NCBI GenBank assembly: GCA_964412635.1
Contig: CAYPPQ010000003.1
Coordinates: forward strand, 24,491-88,490
Length of the DNA stretch: 64,000 nucleotides
Reading direction: 5' to 3'
Source: an uncultured Planctomycetia bacterium
GTDB lineage: Bacteria > Planctomycetota > UBA8108 > UBA1146
In this document: one piece after another, positions 1 to 64,000 of the stretch
Layout of the letters: every line of letters begins with the position of its first letter
How positions within the stretch are numbered: position 1 is the first letter of the stretch
Notes under the pieces: model-generated
Databases searched by the model: none
What the model was told of the DNA's origin: nothing
The model's input: only the letters and a program-made list of their open reading frames with translations
Program-made: the position numbers and the translations under genes

Positions 1-121
1 CGGATGCGCCGGCGGAAATATCACGAGGCGAGGGATTTTGAGCGGGCGAGTGTGAAGGTCGACCTGGTCAGCGACGAGACCGATGCGGAAAGTTCTCCAG
101 CAACCTGAGACTGTCGCCAAC

Positions 122-1153
122 TCATGGAGATTTCTGTCTCCGGATGGTCCGCTGGCGGATCGCAGGGACGATCTGCTCCCCATCGATCAGATCGGGATGC
201 ACGTCGATACCCAGCTGTGCCGGGGATTTCCCGACCCAGCGGGTGTGTTTCCCCTCCAGTCCCAGCTGTAGAGTCTCCGGGTCGAGTGTCAGTGTCGTGT
301 AGAGGGATTCCTCGTAGGGGCACGTGTGACTGATCCACGGATGTTCCGCATGGATTTTCTCGGGGTAACTGCTGTGCTTGTAGTTTCCCCCGACCCATTG
401 GTAGGACGCAGAGTTGAGATGCAGGTGAGCGATGTCACCGGCACGGACCACCTCATCGATGTGGGTGTGCCCGTTGATCACGATGATGATCCTGGATGCG
501 GCTTCGGCGAGGATCCCCTGGATCTCTTCGGCGTTGTCGATGGCCCACGGGCCCGCCAGTGGCTGGTGGCAGAGCACCAGGAATGGACCCTCGTGACTGG
601 AGAGTTGCTCCTTCAACCACTTCGTCTGGGTCTCTCCTATATGTGACGGGTAGCCGCCGCTGTGCCCTGCTGGTTTGTCGTTGCCATCGAGTACGAGCAG
701 TCGCAGGCCCTCGACATCGTGGGTGTAGTAGCGCCCCTTCATCCCCCACTCCTTCACGACCTGTTCGGAACTCAACCCTCCATCGGTGTCGTGGTTGCCG
801 ATCACATGAAGGGAGACGGGATGTGCTTCGTTGAATTTCTTGACCAGCGGTCGGTTCCCCGCCTTGGCCTGGGCGAAGTCTCCCAGTTGCACGATGGCAT
901 CGGGGGGAGTTGGTTTCATCGCATCCAGAAATGCATCGAGTCTGGCAGGCGCATCATGCATCACGTCGTGATGGAGGTCGGCGATGAGACCGATCCTGAT
1001 CGGCTTCCTGAGCAGCCCGATGGCCGCGTGAGAGAGGGAAGGGAGTGACAGGGAGCAGAGTGCTGAACCGATGATGACTCCTGCCTGCTGCAGAAAGACC
1101 CGTCTGGGAACCGAGGGGAGCGGGTGATCTGTTTTGCCGGGAAACCGGGACAT
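122..1153 (-). CDS. Tat-exported calcineurin-like metallophosphoesterase (periplasmic phosphoesterase)
   Basis: 343-aa ORF. Twin-arginine motif SVPRRVFLQQAGVIIGSAL at the N-terminus. Metallophosphoesterase motifs GDFAQ, GNHD and GHTH. ATG at 1153 is preceded by CAGGAGAGG. Confidence 0.75.
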   Translation of the reverse strand: MSRFPGKTDHPLPSVPRRVFLQQAGVIIGSALCSLSLPSLSHAAIGLLRKPIRIGLIADLHHDVMHDAPARLDAFLDAMKPTPPDAIVQLGDFAQAKAGNRPLVKKFNEAHPVSLHVIGNHDTDGGLSSEQVVKEWGMKGRYYTHDVEGLRLLVLDGNDKPAGHSGGYPSHIGETQTKWLKEQLSSHEGPFLVLCHQPLAGPWAIDNAEEIQGILAEAASRIIIVINGHTHIDEVVRAGDIAHLHLNSASYQWVGGNYKHSSYPEKIHAEHPWISHTCPYEESLYTTLTLDPETLQLGLEGKHTRWVGKSPAQLGIDVHPDLIDGEQIVPAIRQRTIRRQKSP

Positions 1154-1306
1154 GGAGGAGCCTCTCCTGTTGACCAGATGAGTGAGTTGTCAATCTAGCA
1201 GAAGTTCAGCGAGTGAACGAGGAGAGAGTGAGACAGGAATGGTGGGCAGCAGATGTTGACCGAGAATCGATTGCGGACGATGGACTTGACCCGCTCGGCA
1301 GCGGAC

Positions 1307-1326
1307 AATCTGCAAGGAATCTGCAA
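1307..1326 (+). promoter_or_regulatory. Two direct repeats AATCTGCAA spaced 11 bp, 20-40 bp upstream of phnA; candidate response-regulator (Pho-box-like) site
   Basis: The sequence shows AATCTGCAAgg AATCTGCAAtt with 11-bp periodicity, immediately before the RBS GGAAGGGAA and ATG 1347. The link to a regulator is inference only. Confidence 0.3.
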
Positions 1327-1346
1327 TTTCCCTGGAAGGGAACCCG

Positions 1347-2603
1347 ATGGATAGCATCGCTGCCAATCACTTCGCCGTAAATGGCCGCAGTTACCAGCCG
1401 CCTGCGCGCCCCATCGCAGTGCTGTGCCTCGACGGCTGTTCCGATGATTACATCGACACTGCCATCGAGCATGGCCGCATGCCGGTGCTGAAGAAGATGA
1501 TCGAGGGGGGGTTCCGGGCAGTGGCCCGGGGTGCTCTTCCTTCCTTCACCAACGTCAACAACTCCGCCATCGTCACCGGCGTGCCTCCCATCGAGACGGG
1601 GATCTCGGGGAACTTCTTTCTCGATCCTGACAGTCAGCAAGCAGTGATGATGAACTCCTCGAAGTATCTTCGTTGCGGGACGATCCTGGCGTCAGCATCT
1701 GCAGCGGGACGAAAAGTCGCAATGGTCACGGCCAAGGAGAAGTTGAGGGACATCCTTTCCCTTGAACTTCCACTCTCCAGCGGCAAGGCCTTCGCCTTCT
1801 CGACGGAAAAGGCATCGGAGGCGTGTCAGGAGACACATGGACTCGGCGATGTGGAGGAGGTCGTTGGTCGTGCGCAACCGGAGATTTATTCCGGAGATGC
1901 GAGCCTCTACGTTCTCGATGCAGGGGTGGCGCTGATCGAGCGCGGAATGGCGGACTTCTGTTACCTCTCCCTGACCGATTTCATGCAGCATGCACACGAA
2001 CCGAAAGAAGCGGAGATGCTCGAGTTCATGGCGGGTATCGATGACGCCATCGGTAGATTGCTGGCCCTCGATTGCGTGGTGGCCGCCACTGCGGATCACG
2101 GAATGAACTACAAGGTCAACGACGATGGATCGCCAAAGGTGATCTTCCTCGAGCAGGTCCTCACCGAGCAGTTCGGAGAGGGAGTGACGGTGATCTGCCC
2201 CATCACCGACCCCTACGTGGCACACCATGGCGCCCTCGGTTCGGCGGTGACGGTTCACCTGGCGGATTCCCTCGATGCAACTGCGGTGGCGACCTTCATC
2301 AAGGGACTCGATGGAGTTACCGAGGTACTCTCCCGGTCGCAGGCGCAGGAGCAGCTGGAGTTACCGGGTGATCGGATCGGAGATCTGTACATCCTGTCGG
2401 CACAGGATGTGGTTCTCGGTAAGCAGCCAGTGGATCACGACCTCTCTCAACTTCATGGCCGCTTGAGGTCGCACGGTGGCCGCTTCGAGGAGATGGTGCC
2501 GATGATTGTCTCGGAACCACTCACTCGCGTAGATTCAGAACTGCGCAACTTTGACGTCTTCGATCTGGCTTGTAACCATCATCGGATGCAGAAGGAGAGT
2601 TGA
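1347..2603 (+). CDS. phnA: Phosphonoacetate hydrolase PhnA (alkaline-phosphatase superfamily)
   Basis: 418 aa. It matches my recollection of PhnA well: SYQPPARPIAVLCLDGCSDDYID, PSFTNVNNSAIVTG, GNFFLDPDSQ, VAMVTAKEKLRD. RBS GGAAGGGAA before the ATG. Confidence 0.8.
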   Translation: MDSIAANHFAVNGRSYQPPARPIAVLCLDGCSDDYIDTAIEHGRMPVLKKMIEGGFRAVARGALPSFTNVNNSAIVTGVPPIETGISGNFFLDPDSQQAVMMNSSKYLRCGTILASASAAGRKVAMVTAKEKLRDILSLELPLSSGKAFAFSTEKASEACQETHGLGDVEEVVGRAQPEIYSGDASLYVLDAGVALIERGMADFCYLSLTDFMQHAHEPKEAEMLEFMAGIDDAIGRLLALDCVVAATADHGMNYKVNDDGSPKVIFLEQVLTEQFGEGVTVICPITDPYVAHHGALGSAVTVHLADSLDATAVATFIKGLDGVTEVLSRSQAQEQLELPGDRIGDLYILSAQDVVLGKQPVDHDLSQLHGRLRSHGGRFEEMVPMIVSEPLTRVDSELRNFDVFDLACNHHRMQKES

Positions 2604-2605
2604 AG

Positions 2606-4036
2606 ATGACCACATCATCCAGCCCTGTACTTCCCTGTCTCATCGGTGGCGATGAGGTGAGTTCGCAGGACTTGCTCGAAGTTCGCTATCCCTACACCTC
2701 AGAGGTGGTCAGTCGTGTTCCGATGTTGACGCCGGAGGATGGAAACCGGGCCATCGAGGTGGCCCTGCAGGGCGGTCCGATGGAGGACCACCACTCCAGA
2801 TACGAGGTGCTCTCGGCAGTTCGAACCCTGCTCGAAACGCGTCAGGAAGAATTCGCCGGCTACATTCTCAAGGATACAGGTCTTTGCATCCGAGAAGCTC
2901 GTTACGAAGTGGGCCGCTGCCTCGATGTGTTGCTCTTTGCAGCGATGGAATCGATTCGTGATGTCGGTGAAGTGATCTGTGGAGATGTATCACCGCATGG
3001 GAAGAAGCGGCGAATCCTGGCGGTTCGTGAGCCTCTTCCGGTGGCGCTCGCCATCACGCCCTTCAATCATCCTCTCAACCAGGTGGTTCACAAGGTCGCT
3101 CCCGCCATCGCTGCAGGAACCCCGGTGATCCTCAAGCCGAGTGAAAAGACCCCGACTGCGGCGATTCATTTCGTCGAGTTGCTACTGGAAGCGGGATTAC
3201 CCCCCCACATGATCTCGGTGGTGGTGGGTCCGGTCGAGACGACGGTTCGATCGCTCATCGAGGATCCCCGTGTCTCGCTGGTCTCCTTCACTGGCGGCAC
3301 CAAGATCGGCAAGGGCATCGCCCAGCTTGCCGGGTACAAGAAGTTGTGTCTGGAACTGGGGGGAAACAGTCCACTCATCATCCACTCCGATGCAGATCTC
3401 GAACTTGCGGTGACTCTCGCCGCTGAAGGATGTTTCAGAAATAGCGGTCAACGCTGTACCGCGGTGAAACGTTTGCTGGTCGACCGGTCGGTGGTAGAGC
3501 CGTTCACCGCTGCCTTCGTTGAAAAGGCACGGGAGTATCGCTGCGGTGATCCACAGGATGAGGCGACCCGTGTCGGTACGGTGATCGATGAGGATGCCGC
3601 ACTGCTCCTCGAAGGAAGGGTCAACGATGCGGTCGCCGGTGGCGCTCGGGTGCTGCTGGGTGGCACTCGCGAGGGAGCCATGATGGAACCGACCGTCATC
3701 GCCGATGTCACTGCCGATATGGAAATGGTCCGTGAGGAGAGTTTCGGCCCCCTTGCGCCGATCCTGGTCACCGATGGAATCGACGATGCCATCGACATGG
3801 CAAACAACTCCAGCTACGGCCTCTCCACCGGTGTCGTGACGAAGGATATGTCGGCAGCGATGGCGGTGGCTCGGAGGGTAAGAACCGGGACCGTCAATAT
3901 CAACGAGGTTCCCGGCTGGCGAACGGAAACGAGCCCCTTCGGCGGTGTCAAGGACAGTGGACTTGGTATCAAGGAGGGCGTGGTGGAGGCGATGAAGATG
4001 TTATCGACGGTGAAGAGCATCTCGCTACCGTGGTGA
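2606..4036 (+). CDS. phnY: NAD(P)-dependent aldehyde dehydrogenase; phosphonoacetaldehyde dehydrogenase (PhnY) inferred from context
   Basis: ALDH hallmarks ELGGNSP and catalytic Cys in GQRCTA. It starts 2 nt after the phnA stop, with RBS GAAGGAGAG; the ORF track extends it to TTG 2600. The PhnY assignment is inferred from coupling to phnA. Confidence 0.65.
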   Translation: MTTSSSPVLPCLIGGDEVSSQDLLEVRYPYTSEVVSRVPMLTPEDGNRAIEVALQGGPMEDHHSRYEVLSAVRTLLETRQEEFAGYILKDTGLCIREARYEVGRCLDVLLFAAMESIRDVGEVICGDVSPHGKKRRILAVREPLPVALAITPFNHPLNQVVHKVAPAIAAGTPVILKPSEKTPTAAIHFVELLLEAGLPPHMISVVVGPVETTVRSLIEDPRVSLVSFTGGTKIGKGIAQLAGYKKLCLELGGNSPLIIHSDADLELAVTLAAEGCFRNSGQRCTAVKRLLVDRSVVEPFTAAFVEKAREYRCGDPQDEATRVGTVIDEDAALLLEGRVNDAVAGGARVLLGGTREGAMMEPTVIADVTADMEMVREESFGPLAPILVTDGIDDAIDMANNSSYGLSTGVVTKDMSAAMAVARRVRTGTVNINEVPGWRTETSPFGGVKDSGLGIKEGVVEAMKMLSTVKSISLPW

Positions 4037-4077
4037 TGGATCTCGACTCCTTGCGTTGAATAAAGAGGAGCGTGCAG

Positions 4078-4704
4078 ATGCGGAGAAAGATGTTCGACAG
4101 GATGTCGATACTGTCGGCAATACTACTGCTGGTCGTTCCTGGCATCGTCGGGTGTCTTCAGCCGGAAAAACTCATCGATCGGAAGGCACGGGTAGTCATG
4201 GATGCGATGTCCGATGTAAATCAATGTACTCTTGTCGTCCTACGCCACTGTGAAAAGGGATCGGGGTCTGATCCCTCCCTCACCGATGAGGGTTTTGTTC
4301 GATCGGAAGCACTGGCCCAGTTGCTGGGGGACTCCCCCATCACTCGCATTCTATGCACCGAGTACCGACGGACCCATCAGAGTGTCGAAGCGCTATCGCG
4401 GAGTGTCGGTGTTGAAATCGAAACGATCTCGGCGGCAGATTCTCCAGCGTGGCGAGAGGTACTGGCACAGATCAGTGCAGGAGATCGTGTGGTGATCTGT
4501 GGTCACCAGAACACCGTGCCTCTCTTCGTCGAAGCGGTTGGCGGGACCATCGGTGGCACCGAGAAGGTGTCGGGCCAGGCATGGATCCCCGGGTATGCAT
4601 TCGATCGACTGTATCTGATCACCTGGAACGGTTCCGAGGCGATACCTGCCTCTTCTGCCAGCACGGTAGAACTGCGCTACGGCACGGTTTGCGACCCTTC
4701 CTGA
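4078..4704 (+). CDS. Histidine phosphatase superfamily (SixA/PGAM-like) lipoprotein
   Basis: The signal MRRKMFDRMSILSAILLLVVPGIVGC has a lipobox. The RHG-type catalytic motif is present as LVVLRHCEK. AGGAG lies 7 nt before ATG 4078; the ORF track starts at GTG 4072. Confidence 0.6.
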   Translation: MRRKMFDRMSILSAILLLVVPGIVGCLQPEKLIDRKARVVMDAMSDVNQCTLVVLRHCEKGSGSDPSLTDEGFVRSEALAQLLGDSPITRILCTEYRRTHQSVEALSRSVGVEIETISAADSPAWREVLAQISAGDRVVICGHQNTVPLFVEAVGGTIGGTEKVSGQAWIPGYAFDRLYLITWNGSEAIPASSASTVELRYGTVCDPS

Positions 4705-4806
4705 GCCATTCCTCGGCTATCTCCAGCCGCCGTTCCACGCTATGATGGAACCTTATGTTCGCCATCGATTTCGACGCTGTATCGTCGGTCTTGAAATGAG
4801 GAAATC

Positions 4807-5961
4807 ATGAAGCTTCTGACACTGCGCTCTCTCTTGGTACTGATGGTCGTGGGATTACTCGGCAGCCTTCATGCGCATCCAGCCCTCCCCGGATCTCATC
4901 TGTGGGATCTCAACGAGGTGTTTTCCAACTCCGATGGAACGATCCAGTTCGTCGAGATCTACCAGCCGACCAGTGCCTGTTGTGAGAACAACCTCGGTAC
5001 CAAGTGGATCGAGAGCACGGCGACCGGTAGTACCTTTACCTTCCCGACGGGGATCGTCGGCAATACCGCCTTCAAGCACATCCTCATCGGGACTGCAGGA
5101 TTTGCAGCATTACCCGGGGCCCCCACTCCAGACTTTGTCTTGCCTGATAACTTCCTGGGACTCAGCGGCGACACCATCACCTTCTACTTCTATGACGAGT
5201 GGGTGTACGCCACCGGTGAATTGCCACTCGACGGTGTCAATTCTCTTCAGGTAAATCTGGGTAGCGGACTCCTCGAGACGGGACTCAACTCACCGACCAA
5301 CTTCAACGACGACACCGGCAGTGTCGATGCTGGAGGCGGGCCTCCTGCTCCGGTTACAGTTTCATTTGAAATCGCCAGTGATAGTACTCCTGAGAACAGT
5401 GGGATCTATTCTGCAACGGTGGTTCTCAGGGGAGGTCCTCAAGGCGACGACATTCCGGCAGGGCTCTCCCTGTCGGGGACTGCAAATCCTGCAATTGATT
5501 ACTCTGTTTCGGGGATGCTCCTGATCCCGGACGGCTCGACGACCGTGCAGGTCGAGATCACCATCATCGATGACACCGAGATCGAGGTGGATGAAACCGC
5601 GATCCTGACGCTTCAGGTGCCTCCTGGTGTCGAACTGGGTGCACAGTCCACATTCACGCTGACCATCCTCGATAACGATTCACCGCCGGTGACCAGCTTC
5701 GTGCGAGGCGATACCAACGCCGATGGAACCATCGATATCACCGATTCCATCTACGCCCTCGGGTATCTCTTCTCCAGCGGACCTGCCACCTGTTTGAATG
5801 CTCTCGATGCAAACGACGACAATGCCGTGGATATCTCCGATGCGATCAACCTGCTCACCTACCTGTTCAACGGTGGGGCTGCTCCCTCCGCTCCGGTGAC
5901 CTGTGGTCCAGATCCCACCCCGGGTGCTCTCGATTGTGCAGGTTTTGACGCTTGTCCCTGA
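4807..5961 (+). CDS. Secreted protein with Calx-beta-like and C-terminal dockerin-like repeats
   Basis: Signal peptide MKLLTLRSLLVLMVVGLLGSLHA. Calx-beta-like IDDTEIEVDETAILTL...LDND. Tandem dockerin/EF-hand-like DTNADGTIDITD and DANDDNAVDISD. RBS GAGGAAATC. Confidence 0.6.
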   Translation: MKLLTLRSLLVLMVVGLLGSLHAHPALPGSHLWDLNEVFSNSDGTIQFVEIYQPTSACCENNLGTKWIESTATGSTFTFPTGIVGNTAFKHILIGTAGFAALPGAPTPDFVLPDNFLGLSGDTITFYFYDEWVYATGELPLDGVNSLQVNLGSGLLETGLNSPTNFNDDTGSVDAGGGPPAPVTVSFEIASDSTPENSGIYSATVVLRGGPQGDDIPAGLSLSGTANPAIDYSVSGMLLIPDGSTTVQVEITIIDDTEIEVDETAILTLQVPPGVELGAQSTFTLTILDNDSPPVTSFVRGDTNADGTIDITDSIYALGYLFSSGPATCLNALDANDDNAVDISDAINLLTYLFNGGAAPSAPVTCGPDPTPGALDCAGFDACP

Positions 5962-6581
5962 GGTGGATCTCGATCCTGCTGTGCATCGGAGCAGTGCTGA
6001 TGGCTGCGGGTTGCCATCTCGGTGAGTCTCGCAGCGATCCCCGCTGGAATCCTTCCTGTGTCGGTTGTCAGGAAGCGATGCCGGTCAACGGCTGGTGTTC
6101 CCCGTGTGATCACGGACTGGTGGCGGGCCGGATCATCCCTTCAAGACAGTTTCACGAGCTCCTCGATGCTCACGGTCACGAGGTGGAGATCTCCACGCTG
6201 CAGTGCGGAATGTGTCGAGTGGTGGCACCGCATGACGGCTTCTGCTCCCGCTGTCGCAACGGCTTCGTTGCCGGCCAGCTGTACTTTTCCGAGTTGACCT
6301 GGGCCCTGGCCGGTGGCGTTCAGGAGTCGAGAGGGATCGACTGTCGTGGCTGCCAGGAACTGCTCGAGGATTCGGGGCAGTGCTCCCTGTGCTCTGCTCA
6401 CTGGGTGGGTTCGGTTCGTTTTGTCGAGCCGGAGCCGGCGGCGATTGCCGCTCACCAGTTCGAGCGGCTGGAGATCGCCCTGCAGCGGCTGGAGCGGTGC
6501 GAAGAGTGCGCTCTCGCCGGATTTTTTGGTTCTCGCTGCCGTGTTTGTGGCCAGGAGCCGATCCCGGATCCCCTCAAATAG
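5952..6581 (+). CDS. Cys-rich lipoprotein with four tandem CxxC-x8/9-CxxC (zinc-ribbon-like) modules
   Basis: TTG start overlapping the upstream stop. Signal SLRWISILLCIGAVLMAAGC. Four repeats of the form CVGCQ..GWCSPCDHGLVAG. A terminator follows the gene. Confidence 0.5.
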   Translation: MSLRWISILLCIGAVLMAAGCHLGESRSDPRWNPSCVGCQEAMPVNGWCSPCDHGLVAGRIIPSRQFHELLDAHGHEVEISTLQCGMCRVVAPHDGFCSRCRNGFVAGQLYFSELTWALAGGVQESRGIDCRGCQELLEDSGQCSLCSAHWVGSVRFVEPEPAAIAAHQFERLEIALQRLERCEECALAGFFGSRCRVCGQEPIPDPLK

Positions 6582-6747
6582 CCTATCAGAGGCTGAATTC
6601 GACGATTTCCCCGCCTTTTCGAGAATTCCCGGTTTTCTTGGTCCGATCTCGTCCCGGTACCGGATCCAAGGACATGGGAAGGGGGGGCGCCGAAGGCGGG
6701 CTGGCGATCCCCCCGACCCTGGCTTGAAAAATCTGAACACCTCCTCA

Positions 6748-6792
6748 CCGGAGCCTCTGGGCTTGTCGCCCGGAGGCTCCGCGTCTTTTTTA
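6748..6792 (+). terminator. Rho-independent terminator after the Cys-rich lipoprotein gene
   Basis: A 13-bp stem GGAGCCTCTGGGC / GCCCGGAGGCTCC with one G-U pair and loop TTGTC, followed by GCGTCTTTTTTAT. Confidence 0.55.
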
Positions 6793-6827
6793 TGAGGAGG
6801 AGGACACAGGATGGTGTACCGATTCCA

Positions 6828-7436
6828 TCACGTTTCGGGATACCAGCCGGTCGGCAGCACCGAGCGGATCTCACCTCGGGCCACTCCCTCTTCGAAGATT
6901 TCCGGGTACACCTCATCGATCCAGCGAAGCAGATCAACCGGCTGATGCTGCTCGAGCAGTTCGCGAAATCGATAAGGTCCCTCATGTCCCTTTCGACTGT
7001 GGCCGAAGGGAATGAATCGAAGTTGCTTCCAGGCGACCTCCAGGGAGTCTCCGCAGATGGAGTGTCGATAGAGTGCCGATGCGAAGCCGGTCTTGTCCTT
7101 ACCCCTCTTGCAGTACAGGAGTATCGGCCTGGGACCATCCGACATGATCCTCATCAAATTCTGGAGCGGTTCGGGATGGGGTAGGTCGGAAGCTCTCAGG
7201 TGAAGATTGTGGTACTGGATTCCCATCGATTCGAAATCGATCTGCTGGCTTGATTCATCGCTGCGGTTCGATCGGCGAAGATCAATAGCGCAGCGGATTC
7301 CAAGTTCTTCCAGTGACCTGCTGAATCGAGCGGGTGAAGTTGATCTCCTCGCCATGCGCCAGGCACCGGAGTCATCGAGTGGATGGAGGTTCGATCGCAC
7401 AATCTGTCGATAGATCGCTGCCATCACAGAACTCAT
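6828..7436 (-). CDS. PFA-DSP / Siw14-like atypical dual-specificity phosphatase; P-loop CKRGKDKTG has Lys in place of the catalytic Arg
   Basis: The P-loop LLYCKRGKDKTGFASALY resembles HCKRGKHRTG of plant/fungal PFA-DSPs. The ORF track extends to 7634, but that N-terminus is low-complexity and overlaps the divergent gene's leader, so I start at the internal ATG 7436 (MSSVMAAIY). Confidence 0.5.
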   Translation of the reverse strand: MSSVMAAIYRQIVRSNLHPLDDSGAWRMARRSTSPARFSRSLEELGIRCAIDLRRSNRSDESSQQIDFESMGIQYHNLHLRASDLPHPEPLQNLMRIMSDGPRPILLYCKRGKDKTGFASALYRHSICGDSLEVAWKQLRFIPFGHSRKGHEGPYRFRELLEQHQPVDLLRWIDEVYPEIFEEGVARGEIRSVLPTGWYPET

Positions 7437-7534
7437 GGTTCGTCTCCATCTTCCTGGCGGAGAGAGTCCGCCCCTGCGGCCCCATCCTGGGTTACGATTT
7501 TGCCGACAGGCCTGTCTCACCGAAAGGGGATCTG

Positions 7535-8431
7535 ATGAACTCGATGTTTTCGACTCTATTACTCCTGACCTGCTTGCAAGTACCTGCAATCGAGTCGATT
7601 GATTCTCCCGCCGATGATGCGCAGTGGAAAACACCGGATCTGAAGATCACTGCCATCCCCGAGCATCTGTCTGCATTCACCGGTGCTTTTGACAGATATA
7701 CCTCCGTCTTCGGTGTTCATCTGTTTGCCACGAAGAGTTTTTCTGATGCGAAGTTGATTCATGTCGCTGCGGTCCTTGCCGAGTATCTCGACAATGACGA
7801 GGACGGTGTTCCAGACAATCCTCAGGTGGTGGAAGCGATGGCTTCTCGCCAGATGGGTATGGTGCTGTTCGGATCGGAAAGAGAGATGGAGCGACTGGAT
7901 GGATCCACCATCGAGAGCCTGGGTTATCGAAATCTACAGGGGCAGTTCGCAGAGGAGACCAGACCGGAAAGAGGATTCGATGCCACTCTCGAGGAGGTCC
8001 TTCACCTGGTGACCGTTGGTTATTGCGAGGCGTACCCGCGAGTCTTCGGCGCGATGCCAGATACCCAGCTGGGAGACTGCCTCGATCGGGCACGAGGGGG
8101 CAGGTTCGCAAGGGTACCGAGGAGATATCCGGAGGAGTCGTGGTTCCACTACGATGATCGCAGTTGTGATTATTCATGCATGGCGGTGGAGTATCTCTAC
8201 TGGGCACTGACTTCTTTACTCGGTGCTCAGGATGATCCACAACGCTCACGAGAAATTCGCCACGAGTGGGAGTTGACCAGTGAAGAGCTGGTTCGAAAAA
8301 AGGACCCGTGGATCACCTCGTTGCTGGAGGATCCTGGATACCACTGGGCGAGTCGACTTCCCGACGGCAAGTACCGCCAGAAGGAGAAGAAGGAAACGAA
8401 GGTGGGAAAGGTGCAGGAGGGGCTCAGATGA
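7535..8431 (+). CDS. Secreted hypothetical protein
   Basis: ATG 7535 is preceded by AAGGGGA. Signal MNSMFSTLLLLTCLQVPA. I recognise no family. Its stop overlaps the next start (ATGA). Confidence 0.55.
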   Translation: MNSMFSTLLLLTCLQVPAIESIDSPADDAQWKTPDLKITAIPEHLSAFTGAFDRYTSVFGVHLFATKSFSDAKLIHVAAVLAEYLDNDEDGVPDNPQVVEAMASRQMGMVLFGSEREMERLDGSTIESLGYRNLQGQFAEETRPERGFDATLEEVLHLVTVGYCEAYPRVFGAMPDTQLGDCLDRARGGRFARVPRRYPEESWFHYDDRSCDYSCMAVEYLYWALTSLLGAQDDPQRSREIRHEWELTSEELVRKKDPWITSLLEDPGYHWASRLPDGKYRQKEKKETKVGKVQEGLR

Positions 8432-9264
8432 AGAGACCGGTTGCCCTGGTCACCGGCGCCAGTGCTGGTATCGGTCATGCGTTTGCGGTGGAACTGGCTC
8501 ACCGTGGACATGATCTGGTGCTGGTCGCCAGGAGACAGGAGCGTCTCGATCGGATCTGCAAGGATCTCTCCTGCCGCTACGGGATCGAGTGCTACCGGGA
8601 AACGATGGACCTGGCACAGAGGGGCGCGGTGAAGGATCTGCTAGGGCGACTCGATGCCCAGAACCTGACGGTGGAAGTGTTGATCAACAATGCAGGCTAC
8701 GGACTCTCCGGTTCCTTCCTTTCCCGTCGCTGGCAGCAACATGAGGATTTCCTGCAACTGCTTCTGGTGGTGGTCTGCGAGCTGACCCACGGAGTTCTGC
8801 CGGGGATGAAAGAGCGGGGCCACGGTCGTATCATCCAGGTTTCCTCCGTTGCTGGCTTCTTGCCGGGAACCGCCGGACACACCCTTTATGGAGCGGTGAA
8901 ATCGGCACTGAATGTATTCACGGAGTGCCTGTCACTGGAGTGTCGAGGTAGCGGGATTCACGTCACCTCGCTGTGTCCCGGGTTCACGACCACCGAGTTT
9001 CACGATGTGAACGGGACCCGTGAAATGATGTCGAAGATGCCAGGATTCATGTGGCTCGATGCGAACCGGGTTGCCAGGGAGGCCCTCGATGCTTGCGATC
9101 AGGGTGAGGTCTACTGCATCCCGGGGTTGTTTTACAGGATGCTTCTCAGATTCCTGGCACTTCTTCCGGCGCGAATTCGTCGTTCCTTCGTGGGCTCCAG
9201 AGGATCGTCATTTCGGGACTCCTCCGAAAATCAGGTGGCAGATCAGGGCAGTAAGGAGCAATAA
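8428..9264 (+). CDS. Short-chain dehydrogenase/reductase (SDR)
   Basis: The Rossmann motif LVTGASAGIG begins at MKRPVALVTGASAGIGHAFA. Catalytic YGAVKSAL (YxxxK). RBS CAGGAGGGG. Confidence 0.8.
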   Translation: MKRPVALVTGASAGIGHAFAVELAHRGHDLVLVARRQERLDRICKDLSCRYGIECYRETMDLAQRGAVKDLLGRLDAQNLTVEVLINNAGYGLSGSFLSRRWQQHEDFLQLLLVVVCELTHGVLPGMKERGHGRIIQVSSVAGFLPGTAGHTLYGAVKSALNVFTECLSLECRGSGIHVTSLCPGFTTTEFHDVNGTREMMSKMPGFMWLDANRVAREALDACDQGEVYCIPGLFYRMLLRFLALLPARIRRSFVGSRGSSFRDSSENQVADQGSKEQ

Positions 9265-9331
9265 GCAATAGCTGAGTGACGAGCCACTCTCTGGCTGACC
9301 GTTCTCATGTTCGTTATGACAGGAATTAGAA

Positions 9332-11452
9332 GTGCAAGAGCCATCCCAGGAGCATCTCTCTCCCAAGATCAGATCATTACTCGGAAAACCGGTTCCCCTT
9401 CGAGAACCTGCTCTGTACGTCAACCGCGAACTCTCCCTTCTGGAGTTTCATCGGCGGGTCCTCGATCTCTCCCGTGACGAGAAGTTGCCGCTTCTCGAGC
9501 GGTTGAAGTTTCTAACCATCAGTACATCGAATCTGGATGAGTTCTTCGAGATCCGAGTGGCCGGGATCAAGGAGCACCTGGCTTACGATGTGGAACTGAA
9601 AAGTCCTGACGGGATCTCTGCCCAGGCACTCTTTTCCCAGATGGTCGAAAGTGCCCAGCAACTGGTGGAGGATCAGTACGAGGTATTGAACCAGGAGTTA
9701 CTACCCGCACTGGAAAAGGAAGGTGTATTCCTCCTCAGGAGGCAAACATGGACGATCCAGCAGCGAGATTGGGTCCGGGACTACTTCAAGCGTGAAGTTC
9801 TTCCTGTACTGACTCCCATCGGCCTGGATCCTGCTCATCCTTTCCCGCGGATCAGCAACAAGAGCTTGAACTTCATCATCGAGTTGACGGGAAACGATGC
9901 ATTCCAGAGGGCATCCCGGGTGGCGGTGGTTCAAGCTCCTCGAGTACTCCCGAGGATAATTGCCCTGCCCGATTCAAGAGATGATGTACAGGAGTTCACG
10001 CTGCTCTCGTCGGTGATTCACGAGAATGTCGATCTGCTCTTCCCGGGTATGGAGGTGGAGGGCTGTTTTCAGTTCAGGGTGACTCGTAACAGTGATCTCT
10101 GGGTTGAAGAGGAGGAGGTCGATGATCTTCTCAAGTCGATCAAGGGCCAGCTCAATCAGCGAAGGTTCGGAGCTTCTGTTCGTCTCGAAGTGGCGGACAA
10201 CTGCTCCGATGAGATGGTGGATTTCCTGCTCAACCAGTTTGGCATGACCGACAAGGATCTGTACCGCTGCAAGGGACCGGTGAATCTGCATCGACTTGGG
10301 GCATTGTATGACCGAGTCGATCGGGGAGATCTGAAGTACGATTCATTCATCCCTTCACTGCCAGACAGGTTTCAGAAGGGGACTTCGGTATTCGAGTTAC
10401 TGAGAGAAGAAGATGAGCTACTTCATCATCCATTTCAGTCGTTCGCCCCGGTACTGGATCTTGTGAAGGAAGCCTCGCTGGATCCGGACGTTCTCGCCAT
10501 CAAGGTTGCACTCTACCGTACCTCCAGGGATTCAGATCTTGTCGAATCGCTCGTCAACGCGGCTCGATCAGGAAAAGAAGTCACGGTGGTGGTTGAACTG
10601 CGCGCGAGATTTGACGAGAAAGCGAATATCGATCTGGCGACTCGCCTGCAAGAGGTCGGCGCAAATGTCGTCTATGGGATCTTCGGTTACAAGGCCCATG
10701 CCAAGATGCTGATGATCGTTCGCAGGGAAGGGGATCGTCTGAGGCGATACTGTCACCTCGGGACAGGGAACTATCACGAGGGAACTGTTCGCGCCTACAC
10801 CGACTTCGGCTTGCTTACCGATGACGACGAGATCGGCGAAGACGTCAATCAACTGTTCCAGCAGATCACCGGGCTCGGCAAGTTTGGCGACCTCAAGACG
10901 CTGGTGCAGGCACCCTTCAAGCTTCATGACCAGATCCTCGAAATGATCGAGCAGGAACGTCTGAACGCCAGGGAGGGCAAGGAAGCTCGTATCATGGCAA
11001 GAATGAACTCACTGATCGAGCCGCAGGTGATTCGCGCTCTGTACCGCGCTTCCCAGGCGGGAGTGAAAATCGATCTCGTGGTGAGGGGGATGTGTGCCAT
11101 CCGACCGGGGATACCCGGGGTCTCCGAGAATATCCGTGTCACCTCGGTTCTTGGGCGCTTTCTCGAGCATCCGAGGATCTTTGTTTTTCATGGGGATGGT
11201 CAGCTCAAGACTTATCTGTCGAGTGCGGATTGGATGCCCAGGAACTTCTTCAGGAGGGTAGAGCTGGCATTTCCCATCACCTCGAAGCAACACAAGCACC
11301 GGATTCTGGATGAAGGAATTCACAACTATCTGTGCGACAACCTGGGCAGCTGGCAGATGCTGCCGGACGGTTCTTACGAGAAGATCGACGTCGCCGACAC
11401 CTTACCTCACTCCGCTCAGGGGACAGTGCTGGAGCAATACCGTATCGACTAG
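9332..11452 (+). CDS. ppk: Polyphosphate kinase 1
   Basis: 706 aa with hallmark PPK1 N-terminus NRELSLLEFHRRVLDLSRDEKLPLLERLKFLTISTSNLDEFFEIRVAG and two PLD-like C-terminal domains. GTG start after AGGAATTAGAA. Confidence 0.95.
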   Translation: MQEPSQEHLSPKIRSLLGKPVPLREPALYVNRELSLLEFHRRVLDLSRDEKLPLLERLKFLTISTSNLDEFFEIRVAGIKEHLAYDVELKSPDGISAQALFSQMVESAQQLVEDQYEVLNQELLPALEKEGVFLLRRQTWTIQQRDWVRDYFKREVLPVLTPIGLDPAHPFPRISNKSLNFIIELTGNDAFQRASRVAVVQAPRVLPRIIALPDSRDDVQEFTLLSSVIHENVDLLFPGMEVEGCFQFRVTRNSDLWVEEEEVDDLLKSIKGQLNQRRFGASVRLEVADNCSDEMVDFLLNQFGMTDKDLYRCKGPVNLHRLGALYDRVDRGDLKYDSFIPSLPDRFQKGTSVFELLREEDELLHHPFQSFAPVLDLVKEASLDPDVLAIKVALYRTSRDSDLVESLVNAARSGKEVTVVVELRARFDEKANIDLATRLQEVGANVVYGIFGYKAHAKMLMIVRREGDRLRRYCHLGTGNYHEGTVRAYTDFGLLTDDDEIGEDVNQLFQQITGLGKFGDLKTLVQAPFKLHDQILEMIEQERLNAREGKEARIMARMNSLIEPQVIRALYRASQAGVKIDLVVRGMCAIRPGIPGVSENIRVTSVLGRFLEHPRIFVFHGDGQLKTYLSSADWMPRNFFRRVELAFPITSKQHKHRILDEGIHNYLCDNLGSWQMLPDGSYEKIDVADTLPHSAQGTVLEQYRID

Positions 11453-12939
11453 GATTTGCGATCAGCGAAATGTAAGTCGATTTCAATTTGCTGGAGAATG
11501 TCGGACTCTCGATGGAGCATCGCTCGGGTGAGAGGTTTGTCGTCGAGCCAATCGTCACGGAAATAGAGTGCTATCTTCTCCTTCTCACCTTCCACCTCGA
11601 ATCGGATCAATTCCTGCGAGCGAGATCGATGGAGTAGAACGGCCAGACGGAAAATCACCAGCAGTCGAGTCATCTCCTGTGGCTTCGTCCAGGAGATTGC
11701 AGCGAGCCGTTGCTCCGTCAGTTTTCTTCGCTGGTTGCGAACCAAGGAAGCGATCACCTGTTGATCGTTTCTGGAAAGACCGGGGAACTCACCGTTTCGA
11801 ATCAGATATTCACCGTGACGCGGGTGTGCGTCATGGCTGACACTCAAGCCGATCTCGTGAAGAAGGGAAGCCCAGCGAAGCCAGTCGTGGTGATCTGATC
11901 GGGTCAGTTCCCAGGAGTGCTTGATGGCGGACAGGATGGAGAGAGCGGTCTTCTCGACGCTTCGGGCCTGTGGCAAATCTACTGCATGGAAGCCGAGACG
12001 ACTGATGATGGAATCGTGGCGGATGTCGTCTCCCTCTTGCTTACCCACCACCTCGGCGAGGAGCCCCTCGCGCAGACCTCCGGGTATCCCGTTGATCTCC
12101 TTCAGGTCGAGGCTCTCCATCAAGGCGACGAGAAGCACATGACCTCCCAGGAGAACTACCTTTCGATCGGTCGATAACTGCGGAAGGTCGATCTCATCGA
12201 CATTCGAATACTGCAGTATTTTGTCCCGGAGTTTTTTCAAACCAACCCGGGTGATGATCCCGTTCCCATCGAGCTTCTCGAGGATCCTGGCGTGGGCGAG
12301 TATTGAACCGGAGGTGCCAACGACCTGATTCCATCCCCGTCTCCGGAAGTTCTCCACATGAGGTTCTATTTCCAATTTTGCTGACAGTAATGCCTGTGAG
12401 TACCTGTGCCTGGTGATCTTTCCGTCCTGGAAATGATCCTTCATCATCTGTACGCAGCCTCGGTCGAGACTTTCAAGGATCTTCGCCTCTCTCCCCTGTC
12501 CCAGTGCAAGTTCAGTGCTGCCTCCTCCGATGTCGATCAGCAAGGTCGTCGCATCGGGCTGCGGAAAGGAAGAACTTGATCCTCTCCAGATGAGACGTGC
12601 TTCTTCGACCCCGGAGATGACATCGATGGGGTGGCCGAGATGCTGTTCACAGCGAATGCGAATCTGTTGCTCTTCCGGCGCACATCGGAAGGAATGGGTG
12701 CCGACAGCACGGATATTGGTTGGAGGGACAGATTCGAGTCGTTCACGGAAGCGATCGAGGCAACAAAATGCACGATCCAGCACTTCACTGGAAAACCGAG
12801 GATTGGTGCCGAGACCTTCCCCTAGCCGGACCCGTTCACGCAACCGATCGATGATCCTGACCTCATCGGCAGATTTTCTGGCGATGATGAGGTGAAAGGA
12901 GTTGGACCCCAGATCGATGGCAGCGTGGGTCTCTTGCAA
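11449..12939 (-). CDS. ppx: Exopolyphosphatase / guanosine pentaphosphate phosphohydrolase (Ppx/GppA) with C-terminal HD domain
   Basis: AAIDLGSNSFHLIIAR actin-like ATPase fold start and a C-terminal HD region (HDIGLSVSHDAH). TTG start at 12939. Its stop overlaps the ppk stop on the opposite strand in the palindrome CTAG. Confidence 0.9.
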   Translation of the reverse strand: MQETHAAIDLGSNSFHLIIARKSADEVRIIDRLRERVRLGEGLGTNPRFSSEVLDRAFCCLDRFRERLESVPPTNIRAVGTHSFRCAPEEQQIRIRCEQHLGHPIDVISGVEEARLIWRGSSSSFPQPDATTLLIDIGGGSTELALGQGREAKILESLDRGCVQMMKDHFQDGKITRHRYSQALLSAKLEIEPHVENFRRRGWNQVVGTSGSILAHARILEKLDGNGIITRVGLKKLRDKILQYSNVDEIDLPQLSTDRKVVLLGGHVLLVALMESLDLKEINGIPGGLREGLLAEVVGKQEGDDIRHDSIISRLGFHAVDLPQARSVEKTALSILSAIKHSWELTRSDHHDWLRWASLLHEIGLSVSHDAHPRHGEYLIRNGEFPGLSRNDQQVIASLVRNQRRKLTEQRLAAISWTKPQEMTRLLVIFRLAVLLHRSRSQELIRFEVEGEKEKIALYFRDDWLDDKPLTRAMLHRESDILQQIEIDLHFADRKS

Positions 12940-12984
12940 GGACAGGATGATGTCCTTTCTTCATCGACCGGGAAGAAGCGGGTC

Positions 12985-13020
12985 ATCTGCACCGATGCGT
13001 GATACCGCATCGGTGCAGAT
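12985..13020. other. Perfect 15-bp-stem inverted repeat with a 6-nt loop between tpx and ppx
   Basis: ATCTGCACCGATGCG tgatac CGCATCGGTGCAGAT. No U-tract follows on either strand, so this is either a terminator/attenuator or a protein-binding palindrome. Confidence 0.4.
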
Positions 13021-13026
13021 GAACTC

Positions 13027-13545
13027 TCAGCTGGTCGCAGCTTGCATGACGGCTTCGTAGTTTGGTTGGTCAGCCACCTCGTTCACGTACTCGATATGGG
13101 TAAGTACGCCCGCGGGGTTTATCACGAATACAGCCCTGGCCAAGCAACACTCGAGTGGGCCGTTGGCGATGTGGACCCCATAGGCAACTCCGAATGCCGT
13201 GGATCGGTGACAACTCAACGCCGTGACATTCTCGACACCCTCTGCGCCACACCAGCGTTTCTGGGCGAACGGAAGGTCTGCGCTGACGACCAGCACCTCG
13301 ATGGATGAAACGCCCGCAACTGCTTCATTGAATTGCTTCGTTTCTTGCTGGCAAACGGGGGTATCGAGGGAAGGAACGGTGGCGATGATGCGCGTCTTTC
13401 CGCCAAACGTATCCAGCGATACCTCTTCCATGGTGTTACTCAGTAATTTGAAATCGGGTGCGACATCGCCGACGGCCAGGCGTTCTCCTGTGATCTCGAA
13501 GGGGGTTCCTTTGAGGGTGATTCCTGCTGTTCTGCTCTCTGTCAT
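13027..13545 (-). CDS. tpx: Thiol peroxidase (atypical 2-Cys peroxiredoxin)
   Basis: VPSLDTPVCQQE peroxidatic Cys motif and resolving Cys in AEGVENVTALSCHRS. ATG 13545 is preceded by AGGAGAGAC; the ORF track extends to 13578. Confidence 0.85.
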   Translation of the reverse strand: MTESRTAGITLKGTPFEITGERLAVGDVAPDFKLLSNTMEEVSLDTFGGKTRIIATVPSLDTPVCQQETKQFNEAVAGVSSIEVLVVSADLPFAQKRWCGAEGVENVTALSCHRSTAFGVAYGVHIANGPLECCLARAVFVINPAGVLTHIEYVNEVADQPNYEAVMQAATS

Positions 13546-14169
13546 GTCTCTCCTGTTTGTCTTGAGGGGTTGAGTCATCTTCTTCTGCTACTTTCATGGT
13601 TTCTGCAAGTCGAATCAAGGTGATTGCTGAGCGTTTGGTTGGCCCCGTGGGGGGATCACTGCGTTTCATTTCATAATTGCAATATTGAAGGCAACAAGTG
13701 ATCACCTTCTGTCATGAAATAATCAATATCGGAAGAGTTCATCATGAGTCCTGTGAGGTGACAATCATGAACTACCAGCATCTGGTCGAATAGACTTGAG
13801 CGAAGATATGATCGGGTATCGAATCAGAGTTGTCAGTGCGGTACTACTAATTCGGTGTACGGGTCAGTTGAATTGCTTGGCCAACAGTATTGGGAAGTAG
13901 AAGTTCGTCAGGGAGATCCAATAAACACTACATAATAGATGTCATTATAGATCGACCAACCTCCAGGTGGTGCTGCTGGAAAACTCCGTCGTCTGAATTC
14001 GATCCGGAAGAACTCGAGTTATTGATGAATTCTCGAACTGGTACGGTGAGTAAGTTTGACCTTCATGTCGATGGGGATTGCCGCAGACGTTCAGTGCTCA
14101 GATGGTCTGAGTACTTGTTTTAGTCCGCTGATAAACCGGGCCACTGGCCTTGGTTTTCGCAGTGAGGAT

Positions 14170-14217
14170 TGAAACAACCAATTCGGGGCCCCTTGATCGT
14201 GATCGGGGGGCCCCACT
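14170..14217 (-). terminator. GC-rich hairpin (GGGGCCCC...GGGGGGCCCC) immediately after the stop of the DUF1080 gene
   Basis: The self-complementary GGGGCCCC arms flank a 12-nt loop, and a weak U-rich tract follows on the minus strand. Confidence 0.4.
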
Positions 14218-15723
14218 TTAATTGCTAACCAGGGGTCGAAGTCTCAGTTTCCTGAAGGCCACGGCATCTCCATGGCCGAGGAACCCGATGTGGCCGGTAG
14301 TTCTCTTGAGGCCGGGATGGTCTTGCCCATCGAGAGTGCCACCTGCGCTTGCGAGATCGAGATCTGCGTCGAGAATCACATGACCGTTGAGGGAGATCTT
14401 GACCCTTCGACCATCACAGCGCACCTCCTGTTGATTCCACTCTCCTACCGGATTCTGGAAACCACGTACCGCCGGAATCACCCCGTAGATGCTGCCATGA
14501 AATTGATAGGGCTGGAGATTGGCCCACTTCTCGGCGGAGTTGTCGATGATCTGAGCTTCCATGCCGACAAATGCAGCGTCACCTTCGGAAGGGGCTCTCA
14601 GGCCAAGTCCATTGTTTGAACCGGGCCATAGCTTGAACTCGAATCGCAGGATGAAATCGGAGTACTGCTGGTCGGTATAGATGTTTCCGCCGGTTCCCTG
14701 GATGCATTTGATTTCACCCTTCTCGAACTGGTACCCCTTGGTGTTGCCGATCCAGCCGCTGGAACTCGTTCCATCGAAGAGGGATTGCCACGATCCGTAC
14801 TTGTGACGCAATCTTTCGGCGATCTTCCTCTGATTTTCGGGAACACCTCTCGTCAAGAGCAAGGCATCGAGGAGATTTCGAGCGTAGATTTCATGGTGAT
14901 TGCCGTCGAGGCGTTCCGCCAGTTCCAGCACCCTCAGCACATCAGAACTTCTCTCTTCGTCAGGAGATTTGAGCAGTCGATCGATGGCGGGCTTCATCGC
15001 GTGTTCCGATCCAAGTGCGACCAAGGCGTCGAGTGATGCGAGCTGTACTTCTGCATCTTCATGAGAGAGTGATGTTTTCAGTACTCCGCTCACCTCCGCT
15101 GTTGGCTGTCGAGTTGCCAGGGCACTGGCGATGGTTGCTCGCCACCGCGTTGGAGCCTCAAGCATCAAGGTAACGAGGGAGGCCGTTACCGATTCACCGG
15201 GAATCGAGGCGAGAGACCGAACCGTTTCGTCAGACCAGTTCTCATCGTTACGAATGCCCTTGACCAGTTCCTCGATGGCGACTGGATTGCCCAGTTCACC
15301 AAGCATTCGTACCAGGAACCGTTCGACTCCCTCGTCATGCTCTTTGGCGAGGTGGATGGCGAGAATACGGCCGAGTTTCTGGCTACTGGTTTCTCGCCCC
15401 GGGGCAGCGGCGAGCATCACCAGGCCATACATCGCCTGACGAGCCTTCACATCGATGTTCAATCGTGCTTGCCACTCTTGTTGCGGTTCGATCGCCTTTG
15501 ATCTGTCGACGACCTGAGAGAGCACTGCATCGATCTGCTGACCCGAATCGGCGAGGAGTTCATCGAGGATTGCTTCTTTTCCCGAGGCGTCGGTTCCTTC
15601 CAGTCTACCGAGAAGAGTGCTGGCCGGATTCCCATCGATGGGAGGATCCTGCACCGCTGCAGCGGTCGGGACTGCCATCTCGAGGGAGAGTATCAGCACG
15701 GCGATGATTGGAAGATGTTGCAT
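14218..15723 (-). CDS. Secreted HEAT-repeat protein with C-terminal DUF1080 (3-keto-disaccharide hydrolase-like jelly-roll) domain
   Basis: Signal MQHLPIIAVLILSLEMAVPTAAA, N-terminal HEAT-like repeats, and a C-terminal ~200 aa region typical of DUF1080 (GWIGNTKGYQFEKGEI...GHIGFLGHGDAVAFRKLRLRPL). ATG 15723 has an AGGA upstream; the ORF track gives TTG 15747. Confidence 0.7.
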   Translation of the reverse strand: MQHLPIIAVLILSLEMAVPTAAAVQDPPIDGNPASTLLGRLEGTDASGKEAILDELLADSGQQIDAVLSQVVDRSKAIEPQQEWQARLNIDVKARQAMYGLVMLAAAPGRETSSQKLGRILAIHLAKEHDEGVERFLVRMLGELGNPVAIEELVKGIRNDENWSDETVRSLASIPGESVTASLVTLMLEAPTRWRATIASALATRQPTAEVSGVLKTSLSHEDAEVQLASLDALVALGSEHAMKPAIDRLLKSPDEERSSDVLRVLELAERLDGNHHEIYARNLLDALLLTRGVPENQRKIAERLRHKYGSWQSLFDGTSSSGWIGNTKGYQFEKGEIKCIQGTGGNIYTDQQYSDFILRFEFKLWPGSNNGLGLRAPSEGDAAFVGMEAQIIDNSAEKWANLQPYQFHGSIYGVIPAVRGFQNPVGEWNQQEVRCDGRRVKISLNGHVILDADLDLASAGGTLDGQDHPGLKRTTGHIGFLGHGDAVAFRKLRLRPLVSN

Positions 15724-15749
15724 GGTAGATCCTGTCTTGAGATTCAAAT

Positions 15750-18392
15750 TTATTGCGGAAGACTCTCCAGCGTGTGGGTTCCGGTGTCGGTCACCACTCC
15801 AGGAGCAGTATTTCTGACATCGATGGTGAGGTTTGATTGATTGGATCGATTGGCGTGCAACGTCCAGTCTCCGCCTTCGATATCGGTGATGGTGAAGTAA
15901 CCATCGGAGTCAGTTCGTATCGAATGGTGGTCATTCACAACCAGGGTAAATCCCCCATCTGGTGTCATGACCAGGTTGACACTGTTCGTCGTTGGTGGCT
16001 CCACGCCGGGTCTGGTCCATCGGATCCCGGCCCCTTCGATGGGATCGCCCACCGAGTCGATAAGGCGGCCGGTGATGATTGCAGAATGTTGCAGTGCGCT
16101 GGTGACAACCGATGTTTCTCCAAGGTTGACGCCAACCTCTTCATTCACGCTGACATAGCCCTGTGCCTGAACTCTGAGATAGTAGGTGATGCCCTTGAGG
16201 CCCTCGAGTTCAAACATTCCGTCGGGATCGTTGTAACTGACGCCACCGTCAGGATTGTTCTGGAGTGCGTCGAGGGACTTCGACTGCTGGATGGAAAAGG
16301 ATGGGATGGGGACTCCGGTGATGGCATCGATCACTTGCCCCTCGACCCTGCCCGCTGCAAGTGCAGTCACCACGACATCTCGATCTTCCGATTCAACGGC
16401 GAGCGTCTCGGTGCCGACCCAGCGCTGACCGGCAGCGACCTGGAGGAGGTAGTTGCCCTGTTCCGGTACCAGAGCCGAGAAGAAGCCATCATGCTCGCTG
16501 GTACAATGAGTGTCATCGTAGCCGGAAGTGGTCAATCCCAGGAAGGTCGAAGATTCTTCGTGCTTCTTGCTCAGAGCAAGCCTCACCCCGGCAATCGCAA
16601 CTCCCTGGATGTCGACGACGATCCCTTCAATCCTCTGCTGGGGAAGAAGTTGCAGGATGATGCCTTCGATCGAGGAGTGGATCGAGAGTTCCAGTGATTC
16701 GGAGTTTCGAAAGCCTGTGGATTCGGCGTGCATGGTGTAGTCGCCACCCTCTGGAAGGTTCAAGACGAACTCACCATCGATATCGGTGATCGTCGAAAAC
16801 TGATCGTGTTGAGCCTGGTCCGCCATCACCAACTTGTGATTCTGGAATGAGATGGAGATGTTGAACCCTTCCATCGTCTCTGCCGTTTCGGCCATCTGGT
16901 TCAGCCGTACCAGCGCCTTGCTGGCGGGAGATCCATCAGGTGACAGAACGACACCTCGCAGCTGGATCCCCGCCGACAGGATCTGATCGCCGAGGTCGTT
17001 TTCCCGTGGAGGGTAGGTGTTGGTATCGATCTTGTGAGTCAGGTACTCCTTGTGTTCAATCTGGATGGAAACAGATTTGCTGGTAGCGACCGGGGAAAGT
17101 AAGAAGGTTCCATCGGAGAGGGATCTCGTCCGGCGTACTTCTTCGATGCTATTTTTCAGGATGGTGTCTTGTCTGCGGTCATCGATGTCGAAGGTGTCGA
17201 AGAAATGATCTTGCTGGTTGAGGATCGAAATTACCGCTCCTTCGATCGGTCGCAGTTCCGTATCGACGACCCTGCCGACGATGCTTGCAGCAGGTTGCAG
17301 GATGATCTCGACCCGTTCATTGAGTCCTGGAGTGACCTCGATCTTGCGGGAGTAAGGTTCGTATCGATGGTCATCGATGGCGACGATCATCAGAGAACCG
17401 ACTTCGGAAGGAGAGAGGACTTGCTCACTGTGAGCGGGATCTGATCCGGTAGAGGTACACGCCGTAGGTGTTCCGATTACTCCATCCGATGGGATTGTGT
17501 AGAGGCAGATACTTCCCTCGTAAGAGAGTACAGGCTGTCGATTGGAATCGATGACAAGAACCGGCAGCTCCGTTTTCTCCCCGATGGTCAGGGTGATTTC
17601 TTCGGTTCCAGGCGGAAGTTGCAAGATGTTTGAATGGCGGATTCCTTCATGTTTATCTCCAGCACTCGCCGAGATGCTGCAAGTTCGTGGTGGGATGCCA
17701 CCGAGGATGAACCTCCCGGAAGAATCGGTGGTGGTGGAGGGCCACATCAGGTCGGCACCGTTGTCGATTCCACTCGACCCGAAGAAGACGGGTACCTGCT
17801 GGGAAGATGCTCGGGGGCCGGTGGTCACCAGAGCGTTGACGACCGGGTTCCGCTGCAGATCGATGACGATGCCGGAGACGGTCCTACCCCGTTGAAGGTG
17901 CACCGCCAGGGTCGGTTCCGATCCGGGCTCCGCTCGAACGACCTCGATGCGTTGTCCGACCCATTGCTGGTCGGGGTTTGACTTGTCGCTGGCGCCGGTC
18001 ACCAGCAAGCTTCCGACATATCCCTGCTCGACCTCGATGACGAAAGTCGCTGGATCTTCATCTCGATCATGATTGATGGGTCCTCGGTTGTGTTCCGGAT
18101 CGGGATCCAGGTTTGCGCTACCGGCAGTCACCGGGAGCCCGTCGGGACCGTAGATTCTCCCGGCGATGGACCATTCGACGATGCGAGTGTCCAGCGGATC
18201 GGTTGAGTTCTCATCGCTGAGGTCTGTGACCTCTTCGATGCTCTCGGGAAGATCCGCTACCGGGGCAAGAGTCGGCCCAGGCGATTTCGATGAGAGATCT
18301 GCGGGGGTTTGAAGTGAAGGAGTGCTCAGTTGAGAGGAGAGGAACCAGACCAGGAGCAAGACGATGGGGATGGCGGCAAAAAACGGTCTCAA
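15750..18392 (-). CDS. Large secreted protein with multiple carboxypeptidase-regulatory-like / Ig-like beta-sandwich repeats
   Basis: 880 aa. TTG start with GGGAG upstream. Signal RPFFAAIPIVLLLVWFLSS. Recurrent G-x-V-x-D...G-x-P-I-x-G-A modules. A 2-nt gap separates it from the DUF1080 gene, so the two are probably co-transcribed. Confidence 0.6.
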   Translation of the reverse strand: MRPFFAAIPIVLLLVWFLSSQLSTPSLQTPADLSSKSPGPTLAPVADLPESIEEVTDLSDENSTDPLDTRIVEWSIAGRIYGPDGLPVTAGSANLDPDPEHNRGPINHDRDEDPATFVIEVEQGYVGSLLVTGASDKSNPDQQWVGQRIEVVRAEPGSEPTLAVHLQRGRTVSGIVIDLQRNPVVNALVTTGPRASSQQVPVFFGSSGIDNGADLMWPSTTTDSSGRFILGGIPPRTCSISASAGDKHEGIRHSNILQLPPGTEEITLTIGEKTELPVLVIDSNRQPVLSYEGSICLYTIPSDGVIGTPTACTSTGSDPAHSEQVLSPSEVGSLMIVAIDDHRYEPYSRKIEVTPGLNERVEIILQPAASIVGRVVDTELRPIEGAVISILNQQDHFFDTFDIDDRRQDTILKNSIEEVRRTRSLSDGTFLLSPVATSKSVSIQIEHKEYLTHKIDTNTYPPRENDLGDQILSAGIQLRGVVLSPDGSPASKALVRLNQMAETAETMEGFNISISFQNHKLVMADQAQHDQFSTITDIDGEFVLNLPEGGDYTMHAESTGFRNSESLELSIHSSIEGIILQLLPQQRIEGIVVDIQGVAIAGVRLALSKKHEESSTFLGLTTSGYDDTHCTSEHDGFFSALVPEQGNYLLQVAAGQRWVGTETLAVESEDRDVVVTALAAGRVEGQVIDAITGVPIPSFSIQQSKSLDALQNNPDGGVSYNDPDGMFELEGLKGITYYLRVQAQGYVSVNEEVGVNLGETSVVTSALQHSAIITGRLIDSVGDPIEGAGIRWTRPGVEPPTTNSVNLVMTPDGGFTLVVNDHHSIRTDSDGYFTITDIEGGDWTLHANRSNQSNLTIDVRNTAPGVVTDTGTHTLESLPQ

Positions 18393-18534
18393 GTTTCAAA
18401 CTCCCATCCATGCCATCGAGAAGGAATCTCGGAACGAATTGCACCGCTATCAGAATAATCCACTCCGGATGCCAATACTCATCGAATTTGTCTCCAGATT
18501 GGAAGCGAAGTTGGAGTCCCGGTAGGTGTTGTTT

Positions 18535-19509
18535 TCAACTCTTCTTCGTGGTGGATCGATTGCGTCGAAGAACCTCATCCGCGATCACGGCCACCAAGAT
18601 GATGGCACCGATCACTGCGAACTCGATGGAGTCGGGGATGTCATCGATCAGGACGATGGCATTGCGCAGGACCTGTACGAGAGTGGCCCCGATCAGCACG
18701 CCGATGACGGTTCCTTCTCCACCGCGCAGGGAGCAACCACCCAGCACCGCTGCTGCGATGGCGTACAGTTCGTAGAAGTTGCCGAAGTTGGATGGCTGGG
18801 CAGAACCTGTATCGAGGACGAAGAGAAGTCCGCCAACACCGCTCAGCAATCCACACAGGGCGTAGGCCCCGACCTTGACCCGGTCGACGGCGATTCCGCA
18901 GTGGCGTGCCGCGGTCTCGTTGCTGCCGATGGCGAGCAGGTGGCGTCCCCAGACGGTGCGATTGAGCAGGAGTGCAGCAACGGTCGCAACCGCAATGAGG
19001 ATCAGCAGGGGAGCGGGCAGTGCGAACTGTTCGGTGATGGGAATTTGGCCGTTACCGAGAGAACGAAGTGCGCTATCGGCGGTGCCGAAACCGACGGTGT
19101 TGTCGGCCAGGATGCCACGGGTGATTCCTCGATAGATGAAGAGTCCGCACAGCGTGACCAGGAACGGCTGTAACTTGAGCTTCGTGATGAGAATGCCGTG
19201 CATGAAACCCAGGCCGCTGGCGAGCAACATCAATCCTGGAACGACGATCCATGGAGAGACATCCATGCCATGGATGAGCCACGGGGTGAGACATCCGATC
19301 AAGCAGATCAGGGAGCCGATGGAGAGATCGATCCCTCCGGTGATGATCACCAGGGATGCGCCGATGCCGATGATGGCGAAGAGAGAACTGCGACGAAGAA
19401 GATTTTCGATGTTGGTGGAACTGGCAAAAGAAGGACTGATCAACGCCGTGAGGATGGCGACCGTGGCCAGCACGCCGAGGATCCCCAGTAACTTCCCATC
19501 TCGTTTCAT
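18535..19509 (-). CDS. Sugar ABC transporter permease (RbsC/AraH-type, 2 family)
   Basis: 324 aa, ~10 TM, with the typical branched-chain/ribose permease profile. Its start overlaps the ATPase stop (ATGA). Confidence 0.85.
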   Translation of the reverse strand: MKRDGKLLGILGVLATVAILTALISPSFASSTNIENLLRRSSLFAIIGIGASLVIITGGIDLSIGSLICLIGCLTPWLIHGMDVSPWIVVPGLMLLASGLGFMHGILITKLKLQPFLVTLCGLFIYRGITRGILADNTVGFGTADSALRSLGNGQIPITEQFALPAPLLILIAVATVAALLLNRTVWGRHLLAIGSNETAARHCGIAVDRVKVGAYALCGLLSGVGGLLFVLDTGSAQPSNFGNFYELYAIAAAVLGGCSLRGGEGTVIGVLIGATLVQVLRNAIVLIDDIPDSIEFAVIGAIILVAVIADEVLRRNRSTTKKS

Positions 19510-21005
19510 CGAAGATCCCCTCCTGTGGCCAGAGCCAGGATCTGCTCTTCACTGCTTTCGCTACTGGTCAGGCTACCCGTGATGCGGCCCTCGTGCATCA
19601 CGACGATTCGGTGAGATAGGGACAGCACCTCCTCCATCTCGCTGGAGGCGAACAGGATGGCAACCCCCTGGCGGGACAGTTCGCAGAGACGCTGGTGTAA
19701 TTCCTCGCGGGCGCCGACATCGACCCCTCTGGTCGGTTCATCGAGGAGCAAGACACGAGGTTTGAGAGCGAGCCACTTGCCGATGACGACCTTCTGTTGA
19801 TTGCCACCGGAAAGATCTCCGGCGGGCACATCGATGTTCGGTGGACGTACATCGAGTTGTTTGACCAGCTGCTCGGCGACCCGAGTTTCTGCAGTTCGAG
19901 ACAGCCAGCCCAGAGGACCCGCGTTGCGGTGGAGTCCGGGGAGTCCTGCGTTTCGAGCCACCGACATCTGTAGAGCGAGTCCCTGGGAGGCGCGCTCCTC
20001 GGGGACCAGGGCAATTCCGGCTTCGACTGCGGCGGAAGGATCGGCGGCGGGCAATCGCACGCCGTCGATGGAGACCTCGCCGTTTCGATCGCGAAGCCCG
20101 AAGAGGGCCTCGAGCAGTTCACTTCTTCCCGCTCCGACGAGGCCAGCCAGTGCCACACGTTCTCCTGCTCGCACCTGAAGGTCGAGGGCTTCGGGGTGAT
20201 GGGGACTGGTCAGTTGATCGATGTGGAGAGCCACATCGCCGGTACACTCCGCTTCTTGGGGCAACGATTTCAGATCTCTGCCGACCATCAGGCGGACCAT
20301 CTCGTTGCGCTGGATCTCATCACCTTCAAGGCTGGCGACATGGATGCCGTCGCGAAGTATCTCTACCCGGTCAGCGACCTCTTGCACCTCTGCAAGACGG
20401 TGGGTGATCAGCACGATGGCGGTGCCTGATTCCTTCATCGCCGTGATTCGATCGAGCAGGATCTTCGTCTCCGCCGGGGAAAGGGTCGCGGTTGGTTCGT
20501 CGAGCAGCAGAACACGGGCCTTCCCATCGAGGGCACGGGCGATGGCGATCAGCTGTCTCTGGCCGTGACCGAGGTTCTTGACCTCGACATCGATGGGCAC
20601 ATCGAGGGCAACCTGCTCGAGGGATTTCAAGGCCTGTTGCTGGCACTCTTTTCGATCGAGGAGTCCCAACGAGTCGCTCGGCTCCCTACCGAGTAGCAGG
20701 TTCTCTGCCACCGTCAGTGAATCACACAGTTCCAGTTCCTGAGGGATCCGGATGATCCCGCGGCGGATGGCGTCAGAGGTGTTCTGCAACTGAACCGGTC
20801 GGGTGTCGATCCGAACCACTCCCTCATCTGCACGGTGTACGCCGCACAGGATCTTGATGAGAGTGCTCTTTCCGGCACCGTTCTCGCCGATGATGGCGGT
20901 GATCTCTCCGGCACGGATCGACAGGGAGACATCATCGAGTGCCTTGACCCCACCGAACTGCTTCGTCAACGATCGTGCTTCGATGATGGGATCGTTGGAG
21001 GTCAC
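19506..21005 (-). CDS. Sugar ABC transporter ATP-binding protein with duplicated ATPase domains (RbsA/MglA-type)
   Basis: 499 aa. Walker A GENGAGKST, a second P-loop region, and LSGGNQQK signatures. Overlaps neighbours on both sides. Confidence 0.9.
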   Translation of the reverse strand: MTSNDPIIEARSLTKQFGGVKALDDVSLSIRAGEITAIIGENGAGKSTLIKILCGVHRADEGVVRIDTRPVQLQNTSDAIRRGIIRIPQELELCDSLTVAENLLLGREPSDSLGLLDRKECQQQALKSLEQVALDVPIDVEVKNLGHGQRQLIAIARALDGKARVLLLDEPTATLSPAETKILLDRITAMKESGTAIVLITHRLAEVQEVADRVEILRDGIHVASLEGDEIQRNEMVRLMVGRDLKSLPQEAECTGDVALHIDQLTSPHHPEALDLQVRAGERVALAGLVGAGRSELLEALFGLRDRNGEVSIDGVRLPAADPSAAVEAGIALVPEERASQGLALQMSVARNAGLPGLHRNAGPLGWLSRTAETRVAEQLVKQLDVRPPNIDVPAGDLSGGNQQKVVIGKWLALKPRVLLLDEPTRGVDVGAREELHQRLCELSRQGVAILFASSEMEEVLSLSHRIVVMHEGRITGSLTSSESSEEQILALATGGDLR

Positions 21006-22018
21006 TTGCCCAGTTTCTTGCGCATATCCTCACGGAAAGAGACCACTTCGTCCTTGCGGATGATCCTTGCGGGTACCTTGAGGATTCCATCTGCAGGAAT
21101 CGCCGTGCGATCACCGCGAGATAGCGACTCCAGCAACCTCATCGATGTGGCCCCGTACTCGTAAGGATTCTGAACGATGGTGCCGTGCACGGTGCCATCG
21201 ATGATGCCCTGCAAGGTGCGCTCGTCTTCGTCGAAACTGATCACCTTGACCTTACCGATTCGTCTCGATTGCTCGAGTGCCTCGAGGATCAGCGGGGTGT
21301 TGTAGGCAAACAGGCCGATGCAACCGGCGATGTCATCATGACGTGACAGGATGTCCTCGACATTGGCCTTTCCCTTGGCCATGTCGAACTGGTCGGTGAG
21401 GGTGGCGACTACCTCGAAGCCGTTGCCGATGATCTTTTCACCGGGCTTGTCGTAGCGGCTCGAATCCCACTCCCGGCCGAGGATCTGGTCGATGACACCC
21501 TGGCGACGCAGTCGTGCGTTGTCCTGTTCCAGTCGGCCGACGAAGATGGCCACCTTGCCACCCTCGGGGAGAGCTTCCTGGACCAGCTCACCGCACATCC
21601 TTCCCGCCTCGTAATTGTCGACACCGACGAAGCAGATCCGTTTCGAATCGGGAGCATCGGAATCATGGGTGATCAGCAGCGTTTGCTCGGCGATGCGATC
21701 GAGAAATGGAGTCTGGTTGGCGGGATCGATGGGGCTGACGGCGATGCCGTCGACACCCTTGACCATCAGGTCTTCGATGATGCGCTTCTGATCCGCCAGT
21801 CCATCGGGGGGCATGTGAAAGGAAGCCTCGACACCGATCTCGGAGGCGGCATCCTCGACCCCCTTGCCGGCCAGGACCCAGAAATCAGCGACTCCGTTGG
21901 TGACGAATGCGAGGTTGGGCCCGGCATTGGCGTAGGGGGGTTGTACTGACCCCTTGAAGGAAAACGCCAGGAAACCGATCAGGGCCAGGGCAAAGATGAG
22001 TGTGAAAATATTTCTCAT
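21002..22018 (-). CDS. Periplasmic sugar-binding protein (RbsB-like, PBP type I)
   Basis: Signal MRNIFTLIFALALIGFLAF. Periplasmic_binding_protein/LacI-like fold motifs. RBS GAGGAGGATCC. Confidence 0.85.
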   Translation of the reverse strand: MRNIFTLIFALALIGFLAFSFKGSVQPPYANAGPNLAFVTNGVADFWVLAGKGVEDAASEIGVEASFHMPPDGLADQKRIIEDLMVKGVDGIAVSPIDPANQTPFLDRIAEQTLLITHDSDAPDSKRICFVGVDNYEAGRMCGELVQEALPEGGKVAIFVGRLEQDNARLRRQGVIDQILGREWDSSRYDKPGEKIIGNGFEVVATLTDQFDMAKGKANVEDILSRHDDIAGCIGLFAYNTPLILEALEQSRRIGKVKVISFDEDERTLQGIIDGTVHGTIVQNPYEYGATSMRLLESLSRGDRTAIPADGILKVPARIIRKDEVVSFREDMRKKLGK

Positions 22019-22039
22019 GGGATCCTCCTCTACTTGAGA

Positions 22040-22801
22040 TCAGGGCAGGCAGACACCGCCGTTGACGTGGATGTTCTGTCCAGTGATGAAACTCGCTGAT
22101 TCACTGGCCAGGAATACCGCCGCTCCACCGACATCCGAGGGAACACCCCAGCGTTGCATCGGAATCACATCGAGGTAGCCCTGCTTGTCCTCTTCGGGAT
22201 CGTTCTCATGGCGCTCGACGGGGATCCAGCCAGGCGAGATTGCGTTGACGGTGATTCCATCCGGCGCAAGTTCGTTGGCCATACTACGGGTCCAGCCCAG
22301 CTGTCCTCCCTTGGCGGCAACATAGGCGCTGAAGGGAGAGAGTCCTCGGGTGTATACCTCACTGGCGATGTTGATGATTCGTCCCCACTTCTGGTTCCTC
22401 ATGTGGGGGAGCATCGCCCGGGTCAGCAGGAATGGACTCTTGATGAAGAAGTCGATCATCGACTGGTAGAAATCCCAGTCGTACTCCTCGATGGGCATCT
22501 GAGGTTGGGCCGGAGTGGCGTTGATGATGACGATGTCGACGGGACCGAGAGTTTCGGTGACTTCCGCAGTCAGTTGCTGGACTCCCACTTCGTCGGTGAC
22601 ATCTCCGCGAAAGAGGGCACCCTCGTATCCGGCATCCTTGAAGTCCGTGAGGGTCTGCTCCGCTCGTTCGACATTGTTCTGGTAGTTGATGGCAACTCGT
22701 GCGCCAGCAGCGCCACAGGAGTGAGCCATCGCTTTGCCGAGACCGGTGCTGGAGCCGGTGATGAGAACGGTGCGACCGGAAAGTGAGAAGGGATCAGACA
22801 T
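22040..22801 (-). CDS. SDR family oxidoreductase (glucose/3-oxoacyl reductase-like)
   Basis: TGSSTGLGKAMA Rossmann motif, catalytic YVAAKGG, and NAISPG. Confidence 0.85.
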   Translation of the reverse strand: MSDPFSLSGRTVLITGSSTGLGKAMAHSCGAAGARVAINYQNNVERAEQTLTDFKDAGYEGALFRGDVTDEVGVQQLTAEVTETLGPVDIVIINATPAQPQMPIEEYDWDFYQSMIDFFIKSPFLLTRAMLPHMRNQKWGRIINIASEVYTRGLSPFSAYVAAKGGQLGWTRSMANELAPDGITVNAISPGWIPVERHENDPEEDKQGYLDVIPMQRWGVPSDVGGAAVFLASESASFITGQNIHVNGGVCLP

Positions 22802-23156
22802 CGATAGGCTCCATGAGATTTCATGACAGGATTCAGGAATCGATCAGTGAAGTCATCAGAGTAGAGGGTCGCGGAACCGGGTCAACGGCCAAGCGAGACC
22901 CCAATCCGCTCGGTCACGAGCAGTCCGGGGGAGTTCTTGCCGTAGAAGGCCAAATTGCGACCATCAACGAATCCTTCATCTCTTCCCGAACCGATCTTGC
23001 GGGGTAGGAGTGTCCCCTGATTTTCCCCGATTTCTGGACACCGCCTGCTCACTGGTAGTGGAGTTGTTTTCTACCGGCCGGCGATGTCGGATCGATGATC
23101 TGAAAAATCAGCGGTGATTCGGATGCGAAGTCTCTGGAATCGACTAAAATAGAGCC

Positions 23157-23807
23157 ATGGTTCAACTGAAGAGATTCACACTATTCGCCCTGCTTCTGCT
23201 CGTCGGCTGCGCCGGGACCGGTGAGTTTGCACAACGGGGTCCAGCCATTCCGATGTGAGCGGGCTGACCGGGAGAAGGTGCCTCGGTCTGGGGCGCAGGC
23301 GAACTTCAGCATGGCGGTTGGAATGTCACCATGCGCTCCATCCTGGAGGAGGAGACCAACCGCGAACCCCTCGAGTTCAGCATCCTTCACAGGGTTCAGG
23401 ACAACCTCCATGTCGGTATTGAAGTCGGTGTCGATTCGGAGGAGCTCTATCCGGTTGCGAATTATCGGATCCTCGATGCAACCGAGGAACACCCGGCACT
23501 TGTCATCGGAACCAGCTCTGCCTGGCCCTCTTCAGAAGTCGATGGTAATGCGCTGACGTTGACCGCAGCTCAGATGCTCGGTTCCCAGTTTAGTGGTTCT
23601 ATAGGGCTCGCATATATTCTCGATAACTCCGACTGGAAAGTCCCCGGGTCGCTCCGATATGGCCTCGGGGGAGGTTACGAGGCGACGATGATCTACGATG
23701 GAGACGCTGTCCATCCGCTGATCACATGGCGGAATGATGCCTTCAGTTTCTCCTTCATCATGCTCGGTGCCGAGGATCCCACCATCTCGGTTACGGTCGG
23801 ATTCTGA
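23157..23807 (+). pseudogene. Outer-membrane beta-barrel lipoprotein gene interrupted by two in-frame TGA codons (23256 and 23265), or a 33-aa lipopeptide ORF plus a separate downstream ORF
   Basis: ATG 23157 encodes MVQLKRFTLFALLLLVGC with a perfect lipobox. Then TGA-GCGGGC-TGA occur in the same frame, which continues for ~180 aa and ends ...ISVTVGF, a typical OMP C-terminal Phe. Confidence 0.4.
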
Positions 23808-23978
23808 TCCTCCAGGGCGATCCTGATCGACACCCCCCCCTGTTTCGAAGCCGATGGCTCCAACGGAGCTGTAATTTGCCCAGATTCGGTGAATTCTCGA
23901 TATGTTTCGGTCCATCTCGCACCTGATTCCGGATCTGCCAGTAGAGAAACCGGATCATCCCGAGAGGAAATTCTGCTC

Positions 23979-25070
23979 ATGAAGGTCGTCATCATCGGAG
24001 GAAGCACCGCAGGGATTGCCGCCGGGCTCAGATTGAGCCAGGCGGGTCATGATGTATCCATCTATGAGAGACGATCTGGTGCCGGTAGCGGCGGTCTTGG
24101 CCTGTTGCTCACCCCTTCCGTTCAGCAGGGAATGAACAGGCTGGGTGTCGATATCGAAGGTATCGGACGGCACATCGATCAGTTCGATATTCGCGATGAG
24201 GATGACCTACCCATCGTATCCAGGACTCTCCAGCAGACGCTGGGAGTTGACCGCAAATCGTTCCTGGAACGACTCAGATCGAATCTGGATCCACGGATTG
24301 TTCATGAAGATATGAACTTCATCGGTTTCGAATCCGATGGAAAAGACAGCGTCAAAGCTGCTCTATTTGAGGATGGAACCCGGGTCGAGGGAGATCTATT
24401 CATCGGCGCCGATGGCGTTCGCTCGACGGTACGACAGGAGTGGAACGGTGGACCGCAACTGAGACCGACGGATAGTGTGGAGCTGGTCGGTACCTATCAA
24501 GGTGAACTTCCAGAGAGGTTGAACAGCGGCGCATTGAAGTTCATCTCCCAGGGTAATGGTCTTGCCATGGGAGTGGTTCCCACCTCTGACCGATCGGCAG
24601 TCTGGTACATGCAATGCGACCCCCGTCGCTGGCCCCAGAGTTTCTCGGGTGTCGAGGAACGAGCCCGGTGGATCCGCCAGATCGGCGAGCGGTTTCCGGA
24701 CCCGGTTTCGTCGATCCTCGCCGGATCAGACCTGCGAAAAGTTCATCTGTGGCGTACGACTGACCGGGATCTGCCGGAAAATTTCCATCGAGGGAACGTT
24801 CTCCTGATCGGTGATGCTGCTCACCCATTACTGACCTTCACCAGTCAGGGAACGGGGTCAGCCATCGAGGATGCCCTCGCCATCGGAGCACTTCTCGACC
24901 ACAATGTTGGCAACGGATGCGATCTGGATCGCCTGGGTGGAATCCTCGGGGAGTTTTCCAGGATACGGAAACCGGTCCTGAAGGCGCGACTGGTCATGGG
25001 GCGGAGTATGCAGGCTCAGTTCCTGCGAGAGACTTCCGAACAGGACCAGATCGTCCCTATCTGTGCCTGA
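23979..25070 (+). CDS. FAD-dependent aromatic-ring monooxygenase (salicylate/UbiH-like)
   Basis: MKVVIIGGSTAGIAAGL dinucleotide-binding motif, and GDAAHPLLTFTSQGTGSAIEDA FAD-binding motif. RBS GAGAGGA. The ORF track extends to 23889. Confidence 0.8.
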   Translation: MKVVIIGGSTAGIAAGLRLSQAGHDVSIYERRSGAGSGGLGLLLTPSVQQGMNRLGVDIEGIGRHIDQFDIRDEDDLPIVSRTLQQTLGVDRKSFLERLRSNLDPRIVHEDMNFIGFESDGKDSVKAALFEDGTRVEGDLFIGADGVRSTVRQEWNGGPQLRPTDSVELVGTYQGELPERLNSGALKFISQGNGLAMGVVPTSDRSAVWYMQCDPRRWPQSFSGVEERARWIRQIGERFPDPVSSILAGSDLRKVHLWRTTDRDLPENFHRGNVLLIGDAAHPLLTFTSQGTGSAIEDALAIGALLDHNVGNGCDLDRLGGILGEFSRIRKPVLKARLVMGRSMQAQFLRETSEQDQIVPICA

Positions 25071-26289
25071 CTGCAAGCATCTGCCGGGAGGACCATCTTT
25101 GAATTCCAAGTTCTCACCGGACTTTTTTTCATCTGAAGAAGTGAATTTACCACTACTTCGACAGCGAGCTTTCAATCTTCGCTGGGCTGAGGTCGATTCA
25201 GATGTCATTCCCTTGACGGCGGCAGACCCGGATTTTCCGGTCGCCCCACCGATCATCGAGGCGATCACCGCTCACGTTTCTGACGGAGTACTTGGATACG
25301 GACCCACGAGAGGGTTGGCGGATTTCCGCGAGGAGATCTCCGCTTCTCTTGAAGGTAGAGGGATTCCTTCCCATCCAGATCAGGTTCTTGCCACCGATGG
25401 GGCTGCCTCTGCACTGTGGGCAAGTTGTCGTGCCATGCTGGCAGCGGGCGATGAGGCGATCACCTTTGATCCTGTCGACTTTCTGTTGCCACACTGCAGC
25501 GAGGTTGCGGGGGCGTCGGTGGTGCGCTGTCCGCTGGAGCCGATGTCAGGTGCGATTCCCGAGGGATCTCTGGAGAAACTGGTTGGACCTCGTACCCGGG
25601 CGATCTTGCTCTGTAATCCCCACAACCCCACCGGGCGGGTTCTGCGCAGGGAGGAACTACAAAGGGTCGCGACACTTGCCGTGAAACATGACCTGGTGAT
25701 CATCAGCGATGAAGTGTGGGGAGACATCATCCTGGGTGACGTGCCGATGATCAGCATCGCTTCTCTCGGAGAAGAAGTGGCTCGAAGAACCATCATCGTC
25801 TCCGGGTTCAGCAAGACCTACGGTCTGGCGGGATTGCGAATCGGCTTCATTCATTGCGGAAGCAGGGTCCTCGCAGATCAGGTACTGGAAGCCTCAGGTG
25901 CTCCTCGTACTACCTTCGGTGCGTCGGTGGTTTCGCAGGTTGCGGCAGTAGCTGCAATGCGAGATTGTCAGCAGTGGCGAGGGGAATTTCTCCAGCACCT
26001 TCGACGGCTGCGAACGATCGGTACGGCAAGGCTCGATGCCCTCGATGGATTCCACTGCAACGAGCCGGAGGGAACCTACCTGTTATTCCCTGACATCCGG
26101 GAGACGGGTCTGGATGCATCCGACCTTTCCGCTGAACTGGAGGCGAAGGCACGAGTTGCTGTAGTGCCTGGAGAGGAGCGCTGGTTCGGTTCCGGAGCGG
26201 TGGGCCACATTCGCCTCTCTTTTGCCACCAGCGACGAGATTCTCGATGAAGCCTTATCGAGAATTGAAAGATGGAGTGAGGGCCGTTGA
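25063..26289 (+). CDS. PLP-dependent aminotransferase class I/II (MalY/PatB-like C-S lyase or aminotransferase)
   Basis: 408 aa. FSKTYGLAGLRIGF contains the PLP-Lys region, and LCNPHNPTG is present. Confidence 0.85.
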   Translation: MPDCKHLPGGPSLNSKFSPDFFSSEEVNLPLLRQRAFNLRWAEVDSDVIPLTAADPDFPVAPPIIEAITAHVSDGVLGYGPTRGLADFREEISASLEGRGIPSHPDQVLATDGAASALWASCRAMLAAGDEAITFDPVDFLLPHCSEVAGASVVRCPLEPMSGAIPEGSLEKLVGPRTRAILLCNPHNPTGRVLRREELQRVATLAVKHDLVIISDEVWGDIILGDVPMISIASLGEEVARRTIIVSGFSKTYGLAGLRIGFIHCGSRVLADQVLEASGAPRTTFGASVVSQVAAVAAMRDCQQWRGEFLQHLRRLRTIGTARLDALDGFHCNEPEGTYLLFPDIRETGLDASDLSAELEAKARVAVVPGEERWFGSGAVGHIRLSFATSDEILDEALSRIERWSEGR

Positions 26290-26292
26290 GGC

Positions 26293-28323
26293 TCACTTCT
26301 TTTGATGCAGTTGTAAGTGGTCGATGGAGACGGCATTGAGCGGGTCATTGCGCAATCCCACATGGTAGTCGTGACAGGTGGAGCAACTGGAGTCGATCTC
26401 TTGACCATGACAGTCGGTGCAACGGTCTCGAGTGATCGCCTTCCAGTCATTGCTGTGCTGCGGATCGTTGGCGAATTGATGACAGTCGAGGCAGTTCATG
26501 CTCGATCCTTGAAGTACGTGAGGACGGTGGGAAAAGCGGGTCGATTGCGGGGACGATACGGATCGCATCGACTCTGGTGACCAGTGAACCCGAGGGTTGC
26601 CATACTTCACCCCGAGGTGGCAGGAAGCGCAGTTGCCTGCGGCCAGCGGGCCAAAGACCTGCTCGAATACCGACTCGGAATCCGGGTCTGAACCACCGTA
26701 TCTGGCTTCGATGGTGGCCCATGCTTCGATGAACGGATCAGCATGCTGAACCGGCCTGTAACGAATCGATGGCTCCTCGAAATACCATCCTCCAGCAGTG
26801 GCCCATTTCTCCACATCCACGTTCTTCATCGAGGTATCCGGTTCGTCAGTGGACAGATCTTCATCTTCGGAATCATCGAGTAGAAGATCGTCCTCTTCAT
26901 CCCCGGAATCATCGAGTAGAAGATCGTCCTCTTCATCCTCGGAATCATCGAGTAGAAGATCGTCCTCTTCATCCTCGGAATCATCGAGCAGGAGATCATC
27001 CTCTCCAGCCTCTTCTTGCGTCGATTCCTGGTCTTCAGCGCTGTCCGACCGATCATCCTGCTCCTGTGGAGCAAACCAATCGGAGCTGGCCTTCATCAGT
27101 ACCGATCTGGGCAGCTGTCCTGACAGCTGGGCAATCTGTGAACGATCGAGCCCATCCCGGACGGAAGGGGCGACGAGAGAGCGAGTGAAGAGTTCGAGAT
27201 CGGAACTCAGTGCGTCGGCAACTCCCTCCTTGAAGTGACGGGCCAGTTGTTGCGCTGCCGACAGAACTTCATCGCTTTGATCTTCCAGTGAGTAAAGTTC
27301 CACCGCTGACAGTTGTTCCAGCTTCGAGTTGTCGATCCCTGAACTTCGAATCCAGCGCAGGCTCCATGCGGTGGGAAACTCTGAACCGCCATAGGGCCAG
27401 CTTCCGATGTCCTTTTCCGCCTCAAGAAGTGAACCGGTGTCGAGTGCGGGGATGGAAAGGACCTCGATCCCTTTCTGCTTCCCGGTGGCCTCGTGTCCAC
27501 TGATGGAATCGGCATGGCAGGGCGCGCAGGAAACCTCGAAGGGTTTCACGATCATTCGTTGCTGATCTGGTCCGAGATCATGGCAACCATTACATGAAGC
27601 GGGAGCCAGGTCCGGAAATTCATCGAAGTGCTTTTTGGCGTGGTCGGCATGGTCGAAAATGATTGCTCGCTCCGGTTGACCAAAACTACTGCTGAACTCC
27701 GGGTGACCATCGGACAGCGAAGCGAATCGCTGCTGGTGACACGATTGACAGCTCGAGTCGGAGACCTGCGTCACAGGATCGCTGGGATGGTGTTCCCCAT
27801 GACAGCGAGCGCAGGCAACATCTTGAACCGGAGTTGCCGTTGCGGGGGAACCGTTGAATAGCGACTTCAGATGGTCAGGAGATACTGAATGAGGATCTCC
27901 CCCGAATTCTCCGAGGTCGTGGCATTCGAGGCACTTCATCGAGGCATGGGGATCTCCCTGCCCCATCACTCCTCGGCGAACAAACTCCATCGATGCCATT
28001 TCCACCGGCTGATGGCAATCGGCACAACTGAGATGTGCATGAAAGGAACTCAGCGAGCCAGGGTCGACTAACGATTCATCGTTTCCGGAGATGGCCATCA
28101 TGACGAGACCGCAGGTCAGCAAGACTGCTCTTCGAAAGTACTTTTGCCGTGTCTTTCCCTCGCTGGGCACGGGGATACATGGAGATTCGGCATCGGGGCA
28201 GCGACCGCTCGGTGACGGACCGGCGCAACACTGACCATCCCTGTTGCCGCACTGATAGGGTTGATCAGGGCGGAGGTAGTTGACGAATCGAGCATCGAAA
28301 GGGCTGCGCTTCTCCCGCATCAT
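26293..28323 (-). CDS. Decaheme c-type cytochrome with an internal acidic (DDLLLDDSEDEE)x4 repeat
   Basis: Ten CxxCH motifs: CADCH, CLECH, CARCH, CQSCH, CNGCH, CAPCH, CASCH, CLDCH, CTDCH, CSTCH. N-terminal hydrophobic anchor YFRRAVLLTCGLVMMAI. Last gene of the operon; its start overlaps the upstream stop (ATGA). Confidence 0.8.
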   Translation of the reverse strand: MMREKRSPFDARFVNYLRPDQPYQCGNRDGQCCAGPSPSGRCPDAESPCIPVPSEGKTRQKYFRRAVLLTCGLVMMAISGNDESLVDPGSLSSFHAHLSCADCHQPVEMASMEFVRRGVMGQGDPHASMKCLECHDLGEFGGDPHSVSPDHLKSLFNGSPATATPVQDVACARCHGEHHPSDPVTQVSDSSCQSCHQQRFASLSDGHPEFSSSFGQPERAIIFDHADHAKKHFDEFPDLAPASCNGCHDLGPDQQRMIVKPFEVSCAPCHADSISGHEATGKQKGIEVLSIPALDTGSLLEAEKDIGSWPYGGSEFPTAWSLRWIRSSGIDNSKLEQLSAVELYSLEDQSDEVLSAAQQLARHFKEGVADALSSDLELFTRSLVAPSVRDGLDRSQIAQLSGQLPRSVLMKASSDWFAPQEQDDRSDSAEDQESTQEEAGEDDLLLDDSEDEEDDLLLDDSEDEEDDLLLDDSGDEEDDLLLDDSEDEDLSTDEPDTSMKNVDVEKWATAGGWYFEEPSIRYRPVQHADPFIEAWATIEARYGGSDPDSESVFEQVFGPLAAGNCASCHLGVKYGNPRVHWSPESMRSVSSPQSTRFSHRPHVLQGSSMNCLDCHQFANDPQHSNDWKAITRDRCTDCHGQEIDSSCSTCHDYHVGLRNDPLNAVSIDHLQLHQKK
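26869..27012. repeat. 4 x 36-bp tandem repeat inside the decaheme cytochrome gene, encoding (DDLLLDDSEDEE)n
   Basis: The unit ggaatcatcgagtagaagatcgtcctcttcatcctc is repeated head to tail with 1-2 substitutions. Confidence 0.85.
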
Positions 28324-29147
28324 ACCCCCGTTCCTGCAGCATATGCGTGAACCAGGATCACGTGTAGCAACACCAGGATTACCAAGGCACCTGTGCCCGG
28401 GAGATGGATCAGCAGCCAGCCTCTCATCCAGAAATGGAGTCGAAGTTGACGATCGAGTGCCGACTTTCTCAGCACGATGTGATGAATCTGTTCCTCGATA
28501 CTGTTGGATTCTTGTTTCGAGAAGTTGCTGTGCCGCGAATAGGAATCTGCCACCGCATCTGGTAGGTACTGGTTTTCCTTGCTCCCCGAGGAGTGGGAGT
28601 TTGCCTTGCTGAACAGGAATGGGCGAAGAATTGACAGATAGACCTTCTCGTATTCGCTGTGAGGTGCTGACTTCCGGAGTTCGATGATCAACGAATCGGC
28701 TTCTTTGACAAGGGAGGCGATCTCATGATCGATCCTTGCAGGAAGAAGATGAATCGACTCCCGCAACGGTTGAGGAATCGTTCTCATCAATATCCAACCG
28801 GTGAAACCGCTCATCAGGATGACGGAGTATCCGATCCAGAGCAGCGATTCAAAGGTGCCTGTCGGCAAACGAAAATCGGTGTGTTCAAGGAAGAAGTAGC
28901 CACTGAGAACTCCCGTAGTCAGGTGCAGCATCAACCAGGTTGAGGTTTTGCCGAGCGGAAGGAAGGGCAACTTCTTACGGATCCCATAGACGCATAGCAA
29001 CACGAAGCTGCCGAGAAGAAACCAGCCACTGGCCCTGGCAGGATCACCGAGGGATCGGTCTGCCTCGAGAATGCAGAAGCGAAAGGCGATGAACGCAACC
29101 ACCAGAAAGATGATCAAGGAAGTGGAAGGAGTCCTCAGGTTGATCAT
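28320..29147 (-). CDS. Integral membrane protein, ~5 TM with conserved His in the helices; candidate di-heme cytochrome b / quinol-interacting anchor
   Basis: ATG 29147 (MINLRTPSTSLIIFLVVAF) overlaps the upstream stop in TGATG, with GGAGG 8 nt upstream. His residues lie in predicted TMs (LMLHLTTG, LLIHLPG, LLHVILVHAY). The function is inference. Confidence 0.55.
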   Translation of the reverse strand: MINLRTPSTSLIIFLVVAFIAFRFCILEADRSLGDPARASGWFLLGSFVLLCVYGIRKKLPFLPLGKTSTWLMLHLTTGVLSGYFFLEHTDFRLPTGTFESLLWIGYSVILMSGFTGWILMRTIPQPLRESIHLLPARIDHEIASLVKEADSLIIELRKSAPHSEYEKVYLSILRPFLFSKANSHSSGSKENQYLPDAVADSYSRHSNFSKQESNSIEEQIHHIVLRKSALDRQLRLHFWMRGWLLIHLPGTGALVILVLLHVILVHAYAAGTGV

Positions 29148-30862
29148 CAGGATCTCCTCCACAAGCGATCGGAAAAATCGCGCTCGCCGAAGTTGACCCT
29201 GTGAAGTGCATCATGAGGACAGGCATTGACACATGCTGGCCCCGAGGGCTGGTCGATGCACAGATCACATTTCGTTGCCCGCAGGATGGGACTTCCAGAT
29301 TTCGAGTCTATGACGGGTCTTCCCCTGGAGTCTTTGATCTCGACCGTGCGGATGTTGTCGTAGGGGCAGGCGTCAACGCATGTCGCGCAACCGATACAGG
29401 TGGAATCCTGGATGACGACGTTACCGCTGGAGTTTTCACGATGAATGGCTCCAGTCGGGCAACCCACGAGACAGACTGGATCGCAACAGTGCATGCATGC
29501 GGAAGCGACCATCAACTGGGCATGTCTTTGCCCCTCCCTGATGAAACGTGGATTCCCATCATGGGTGATGGCGCAGGCTTTGACGCAATCGTCGCAATCG
29601 GTACATCGATCCATGTCGATGACCATCGTCTGATTCCCATTGATGGTTCTGTGATTGACGATGAAATCGAGGAACTCCCGGGAGACATTGAGTTTGTCTC
29701 CGCGCATGCCGAACTCTTCAAGGAGGAGGCTTTCGGAAATGTGGGGAAGGATCAACTCCTTGACCGCTGGAGTGGAGATCATCAAGAGATCAGTAGCGCC
29801 GATGCAGTGCAGGCTGCTGGAAGCGATTGGCGTTTCCCCTGAGTTCTTGGCTTCGATCAGTTCCTTTAGTCCGAAGAGATCTCCGGGTCTCAGGTAGTCG
29901 ACGGTGTCGGTGACCCCTCGACTGTTTCTGGATAATCGTGCAAAGCCGTTGAGTAGCACGTAGATGCCGTCGAGCCTCCAGCCTTTCTTGATGACGAGAG
30001 TCTCCTGATCGAGAATTTTATCTCGGTTTTCCTCTGTTGTTCGAATCCCGTGATTCCAGTTCTCGTTGCCGTGTCGTTCAAAGATGAAAACATCCATCAG
30101 CTTTGATCTGTCGACAGGAGGGATCATTTCAAAGAGCGGGAGGTCAGAAAAGAGGTTGCCCAGAGATCTGGATCTGACTTCTTCTTCGAGGTATTCCCTG
30201 AACATCGGCGATTTCCTGCAGATGTCACGGACCCCTTGCCACCGTAGTTCCAGAACTTCCGTTTTTTCGGCGGTGAAGACGGTGGCTGTTCTCGATGATC
30301 TTCTGAGGGCGGCGATTTCTCCGATCGACCTTCCGATTGGAATCTCTACAGATTTGAACTCCTCGATGAACTGATCGAGGTCGTAGGGAACCAGCCGCGA
30401 TTGTTTGATCACCTCCTTTTCATCGATGGTGGAGGTACTGACGCGATCGACATTTCTCGATTCGGTATGGCTGGAGTTGTTCCACAACTGCGAGAGAGCC
30501 TGCCACCAGGTTCGCTTTGGTGGCGCGCTTCTGGTTTGAAGCTTTTCTTCGCCTGCGGGATCGATGAGGACATGGGTGGAACCAGCCAGGACGAAAAATA
30601 CCGATCCGCCATAGTCACCCTTACGGATGATGATCTCGCCAGGTTGATAGCTGACCAATCGGGCGTCGTTTTTGAGGATGTCGACGATGGTCGCACCACT
30701 GGCTTGAAAGTCAGTGCATGCGAAGGAAAGGGCCGTCCCTGTCAGGGCCCAATCAACCGTCTGGTCCGGGAGTAGTTCATCGCCGAAGGGCTGGTCCCAG
30801 CGTCTCGGGCGATCTACTTTGACTTCCTGTTCATCCATGGCGGGTATTTGTTCCAGGTTCAC
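29147..30862 (-). CDS. Fusion protein: tandem cyclic-nucleotide-binding (cNMP) domains + NrfC/DmsB-like ferredoxin with four [4Fe-4S] Cys motifs
   Basis: Phosphate-binding cassette GEIAALRRSSRTATVFTAE, and a second degenerate cNMP domain. C-terminal CTDCDDCVKAC, CMHCCDPVCLVGCP, CIGCATCVDACP, CDLCIDQPSGPACVNACP. GTG start with an AGGAG upstream, overlapping the upstream stop by 1 nt. Confidence 0.75.
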   Translation of the reverse strand: MNLEQIPAMDEQEVKVDRPRRWDQPFGDELLPDQTVDWALTGTALSFACTDFQASGATIVDILKNDARLVSYQPGEIIIRKGDYGGSVFFVLAGSTHVLIDPAGEEKLQTRSAPPKRTWWQALSQLWNNSSHTESRNVDRVSTSTIDEKEVIKQSRLVPYDLDQFIEEFKSVEIPIGRSIGEIAALRRSSRTATVFTAEKTEVLELRWQGVRDICRKSPMFREYLEEEVRSRSLGNLFSDLPLFEMIPPVDRSKLMDVFIFERHGNENWNHGIRTTEENRDKILDQETLVIKKGWRLDGIYVLLNGFARLSRNSRGVTDTVDYLRPGDLFGLKELIEAKNSGETPIASSSLHCIGATDLLMISTPAVKELILPHISESLLLEEFGMRGDKLNVSREFLDFIVNHRTINGNQTMVIDMDRCTDCDDCVKACAITHDGNPRFIREGQRHAQLMVASACMHCCDPVCLVGCPTGAIHRENSSGNVVIQDSTCIGCATCVDACPYDNIRTVEIKDSRGRPVIDSKSGSPILRATKCDLCIDQPSGPACVNACPHDALHRVNFGERDFSDRLWRRS

Positions 30863-31896
30863 TACTCCTGTTTTACAGATCCCATCTTGTAGTCCTCTTC
30901 CTTTGCAATCAGTGCGTCTATTGCAGAGAGGGTACTGCCATCATTCAGTTTTGCGAAAGCATTCAGCGAAGCCGTGATCTGTTCCGAAGCAGCAGCAATT
31001 GCATCTTGATTCTTCAGACTCATCTTCAGATCGACGATGGCGGTCATCGCCTCCTTGATCTGGGGGTTATCGAGGACTTCATTCACGGCCTTGAGTCTCT
31101 TTCTCAGGAGGCTGAACCGCTTGGCGTTCTTGATCGCGTAAGTCCCCTTCGCCGTTGCGGTGGCCACTGCTTTGAGAACGATTTCCATCTCTGCCATGAT
31201 GCCGATGATGTGGAACAACCTCTGCTTCTCGATGGTTGCGAGTTTGTTTTCTTTGCCCTTGGAGTAGAAGTTGTTGTGGCGAACGATCCCCTGGCTCCAC
31301 GAAACCAGTTCGAACTCACTTCCAGAGGAGTGTTTTCCAGTGTTGACAAGGTCCTCGTGGGGCACGACGTGGCAACTGACGCAGTTCCTGGCGATGCTCA
31401 GTACCATCGATGGTCGTAGCATTCCCGCCGCTTCGGAATCGCTCCAGCGAGTTGCGATCTCTTCATCTGTCTCCTCGCCCTCTTCCTTGTCACTGAACTC
31501 GCCGTGCCGCTTCATCCAGTCCGCAGCAGCCCCGTGACACGATTCACAGGAGATACCGTTGGAGATCAGATGGGTCTTCTCCTCCGACTGTTGAGCGGTG
31601 GCATGACAGTTGATACAGAGGCTTTCTCTGGTGATTCGAGCGATGCCCATCTTCTTGGCGATGGCTTGGCCTTCCTTGCTGCGGTGCACTCCTGTGATGG
31701 ACTCGTGATGTGGAGTCTTTTCCCAGATGCCTCCGGAGTGCTTGTGACATTCGATGCACTCGGCAGGCCCCATCACCTTCGAGGAATCAAAACCGGGGCC
31801 GGTGGGGAGATCTTCCCGCGCCCTCTCGGCTGCACCGAAAGAGATTGCGGTGAGGACAATGGTGATCGCAATAGTAGTGGAGGGTTTTTTCTTCAT
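30862..31896 (-). CDS. Tetraheme c-type cytochrome, secreted or membrane-anchored
   Basis: CIECH, CINCH, CESCH, CVSCH. Signal MKKKPSTTIAITIVLTAISFGAA from ATG 31896; the alternative ATG is 31935. Long alpha-helical C-terminal half. Confidence 0.75.
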   Translation of the reverse strand: MKKKPSTTIAITIVLTAISFGAAERAREDLPTGPGFDSSKVMGPAECIECHKHSGGIWEKTPHHESITGVHRSKEGQAIAKKMGIARITRESLCINCHATAQQSEEKTHLISNGISCESCHGAAADWMKRHGEFSDKEEGEETDEEIATRWSDSEAAGMLRPSMVLSIARNCVSCHVVPHEDLVNTGKHSSGSEFELVSWSQGIVRHNNFYSKGKENKLATIEKQRLFHIIGIMAEMEIVLKAVATATAKGTYAIKNAKRFSLLRKRLKAVNEVLDNPQIKEAMTAIVDLKMSLKNQDAIAAASEQITASLNAFAKLNDGSTLSAIDALIAKEEDYKMGSVKQE

Positions 31897-31941
31897 CCGT
31901 TGTGTTCTCCCTTGATTCGGTCTAACAACATCCATGATGTT

Positions 31942-33225
31942 TCAAACATCCAGAATCACATCAGAGGTTGGTCTCGCCACGCATGTAAGGCAATGTCCTC
32001 GTGAGATGTCTACCTCGGGTTCTTCGTCATACTTTACCTTGCCCTCCTGGAGAGGGACTTCACAGGTTCCACAGTTTCCTGACCGGCAGCTGCTATCGAT
32101 GTGAATTCCGGCTTCTTCCGCCAGCTCCAGTATCGAACTGGTGCCATCCCACAGGAGAGATTGATTGCTGCTGTTGAATCGTATTGTCAACTTCTCGGCG
32201 GATGTAGAGGGCTCCGTCGCTGCCGTCGATTCAGGGGAAGGCTTTTTTCGAGTGGATGCGGGACCAAAAGCCTCCATCAAGATACTGTCGGATGAGACTC
32301 CCGATTTTTCCAGCGCAGGGACAATTGCAGACATCATCGGCGGTGGGCCACAGATGTAATACTGGAGGTCTCCTCCGCCGGTGATCTGGACGAGGCGCTC
32401 GACATCGAGGAATCCGCTGTGGTAGGCAGGATCGTCTGAGGTGAGGTCCTTGCCCTCCTTCTGATGACTGTAGAAGACATGGAGATCCAGATTGCTTCTG
32501 TCGGAGATGAGCTGCTGGATGTGGTCGCGGAATGGATGTTCCTCGCGATTCCTGACAGCATGGATGAAGAAGCACTTTCGATCGATCTTCTCGTTGCAGA
32601 TGGTCTCGAGCATGCTCAACAGAGGAGTGACGCCGATGCCCCCTGCCACGAAGACTGCTGGACGGGGATCGTTGCGGTCAAGGATGAATCGACCTGCAGG
32701 ACTGCTCACCTCGAGTAGATCACCGACGGCGATGCTGTGGTGCAAGTAGGAGGAGCCCTGCCCTGGAGGCGCATCCGGCTGGTCGGGAGGTGGCGGAATT
32801 TTCTTCACGGTGATCTTGTAGAGATTCGCATCCCCGGGGGCACTGGAGAGAGAATAGTTGCGGATGGTGGGTTTGGTTTGCCCGGGGATTCGAAACTGAA
32901 ATCCGAGGTGCTGTCCCGGTTCAAAACTGGGTAACGCTTCGCCATCGATGGGTCGAATCAAGAAGGAACAGATGTCATCTGCCTCTGGCAACTTTTCCTC
33001 GAGAATGAAACGGCGATAGCCGCGCCATGCTCTACTCGACTTTGGTGTGCCGGAAGAAACAGGAACTTGTTCGAGTTCCTCCTGCAATTTCACTGCAGAG
33101 AGTTCCATCAACTGGTTGGTTTTCTTGAACGCGATGATGGAAGAGAACATCGAGAACAAGGCCTCCAGCAGGACCAGGAGTACGATTCCTGATCCGATCC
33201 AGAAAATGATTTCGGCGGCATTCAA
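31942..33225 (-). CDS. Membrane-anchored ferredoxin-NAD(P)+ reductase-like oxidoreductase with C-terminal plant-type 2Fe-2S domain (PDR/VanB-like architecture)
   Basis: N-terminal TM IIFWIGSGIVLLVLLEALF. FAD motif RNYSLSS. NAD(P) motif AVFVAGGIGVTPLLSML. C-terminal CRSGNCGTCE...C. TTG start. Confidence 0.8.
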   Translation of the reverse strand: MNAAEIIFWIGSGIVLLVLLEALFSMFSSIIAFKKTNQLMELSAVKLQEELEQVPVSSGTPKSSRAWRGYRRFILEEKLPEADDICSFLIRPIDGEALPSFEPGQHLGFQFRIPGQTKPTIRNYSLSSAPGDANLYKITVKKIPPPPDQPDAPPGQGSSYLHHSIAVGDLLEVSSPAGRFILDRNDPRPAVFVAGGIGVTPLLSMLETICNEKIDRKCFFIHAVRNREEHPFRDHIQQLISDRSNLDLHVFYSHQKEGKDLTSDDPAYHSGFLDVERLVQITGGGDLQYYICGPPPMMSAIVPALEKSGVSSDSILMEAFGPASTRKKPSPESTAATEPSTSAEKLTIRFNSSNQSLLWDGTSSILELAEEAGIHIDSSCRSGNCGTCEVPLQEGKVKYDEEPEVDISRGHCLTCVARPTSDVILDV

Positions 33226-33228
33226 TCG

Positions 33229-34671
33229 TCAGAACCTCACCAGAAACTCGGTTCGAATCCCATTGTTGGTGGCACCGCCCTCGTCCATCTTCGTGTAGCC
33301 ATCGCATTGCAGCATCACTCTATTCGAGAGTTTTTCCTGGAATCGGATTCCCACCGCTCCCGAAGCGGGGTCACTTCCCTCCGTCGGTGTTCTTCCACCC
33401 AGTTCGACGATGAAGTTACGTTCTCCTCCGGAAAGGACCCACTGGTAGCCGACTGCGCCGCCGAAGGAGCGATCTGCTCGATTGCCCAGTGCTGGCTTGA
33501 AACTGCCCAGTCCTGCCGCAGCGAAGAGGATGCCGGCCTTGCCCAGGGGACCACCCTTGGCCGGTGATCTTCCCGCTGAGGAGAACTCATCGATGCCGAG
33601 GAAGAGAGTGCCGTAGGCGTTGTCATCGGTCCCAAAAGGAGTGGTCGATGCTTCGGCGAAGAACAGCATCCCGTCACTGACCTGAGCGTTGTCCGCTTCC
33701 GATGCGGATGAAGCACACCAGCGAATTGTAGTGTTGAAGGTGCGCCCCCATTTCTTGATCCGTTGCGATGATCCGAGTCCAGCGAAGATCCCATCACCTC
33801 CCTGGTCGATCGGCGCAGTGACGGCGACGAGATCGGCATCGATGGTACTGGCGTAGGTGTCGGTCTCGGTGGAAATCCCGAACAACCTCGACTGTGTGGC
33901 AAGCTTGTTGTCATCGCGGTGCAGCTGTCCCCAGCCATAGATCATGGTGAGGCGCATATTGGACGCACCAGTGAAGGGGATGAAACGAGTGACTCCGAAA
34001 GCGTCCATGTTGTCGTTGACCAGGATGCCATCTTGCAGATCAACACCCCATCTGCCGAAACTGAAACCGTAATCGAGTTTCTTGTTTCCGGCCGGATCAA
34101 TTCGAGGGAACAACTCGCTGAGTTCTCCTTCGAAGAAGAAGGTGGTCAACTCGAGGCTGGTGTTGTCGTTCCAACCTTCGTTGGCTTCCGGTTCGATGGT
34201 GTAGCCGGTGAACTGGCCCTGGTCCTGAAGCGGTTGAAGTCCAACAAGAATTCTCTCGGTACCGGTGAATTGCAGGTTCGCAAAGAGATCGATGCGATTG
34301 GCCCATTCGATCTTCCGGTTGTCGTTCCCGGAGGGGTCGATGACGTTGATGCCGGTTCGTAGATTTCCGTAGACCCACAACGACGGTCGCCAGACAGCAC
34401 CGGTGGGAATGTCAAAGCCTCGCTCCAGTCGACCGGTGTCGAGAAAACCTGGACCCAGTTCCAGTAACGGTGGAGTCGGCTCGATCTGATCCTCGGGGAT
34501 CAGCGGGATGGGGTGATCTGGAAGTCTGCTGGGACTCTCTTCTTGCTGCGATAAGCCTTGCTGGCTGAAGAGGAGGAGTACCCCGCACAGGATCGTCACC
34601 TGCAGGCGCTGGAAGGGGGAAGAACTGCTCCACCCAGGAGATCTGGCGGGTTGGATCTGCACTGGATTCAA
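33229..34671 (-). CDS. Putative outer-membrane beta-barrel protein (porin-like) co-transcribed with multiheme cytochromes
   Basis: 480 aa. N-terminal signal-like LQVTILCGVLLLFSQQGLSQQ. Alternating amphipathic beta-strand pattern throughout. The C-terminus ...EFLVRF ends in Phe. A 4-nt overlap with the pentaheme gene. Confidence 0.5.
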   Translation of the reverse strand: MNPVQIQPARSPGWSSSSPFQRLQVTILCGVLLLFSQQGLSQQEESPSRLPDHPIPLIPEDQIEPTPPLLELGPGFLDTGRLERGFDIPTGAVWRPSLWVYGNLRTGINVIDPSGNDNRKIEWANRIDLFANLQFTGTERILVGLQPLQDQGQFTGYTIEPEANEGWNDNTSLELTTFFFEGELSELFPRIDPAGNKKLDYGFSFGRWGVDLQDGILVNDNMDAFGVTRFIPFTGASNMRLTMIYGWGQLHRDDNKLATQSRLFGISTETDTYASTIDADLVAVTAPIDQGGDGIFAGLGSSQRIKKWGRTFNTTIRWCASSASEADNAQVSDGMLFFAEASTTPFGTDDNAYGTLFLGIDEFSSAGRSPAKGGPLGKAGILFAAAGLGSFKPALGNRADRSFGGAVGYQWVLSGGERNFIVELGGRTPTEGSDPASGAVGIRFQEKLSNRVMLQCDGYTKMDEGGATNNGIRTEFLVRF

Positions 34672-36560
34672 GATCCTTCTCCTTTCGGCGTGGGGATCTC
34701 CACGACAGTGGACTTTTCGGCGACCACCACGGCTCCTTCCACCAGGCGTTCGCCCAGTTCGCGGGGGGACATTCCGTAGTCAAAGCCAACGTGCATCGTC
34801 TGGTGGATCAGATTGACAGGAACTGCCTGGGAGACGAAGCGCGCCTCGACACTGTAGGGGCCGTTCCCTGTCAGCAAATCTGCATCGACATGGTAGCGTG
34901 CGGTTCGGTACCCGAGAGGCTCGATGCCGCGACGGTGTTTTCTCATCCCTTTCGGATGACCGTAGATATTGTTGGGCCTCGATGCCGGTCGGATGAAGGG
35001 AAGAGCCGTCACAGAACTGTTGATGGTGAGGACCTGCTCGCGGTCTCCGCCTCTGATGTTTCTCGACATGAACTTGGACTGCAGGTTGAACAGTTGCTCA
35101 TCTAACTCGATTTCGCCACTGCGGACATAGAGTGAGAAGCTATCCCTGACATCTCCATTTGGATCTCGATCTCCAGAGACGAAGACCACTTCTCCGCCGG
35201 AATCCTTGACCTCGATCTGAACCACGAATAATCGTTCCGCATCGAATCCTGTCGGGAGGTTGTGACCGGTGGTGAGGTTCTTGACATCGATTTCGAGATC
35301 GATCCCGTCTTCGCTGGCATCGGTCACGCGGATGTCGGAGAGGCCGAATCCTCGCTTCAGCACGGCGATTCGTTGCTGCTTGGCCCACTCGAGCAATTCG
35401 AGTTGCTCATCGATGATCGCCCTGGCTGCTTCTCTATCGTCGATTGAGAACCACTCATCGGGGAACTCGAAATCAGCGGGACAGTTCTCCTCGAACTCCT
35501 CGGTTCCCCAACCAGCCTCGACATCGAAGAGGAGCCAACCTGCCAGTGACTTCAACTCGTTCGCCTTCCGGTTGACGGGGAAGATGCCCGGGTGGATCAG
35601 GGAGTAATCAGGGCCGGCGAAGAAATGATTGGTGAGTTTTCGATCGGCGGTTGGATTTCCGTCAACCTCTGCTGCTGGGCCGAAGTTATAACCGCTGGGA
35701 ATGCCCTGCTCCTTTCCCATGTGGCAGTCGTTGCACGTGATCCCTTCCGCTGCGGCAGGGGAGTTTCTGTACTCGCTGATCAGTTCGTGCACCTTGAGAC
35801 CGTTCGGAGCAAAAACCTCGTGACAGCTGCCACAGAAGGCCGAATCTGAGATCTCCGGGAATTTCTCGATCTCGCCATGGATGGCGCGGCCCACATCTTC
35901 ACGATCGGTGTTGACCTTGAAGGTCTTCGGATCGTTGAGGATCCGGGCCAGTTCATCGTTGCCGTTGGGACCCTTGACTGAATCGTAGACATCTCCCTGA
36001 TCGATTCCGAGTCGCCCCGACACCTTTCGGTACGGCGCACTCATCCGATGGCAGGTGACACAGGTGATCCCCTCCCTCGATGCGGGGTGGCGATCCAGGT
36101 TGGAGATGCTGAAGGCTTCTCCCATGTCGGAGCCCACAGGAGCATGACAGCGGAGACAGAAGTCACCATTGGTGCTGCTGGTCCCGGCATTCATGGCGTT
36201 CTGCATCGACATCATCAAGGGACTCAGTTGCGAGTATGCATGTTGTGACACTGACCATTCCCTGTACTGGGTCGGATGACACAGGGCACATTCGTCAGCC
36301 GAGGGGAAGTTGCTCTTGGCAAATATCTTGGCGTGCGCATCGTCCTGGGTTGGTTTCACTTCCGGTGTTTCGGACGCCTCATCGAGAAGGTCGTCATCGA
36401 GGAGGTCATCATCGAGAAGATCGTCATCGAGGAGGTCGTCTTCGACAGGTTGTGGATCGGGGGGCGGATCCTGGGCGGATAATGAATTCAGTGGAAACAA
36501 CATGATGAAGACACTGAAGACGAAACCGCAGAAGAAGAGCCTCTGTAATGGAATGCCCAT
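34668..36560 (-). CDS. Pentaheme c-type cytochrome with N-terminal (DDDLL)n acidic repeat; first gene of the 7-gene redox operon
   Basis: Signal MGIPLQRLFFCGFVFSVFIMLFPLNSLSA, then DDLLDDDLLDDDLLDDDLLDE. CALCH, CLRCH, CVTCH, CGSCH, CNDCH. ATG 36560 with AGAGGTG upstream. Confidence 0.8.
   Translation of the reverse strand: MGIPLQRLFFCGFVFSVFIMLFPLNSLSAQDPPPDPQPVEDDLLDDDLLDDDLLDDDLLDEASETPEVKPTQDDAHAKIFAKSNFPSADECALCHPTQYREWSVSQHAYSQLSPLMMSMQNAMNAGTSSTNGDFCLRCHAPVGSDMGEAFSISNLDRHPASREGITCVTCHRMSAPYRKVSGRLGIDQGDVYDSVKGPNGNDELARILNDPKTFKVNTDREDVGRAIHGEIEKFPEISDSAFCGSCHEVFAPNGLKVHELISEYRNSPAAAEGITCNDCHMGKEQGIPSGYNFGPAAEVDGNPTADRKLTNHFFAGPDYSLIHPGIFPVNRKANELKSLAGWLLFDVEAGWGTEEFEENCPADFEFPDEWFSIDDREAARAIIDEQLELLEWAKQQRIAVLKRGFGLSDIRVTDASEDGIDLEIDVKNLTTGHNLPTGFDAERLFVVQIEVKDSGGEVVFVSGDRDPNGDVRDSFSLYVRSGEIELDEQLFNLQSKFMSRNIRGGDREQVLTINSSVTALPFIRPASRPNNIYGHPKGMRKHRRGIEPLGYRTARYHVDADLLTGNGPYSVEARFVSQAVPVNLIHQTMHVGFDYGMSPRELGERLVEGAVVVAEKSTVVEIPTPKGEGS
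36371..36430. repeat. 4 x 15-bp tandem repeat encoding (DDDLL)n within the pentaheme cytochrome gene
   Basis: The units are catcgagaaggtcgt / catcgaggaggtcat / catcgagaagatcgt / catcgaggaggtcgt. Confidence 0.85.
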
Positions 36561-36770
36561 GGTCACCTCTTTCCGATCAGGGGAAGAGTATTGAACCGAT
36601 GTCTTTCAAGAGGTATGTCGAAGTGATCACTCAAGAGATTCGATTCGATGTTCAACTCGGCTGCATACTACCAAGGCTGCCACGTCATGAGATGTTCCTT
36701 CTTCAGAATCAACCGTCCATCGCAGGTGGGTCGTAACTGGCAGCAGTGGCTCCTGCATCACAGTGCTGCT

Positions 36771-36794
36771 AGACTCTGCTGCAGACTCTGCTGC
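36771..36794 (+). promoter_or_regulatory. Tandem 12-bp direct repeat AGACTCTGCTGC x2 immediately upstream of the transporter RBS
   Basis: The sequence gctgctAGACTCTGCTGCAGACTCTGCTGCgaggag precedes ATG 36806. Confidence 0.3.
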
Positions 36795-36805
36795 GAGGAG
36801 TAGTG

Positions 36806-38122
36806 ATGATTCCCCGGTTTCCCCGGTTACAGGAAGCCCTTGCTGGTGGTCCACTCTGGCAATTGAGACTATTTGCCATGGTGACGGCGTTCTGCGTCTA
36901 TTTCTCGATGTACGCCTTTCGGAAGCCATTTGCAGCGGGAACCTATTCGGGAGCGGAGTGGGCGACTACCGGTCTGGGACTGAAGACGGTACTGGTGATC
37001 GGTCAGATCTTTGGTTACACCCTCGCGAAGTTTCTCGGCTCTCGAATCTGTTCCCAGGCGACCCGAGAACATCGGAGTCGCTGGTTGTTCGGACTGATCG
37101 TTGCAGCGGAATCCTGTCTGTTGTTGTTCGGAATGTTGCCCGATTTCTTGAAACCTGTGGCGATGTTTCTCAACGGTTTATCCCTCGGGATGATCTGGGG
37201 TCTGGTCGTGCGTTACCTGGAGGGTCGAAGGGCCAGCGAGGTGTTACTGGCCGGCTTGAGCTGTTCCTTCATCATCGCCAGCGGAGTGGTCAAGGATGTC
37301 GGGCGCTGGTTGATGTCCGATCATGGAATTCCCGAGATGTGGATGCCCGCCGCGACCGGATTGATCTTCTTGCTGCCCTTCTGGATCGCCTTGACCCTGC
37401 TCGATCATCTTCCCGAGCCGGACGCGCAGGATCAGCAGGAGAGATCGAAACGCCCCGAGATGGACTCCCACGATCGACGGGTTTTTCTTCGCACCTTTCC
37501 CCTCGGTTTTGCCCTGCTGCTGGTGGTGTACACACTGGTCACGGCATTTCGCGACTATCGAGATAACTTCGGAGACGAGATCCTCACCGAACTGGGATAC
37601 GGCGAGGCGAAGGGGATCTTTTCCAGCATCGAAGTCCCGGTGGCGTTCGTGGTGATCAGCGCACTGGCCCTCTTCAGCCTTGTACCTGGGGGAAGAAGGG
37701 GGTTGCTGGCTCTTTTCGCCATGCTGGGCGCAGGAGCAGTGACGATGTTGGTGTCGACGGAGTTGTTCTCGCAGGGCTCCCTCACCGGCAAGGAATGGAT
37801 GCTTGCCATCGGGATCGGATCCTATCTGGTCTATGTACCCTTCGGCTCGGTCCTCTTTGAACGCATCGCCGCCACCTTGAGGTTCAAGGGAAATGCGGTC
37901 TTTGCCATCATGGTGGCAGATGGCGTCGGCTATCTTGGATCGACGATCCTGCTGATCTATCAGGATCTCGGGTATTCGAGCGATGAGACCTCTGTCAATT
38001 TCATGACGGTCCTGACCCGGGTCACTGCGGTGGTGTGTGTGGTTGGATTTGCTGCTGCGGCGATCTACTTCGATCGACATTACATCCGAGGTCGAGAATC
38101 GACACCCGATGATCAGAAGTGA
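36806..38122 (+). CDS. Polytopic membrane protein, MFS-like transporter fold, family not recognised
   Basis: ~12 predicted TM in two 6-TM halves separated by a charged loop (DAQDQQERSKRPEMDSHDRR). GAGGAG lies 5 nt before ATG 36806. Divergent from the redox operon. Confidence 0.6.
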   Translation: MIPRFPRLQEALAGGPLWQLRLFAMVTAFCVYFSMYAFRKPFAAGTYSGAEWATTGLGLKTVLVIGQIFGYTLAKFLGSRICSQATREHRSRWLFGLIVAAESCLLLFGMLPDFLKPVAMFLNGLSLGMIWGLVVRYLEGRRASEVLLAGLSCSFIIASGVVKDVGRWLMSDHGIPEMWMPAATGLIFLLPFWIALTLLDHLPEPDAQDQQERSKRPEMDSHDRRVFLRTFPLGFALLLVVYTLVTAFRDYRDNFGDEILTELGYGEAKGIFSSIEVPVAFVVISALALFSLVPGGRRGLLALFAMLGAGAVTMLVSTELFSQGSLTGKEWMLAIGIGSYLVYVPFGSVLFERIAATLRFKGNAVFAIMVADGVGYLGSTILLIYQDLGYSSDETSVNFMTVLTRVTAVVCVVGFAAAAIYFDRHYIRGRESTPDDQK

Positions 38123-38131
38123 ATCCTACGA

Positions 38132-40081
38132 TTACCGTGGTGGAATGCTGACCACCGTTGATTTCTCGGCGATCACGATGGCACCATCGACCAGCTTCTT
38201 GGCCAGTGCTCGAGGTGAGAGTCGATAATCGAATCCGACATGCATCGTGTGAACGATCAGGTTCACCGGCACCGATTGAGAGATGAACTGCGTCTTGATC
38301 GAATACGGCCCCGTCCCGGTGAGCGATTCTCCAGCGACACGATATGCGGCAGTTCGATGACCCAGTGGCTCGATGGAACGGTGGTGTTTTCTTACCCCTC
38401 TGGGATGGCCATAAACGTTGTTGGGCCTGGAGGCGGGACGGATGAAGGGGAGGGCCGAGATCGAGTTGTTGGTGGTGAGTACCTGTTCTCGCTCTCCTCC
38501 ACGCACGTTTCTCGTCAGTACTCTGGATTGCAGATTGAACAGCTGTTCATCCAGTGGAATCTCACCGTTACGGACATAGAGGGACAAGCCATCCCTGACA
38601 TCTCCATTCGGGTCACGGTCCCCTGAGATGAAAACGAGGTCTCCTCGTGAATCGGTGACTTCGACCTGAAGAACAAATATCCGCCCGATCTTGTCGGCGG
38701 GGAGATTGTGTCCACTGGAGAGGTTCTTCACGTCGATCTCGAATTCGATCCCCTCCTCACCCGCCGAAGTGATACGGATCTCGGAAAGGCCGAAGCCTCG
38801 CTGCATCATCTCGATCCGCTGTTGCTTGGCCCACTCGAGTAAATCGAGCTGCTCATCGATGATCTCACGTGCGCTGTATCGATCATCGATGGAGTTCCAT
38901 GCTTCGGGAAATTCGAACTCTTCCGGGCAATCGTCTTCGAATTCGTCGGTACCCCAGCCGCTTTCCACATCGAAGAGGCACCATTCGGGAATCGATTTGA
39001 GATCCTGGGCCCGCTTGTTGATGGGGAATACACCAGGGTGGAGGAGGGAGTAGTCCGGGCCTGCGAAGAAATGATTCGTCAACTTCCTGGTGGAAGTCTC
39101 TTCTGCAGCCACCACCGCACCGGGGCCTTGCTGGTAACCGGAGGGGATTCCCTCTGTCTTACCCATGTGGCAATCGTTGCAGGAGATTCCCTGGGCCGCT
39201 GCGGGTGAGTTTCGATACTCGCTGAGAACATCATGAACACGGAATCCGTTCGGCGTCTGGACCTCGTGGCAGCTTCCGCAAAAAGCGGGATCTTCAAGTT
39301 CGGGAAACTTCTCTACCTCAGCGTGAATGTCGCGACCGACATCGTCGCGATCAGTATTTACCTGGAATGATTCTGGATCGCCGAGGACGCGCATCATTTC
39401 GGCATTACCCTGGACACCCTTCACCGGATCGAAGAGATCTCCCCTGTCGATTGCCAGCCTTCCCATGACTTTTCGGTAGGGAGCACTCATGCGATGGCAG
39501 ACGACACACGTAACTCCCTCTCTGGAGATGGGATGTCGTTCGATGTTCGAGAGACTGGAGGGCTCACCGATGTCGGATCCGACGGGCGTATGGCAGCGAA
39601 CACAAAAATCACCGGTTGTGGAACTGGTTCCCTTGTTCAGGGCGATTTGCATCGACAACATCAGCGGACTCAACTGAGAGTATGCGTGCTGAGAAACGGA
39701 CCACTCTCGATATTGCTTGGGGTGGCAACTTGCACATCGGTGTGCCGGGGGGAATTCGTTCTCTGCAAGGAGAAGCGCATGAGCCTCGAGAGAATTGTCG
39801 TCGGATCCCTGGTGGGCAGGTGTATTCTCTGAAGGGTTCTCGGGTGAAGGTTTTTCATCAGCGAGTAAGTCATCATCGAGTAAGTCATCATCGAGCAGGT
39901 CATCATCGAGCAGATCATCTTCCAGCAGATCATCCTCCTCGACAACCGGTGCTGGAGGAGGATCCTGAGAATGGGCCTGCTGTTGTGATCCAAGTTGGTT
40001 CTCTGATGGTCCCGCAAGGATGAAGAGACCGAGCAGGGTCCAGATGAGTGCAGTGTTGTTTGGCGGCTTGCTGGCGGGCAT
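38132..40081 (-). CDS. Pentaheme c-type cytochrome, paralog of 34668..36560, with N-terminal (DDLL)n repeat
   Basis: Co-linear ~70% identity with the first paralog. CASCH, CVRCH, CVVCH, CGSCH, CNDCH. Signal MPASKPPNNTALIWTLLGLFILAG from ATG 40081, with an AAGGA upstream. Confidence 0.8.
   Translation of the reverse strand: MPASKPPNNTALIWTLLGLFILAGPSENQLGSQQQAHSQDPPPAPVVEEDDLLEDDLLDDDLLDDDLLDDDLLADEKPSPENPSENTPAHQGSDDNSLEAHALLLAENEFPPAHRCASCHPKQYREWSVSQHAYSQLSPLMLSMQIALNKGTSSTTGDFCVRCHTPVGSDIGEPSSLSNIERHPISREGVTCVVCHRMSAPYRKVMGRLAIDRGDLFDPVKGVQGNAEMMRVLGDPESFQVNTDRDDVGRDIHAEVEKFPELEDPAFCGSCHEVQTPNGFRVHDVLSEYRNSPAAAQGISCNDCHMGKTEGIPSGYQQGPGAVVAAEETSTRKLTNHFFAGPDYSLLHPGVFPINKRAQDLKSIPEWCLFDVESGWGTDEFEDDCPEEFEFPEAWNSIDDRYSAREIIDEQLDLLEWAKQQRIEMMQRGFGLSEIRITSAGEEGIEFEIDVKNLSSGHNLPADKIGRIFVLQVEVTDSRGDLVFISGDRDPNGDVRDGLSLYVRNGEIPLDEQLFNLQSRVLTRNVRGGEREQVLTTNNSISALPFIRPASRPNNVYGHPRGVRKHHRSIEPLGHRTAAYRVAGESLTGTGPYSIKTQFISQSVPVNLIVHTMHVGFDYRLSPRALAKKLVDGAIVIAEKSTVVSIPPR
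39856..39945. repeat. 6 x 15-bp tandem repeat (tcatcatcgagNaNg) encoding (DDLLx)n in the paralogous cytochrome
   Basis: The sequence shows tcatcagcgagtaag, tcatcatcgagtaag, tcatcatcgagcagg, tcatcatcgagcaga, tcatcttccagcaga, tcatcctcctcgaca. Confidence 0.8.
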
Positions 40082-40228
40082 TACCGATCCTTCGATTTCG
40101 TCTCGCATTCGATGTGGGTCAATTTTGTTATGGAAAATCAGCATAGGTCAAAACGACTGGAAACCGAATGAAATCCATCACGGATACAGATCTCAAGGTA
40201 CAAAAACAGTAGTTCGAGGGCGGAGGAA

Positions 40229-41860
40229 TTGATGAATCATCTGTTGTCCTTTTGCTTGTTGAGTTTTCTTCCACTGCTCGAGTCTCCTGATAGCCAGCCG
40301 CCCCGCCCCGACATCATCGTCATCATGGCCGATGACATGGGCTGGTCCGATATCGGTTGTTTTGGTGGTGAGATCGAGACTCCAAATCTCGATGAACTTG
40401 CCGCCGGCGGTGTTCGTCTGAGCCAGTTCTACAATACCGCTCGCTGCTGTCCGACGCGTGCATCACTTCTGACCGGACTCTATGCCCATCAGGCGGGTGT
40501 CGGCCACATGGTGTACGACGGTGGATCGCCCGGCTATCGAGGGGAACTTTCGCCGACGACGGCGACCATCGCTGAACACCTGACCGCTGCAGGTTACCGC
40601 ACCTACATGTCGGGCAAGTGGCATGTCACTCACAACCTGGGCAAGGCAAAGCAGCGGATCGAGCCGAAGAAGAGGACCAACTGGCCCATCGATCGCGGCT
40701 TTCAGCACTTCTTTGGAACCATACACGGCGGTGGATCCTACTACGATCCGGTTTCCTTGACCCGAGGCGAACAGTATCTGCCGGCTCCGGAAGGGGACTA
40801 CCACTACACCGATGCTATCAGTGAAGAAGCCGCGAAATTCATCGAGCAGAATGCCTCCCATAGCAAGGCGGCTCCGATGTTCATGTATGTCTCGTATACC
40901 GCTCCCCACTGGCCTCTCCACGCTCGCCCCGCTGACATCGAACGGGTCAAGGGGCGTTATCGAGACGGTTGGGATGCGATGCGAGAAGCGCGACTGAAAC
41001 GTCAGCGCGACATGGGGTTGATCGATGAGGCGTGGCATCTCTCGCCTCGTGATTCTCGAATCAAGAGCTGGCAGGAGACGCCAGATCATCCGTGGCAAGA
41101 GCGGCGCATGGAGGTCTACGCCGCCCAGGTCGAACAACTCGATCGCGGAATCGGCCGCATCGTGGAAGCACTCGAGGCGCAGGGTCGACTTGAGAACACC
41201 TTGCTGCTGTTTCTGGCTGACAATGGTGGTTGTGCCGAGGAGATCACATCGGGCTGGAAGAGTTTGACCATCCCGGAAAAAACCCGTGACGGTCGCGAGG
41301 TGAAAAATGGCAACAACCCGAAGATGCTACCGGGTCCGGAGGTGACCTATCAGAGTTACGGATTGCCGTGGGCAAACGCCTCCAACACTCCTTTTCTGCT
41401 CTACAAGCACCATGTCCACGAGGGTGGGATCTCGTCACCGTTGATCGCGCACTGGCCGGCAGGATTACAGGGCAGGGGGGTGATCCACGATGGACCCGGT
41501 CATGTCATCGATCTGGTCTCGACCTGTCTCGATGCCGCACAGGCGACGGCGATCACGACACTGGATGGCGTCGCCATGCAGCCCATCGAGGGAGTGAGTT
41601 TGCTGCCGATTCTCTCGGGGCAGCCCGCCACCGAGCGTCCCATCTTCTGGGAGCACGAGGGTAATCGGGCAGTGAGACTGGGGCGCTGGAAGCTGGTCGC
41701 CGGTCACAACCGACCGTGGCAGTTGTTCGACATGGTGGCAGATAGAACCGAGTTGACCGATCTCTCCGGCCAGCGAGAGCAACTGGTGGAATCGATGAAA
41801 TCGATGTACGAGCAGTGGAGGCTCCGTGCAGGGGTGAAACCGTGGCCACTAAACCGTTGA
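40229..41860 (+). CDS. Formylglycine-dependent sulfatase (arylsulfatase family)
   Basis: CCPTRASLLTG (C-x-P-x-R) plus metal ligands DDMGWSD. Signal peptide MMNHLLSFCLLSFLPLL. GGAGG RBS. Confidence 0.85.
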   Translation: MMNHLLSFCLLSFLPLLESPDSQPPRPDIIVIMADDMGWSDIGCFGGEIETPNLDELAAGGVRLSQFYNTARCCPTRASLLTGLYAHQAGVGHMVYDGGSPGYRGELSPTTATIAEHLTAAGYRTYMSGKWHVTHNLGKAKQRIEPKKRTNWPIDRGFQHFFGTIHGGGSYYDPVSLTRGEQYLPAPEGDYHYTDAISEEAAKFIEQNASHSKAAPMFMYVSYTAPHWPLHARPADIERVKGRYRDGWDAMREARLKRQRDMGLIDEAWHLSPRDSRIKSWQETPDHPWQERRMEVYAAQVEQLDRGIGRIVEALEAQGRLENTLLLFLADNGGCAEEITSGWKSLTIPEKTRDGREVKNGNNPKMLPGPEVTYQSYGLPWANASNTPFLLYKHHVHEGGISSPLIAHWPAGLQGRGVIHDGPGHVIDLVSTCLDAAQATAITTLDGVAMQPIEGVSLLPILSGQPATERPIFWEHEGNRAVRLGRWKLVAGHNRPWQLFDMVADRTELTDLSGQREQLVESMKSMYEQWRLRAGVKPWPLNR

Positions 41861-43771
41861 GAGATCCTCGGAGTTCGTGGTGTGGTCGTCTTCTTGCTGG
41901 AGCTTGGGATCGGAGCGGTCAGTCTCCGGGGTGCCGATCATGTGATTCAACGTTGCGATCAATTCACCCGGTGAGAAGGGATCTGAAAGTTCGTGAGTGG
42001 ATTGGTTTGCCAGCAACTGATCGTCTGCGGATCGCTGCGCTCCCAGTCGCAGTATCTGTCCCTGCGGATTGAGTTCGAGGTATCGACAATCGAACTCGAC
42101 CGACTCATCTGATCGAAAGCTACCAACATGGATGACCAGTTTGACCGACTGTAACTCCAGCTTCAGGATCGTTTTCGCCTGATCTATCGAGTCGTATATC
42201 TTTGAAGAGTATCCGGCAGTTCGGATCTTGCGATCAAGATGAGCTGGGGTGGATGAGTTGTGGTCGATGATGAGAACCGTGGGTGCCTTTTCCACCTCGA
42301 GGAGGGGAATCCGGATGATGACCGAGGTTTCGAGGCGAGGAGTACTCTTCAACTGAAGGGTGCCTCCAGATTCCCTGGCGAATCGGGTCGCGCTGCTGAG
42401 TCCCAACCCCGTTCCATCGGCTCCCTTGGTACTGAATCCAAGATCTGTAGCTGAATCAAGGACCTTGGTCGACATGCCTATGCCGTTGTCGGTCACGCGG
42501 ATCTCCAGAAGAGAACTGGAATGATCGGTGCGGTTTGATGGATCGGTTGCCCGGGAGGTAATCCGGGTGGAAATGTCGATGGATTTCTTTTCCATCGTTG
42601 TTATCGACGCCAGTGTTTCGATGGCGTCCCTGCTGTTGATCACCAGATTCACCATGACCATCTCGAAGTCACTCTTGCATGCATGGATGTGGCTGCCTGG
42701 GGAGTTGGAGTTGATCTTCAGCTCGATGTCTGAGGATAGTGCAGCTTCGATCAGACCCTGGATGTTATCGAGAGCTTCATCGACGGCCAGCACCTGCTGG
42801 GAATCGTCTTGATCCGCTGGTGGCTTTGATAGCTGAAGCATCTGTCGAGTGAGGGAGGATCCCTTCTGCGCAGCGTCTGAGATCTGTTTCAGAATTTGAC
42901 TCGAGCTGGAACCGGGCTCCTGTTGGAGCTGCACACGTTCGGAACTCAGAGTGATCATCGTGAGGAGATTGTTGAAATCGTGTGAGAGACTCGAGGTCAT
43001 CCGACCGATCTCCTCCACTCTCTGTGTCCTCTGAACGATCTGGTCCAGTTTCTTGCTTCGGTCATTTTCTTTCAAGATCAACGCCTGCAGTATGGAGAAC
43101 CCGAGGCATGCGGCGACGACGAACTGGCTCAACTGGATCCAGAACCCCGCAGAGTATTCCCCGAGGTAGAAGGAGAAGACAGCATGAGTGCTAGCGTAAG
43201 CCATCAGGCAGGCACTGATGGGCCAGAAGGAGCCGGGCATCTTTCGGTTGACGATGGGATTGATGACGATGGAAAGAGACCCGTATAGAAGAGCTGCAAC
43301 GATCGTCCTGGGAAGTAGCTTCCACACGAGTTTATCTTCATCAGCAGCGAAGTTTTCGATGGCCACCAGGGCGAGCAAGGAAAAGACTGCGATGTAGACG
43401 GTGCTTTTGATCTGCACCGACCTGGAAATACGTTTGAGGTCTGCCAGTTCCACCACGCAGTAAGTCAAGAACAGGGCTGATCCCCAGCCAGAGATCTGAG
43501 CCATCCAGGAGAAGAAGTGTCGAGTGAGGCTCGAAGAAAAAGATGGGGACATGACAAGCACAAGAGCCACTGCGGCAGCGAGGTGAAGAATGGCTTTGAA
43601 GCTGAAGGAGATGAAGAAAAGGTCATGTGAGGAGCGGGGGAATTGCTTTGGGATCTCTCTCGAGGCGAAGGCCATGAAGGTGAAAACCAGGGCCTGCATC
43701 GCATAGAGCACGAGAAAAATCGTGACCCATTCGTTTCCGTTCAGACTGTCAAGTTCAAAATCCAACACCAT
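41849..43771 (-). CDS. Hybrid sensor histidine kinase (7TM-type membrane sensor domain + HisKA + HATPase + receiver)
   Basis: N-terminal ~7 TM. H-box IGRMTSSLSHDFNNLL. G-boxes DNGIGM and GTGLGL. C-terminal REC-like VLIIDHNSS. Confidence 0.8.
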   Translation of the reverse strand: MVLDFELDSLNGNEWVTIFLVLYAMQALVFTFMAFASREIPKQFPRSSHDLFFISFSFKAILHLAAAVALVLVMSPSFSSSLTRHFFSWMAQISGWGSALFLTYCVVELADLKRISRSVQIKSTVYIAVFSLLALVAIENFAADEDKLVWKLLPRTIVAALLYGSLSIVINPIVNRKMPGSFWPISACLMAYASTHAVFSFYLGEYSAGFWIQLSQFVVAACLGFSILQALILKENDRSKKLDQIVQRTQRVEEIGRMTSSLSHDFNNLLTMITLSSERVQLQQEPGSSSSQILKQISDAAQKGSSLTRQMLQLSKPPADQDDSQQVLAVDEALDNIQGLIEAALSSDIELKINSNSPGSHIHACKSDFEMVMVNLVINSRDAIETLASITTMEKKSIDISTRITSRATDPSNRTDHSSSLLEIRVTDNGIGMSTKVLDSATDLGFSTKGADGTGLGLSSATRFARESGGTLQLKSTPRLETSVIIRIPLLEVEKAPTVLIIDHNSSTPAHLDRKIRTAGYSSKIYDSIDQAKTILKLELQSVKLVIHVGSFRSDESVEFDCRYLELNPQGQILRLGAQRSADDQLLANQSTHELSDPFSPGELIATLNHMIGTPETDRSDPKLQQEDDHTTNSEDLSTV

Positions 43772-43886
43772 CCGAGATCCCTAGCATTCCGATCACCACC
43801 GATAGAGGCCTGAGGGGCCGTGGAAACTTCTACCGAGGGGGAACGCTGCTGTTGCGGTCGCTGTTCCGCAATCTCCCGTCAATTTC

Positions 43887-45230
43887 TCAGATTCTCCACG
43901 GGGCTCGCATCGGTTGACGGATCAGGCGATTGGCCTCTTCATCGCCGGGGAAGGTCTGTCCCACCGGGTCATACTGTAATTTGCGTCCGGTTCGAATCGC
44001 GATGTTGGCGAGGTTGACCAGGCTGCACGAGCGGTGCCCGTTCGATTCGTTGAGTGCGAAGCGCTGGCGGGTTCGTACCGATTCATCGAAGTTGGTGGGC
44101 CCCACCTGGGGCGGATCGGGAAGGTCGTCGATGCCATCGAGGAGATCGGCGGGTTCGGTGCGCATGCCACGGAACAGTTTGCCGTTGGGTCCCTCGAGGT
44201 ACGGTAGTCCTGCAGGATCCTTCGGCCCCCACTCCCTCGATTCGAGGATCAACTCGGTCCCATCCTGGTACTTCATCGTCACCTTGCCCCACGGTCCGCA
44301 GGAGTCGGGGTGCTGTGGCCACGGTGCGATGGCACTGATCTCGGTGGGAGATGTATGGTCCTTGTCGAGGATCCACTGCACCGGATCGAGATAGTGCTGA
44401 CCCATGTCGGCGAGTCCCCCACCGTCGTAATCCCAGTAGCCGCGGAAGGAGCCGTGAGTTCGGTGAGCGGTGTACGGCTTGTAGGGTGCTGGACCCAACC
44501 AGGCATCGTAGTCGAAGTGATCTGGCACCGGCTGAGGGGCGAGATGTGGCTTTCCGGTCCAGTACATCTTCCAGGCGAATCCGGTATCGGGGCTGACTCG
44601 TACCTTGAGCGGTCCTCCCAGTCGTCCCGAGCGGACCAGTTTCTTGATGCGGCTGGCGGGGCTGCCCAGTCCATACAATCCGCCCTCGAAGCGGAACCAG
44701 GTATTGAGCCGGAACACCGCATCGGTTCTTTCGATCTCCTCGACCACCTTCATCCCCTCATCGATGGTGCGACTCATCGGCTTCTCACACCACACATCGA
44801 ATCCGGCCCGTGCCGCCGCCACGCTCATCAGGGCGTGCCAGTGAGGGGGGGTGCAGATGTGCATCACATCGATGTCGGCTCGGTCGAGCATCTGTCGCCA
44901 GTCGCTGTATCCTGTGCAACTTCCTCCGGCGTGCTTGAGACCATCCGCGAGGCGTTGAGCATCGACATCGCACAGTGCAAGAGTTGTGGGAGTGGCACCT
45001 TCCTTGTTGGGGCGGATATGAGCTCCACTGCGGCTGATACCGCCGCAACCGATGATGCCGTGGGTGATGGTGTCGCTGGGAGCGATGCGCCCTGGTCCTC
45101 CGAGAACATGAGCGGGGACGATGTGGAAGAGACCGAGGGCGGCGCCACTGGCGACCCCCCTGCGCAGGATCTCCCGCCGCGAGATGGGTTTCCGTGGATC
45201 CGATGCCTCGAGATGGTCATCGACGGTCAT
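43887..45230 (-). CDS. Tat-exported Gfo/Idh/MocA family oxidoreductase (candidate periplasmic glycoside 3-dehydrogenase)
   Basis: Tat motif SRREILRRGVASGAALGL. N-terminal Rossmann fold GIIGCGGIS and a C-terminal GFO_IDH_MocA_C-like domain. Confidence 0.85.
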   Translation of the reverse strand: MTVDDHLEASDPRKPISRREILRRGVASGAALGLFHIVPAHVLGGPGRIAPSDTITHGIIGCGGISRSGAHIRPNKEGATPTTLALCDVDAQRLADGLKHAGGSCTGYSDWRQMLDRADIDVMHICTPPHWHALMSVAAARAGFDVWCEKPMSRTIDEGMKVVEEIERTDAVFRLNTWFRFEGGLYGLGSPASRIKKLVRSGRLGGPLKVRVSPDTGFAWKMYWTGKPHLAPQPVPDHFDYDAWLGPAPYKPYTAHRTHGSFRGYWDYDGGGLADMGQHYLDPVQWILDKDHTSPTEISAIAPWPQHPDSCGPWGKVTMKYQDGTELILESREWGPKDPAGLPYLEGPNGKLFRGMRTEPADLLDGIDDLPDPPQVGPTNFDESVRTRQRFALNESNGHRSCSLVNLANIAIRTGRKLQYDPVGQTFPGDEEANRLIRQPMRAPWRI

Positions 45231-45694
45231 GCGAACTCCTCCTCATCTTCCTCGTATTCCTCATCTTCGTCGTAGTCCTCATCCAGCTCTTCCGCCTGGC
45301 GTTCCATCCGCTGGGCATGGACTCCGAGCAGGAGGGCGGTGGCCCCCTCGACGGAGGCACAGAGCAGGGTGTAGCGAGAGAAACTGCCGGAATCGAGAAT
45401 CAGGCTCGAAGCACGGGCCAGTGAGGTTCCCAGGTAGCACCACGCCAGCGGCTGGAGCCAGGAGGCGTAGCGCGGATTCCACAGTGCCCGCAGCGTCACC
45501 ACTCCCAGCATCGTGATCAGCCCACCCAGCCAGGCTCGCATCTCGCCAAGGGTGGCGGGGGTCATCTCGCCCTGATAGGGACCACTCCCCTGCCACTCGA
45601 GCATCTGATCGATGACCATACGAGGTTCGATCATCACCCAGACACCGAAACCGATGTTGAAGAGGGCGACCAGCAGTAGCAGATGTCTGACCAC
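45227..45694 (-). CDS. Small membrane protein with a poly-acidic C-terminal tail
   Basis: GTG start. 3-4 predicted TM. The tail is EELDEDYDEDEEYEEDEEEFA. A 4-nt overlap with the Gfo/Idh/MocA gene. Confidence 0.5.
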   Translation of the reverse strand: MVRHLLLLVALFNIGFGVWVMIEPRMVIDQMLEWQGSGPYQGEMTPATLGEMRAWLGGLITMLGVVTLRALWNPRYASWLQPLAWCYLGTSLARASSLILDSGSFSRYTLLCASVEGATALLLGVHAQRMERQAEELDEDYDEDEEYEEDEEEFA

Positions 45695-45697
45695 CGA

Positions 45698-46897
45698 TCA
45701 GGCTCCCCCGTCGAACTGGAAGCGGTGTTCCATCGAGTGGAGGTAGGTCTCTCCCGGCTTCAGGATGACGGAGGGCCAGTTGGGCTCACCTTCCTTGTGG
45801 ATGGCGTCGGGCCAGATCTGGCTCTCGAGGCAGAAGCCACCATGCTTCGGGTAACTCGCCCCTGCCTTGCCCGCCACCTGATCGAGGAAGTTACCGCTGT
45901 AGAACTGGATCCCCGGCTGGTCGGTCCACACCTCCATCGAGATGCCATGGTTCGGCTCCACGACTCGAGCGGCGAATCGCATCGCCCCGGCATCGCCATC
46001 GACGATGAAGTTGTGATCGTAGCCACCAGGATCTCCGTCGCCGTCGCCGGGAAGAGCGCTGATCTCGGCGCCCATCGCCTTGCCTGCGGTGAAGTCGAGG
46101 GGAGTCCCCTTCACCGTGGCGATCTCGCCGGTGGGAATCAGGTTCGCTGCGGGCGTGTAGCGCGAGCAGTTCAGGGTCAGGATCTGATCGAGAACGGTCC
46201 CCGAGGAGTGTCCTGCCAGGTTCCAGTAGGAGTGGTGAGCCAGGTTGACCGGGGTGTTCCTGTCCGTCTCTGCAGCCATCTCGACGCGCAGAACATCCTC
46301 ATCGGTGAGGATGTAGCGCACCGCTGCGTGAACCCTGCCCGGGTATCCCTCATCACCGTCGTCGCTGGTGATGGTCAGTTCGACTCCGATGCCTGCTTCG
46401 TTTTCGATCGGCCTGGCGCTCCAGATGTGCTTGTCGAATCCCTTGTCGCCACCGTGCAGGTGATGTTCGCCATTGTTGGTGGCCAGGGAGTGTTCGGTTC
46501 CATCGAGTGTGAAACGACCCCCGTCGATGCGGTTGGCGCAACGGCCGACGATGCAACCGAAGTAGGGACTGCGTTCGGTGTACCCCTGAATATCATCGAA
46601 CCCGAGAACCACATCGATGAGGTCGCCATCAGGACCTGGGACCAGACACTCGGTAACGGTCGCTCCGTAATCGATGATGCGCACGCGCATGCGACCATTG
46701 TCCAGTGTGTAACGCTGGACATCTTTGCCATCGATTTCGCCCCACGGCTCCACCACGATTCCATCGGTCACGGCTGGTCCCCTCCCGTCTCCTGAGTCGG
46801 TGATCCATGTTCCTGGGCCCTGGCATCCGATGAGGATGGTGGTCGTCAGCAGCAGCAGGGTATGGAAGCGAGTTGGTTTGCTCGTTGCCAGTTTCAT
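45698..46897 (-). CDS. galM: Aldose 1-epimerase (galactose mutarotase) lipoprotein
   Basis: Signal MKLATSKPTRFHTLLLLTTTILIGC. Mutarotase motifs NRIDGGRFTLDG, HHSYWNL, HGGDKGFDKHIW. ATG 46897 with GAGAGGAG RBS; the ORF track extends to 46993. Confidence 0.85.
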   Translation of the reverse strand: MKLATSKPTRFHTLLLLTTTILIGCQGPGTWITDSGDGRGPAVTDGIVVEPWGEIDGKDVQRYTLDNGRMRVRIIDYGATVTECLVPGPDGDLIDVVLGFDDIQGYTERSPYFGCIVGRCANRIDGGRFTLDGTEHSLATNNGEHHLHGGDKGFDKHIWSARPIENEAGIGVELTITSDDGDEGYPGRVHAAVRYILTDEDVLRVEMAAETDRNTPVNLAHHSYWNLAGHSSGTVLDQILTLNCSRYTPAANLIPTGEIATVKGTPLDFTAGKAMGAEISALPGDGDGDPGGYDHNFIVDGDAGAMRFAARVVEPNHGISMEVWTDQPGIQFYSGNFLDQVAGKAGASYPKHGGFCLESQIWPDAIHKEGEPNWPSVILKPGETYLHSMEHRFQFDGGA

Positions 46898-47263
46898 GTC
46901 GGTTCTCCTCTCTGGCAGGTCTGCATGATGTCCCATGCCGGGCACGGGTCCAGCAGGTCCCCAACAGGACACCTCCTGCCGTCGCAAATCCACGGATTAG
47001 TTCCGTTTATGAGGTTTATTTACGATTCTCCTCCAGCGCTTCCTGACCCGCTCCTGACAGCAGCCGGGGGGTATAGCAGCCCCTGAAGAGGTTTCGTGGC
47101 GGAGGGTTCCCACCTCCGGTTCGGTTGACCCCTCGTGAGCCGATCGGTACTCTCCTTGCTTGACCTCGTGGCTTTCGATCCCGCTGGAGCGTTCGGAAGT
47201 GAGCGATTCGTAACTGCCAGGGAAGATGAACATCTCCCCGGCCAATGGAACAGGACCGCGAAG

Positions 47264-47539
47264 ATGGCGCGTCGATGCCAGATCACTGGAGCCGGAACTC
47301 GATCCGGAAACCGGAAGACCACCCGTGGTAAGGCCAAGTACCTCGGTGGTGTGGGTACCAAGATCACCGGACTCACCAAGCGTCGTTTCAAGGTGAATCT
47401 GCAGAACAAGCGCATCTGGGTTCCCGAGCTGAATCAGTTCGTACGCGTTCGCCTCAGTGCCAGGGCACTGAAGACCATCTCGAAGAAGGGTGCATACCGT
47501 ACCCTCATCGATGCGGGTCTGCTGCAGCCACCCAAGTAA
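47264..47539 (+). CDS. rpmB: 50S ribosomal protein L28 with an ~18-aa internal insertion
   Basis: MARRCQITG...TKRRFKVNLQNKRIWVPELNQFVRVRLSARALKTISKKG aligns to E. coli L28 (MSRVCQVTGK...[39 protein letters not shown]). Confidence 0.75.
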   Translation: MARRCQITGAGTRSGNRKTTRGKAKYLGGVGTKITGLTKRRFKVNLQNKRIWVPELNQFVRVRLSARALKTISKKGAYRTLIDAGLLQPPK

Positions 47540-47572
47540 CTGCACATCCCAACCTGACATCACGACAAGTTG

Positions 47573-49123
47573 TCACTCCTTCGCCGTCAGGCGATCGGGG
47601 TACGGGATCGCCTTCCCATCGCGGGTCGGCATCCCGGCACTGACCTGTCGGAGGTGCTCTCCCAGCAGTCTCGACAGTTGCTCGAGGATCTTCGGTTGTT
47701 GCAGGGCCACATCCTTCTTCTCTGACAGATCGTCTTCGAGGTGATAGAGGACCCGCTTCGGTGTCGGATGATGGTAGTAGATCATCTTCCAGGCTCCGAC
47801 CCGGACCGAACTGAAGGGCTGGATGCCCGGTCCCTTCGGACCCCAGAAGTGTGGCATGTGCCAGTAGAGGGGTCGCTTTCCATCGATGGCATCCTCATCT
47901 CCCTCGAGCAGGGGGACCAGGCTGATGCCATCGAGGGTGGCCCGATGGGGAGCGGGGCACTCGACTCCGGCCATCTGCAGGATCGTTGGGAAGTGGTCGT
48001 GGCTGATCACCGGGGTAGTACTGCTTCGCCCGCGAGCGACCGTTCCTGGCCAGCGGATCACCAGCGGAACCCTCGTTCCCCCTTCCAGTGCCGATCCCTT
48101 GCCGCTTGCCAGCGGGTGGTTGTGGGTGTGCGCCTTGCCGTTGCGGGCGTGGGCGGAGAGTCCGCCGTTGTCGCTGGTGAAGATGATGATGGTGTCGTCG
48201 AGGATCCCCAGCTGTTCCAGCGACTTGCGCAGCGTTGCGAGGGCACGGTCGACCGTCTCGATCATCGTCGCATAGGCCGCTTCCTTGGGGGGCAGTTTCT
48301 GGTAGCGAGGCAACCAGCGGGAGTTGGCGATGATGGGAGCATGAACCGCATAGGGTGAGAAGTGCAGGAAGAATGGCTTCCCCTTCGAATGAGCGGTACG
48401 GATCGCTGCCACCGACTCCAGTGCAAGTGCCTCGGTCAGGTAGATCTCCTTGCCGTGATACTTCTCCAGGCCGGGGATGTCCCATACCGACTTTCCCGGT
48501 TGCTGTGGATCCTTGGCAAAGTTGCGCTGGCCCCGGTAATCGGCGGGGCCGCCGGCACCGTGCCCTGCGATGTTGACATCGAAGCCGAGGTTCTGTGGGA
48601 ACTCTCCCTTGCTGCCCTTGGCTCCCAGGTGCGCCTTGCCGGCGTGGATGGTGTGGTAGCCCTTCTGCTGCAGCAGCCCGGGTAGTGTCACATCGCCGGG
48701 CTGCAGTCCGTTGACATTCCAGCTCGGCGGCGTCGTCCCTTCCCGGGCACGACCGGTGTCCTTGTCCTGGTGCAGGATCCAGTAGGTGATCTGGTTCCGT
48801 TGCGGCGAGCGACCGGTCATGACGCTGGTGCGAGTCGGAGTACACACCGGCGATGAGGCGTAGGCATCGGTGAAGGTGATCCCCTCGGCGGCGAGTCGTT
48901 GCAGCTGTGGAGTGCGGTAGGCGTCGCGGTGAGGAGGACCTTGCCGGTGGAGGCGCAGGGAGGTGTCCTGCCAGCCGAGGTCGTCGACGATGAAGAAGAG
49001 GATGTTGGGAGGCTTCTGATCGGTCGCATCGGCCGCGTCACACCAGCAGGTGCCACACCAACAAACGCAGGTGAAACAGATCCACAGCACGAACAGTCTC
49101 GATGTCAGGAGGCTCGACTTCAT
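47573..49123 (-). CDS. Formylglycine-dependent sulfatase (arylsulfatase family)
   Basis: SPVCTPTRTSVMTGR C-x-P-x-R motif. Signal MKSSLLTSRLFVLWICFTCVCWC from ATG 49123. The ORF track extends to 49384 through a GC-rich leader. Confidence 0.85.
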   Translation of the reverse strand: MKSSLLTSRLFVLWICFTCVCWCGTCWCDAADATDQKPPNILFFIVDDLGWQDTSLRLHRQGPPHRDAYRTPQLQRLAAEGITFTDAYASSPVCTPTRTSVMTGRSPQRNQITYWILHQDKDTGRAREGTTPPSWNVNGLQPGDVTLPGLLQQKGYHTIHAGKAHLGAKGSKGEFPQNLGFDVNIAGHGAGGPADYRGQRNFAKDPQQPGKSVWDIPGLEKYHGKEIYLTEALALESVAAIRTAHSKGKPFFLHFSPYAVHAPIIANSRWLPRYQKLPPKEAAYATMIETVDRALATLRKSLEQLGILDDTIIIFTSDNGGLSAHARNGKAHTHNHPLASGKGSALEGGTRVPLVIRWPGTVARGRSSTTPVISHDHFPTILQMAGVECPAPHRATLDGISLVPLLEGDEDAIDGKRPLYWHMPHFWGPKGPGIQPFSSVRVGAWKMIYYHHPTPKRVLYHLEDDLSEKKDVALQQPKILEQLSRLLGEHLRQVSAGMPTRDGKAIPYPDRLTAKE

Positions 49124-49380
49124 GTACGGCAGTCTACCGCTTCTCGACGCCCGAGGCAGTGGCAGTGGATTCGCCATCAACGAGGTCTCTCGACCAGTGC
49201 CCGCACCGCCAGTAACGCTCCCAGGGCCAGGTACGGCCACGGCGAGCTGGAGTCGAGACTGCTGGCGTTGCCCCTCTCCAACCTCAGCAGACCGAGGGTC
49301 AGCAGTGCGAGGGAGAGGATGGCGCAGATGGGGCGCATCGGATCGCGCAGGAACGGTTGAGATCGGAAAGGAGGCAACGG

Positions 49381-49755
49381 TCACTCCTTGCTGTCGGCTT
49401 CTTCGTGCTCCTCGGTGATGTCATCGATGGGGACATGGAACGGTCGCAACAGAACTCCGAGGCCGACCAGCAGCGCCAGGCTCATCGGTTGCCACCAGAG
49501 CAGTTTCGACTCGATGGCGGAGAACAGGATCAAGGAAGTGAACAGGAGCACCGTTCCCGGAAAGAAATCGAGAGGCTCTACATCGGTGTCGGTGGACAGC
49601 AAGGTCTGCCACAGCAGGTGCAAGATGGCAGTGATCAGGAGAATGGTGCACAGGAAAATTGGCGCGAGTTCCAGATCAAATGGGGCCAGAAGCAAGAGGG
49701 ATAGGAGGGTCGCCAGGACGACGATGACGGCGCCTACAATCAGAGATCTACTCAT
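49381..49755 (-). CDS. Small integral membrane protein (3-4 TM), hypothetical
   Basis: ATG 49755 is preceded by AAGGAGAAG and overlaps the upstream stop (ATGA). Hydrophobic LIVGAVIVVLATLLSLLLLAP, FLCTILLITAILHLL, LLFTSLILFSAI. Confidence 0.55.
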   Translation of the reverse strand: MSRSLIVGAVIVVLATLLSLLLLAPFDLELAPIFLCTILLITAILHLLWQTLLSTDTDVEPLDFFPGTVLLFTSLILFSAIESKLLWWQPMSLALLVGLGVLLRPFHVPIDDITEEHEEADSKE

Positions 49756-50648
49756 CGCTGCTTCTCCTTGGTTCGAGGTTCTTCGATCACCTGAGGGTTC
49801 TTGTGGCGCTGGAGCCACTCACTCCAGCGCGGGTCATTTCGCAGTACCTTGAGGTCGCCATCGACCTCCACCATTGCGATATTGATCGTCGATGCGAGCA
49901 GGCTCTGCTCGACCGCATCGAATGCCAGTTCCACCTGCCCGGAGAGGGCCAGGCAACACGCCAGATTGTAGTGGATCGACCGCATCTCGTCATTGAGAGC
50001 GGTTCGGAGGTGAGGGGAAAGTCGCGGGATCAGGTCCTTCAGAAGGGCGATGCGGCGCCTGTGGGTGGCGGTGGCCCCGGCCAGGTCATCGCTGCGAAAT
50101 TGCAGATCCCCGATGCGGCGCAGATCTTCGAGGATCTCCGCCAGCGTCACCGTGGTCGGCACCCGATCGGTACTACGACGCAACTTCTGGATCCATCCAT
50201 CGAGGGTCTTGCGTTCGCCGAGGCGAGCCATCAGCAGCACCACCTCCGTCTCGATCCACGGCTCCAGCAGCAGGTCCTGGAGAGTCTTGCCAAGAGGTGG
50301 AAGTAGTTCCGGGGTGGCGACATCTTGCAGGGCATTGGCAGCTCTACGTCGCATCGGGATCGGTTGGTCCTCGTCGGTCAGCAACTCCAGCAAGATCTGT
50401 GCGGCGGGGTGGCCCAGCGGTTTCAGGGAGGAGTACTGCCCACGGTATCGAACCTGATCCTCGCTGCTGGCGATCCGTTGCAACTCTGCGAGAACCTGAT
50501 CCCGCACATCGTTTCCTGCTTCCTGAGATGTACTGGCTTCCTGACCTGCACTGACCGGTGGATGCAGGGGGAGAAGCAGCAGCAGGGCCGTGGTGAGCAG
50601 CCAGTTGCGAATCTGTGGTCGTGCAGTGATTCTCGGTGACTTCGGCAA
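49752..50648 (-). CDS. Secreted HEAT/ARM-like repeat protein, hypothetical
   Basis: TTG start with AGGAGGAG 6 nt upstream. Signal PKSPRITARPQIRNWLLTTALLLLLPLHPPVSA. Leucine-rich helical repeats. Confidence 0.5.
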   Translation of the reverse strand: MPKSPRITARPQIRNWLLTTALLLLLPLHPPVSAGQEASTSQEAGNDVRDQVLAELQRIASSEDQVRYRGQYSSLKPLGHPAAQILLELLTDEDQPIPMRRRAANALQDVATPELLPPLGKTLQDLLLEPWIETEVVLLMARLGERKTLDGWIQKLRRSTDRVPTTVTLAEILEDLRRIGDLQFRSDDLAGATATHRRRIALLKDLIPRLSPHLRTALNDEMRSIHYNLACCLALSGQVELAFDAVEQSLLASTINIAMVEVDGDLKVLRNDPRWSEWLQRHKNPQVIEEPRTKEKQR

Positions 50649-50809
50649 TTGTCTCCTCCTGCGCGCATCACAGGAACAAGTGGGGAGCGGGTCAAGTACG
50701 AAGTGCGCTTCTGCCGGCGGAATTGACCCGTTGTCCCCGACAAGACAAGACCCGGAGAACCTATTCAGGCGCTCCGGGTCGGATGGGTTGTCGAAATTTT
50801 GATGGGCGA

Positions 50810-51556
50810 TTACTGGGAGATCACGAAGTTCCCCTGGTGCTCACTGGCGAGGTCCTGGAAGAAATCGATGCCTCCTTCGATTCCGCCGCTGAAGACGGTG
50901 TCGATGGGAATCCTGTCCCAGTTCGACATCTGGATCTCCTCCATCGTTTGCTGTTCCTGAGCGTCTCCACCGAATGGACAATCGGGTTCCCCATCTCCCA
51001 CCACGATCAGTCTACGGTTGCCATTCTTGCTCTTGCGTAGCGTCTCCAGACCCTTGACGACGGCAACCGACATGCAGGTGCCTCCGTCGGGGACCAGGGC
51101 CATGATCCAGGAACTGGCGGCTGCCTTGCGGCTGATGCTGGCCTCTGCACAGCGACCGTCGAGCTCGTTCAAGTTGCTGCTGAAGGCGAGGGCGCCGAAG
51201 TCACTGTCACGGCTGAGGGATTGGACGGCACCGATGAACTCTTCTCTCATGTTGTCGATCCGTCCCTCGTAAGACATGCTTCCCGAGACATCGAGAACCC
51301 AGAAGAAGGCGTCCCCCTCGAAGTCCTGGCCGTAGAACTGGATGTTGTCAGGGATCTCTTCATCGGCGTCCGCCTCGTCGGCGCCACCACCGGCGGGCAG
51401 ATCGAGGGGGCGGCGATTTCCATCGGTCTCCGCCTCGGAGATCATCGGGAAGGAGGCGATGAGAGCCATCATCAGGATGGCGAGGCCGTAGGATCTGGTG
51501 CCGTACTGAATCGCTTCGTGCGAGTTGGTGTTGGTGATGGTTTCGGTCATGGTCAT
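50810..51556 (-). CDS. von Willebrand factor type A (VWA) domain protein, secreted
   Basis: MIDAS motif VLDVSGSMS. ATG 51556 is preceded by GAAGGAGGAG. Signal-like GLAILMMALIASFPMISEA. Confidence 0.7.
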   Translation of the reverse strand: MTMTETITNTNSHEAIQYGTRSYGLAILMMALIASFPMISEAETDGNRRPLDLPAGGGADEADADEEIPDNIQFYGQDFEGDAFFWVLDVSGSMSYEGRIDNMREEFIGAVQSLSRDSDFGALAFSSNLNELDGRCAEASISRKAAASSWIMALVPDGGTCMSVAVVKGLETLRKSKNGNRRLIVVGDGEPDCPFGGDAQEQQTMEEIQMSNWDRIPIDTVFSGGIEGGIDFFQDLASEHQGNFVISQ

Positions 51557-51727
51557 GATCTCCTCCTTCTCTTTCGTTTCCGTGGCGGATCGTTCCGGTG
51601 CGGGAAACAACTGCTCCTACAGGGATGATCCGGTTCGAGGGAGGAGTTGGACCAGATCTGTCAGATGCGAATAATTTTCGGTGAAATTGCCCAGGAGAGG
51701 TCGAATTTACAGCTTCCTGGCGGTGGG

Positions 51728-53248
51728 TTAGCGGTCGACCCGCTGCAGCAGAGCGGCGTATCCACCATCCCCTGAGAGGTCTCCGGGCAGGATCTCGACC
51801 TCCTCGATGAGGCGTAGTTCGGTGTTCTGCTCGAGGATCCTGCGGATCACATCCTGGTTCTCCTGCGGTTCGACGGAGCAGGTGCTGTACAGCAGATGTC
51901 CACCCATCGACAGGTGACGGATCGCTGCCTTCAACAGCGCCAGCTGCTGCTGCTCCAGGTCCGAGATCACCTCGGGTGAGAAGCGCCAGCGCGCTTCATG
52001 GCGGCGATTGAGAACGCCGCTGTTGGAGCAGGGAGCATCGACGAGGACCTGGTCGAAACTCTCATCGATGCGCAGTCTCGAAGGATCGCGGTCCACTTCC
52101 ATCAGATGGATGGGACAACATTGATGCAGGTTGAGTCGCTGCAGGTTGTCGGCAATCCGCTGCAACTTTGCCGAGGAGACATCGCAGGCGAGGACCCGGC
52201 TCACTCCTCCCCGATCGAGCAAGGTGGCGAGCTTTCCCCCTGGTGCTGCACACAGATCGAGGAGTCGCGCATCGTCGCGCCGGGGCATCCGCAGCGCCAG
52301 GCGGCGAGCGGTCACATCTTGCACCCAGAAGTCGCCGCTGGCGAAGCCCGGGATCTTCTCGACCCGAGAGCCTCGCTTCACCTCGATGGTTCGAGGGGCA
52401 CCCTGAGCCGCTCGACCATGGATCCCCGCCTTGTCGAGGATGCGCAGGTGGTGATCGATCTCACGATCTTGACGGAGCACGATGAAGAGGGGTGGGGTTT
52501 CGTTGTTGCGGTAGAGCATCTGCTGGACCCGCTCCTGTGGGTAGCGATCGAGCCAGCGTCGAATCAGCTCGGGTGGATGGCTGCTCTGGACGCTCCACCG
52601 TTGCACCTTGCCCGCATCACCTCCTTGCAGGCGCATGCCGCGGATTCGTGTCCAGCCGTCGGGCACACGAACCGCATCGAGGGGGGCGTCGAGGGGTTCC
52701 GCAACCTCCTCCAGTGATTCGCAGAATGCTCGCAGGACCGCATTGATGTAGCCGGAGTCGCGGGCAGCAATCTGTCGATCCTCGGTCAACTGTCGCCAGC
52801 CATTGATCGTCTCCGCCACTGCGGCATGGGCAGGGGTCCGCAACCACAGTCGCTGGTAGATGCCGATGGCGATGGCGGATCGAACCGTGCGGCTCGCCTC
52901 CTGGAAGGGGCGATCCATGAACAGGTTGGCGAGGTATCGGATGGTGCTGCGGATCCGGACGCTGCCGTAACAAAGTTCCGCCACGAGTCCCCGGTCGGAT
53001 TGTCCCAGCTGGCAATGATCGAGGTACTCGCCGAGAAATTGTTCCATCGGGGTGTGGGCCGCTTGCTCCCACAGGGTCAGCAGATGGATCGCCGCAGCGC
53101 GGGTGGTCAGCTGCTTGCCGTCCGCTCCCTTGCGCAGTAGTGACCCCGGGTAAGGTGGTTCCAGCTCGGGCGCATCGATCTCTTCGTCCTCGGGCAGCCG
53201 GGAATCTCCCGTGTCATCGGTAGGTCGAGGTGGGCGATCGATGTTCAT
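51728..53248 (-). CDS. rsmB: 16S rRNA (cytosine967-C5)-methyltransferase RsmB/Sun
   Basis: NusB-like N-terminus. SAM-binding DLCAAPGGK. Catalytic VLVDAPCSNSGV...PLD. Downstream of fmt, a conserved pairing. Confidence 0.85.
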   Translation of the reverse strand: MNIDRPPRPTDDTGDSRLPEDEEIDAPELEPPYPGSLLRKGADGKQLTTRAAAIHLLTLWEQAAHTPMEQFLGEYLDHCQLGQSDRGLVAELCYGSVRIRSTIRYLANLFMDRPFQEASRTVRSAIAIGIYQRLWLRTPAHAAVAETINGWRQLTEDRQIAARDSGYINAVLRAFCESLEEVAEPLDAPLDAVRVPDGWTRIRGMRLQGGDAGKVQRWSVQSSHPPELIRRWLDRYPQERVQQMLYRNNETPPLFIVLRQDREIDHHLRILDKAGIHGRAAQGAPRTIEVKRGSRVEKIPGFASGDFWVQDVTARRLALRMPRRDDARLLDLCAAPGGKLATLLDRGGVSRVLACDVSSAKLQRIADNLQRLNLHQCCPIHLMEVDRDPSRLRIDESFDQVLVDAPCSNSGVLNRRHEARWRFSPEVISDLEQQQLALLKAAIRHLSMGGHLLYSTCSVEPQENQDVIRRILEQNTELRLIEEVEILPGDLSGDGGYAALLQRVDR

Positions 53249-54207
53249 GGTCTCGCTTCTCCCTGAAATTGATCACCGACCTGGAACGGCATCCCGCGGA
53301 GGATCTCCTGCACCGACATCGGTTTCTTGCCGATGCGCTGCAACCGTTCGATGGCGATGGCGCCCTGTCCACAGGCGACGACGATGTGCTGGTCGTTCAC
53401 CTCCAGAACGGTACCGGGTTGTGCCTCAGGCATCCCGTGGATCTGGCTCACCTGGTCGAGAATCACCTCATCGATCCGTTCCGGGGTGGACTGTCGAATC
53501 AGGCGAGAACGGGTTCTGGGCCACGGTTTGAGGGCTCTGACCTGTCTCTGGAGAAATGCCGCATCCCCCTCCCAGTGAACCCACGCCTCCGATTTTTCCA
53601 CCTTTGGAGCGAGAGTGACCGACTCTTCCGACTGCTCGGTGGTGACGACATCGCCACTCTCCAGCGCATCGAGATGTTGTTCGAGCAGGTCTGCGGCGAG
53701 GTGCGACAGTTTGTCTTCGGCATCTTCGGCAGTCACCGTCTGGTCCGGGGTCCATCGCTGGCAGCCCACCACCGGCCCTGCATCGAGGGCGGAGACCATG
53801 CGGTAGAGGGTCACACCCAGCTGCTCGTCTCCCGCCAGCAACCCCCGCACCACCGGAGCGGCACCGCGCCAGCGTGGCAGGATTGAACCGTGCAGGTTGT
53901 AACAACCTCGTGGTGCACCGGCGAGAAAGCGAGGTCCAAGGATCAACCGGATGTCCGCAGTGATGACCAGGTCTGCAGCGGATTCTTCGAGCACCCGCTG
54001 CCCTTCGGCTCCCCGTAACTTCTCACTCTCGAAGACGGGCAAACCGAGTGACTGTGCTTGCGACTTGATGACGCTCGGTTGCATCGTTCTCTTGCGGCCG
54101 TGGGGAGCATCGGGAACGGTGGCGACCGCCACGTCATCTCGCAGCGAGTGAAGGCGCTGCAAGGTGGGGATCCCGAAGGGACCCGATCCGAGGAACAGGA
54201 TCTTCAT
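53245..54207 (-). CDS. fmt: Methionyl-tRNA formyltransferase
   Basis: MKILFLGSGPFGIPTLQRL, the HxSLLPRWRG motif (HGSILPRWRGAAP), and the C-terminal Fmt domain. Confidence 0.9.
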   Translation of the reverse strand: MKILFLGSGPFGIPTLQRLHSLRDDVAVATVPDAPHGRKRTMQPSVIKSQAQSLGLPVFESEKLRGAEGQRVLEESAADLVITADIRLILGPRFLAGAPRGCYNLHGSILPRWRGAAPVVRGLLAGDEQLGVTLYRMVSALDAGPVVGCQRWTPDQTVTAEDAEDKLSHLAADLLEQHLDALESGDVVTTEQSEESVTLAPKVEKSEAWVHWEGDAAFLQRQVRALKPWPRTRSRLIRQSTPERIDEVILDQVSQIHGMPEAQPGTVLEVNDQHIVVACGQGAIAIERLQRIGKKPMSVQEILRGMPFQVGDQFQGEARP

Positions 54208-54210
54208 CGG

Positions 54211-55098
54211 TCACTTCACCTCACGAAGATGAACCTGCAGAGGATCGTCACGATTCTCCTGTTTCAGGCGGATCTGGTGCATCCGGCTCAATTCCAGGAT
54301 GGCCAGGAAGGTGCTGACGATGCCGGAGATTCCCCGCTTCTCCACGAGCAGATCCTCCAGCAGCAGCACTCCCGAGTGTTGCTTGCGCAGCTGGTCGAGG
54401 ACCTCCGTCATCGCCTGTTCGATGGGAACCTCGTCCGCCTCGATGGTGGTGAAGGAAGATCTCTCCACCAGCAGGTCGAGGACCCTCTGGAAGGCGGATG
54501 CGAGGTCGAGGGATGAAGTTTCGGAGAGGTCGAGTGTGCCGGGCGGTGGCGGTGGCATCTCGTCCTGAAGTCGTTCGTATCCCAGCGATCGGAGCCGGTG
54601 TGCTTCCTCCAGTAACTGGGCTCTCTCCTTGAAGTCCCGGTACTCGAGGAGCTGTTCGACGAGGCTCTGGCGCGGATCTTCCAGTTCTTCTTCGAGCAGA
54701 TCGTCGTCCACCTCGATGAGGTCGGGGGAGAGCATGCGGCACTTGATCTCGACCAGTCGTGCTCCCATCACCAGGTAGTCCCCCGCCTGTCTCAGGTCGA
54801 GAGTTCCCTGCTGCTGGGCGCTGGTCACGTGCTGAAGAAACTGTTCCAGTACCCTGGCGACGGGGAGATCCAGGATGTCGATCTCGTTCCTGTGGATCAG
54901 GTACAGCAGCAGTTCGAGGGGACCGGAATACTCCTCCAGGTGGGTGCTGAAGCCGTCCTCCCAGGGATTGAGAGGAGCGCCATCGGCAGAGGTTTGCGGT
55001 GTTTCCACCTCGCCTGCTTCCCCGGCTGGGGATCGTTCATCGCTCGTCGGTGCCACGGCTTGCTGTCTCCCTCGACGGTGTCCGGTGGATTTGACCAC
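54211..55098 (-). CDS. scpA: Segregation and condensation protein A (ScpA kleisin)
   Basis: LELLLYLIHRNEIDILDLPVARVLEQFLQHV is typical of the ScpA N-terminus. The N-terminal ~45 aa are low-complexity, so the true start may lie further downstream. Confidence 0.75.
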   Translation of the reverse strand: MVKSTGHRRGRQQAVAPTSDERSPAGEAGEVETPQTSADGAPLNPWEDGFSTHLEEYSGPLELLLYLIHRNEIDILDLPVARVLEQFLQHVTSAQQQGTLDLRQAGDYLVMGARLVEIKCRMLSPDLIEVDDDLLEEELEDPRQSLVEQLLEYRDFKERAQLLEEAHRLRSLGYERLQDEMPPPPPGTLDLSETSSLDLASAFQRVLDLLVERSSFTTIEADEVPIEQAMTEVLDQLRKQHSGVLLLEDLLVEKRGISGIVSTFLAILELSRMHQIRLKQENRDDPLQVHLREVK

Positions 55099-55228
55099 TC
55101 TCGGGTACTTCCTTCGATCCTGCCCCCGCTGGGAGGATCGCTACAGGATAGCAGAAGGGGCCGTGCTTCGCGCTGGAAGGTGGGAAATACCCTTGCAACG
55201 GCACAGGGGGCCGGGAGACTGAAGAGCG

Positions 55229-55774
55229 ATGAATGAGCAATCAGAATCCCCCCTGGCAGGACAGCAACCGCGGTTGCTGGTCCTCGATGTCGATGGCGTC
55301 CTCACCGACAACACCCTCTGGATTTCCGAGGAGGGTCGCGAGATGAAGGCGTTTCATGTCCCCGATGGAGCAGGCCTGCGCTGGCTCCTGGAGGAGGGTG
55401 TCGAGGTGGCATGGATCTCCGGTCGCGCCTCGGAGGTGACTCGTAAGCGAGCCGCCGAACTGGGGATCGATGAGGTTCACACCGGCATCCGCGACAAGGC
55501 CACTTGCCTGCAGGAACTGCTCGAACGACTTTCGATCTCCGCTGCGGACACCGTCTACATCGGCGACGATCTCATCGACCTGCCACCGATGGCGCTGGTG
55601 GGAACGGCGGTGGCGGTGGCGGATGCGCAGCCGGTCGTGCTCGAGATGGCGGCCCACGTGACCCGCAACCGAGGGGGCCACGGGGCGGTTCGTGAGGTGT
55701 GCGAGTGGATCCTGAAATCGCTGGGAGCGTGGTCTGATCGGATCCACCGCGAGATGTCAGGGGACTCCCCTTGA
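55229..55774 (+). CDS. kdsC: 3-deoxy-D-manno-octulosonate 8-phosphate phosphatase (HAD family, KdsC)
   Basis: HAD motif I LLVLDVDGVLTDN, motif II ISGR, motif IV GDDLIDLP. Size and motifs match KdsC. Confidence 0.8.
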   Translation: MNEQSESPLAGQQPRLLVLDVDGVLTDNTLWISEEGREMKAFHVPDGAGLRWLLEEGVEVAWISGRASEVTRKRAAELGIDEVHTGIRDKATCLQELLERLSISAADTVYIGDDLIDLPPMALVGTAVAVADAQPVVLEMAAHVTRNRGGHGAVREVCEWILKSLGAWSDRIHREMSGDSP

Positions 55775-58700
55775 GCCGGATCACCTTCTTCCTGGGGGTT
55801 TTTTCCATCGGCCTGGTGGCGTTCCTGTTCTTCACGGGACAGTTCCAGGGGACTCCTGAGGAGCCTCTGGAGGGGTTCGATCTGGAACCGCTGCTCCCCT
55901 CCGACCAGAACCGTGTGGTCCATCATTCCCACGATTACTCGCTGGGTCGCTGGCGCTATACCCTGCGGGGACGCATCGATCTCAGCTCGGGGGTAGTGCT
56001 TTCCCCCGACACGCTCATCCGTCAGAAGGACCTGCTCGATGTCACCATCGAGATGCCGGTCTACGGAGTCGACCCGGGGGAACCCATCGACTTCATCAAT
56101 TTCGAGGCGGATCGCTTCGTCGGAGATCCGGGGGGGGATGAAGCGCAGGTTGTCGGCAACCTGCGCGCCGTCAGTTCCAGTGGCAAGGAAGAACTGCGCA
56201 CCCAGGATCTTCGTATCCGCTTCATCGACGGCGAGGATGTTCGCATCGATGGTTCCTCACCGGTGCAGGTGAACTGGCCCGAACTGCAACTGTACGGTGC
56301 CTCCGGATTGACCGGCTCTCTCGGATCCGGTTCGGGGCTCAGCAGTTTGCAGTTTTTACCGCCGCTGATCATCCTCAAGAAGGGGACCGCGGACGGCGCG
56401 GCGGGAGCGGCTGCCCAGGTCGGAATCGACGGCACACCGGGACGGCAGATTCGCATCCAGTGCGACGGTCCGATGACGCTGAGTGGTTCACAGGAGGGAG
56501 CGAGATTCGAGGGCGGAGTCTATATCTACGAGTCCGATCCAGAGGATTCCATCGACCCCACCTCGTCCCCTCCAGGGCGTCATATCTACTCTGATTACCT
56601 GGACTTACAGCTCGAATCAGAATCGCGCAGCCTGGTCAAAATCGAATCCAGGGCGGAGAAAAACCCCATCACCATCCACCTCGGTGGAGGGATCCGTGTC
56701 GAGGGGCAACAGCTGCAGTGGGAGAAGCATCAGCAGAATGTCAGGCTCTCCGGCGGCGTGGTGATCCACAGTAATCTGGGCAACTTCGAGGCGGACGAGG
56801 CACTGGTACTGACGACCCAATCGAAGTGCACCATCCGTGGCGATGTGAAGGGTGGAATCCGCGCACCATCGATCTCTCCCGGGAAGGTGTCTGACTCCGA
56901 TGAAGAAGATGTGAACTGGTCGGTGATCGCAGACATCGCCGAACTGGAGTTCCAGTCGGGACAACTCAAGGACCTGGTGGCTCGCGGCAAGCCGGGGCAG
57001 TCGGTACAGATTCGTGAACTGTCCGAGGGTGGTGCGATCATCGATGGAGATCGGATGCACTGGCGGCCGGCGGAGGAGCAGCTGGAGGTCCTCTCCGAGG
57101 AGGGACGTCGAGCCATCTTCACCGCCGGTGAGAACCGCATCGAGGCCAACTCTGCGGCCCTCTCTGTGGGATCGCCGCGTCTGCAGTTTCGGGGCGGAAT
57201 CCGGGCGACCCTGGCTGAACTGCCCGGTGGGTCCCAATCGACCCTTCCTGGGTGGCTTGGCGAGGATTCGACCAGTTCCATCGAGGCGGAGGGATTGGTC
57301 CTGACCTGGGATGCCCAGCAGCGTCTCAAGAAGCTGGAAGCAGAGGCGGGGGAAGAGCCGTTGCGGCTGGTGGTCGACGGGGACGAGCCGATGGAACTGC
57401 TCGGCTCGCGGCTCGAGTGGCGCGGTCTCGACGGCATGGTGAATATCGATGGATCGGGTCGTCAGAGATTGAAGCTGGGAAGCCGCGCCGATCTGCAGGC
57501 GGACCGCTTGCACCTGTCTCTCGTCGAGAGTCAGGCGGTGGGTACCGGTTCGGTGCAGGGAACACTGCGCCGCAGCGCCGCCGATGATGAGGATCCGGGG
57601 GTTGCGGTACGCTGTCACCAGCTGGTGATCTCCCTCGCCGGAGATGAGACTGGCGCGGGCGAGTCGGCAGCGGCTGGAAACTCTGCCGCCGCTGCCCAGG
57701 TGAAACCAGGAGGAGTGGTTGCGGTACGGGCACTGAGTCTCGAGGGGCAGCAGGTGGAGATTGACGACGGCACCATCCTGGCCCGCAGCGAGGAGTTGCT
57801 ATGGGACGCCCTGAATCAACGTTACCGCTTTCAGGGTAAGGGTTTACAGCAGGTCGAGGTGGGTCGTGGAGGGTCCGCTCCGGACCTGATCGAGGCGGAG
57901 ATGATCACCCTCGATCGTATCGAAGAGGTCACGCAACTGGTGGGTAGTGCGCGCATTCGCATGTACCTCGGCAATGCCGGAGCCGCGCCATCGGCGGCAC
58001 CACAGCAGGCCACCGTCGGCGACAAGATGGCGTGGAACCTGACCGCGGAACGCATCGATGCGCGCCTCGATCTATCGCAGGAAAACGACACCTCCTTGTA
58101 TCCGACGAAGTTGATCGACGTGGTCGCTCGCGATGGCGTGCGACTGGTGCAGAAAGAGGGTGGGCTCGAGTTTCGCGGACAGGATTGTCGGTGGGACCAG
58201 GTCCACCAGCGCCTGGTTCTCTCCTCCGAAGATGGTCAGGGTCTGCAGACCTTCGTTCGTGGCGCGGATCCGCGACAGGACGAGGTGGTGGCTCGTGAGG
58301 TGGTAGTGGTTCGATCGACGCCAGCGGAAGAGGGAGCTGGCGAGCGACTCGAGGTGTTGCTGTCGTCGGTTCTGAGTGCCACCGTTCACCTGGAGCCCAC
58401 CGCCGAGGACGAGGTGGGCAAGTTCGACATGAGAGCGGAAGAGTTGCTGCTGGTGCTGAGAGAGCCGCTGGCCGGGGGAACCCTCAGCCCCCACGAGGTG
58501 CTGGCATGGGGGGCGACCGACCTTCGAGGAGGCCCCTACCGGATCCTTGCCGAGCGAGCCCGGGTGCTGGTTCGCAATCGCAGCGTCGAACTGGAGGGTG
58601 GCGAACAGCAACCGGTGCAGGTGCTGCGAGACGGCACCTCCGATCTACCGCCGTCGAGATCGGTGAAGATGACCTGGGGACCGCGCGGATACCGGGTACA

Positions 58701-58794
58701 GAACCTGCCTCGTGGCGGTGGCTGGTCACTGGGAGAGGTCGATTCGGTCCTCGAGCGAATGGACCGCAAGAGTCATCGACCGCGCCAGCGCTGA
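55771..58794 (+). CDS. Giant (1007 aa) membrane-anchored periplasmic protein with repeated OstA/LptA-like beta-jellyroll modules; candidate fused/expanded LptC-LptA
   Basis: TTG start overlapping the kdsC stop (TTGA). N-terminal TM FFLGVFSIGLVAFLFF. Repeated OstA-like modules, each seen as a [DE]G..(L/M).W..........L.G.V signature (e.g. EGQQLQWEKHQQNVRLSGGVVI, DGDRMHWRPAEEQLEVLSEEGRRAIFTAGENRIEAN). Position mirrors E. coli kdsC-lptC-lptA. Confidence 0.45.
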   Translation: MSRITFFLGVFSIGLVAFLFFTGQFQGTPEEPLEGFDLEPLLPSDQNRVVHHSHDYSLGRWRYTLRGRIDLSSGVVLSPDTLIRQKDLLDVTIEMPVYGVDPGEPIDFINFEADRFVGDPGGDEAQVVGNLRAVSSSGKEELRTQDLRIRFIDGEDVRIDGSSPVQVNWPELQLYGASGLTGSLGSGSGLSSLQFLPPLIILKKGTADGAAGAAAQVGIDGTPGRQIRIQCDGPMTLSGSQEGARFEGGVYIYESDPEDSIDPTSSPPGRHIYSDYLDLQLESESRSLVKIESRAEKNPITIHLGGGIRVEGQQLQWEKHQQNVRLSGGVVIHSNLGNFEADEALVLTTQSKCTIRGDVKGGIRAPSISPGKVSDSDEEDVNWSVIADIAELEFQSGQLKDLVARGKPGQSVQIRELSEGGAIIDGDRMHWRPAEEQLEVLSEEGRRAIFTAGENRIEANSAALSVGSPRLQFRGGIRATLAELPGGSQSTLPGWLGEDSTSSIEAEGLVLTWDAQQRLKKLEAEAGEEPLRLVVDGDEPMELLGSRLEWRGLDGMVNIDGSGRQRLKLGSRADLQADRLHLSLVESQAVGTGSVQGTLRRSAADDEDPGVAVRCHQLVISLAGDETGAGESAAAGNSAAAAQVKPGGVVAVRALSLEGQQVEIDDGTILARSEELLWDALNQRYRFQGKGLQQVEVGRGGSAPDLIEAEMITLDRIEEVTQLVGSARIRMYLGNAGAAPSAAPQQATVGDKMAWNLTAERIDARLDLSQENDTSLYPTKLIDVVARDGVRLVQKEGGLEFRGQDCRWDQVHQRLVLSSEDGQGLQTFVRGADPRQDEVVAREVVVVRSTPAEEGAGERLEVLLSSVLSATVHLEPTAEDEVGKFDMRAEELLLVLREPLAGGTLSPHEVLAWGATDLRGGPYRILAERARVLVRNRSVELEGGEQQPVQVLRDGTSDLPPSRSVKMTWGPRGYRVQNLPRGGGWSLGEVDSVLERMDRKSHRPRQR

Positions 58795-58899
58795 CCCCCC
58801 CCTGTCTGCTCCGCGATTCGTCAGCGCATCCGGTGGCAACATCGGGCAGGGGTCGTATCATGTCCCATCGAGATCCTCGACCCTCATGAAAGGGAGCCG

Positions 58900-59526
58900 A
58901 TGAAGAGATGGAAACCACTTCCGCTGCTGCTGCTGATCCTCGGTACCGTTGGTACGGCGGGCTGCTCCAAGGTGGAGAAGAGGATCGATCCCGAGGTCGA
59001 TATCGGTGCGGCCCAGGTGCTGGTGGTGCCGTTCCAGCAGAAGACTCGATCTCCGTCGGTGCTGCGCTGGCACTACGAATCGGAGCTGGGAAACACCATG
59101 GCCAGGGCGATTCGAATGCAGTTGCCCGCCTCCTGTGAAGATGTCCAGCTGGTCTCCGACGAGCGTGTGAGGGATCTGGTGTTCCACACCGATACCGACA
59201 CGGTTCCATGGAGTGAAGTGGGAGCGAAGGTGGGTGCCAGCCATGTCCTGACCGGTCGGGTGGATCTTCTCAGCTTCCGTGATCGGCGCAGCGTGGGGAT
59301 GCTCCAGGGGCACATGCAGGGCTACTGGGAACTGATTCGAGTGTCCGACAACCGATCGATCTGCCGCCGGGAATTCGATATCAGGGTGCCAGAGAACCCG
59401 GAAACCGGGCGTATCTACGTTTCCTTCGAGACCTCCGAGAACGAGGTCCAGGGGGCTCTTGTGGCTCGTTTGGCCCGCCAGGTGTCGACGGTGCTGTGTG
59501 GGGATACCGTCAATCGGATCGATTGA
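58900..59526 (+). CDS. Lipoprotein, hypothetical
   Basis: MKRWKPLPLLLLILGTVGTAGCS lipobox. GGGAG RBS. I recognise no family. Confidence 0.6.
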   Translation: MKRWKPLPLLLLILGTVGTAGCSKVEKRIDPEVDIGAAQVLVVPFQQKTRSPSVLRWHYESELGNTMARAIRMQLPASCEDVQLVSDERVRDLVFHTDTDTVPWSEVGAKVGASHVLTGRVDLLSFRDRRSVGMLQGHMQGYWELIRVSDNRSICRREFDIRVPENPETGRIYVSFETSENEVQGALVARLARQVSTVLCGDTVNRID

Positions 59527-59666
59527 CGCAACTGTTGTCCACCCGGTCGTCTTGCTCCGGGGGTGGTGAAGTGACTACAATCAGGTGAGCCGAGGGAACA
59601 TCCGAGGGGATCGCGATCGACAGCGGAGTCTCGGTCGCAAACTCACGGCTTCGATGGAGGAACACG

Positions 59667-59936
59667 ATGACCTTGAACATGGTTGGATTGAGCCTGGCGA
59701 TCATGCCTGGCCCCTTCGAGATGGGTGTGATCTTGTTGCTGGGGCTGTTGCTCTTCGGCAGTCGATTGCCGGCGGTGATGAGAAACCTGGGCCGGGGAGT
59801 TACCGAGTTCAAGAAGGGGATTCGCAACACCGAGGATGAAGTTCGCAACTCCATCGATCCCCCTGCGCAACCTCCCACCGAACACACCGAGAAACCCCTC
59901 ACCGATTCCGAGGGGAAGCCGCGAGACCCGCAGTGA
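59667..59936 (+). CDS. tatA: Twin-arginine translocase subunit TatA/E
   Basis: TM MGVILLLGLLLFG followed by the amphipathic SRLPAVMRNLGRGVTEFKKGI, characteristic of TatA. GGAGGAA lies 5 nt before ATG 59667; the true start may be an internal Met. Confidence 0.75.
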   Translation: MTLNMVGLSLAIMPGPFEMGVILLLGLLLFGSRLPAVMRNLGRGVTEFKKGIRNTEDEVRNSIDPPAQPPTEHTEKPLTDSEGKPRDPQ

Positions 59937-60022
59937 CCGGGAGAGATCTCTGGGCCGTGTCCGCTACCTACTAAATCCCTTGAAACAGCTCTGAGGGCCA
60001 CTCTACCGCCGTTTTGTGGCGA

Positions 60023-60745
60023 CTATCGGCCTTCTTCGAGGCGCTCCGCCAGGAACTCGGGGAGTCCCGAATTGCGGATTTTTTCCTGCACCTTTTCGAT
60101 GTCATATTCGACCCTGAATCGCTCCACCCGTCCCTCTTCGGGCTGGTAGATGACGAAGCTGGCGGCGGGGTTGCCGTCGCGGGGCTGGCCGACACTTCCG
60201 ACGTTGACGATCCCCTGCAGCCCCTCGTGAAGTTGCACCACCGCATCGGTGTTGTAGCGAATCACATCGCTGAGGAGAAAGGTGACCGGTACGTGGGAGT
60301 GTCCGATGAAGCAGACTGGAGTCTGGAGTTGCTGGAAGGAGAGGTGAGCGTCCCAGGTGGTCTGGATGTAATCGAATAGATCCGGTTGATCGAGGCTGCC
60401 ATGGACCAGGGAGAAGTGCTCCTCCTGGTGTACCAGGGGCCAGTTGCGAAGGATCTCCAGCTGGTCCTCGTCGAGCTGGGAGCGGGTCCACAGCGTTGCC
60501 TGGCGAGCGATGGGATTGAAGTAGTCGAGATCGAGGAGGTCGAGGACTGCGTGTTCATGATTGCCGGCGACGATCACCTCGCAGCGTTCCACCACCATTT
60601 GAAGACAGGCGGCGGGATCGGGACCGTATCCGACCACATCCCCCAGACACAGGATGCGATCGACATCCTGTGCCTCGACCTGCTCGAAGACCGCATCGAG
60701 GGCTTCTTGGTTGCCGTGAATGTCGGAGATGATGGCGATTTTCAC
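60023..60745 (-). CDS. Metallophosphoesterase (YfcE/MJ0936-like)
   Basis: GTG 60745 gives (M)KIAIISDIHGN, followed by LCLGDVVGYGP and VAGNHE. The ORF track's upstream extension to 60913 runs through the repeat region. Confidence 0.7.
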   Translation of the reverse strand: MKIAIISDIHGNQEALDAVFEQVEAQDVDRILCLGDVVGYGPDPAACLQMVVERCEVIVAGNHEHAVLDLLDLDYFNPIARQATLWTRSQLDEDQLEILRNWPLVHQEEHFSLVHGSLDQPDLFDYIQTTWDAHLSFQQLQTPVCFIGHSHVPVTFLLSDVIRYNTDAVVQLHEGLQGIVNVGSVGQPRDGNPAASFVIYQPEEGRVERFRVEYDIEKVQEKIRNSGLPEFLAERLEEGR

Positions 60746-60860
60746 GCTTTTCCCTGTCTCGCAATGGCACGTTGGTTGGTGTCGCTCTCTCGCCATTCTA
60801 GTGACTTCAGGTACCCGGGAACAAGTGGAGAAGCGGTTTCCTGGGCATATTCCGCTTATC

Positions 60861-60995
60861 GGCCCAAATTGTTCCCCGGGGAACATCCGGGGGGGGCGTC
60901 CCCCTGATTCCAATTGTTCCCTGTGGAACCATCGGGAAAGAGGGCGCTACCGGACAACTTGTTTCCCGGGGACCAGGCGGATACTCTCCGGTTTC
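60861..60995. repeat. Three tandem 45-bp repeats each carrying a parS-like palindrome (core TGTTCCCCGGGGAACA), 40-175 bp upstream of parA
   Basis: The three copies share the core caa(T/C)TTGTTCCCnGgGGAaC: copy 1 60861-60905 (core at 60870-60885, a perfect 16-bp palindrome), copy 2 60906-60950 (TTGTTCCCTGTGGAACC) and copy 3 60951-60995 (TTGTTTCCCGGGGACC). Confidence 0.55.
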
Positions 60996-61035
60996 CAGGA
61001 GCCCACGGGCATTTGCAGGGGGAAGGGAAGCGACG

Positions 61036-61821
61036 ATGGCGAGGATCATGGCGGTTGCCAGCCAGAAGGGAGGGGTGGGGAAGACCACCACTGCCGTCAA
61101 TCTGGCCAGTTACTTCGCTCAGGCAGGCCTTTCCAGCCTCCTTGTCGACCTCGATCCCCAGGCCAACGCCACCTCGGGGATCGGTGTGGAGTCCCCCCCC
61201 CACTCGCTGCTCCCGGGTCTGCTGGAGGGTACCCTCCAGTGGCAAGGGGTGGTCAAAGAGACCTGTGTACCGCGGCTGAAGTGTATCCCCAGTACCCTCA
61301 ACCTGGAGGTGCCGGTGGCTTCAGAGCTGGCCCGGGGGGAAGGTGCCAGGAGACTGCGAGAGGCGTGGAAGCAAGCGGAGCCGGGGGAGCTGGACGTGGT
61401 CCTGCTCGACTGTCCCCCATCGCTGGGCCCCCTCACCGACCTGGCACTGCACATCGCCGATTCGGTGCTGGTGCCGGTCCAGTGCGAGTACTTCGCCATG
61501 GAGGGTCTGGCCCAGGTGCTGGAACTGGTGCGCCGGGCGGAGCACTCCATCGACAGGAAGATCCCCCTGGAGGGGTTGGTCCTGACCCTCTTCAGCTCCG
61601 ATGTGGATCTGTGTCATGAGGTGGCAGAAGAGGTGCGTCGCTACTTCCCTGACGAGACGATGGAGACGCCGATTCTGCGTGATCCAACCCTTGCGGAGGC
61701 GGCCAGTCATGGTCAGCCCATCTGTATCTACGACCCACGCTCCTCGGGAGCGTGGTCCTACATGAACCTCGCGAAGGAGGTCCTCGAGCATGAGTGGACG
61801 GAAACTGGGACGTGGGCTTGA
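61036..61821 (+). CDS. parA: Chromosome partitioning ATPase ParA/Soj
   Basis: Deviant Walker A SQKGGVGKTTTAVNLA, then LLVDLDPQANAT. 261 aa. Confidence 0.9.
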   Translation: MARIMAVASQKGGVGKTTTAVNLASYFAQAGLSSLLVDLDPQANATSGIGVESPPHSLLPGLLEGTLQWQGVVKETCVPRLKCIPSTLNLEVPVASELARGEGARRLREAWKQAEPGELDVVLLDCPPSLGPLTDLALHIADSVLVPVQCEYFAMEGLAQVLELVRRAEHSIDRKIPLEGLVLTLFSSDVDLCHEVAEEVRRYFPDETMETPILRDPTLAEAASHGQPICIYDPRSSGAWSYMNLAKEVLEHEWTETGTWA

Positions 61822-62713
61822 TGCCCTGATCCGGCGTACGGAAGAGATTCCAGCCGAGGTCGAGTCCCCCACCGAAGGCGACGAACAGACCGTTGCGGAT
61901 GGCAGTGTGGTGGTGCAACTGGACCCCACCGTGATCCAGGCCAACGGGCAGCAACCGCGGACCCATTTCGACGATGATGCCATCGACGAGCTGTCCCGAT
62001 CCATCGCAACCGACGGCATCATCCAGCCGCTGGTGGTGAGGGCCACCAAGGACGGCAGTTATGAACTGGTGGCGGGAGAGCGGCGGTTGAGGGCGGCATT
62101 GAAGCTGGGTCTGGGCGAGGTGCCCGTCATCCTGCGTACCATCGATGACCGGCAGATGCTGCCGCTGGCGCTGGCCGAGAATATTCAGAGAGAGGATCTC
62201 AACCCCATCGAACTGGCCAGGGCGTACCGAGCCCTGCAACAGTCCTACGCACTGACCCAGGAGCAGCTGGCGAAGCAGGTCGGAAAGAAGCGCTCGAGCA
62301 TCGCCAACACCCTGCGCTTCCTGGAGCTGGAAGATTCGATCCAGGAGAGTCTGATGGATCGTGTCATCAGCGCAGGTCACGCCAAGTTGTTGCTGTCGGT
62401 GAGCGATGCCAAGGAGCGGAGCCGCTGGCACAACAAGGTGGTGTCTAACAATTGGACGGTCCGTGATCTGGACGAGGCGTTGCGCGGCGGAGAGAGCGGA
62501 ACTCCAGCTTCTGCAAAGCCGAATCGTGGTGGCAAGAAGCCGTCGGGAGCTCACGTCGAGGCGGAGGAGACCCGTCTCGGACTGGCGCTGGGAACCAGGG
62601 TTCAGGTGGTGGAAAGCGGTTCCGGAGGGCGCGGACGCATCGTCGTTGAATTCTACTCCAACGAGGACTACGAGCGGATTTCTCGCATCATCGTCGATGG
62701 ATCGGGCAACTGA
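61790..62713 (+). CDS. parB: Chromosome partitioning protein ParB/Spo0J
   Basis: MSGRKLGRGLDALI. ParB box IQPLVVR and GERRLRAA. HTH region. Overlaps parA by 32 nt. GAAGGAGG RBS. Confidence 0.9.
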   Translation: MSGRKLGRGLDALIRRTEEIPAEVESPTEGDEQTVADGSVVVQLDPTVIQANGQQPRTHFDDDAIDELSRSIATDGIIQPLVVRATKDGSYELVAGERRLRAALKLGLGEVPVILRTIDDRQMLPLALAENIQREDLNPIELARAYRALQQSYALTQEQLAKQVGKKRSSIANTLRFLELEDSIQESLMDRVISAGHAKLLLSVSDAKERSRWHNKVVSNNWTVRDLDEALRGGESGTPASAKPNRGGKKPSGAHVEAEETRLGLALGTRVQVVESGSGGRGRIVVEFYSNEDYERISRIIVDGSGN

Positions 62714-62797
62714 GGCGCAATTCGTGTGGCGCGATGGTGCGCAGGGATGGAATGCTTGGGAAGCCCCTCTCAGCACCCATTCTCGTGGAGGCCTACG

Positions 62798-63574
62798 ATG
62801 ATACTCACCGCCGTTTTGCTCGCCTTGTTGATCCTGATGCTCTGGGGTGTCGGACGATTGAGGGGGGACCTGCTGACCCGCGGTCCCGTCAAGCTGGCAC
62901 TCTTTCCCGGACTCATCTTCGATGCGATGGCCCGGACCCTCTCCTGTCTCGCCACCGCCACGCCGGTGATGGGGATCTCGCCGTGGAAAGATGAAACTCC
63001 GTTCCTGGTCGAGAGCGAATGCTCACTGAAGAGGATCGGGGTTCCCTTGACGACGGTGCTGCGTGTCGGCGTCCTGTTCGTCGCCTTCTCTTCCACCGTC
63101 TTCTATCTGCCAGAGGTGATGTCGGTGGTTCCGGCACCGGGGTCGTTGCAGCAATCCCTCGAATTCAGTTTCAGTGCCTTTGGCGGCAAGTTGTTATCGG
63201 CCCCCGTCGATCTTCTTTCTTCGGGAATTGCGACGTGGGGGATCCTCGCCTGGCTGGGCGCGATGGTCCTGGCAGCAGGGTTGTCAGGGCGTGAGAGCCT
63301 GGCTGCACTGGGACTGGTGGCACTGCTTGCAGGGGCGCTGGAGGGTGCTCACTGGCTCGGTCTTCGTTTCGGGACATTCACCAATGGGTGGTTCCTGAGG
63401 CGCTTCTACGAGGATGAGGCGGGTCGTTCCCTGGTCCTGCTGGTGCTGGTAACGAGCGCGGTCCTGGCGCTGCTGGCGACGATGCATCTGGTGCCGATGC
63501 TGGTCGACAAGATCCGTCCTCGACCGACCCAGGATTACGATGCGGAAGCGGATCAACTGGTCTCGCCATTCTGA
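62798..63574 (+). CDS. Integral membrane protein, hypothetical (~6 TM)
   Basis: ATG 62798 is preceded by GGAG. The hydrophobic profile shows ~6 TM. No family recognised. Confidence 0.5.
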   Translation: MILTAVLLALLILMLWGVGRLRGDLLTRGPVKLALFPGLIFDAMARTLSCLATATPVMGISPWKDETPFLVESECSLKRIGVPLTTVLRVGVLFVAFSSTVFYLPEVMSVVPAPGSLQQSLEFSFSAFGGKLLSAPVDLLSSGIATWGILAWLGAMVLAAGLSGRESLAALGLVALLAGALEGAHWLGLRFGTFTNGWFLRRFYEDEAGRSLVLLVLVTSAVLALLATMHLVPMLVDKIRPRPTQDYDAEADQLVSPF

Positions 63575-63696
63575 TCGGTTGTTGCTGGACCCCTTGCTGA
63601 ATCGCTCCCCTGGCCTATCATTCCTGCTGGCCCCTGCTGTCTCTTCCCGTTGGGGAGAGTCGGGGTCGCTGTGGGAACTGCCTCCAGGAGTCCGCC

Positions 63697-64000
63697 ATGA
63701 TTCGAGTGGTACCGCTGTTTCTGTTGCTCCTCCTCGCCGCTGCTGACCTGCGGGCGCAGTCGGATGGGGATTCGTTGCCCGTCTTCGCCGGCACTGAATC
63801 GATGGAGTTGAGTCTCGACGAGGCGATCCGCCAGGCCCTCGAGCACAACCTCGATCTGAAGGTACAACGCCTCAGCGAAGCGCAAGCCCAGCGAGATCCG
63901 CTCATCGCCGAGGCGGCGTTCGACCCGCTCTTCAGGACCGGATTCACCGTCAGCAAGTCGAGTACCACCTCGACCAGCATCATCGAGGGTGGCGAGGTGG
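63697..64000 (+). CDS. TolC-like outer-membrane efflux protein (OEP family), 5' partial, continues beyond the window
   Basis: Signal MIRVVPLFLLLLLAAADLRA. ELSLDEAIRQALEHNLDLKVQRL is typical of the OEP N-terminus. RBS CCAGGAG. Confidence 0.6.
   Translation, partial: MIRVVPLFLLLLLAAADLRAQSDGDSLPVFAGTESMELSLDEAIRQALEHNLDLKVQRLSEAQAQRDPLIAEAAFDPLFRTGFTVSKSSTTSTSIIEGGEV

Follow-up and report, generated by a model that had tools for sequence, protein, structure and literature searches.

The locus raises the question of what the short repeated elements directly upstream of its parA and parB genes are: centromere sites (parS) for the partition protein ParB, operators of the two divergent promoters, or units of a tandem-repeat array. 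We studied these elements in the window, which is the whole stretch of DNA analysed, 64,000 nucleotides in length, and in the corresponding loci of related genomes. Judged from sequence and position, two of the elements, here called sites 1 and 2, are very probably chromosomal parS sites of a planctomycete whose central bases have drifted.

The elements lie in a 287 bp intergenic region (60749-61035) between parA and a divergent metallophosphoesterase gene on the minus strand (60023-60748; GTG start, VKIAIISDIH...; Pfam: Metallophos), which is syntenic in all relatives. The parA gene (61036-61821, plus strand) encodes a Soj-type ATPase of 261 amino acids with matches to the Pfam families AAA_31 (1.4e-41) and CbiA. 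Its top NCBIfam match is ParA_partition, which stays under the model cutoff (100 versus 180 bits). The parB gene (61790-62713, plus strand) overlaps parA and encodes a chromosomal ParB of 307 amino acids with the Pfam domains ParB_N, HTH_ParB and ParB_C. The protein has the N-terminal peptide LGRGLDALI, the CTP-binding motif GERRLRA and the helix-turn-helix segment GKKRSSIANTLRFLEL...SAGHAK, and it matches PDB structures of Spo0J, ParB and Noc at about 1e-42 to 1e-45. Among the NCBIfam models, parB_part is matched above its cutoff, and nucleoid_noc (TIGR04285) is matched with 219 bits, below its cutoff of 315. By these sequence features, the adjacent ParB is predicted to be a standard chromosomal ParB of the CTPase type. 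The nearest relatives in the databases are MAGs annotated as Planctomycetota.

The gene content of the window is chromosomal, with rsmB, fmt, scpA, tatA, ppk, ppx, sulfatase genes and multihaem cytochrome genes. Neither dnaA nor dnaN is found in the window, and the GC skew is uniformly positive without a turn. An Rfam search of the window returned no RNA family. The gene directly 3' of parB (62726-63574) encodes 282 amino acids in the window and about 258 in relatives (at about 11009-11785 in L161-L176); it is kept in every clade locus, where it is followed by a gene for a TolC-like outer membrane efflux protein (OEP). Neither Pfam nor NCBIfam gives a match for it, and it may act with the partition system as a lineage-specific partner. 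Two further genes, 55771-58794 (1007 amino acids) and 58900-59526 (208 amino acids), show conserved synteny with scpA, tatA and parAB in the majority of clade loci and are likewise without a Pfam or NCBIfam match.

Besides these genes, the window contains a multihaem cytochrome cluster (26293-40144) with Cytochrome_C554 and MtrC-like domains, which also includes a cNMP-binding 4Fe-4S protein and a FAD/NAD/2Fe-2S reductase. A similar cluster directly adjoins the par region in L162, indicating that the locus has been rearranged. Convergent ppk (polyphosphate kinase) and ppx/gppA (exopolyphosphatase) genes are found at 9332-12939, and sulfatase genes at 40229-41860 and 47573-49384. Beyond the window in the same genome, about 7.5 kb downstream of parB, there is a giant RHS/YD-repeat gene of more than 2000 amino acids (L172, 17492-20924).

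Site 1, located in unit 1 (60870-60885), has the sequence TGTTCCCCGGGGAACA and is the perfect 16-bp palindrome that the original prediction had described. Its arms, GTTCC and GGAAC, are canonical and its centre is CCGG in place of ACGT, so that both half-sites have a C at the 'position 6' of Jalal et al. Site 2, in unit 2 (60915-60930; TGTTCCCTGTGGAACC), also has canonical arms, with the centre CTGT; of its two half-sites, the right one is the canonical heptamer GTTCCAC and the left one GTTCCCT. Unit 3 (60960-60975; TGTTTCCCGGGGACCA) is a pseudo-site that resembles parS but departs from the pattern GTTCC-N4-GGAAC at two arm positions. A fourth copy, which had not been listed before, is partial and inverted (60810-60825; reverse complement CTTGTTCCCGGGTACC). 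It resembles a half-site and is seen in the inverted repeats I5, I7 and I8.

Units 1 to 3 follow each other at start-to-start distances of exactly 45 and 45 bp and sit 60-166 bp 5' of the parA start codon (ATG, 61036), which agrees with the predicted placement of the cluster directly 5' of parA, with parA and parB now identified by Pfam. The description as three tandem 45-bp repeats applies to the spacing only: the units share a core of about 26 of the 45 nucleotides (77-81% identity) and are otherwise unrelated, and no repeat was reported by Tandem Repeats Finder (TRF) at a score of at least 30. A conserved 10-mer, CTTATCGGCC (60855-60864), is positioned directly 5' of site 1; in relatives it reads ATTATCGG(C/A)C, i.e. 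(A/C)TTATCGG(C/A)C, and on the minus strand it resembles a -10 element, GATAA(G/T). Between sites 1 and 2 there is a poly-G run (60890-60897), which differs in length among contigs with identical ParB and has one G more in L174. The spacer of L161 is wholly rewritten, yet a short inverted repeat of a G-run and a C-run is kept.

Site 1 has three mismatches to the consensus parS TGTTNCACGTGAAACA, which corresponds to 13 of 16 positions when N is counted or to 12 of the 15 specified bases, where the original prediction had given 12 of 16. Consensus parS searches that allow at most two mismatches would miss these sites. Compared with the parS of the Pseudomonas/Myxococcus type, TGTTCCACGTGGAACA, site 1 matches at 14 of 16 positions and site 2 at 13 of 16. 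The arms of both sites match the consensus in full, and what is lost is the central ACGT. No canonical parS was found elsewhere in the 64-kb window at two mismatches or fewer.

The palindrome of site 1, searched with up to three mismatches, has four matches in the window compared to 0.40 expected, a number that none of 100 shuffles reached. The pattern GTTCC-N4-GGAAC, which was derived independently, from the clade, has two exact matches in the 64 kb compared to 0.09 expected, both in the intergenic region, and there is none in the next 10 kb past the window. The scan for scattered copies that had been proposed with the original prediction thus covers about 74 kb of the genome, on a contig of 185 kb, and within this scope the two exact matches upstream of parA are the only ones. 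One of the matches with three mismatches, at 34487 (TGATCCTCGGGGATCA), was treated as chance because its arms are wrong. We also rejected a parS-like 20-mer, ATGGTTCCTGGGCGAACATC, which lies outside the window in the OEP gene, 3 kb downstream of the parB start (L172: 13004-13023); it codes for FDGSWANIG and its likeness to parS is lost at synonymous positions in relatives, so it was judged to be a coincidence.

We fetched loci for relatives of the ParB from 100% down to 45% identity, 15 of which include the region upstream of parA. GTTCC-N4-GGAAC is found before parA in all 15 loci, approximately 100-200 bp upstream, with exactly two exact matches in 14 of them and one in L175, which is at a contig end. 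In the roughly 300 kb of flanking sequence of the relatives there is only one further exact match. The gene order rsmB-fmt-scpA-...-tatA-metallophosphoesterase, then parA-parB-258aa-OEP on the other side of the intergenic region, is kept as well; between scpA and the metallophosphoesterase gene are a HAD hydrolase, the unknown genes of 1007 and 208 amino acids and tatA.

The most distant relatives, L169 (ParB identity 52%), L175 (49%) and L176 (45%), have perfect canonical parS of the sequence TGTTCCACGTGGAACA. In the nearer relatives the centres vary in a graded series. L166 has ACGT and ATGT, L168 has CCGT twice, L170 has TCGT and ACGG, and L164 has CCGT and ACGA. ACGG is found twice in each of L162, L081, L085 and L171, TCGG and ACGG occur in L082, and CCGT and CCAT in L084. 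The window shares its pair CCGG and CTGT with L161, its 94% relative. The arms are invariant at every site. Among the 58 half-sites, 33 have A at position 7, 22 have C and 3 have T, and G does not occur there.

In a comparison of the window with L161, the identity is 95-100% for the two parS sites and 56% for the spacer between them. Site 1 is identical in L161; site 2 is identical at 20 of 20 positions, and it sits at the position of the second parS of 14 of the 15 related loci. Invariant arms together with sites that are conserved across a diverged spacer argue that both sites are orthologous to canonical parS and under selection. At the sequence level this indicates purifying selection on both sites, with the arms kept and the centre drifting. 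The ancestral centre, as judged from the related loci, is ACGT, which would since have drifted to CCGG and CTGT in the lineage of the window.

The distance from site to site is 37-66 bp in the clade. It is 44 bp in L161, 45 bp in the window and 46 bp in a contig with identical ParB and one extra G, and these differences among near-identical contigs are due to the variable poly-G run. As the spacing varies, the 45-bp period is without demonstrable meaning. In L171 (9034-9078) there is an insertion of about 45 bp directly 5' of the first parS, with degenerate half-site copies (TGTTCTGCGGGAC and twice TGCTCCACGG), which suggests that local duplication or slippage can create new sites.

To relate the drifting centre to the protein, we numbered the residues as in Caulobacter ParB, which is the window residue plus 5. 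The numbering was checked against an alignment with Noc and the Noc spacing in PMC7383237, for which the Noc residues Q158, K164, K169 and R186 were used. In this numbering the ParB of the window has Q162, G170, K171, K172, R173, N178, T179, E184, G201 and K204. Six of the eight parS-contacting residues of Caulobacter ParB are identical here, including R173 and G201, and the other two are S172K and R204K, each of which is common among other ParBs. Jalal et al. (2020) call R173 and G201 absolutely conserved in ParB, and both are present in every clade member. R173 hydrogen-bonds guanine 1 in Caulobacter ParB (Jalal et al. 2020), which corresponds to the invariant G of GTTCC. The 'position 6' of the ParB/Noc literature corresponds to positions 7 and 10 of the 16-mer. 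By analogy with the known proteins, G201 is expected to face this base pair without a side-chain contact and thus cannot read the drifting base. An R173 that reads position 1 and a G201 that leaves position 6 unread match the observed pattern of a frozen position 1 and a free position 6.

In the clade alignment, no ParB residue was found to change along with the centre of the sites. Lineages with canonical sites and lineages with variant sites share the recognition helix KKRSS(I/V)AN(T/S)LRFL and the GHAK motif. The changes S172K, A184E and R204K are clade-wide and are seen in 9-20% of 80 unrelated ParBs. At the equivalent of Caulobacter position 184 (residue 179 of the window ParB) the clade has E or D; in the 80 unrelated ParBs this position is K or R in 52 and D or E in 7, and Noc has a 'permissive' lysine. 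Wild-type Caulobacter ParB is described as parS-preferring, and all 17 ParBs tested preferred parS over the Noc binding site NBS (Jalal et al. 2020).

As a control set we used the ParBs returned by a scan of genome contigs with the clade ParB alignment, which are at most 48% identical (best tblastn segment) and nearly all from other phyla. In these 115 par loci of other phyla (1.68 Mb) there are 77 matches to GTTYC-N4-GRAAC, 62 of which have an ACGT centre. Seven plausible sites have one half changed (TCGT three times, CCGT twice, ACGA and ATGT), and a change in both halves was found in none of the 77 parS-like matches. From these counts, the centre variation of the clade and the doubly changed site 1 are uncommon, not different in kind. 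We tentatively suggest, at slightly less than even probability, that the clade ParB is naturally relaxed at position 6, so that centres drift among A, C and T with the four specificity residues unchanged, and that site 1 is a functional natural hybrid of the G1/C6 type. If so, site 1 would be a DNA intermediate on the path from parS to NBS that is bound by a ParB with R173 and G201. DNA-first drift, not protein-first change, would then be a testable route of centromere and specificity evolution.

Besides the two parS sites, the alignment of the upstream regions (A2) contains further conserved islands. In order, it shows ATTCTAGTG, (A/C)TTATCGG(C/A)C, the first and second parS, CTTG, GATAC(T/C)CT and the start codon. 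ATTCTAGTG (60795-60803) is kept in relatives down to 65% ParB identity, and in the same range the CTTG island widens to CTTGTyTC. We assign a putative parA promoter to 60959-60987 on the plus strand, with the -35 element TTGTTT (60959-60964), a 17-nt spacer and the -10 element TACTCT (60982-60987; TAnnnT). A putative promoter of the metallophosphoesterase gene is assigned to 60795-60824 on the minus strand, with the -35 element TTGTTC (60824-60819), an 18-nt spacer and the -10 element TAGAAT (60800-60795). A scan of the intergenic region for sigma-70 and terminator consensus sequences gave no match, at the parA promoter because the -35 element agrees at only three of six positions, so both assignments are drawn from conservation only. 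The islands at 60855-60864 and 60795-60803, which on the minus strand are GATAAT-like and TAGAAT, may be -10 elements of the divergent gene.

Unit 3 overlaps the -35 element and the spacer of the putative parA promoter, and the inverted copy overlaps the -35 element of the putative divergent promoter. In the window and in L161, unit 3 has the parS-like arms GTTTC-N4-GGACC, with a different centre in L161. At this position the relatives have CTTGTyTC and a spacer unlike parS, often GTCTC-N3-GAGAC. The inverted copy is present only in the lineage of the window, where it is kept in L161, and is missing from more distant relatives. Judged by its sequence, unit 3 is at best a weak, lineage-specific ParB site. 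Both unit 3 and the inverted copy may serve autoregulation as weak operators for ParB, or they may be a coincidence of similar -35 contexts, and we consider it possible though doubtful that ParB binds them. Of the operator array for ParA/ParB autoregulation that had been offered as a second possibility in the original prediction, unit 3 alone fits.

Taken together, sites 1 and 2 have canonical parS at the same two positions in distant syntenic relatives, which makes them positional orthologues of parS. They adjoin a Soj-type ParA and a cognate chromosomal ParB with a helix-turn-helix, a GERRxR motif and the N-terminal peptide, and they are rare and non-random within approximately 74 kb. The prediction of a lineage-specific centromere or ParB nucleation cluster is thus supported by positional orthology for units 1 and 2 only. 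Dimers of the adjacent ParB would bind the invariant GTTCC/GGAAC arms via their helix-turn-helix, with the arginine equivalent to R173 reading the G of GTTCC. ParB would then bind CTP through GERRLRA, close as a clamp and slide onto the flanking DNA. Sliding ParB could thereby cover the parAB operon and the adjoining genes and form a partition complex, which nucleoid-bound ParA-ATP would move, stimulated by the LGRGLDALI peptide of ParB. Binding, clamp loading and segregation are inferred here from membership of the protein families.

The sites could also be decaying relics, in which case the double centre change would have weakened site 1, and perhaps site 2, and ParB would load mainly at canonical parS elsewhere. 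R173 and G201 are kept here without a compensating ParB change, doubly substituted centres are absent from the 115 control loci, the tested members of the family prefer parS over NBS, and the genome sequence inspected is only about 74 kb. Further parS sites, perhaps canonical ones, may lie in other parts of the genome. We nevertheless regard decay as unlikely, since the arms are invariant in all lineages and the sites are conserved with L161 across a spacer of 56% identity, which points to ongoing selection. Moreover, site 2 keeps one canonical GTTCCAC half, and the Thermus site discussed below shows that a C half-site is functional. As most clade members have only centre variants at this locus, a whole subclade would have to decay in parallel. 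The location in a 287-bp divergent intergenic region, with unit 3 and the inverted copy overlapping both putative -35 elements and with another inverted repeat, GTCTC-N3-GAGAC, covering the -35 and spacer of parA in relatives, would fit operators without a centromere role that control the two promoters and are bound by another dimeric transcription factor or only by ParB. However, sites 1 and 2 are located some 35-90 bp 5' of the putative -35 element and thus off the core promoter, their arms equal those of parS, and their distant orthologues are perfect canonical parS. There is also no adjacent regulator gene in the loci, and chromosomal ParAs are without a DNA-binding N-terminal domain, all of which makes pure operators quite improbable.

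Still less probable is that site 1 is an NBS-like site, read at its central CCCGGG by a Noc-like ParB paralogue and not by the partition ParB. Its centre CCCCGGGG does have the NBS-type C:G pair at position 6, engineered ParB variants with R173 and R201 prefer hybrid sites, and the best PDB and NCBIfam scores of the adjacent ParB are to Noc. Yet position 1 is the parS-type G and not A, and the adjacent ParB has G201 and not R201, E and not K at position 184, a nucleoid_noc score under the cutoff (219 versus 315 bits) and an N-terminal peptide of the ParA-interacting kind. A second ParB-like gene was not found in the window, and the central bases vary freely in relatives, which a reader of the R201 type would forbid. 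The exact 45/45-bp spacing of three units is what suggests an array of genuine 45-bp tandem repeats as in sopC or iterons, i.e. a plasmid-style centromere or replication element that arose by duplication. This reading has next to no probability and is effectively refuted by the negative TRF result and the variable spacing: nothing beyond the 26-nt core is related, near-identical contigs have 44 or 46 bp and the clade 37-66 bp, relatives have two units and not three, and the context (rsmB, fmt, scpA, ppk, ppx) is chromosomal.

With sites 1 and 2 as drifted parS, a centromere would be identified for an uncultured Planctomycetota lineage. Within the literature searched, we found no paper on parS in Planctomycetota and, as regards the exact variant sequences, only the Thermus site. 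Drifted centromeres of this kind can be missed by consensus parS searches. The syntenic series from ACGT via ACGG/CCGT to CCGG with an unchanged recognition helix is a compact natural dataset, which gauges the tolerance of ParB at the base pair that sets parS apart from NBS. The specificity model of Jalal et al. (2020) could be put to a binding test with oligonucleotides of the variant sites. Apart from the drifted centres, the locus suggests ordinary partition biology.

Several known systems share single features with this locus. The centromere of the F plasmid, sopC, consists of tandem repeats, each with a short inverted repeat. The exact 45/45-bp spacing resembles these repeats, whereas in sopC and in iterons whole units are homologous at a fixed period and here 26 of 45 nucleotides are alike. 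The half-parS heptamers GTTCCAC and GTTTCAC of Pseudomonas aeruginosa ParB are another example: site 2 keeps one GTTCCAC half, and the inverted copy (60810-60825) is likewise a lone half-site-like element. In P. aeruginosa, ParB binds half-parS throughout the genome, at hundreds of sites, without nucleating spreading, whereas the elements described here all lie within a single intergenic region.

The NBS of Bacillota, TATTTCCCGGGAAATA, shares with site 1 the central CCCGGG with C:G at position 6 in both halves. By definition, position 1 of an NBS half-site is A and position 6 is C, TATTTCCC (PMC7383237), and position 1 is G at all sites here. Noc has Q173, K179, K184 and R201, where the ParB of the window has R, T, E and G. 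Furthermore, NBS are scattered and found in Bacillota, whereas the sites described here cluster at parAB, outside Bacillota.

In Thermus thermophilus, ParBc specifically binds the sole native parSc, TGTTTCCCGTGAAACA, as demonstrated in competition EMSA and through foci in E. coli that depend on parS (PMC4409726); the site is also listed in Table 1 of PMC7022226. According to our alignment, ParBc also has R173 and G201. Thermus parSc has C for A at position 6 in one half, compared to both halves in site 1. Like the sites described here, it is positioned directly upstream of parA, as a single site inside gidB, whereas the window has two or three sites in an intergenic promoter region.

The parS of the TGTTCCACGTGGAACA type is known from Pseudomonas putida, P. 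aeruginosa and Myxococcus xanthus, and its outer arms, TGTTCC...GGAACA, are identical to those found here. It likewise adjoins parAB with a Soj-type ParA and a CTPase-type ParB and is present in few copies. The difference is in the centre, which is ACGT in that type and CCGG in site 1 and CTGT in site 2.
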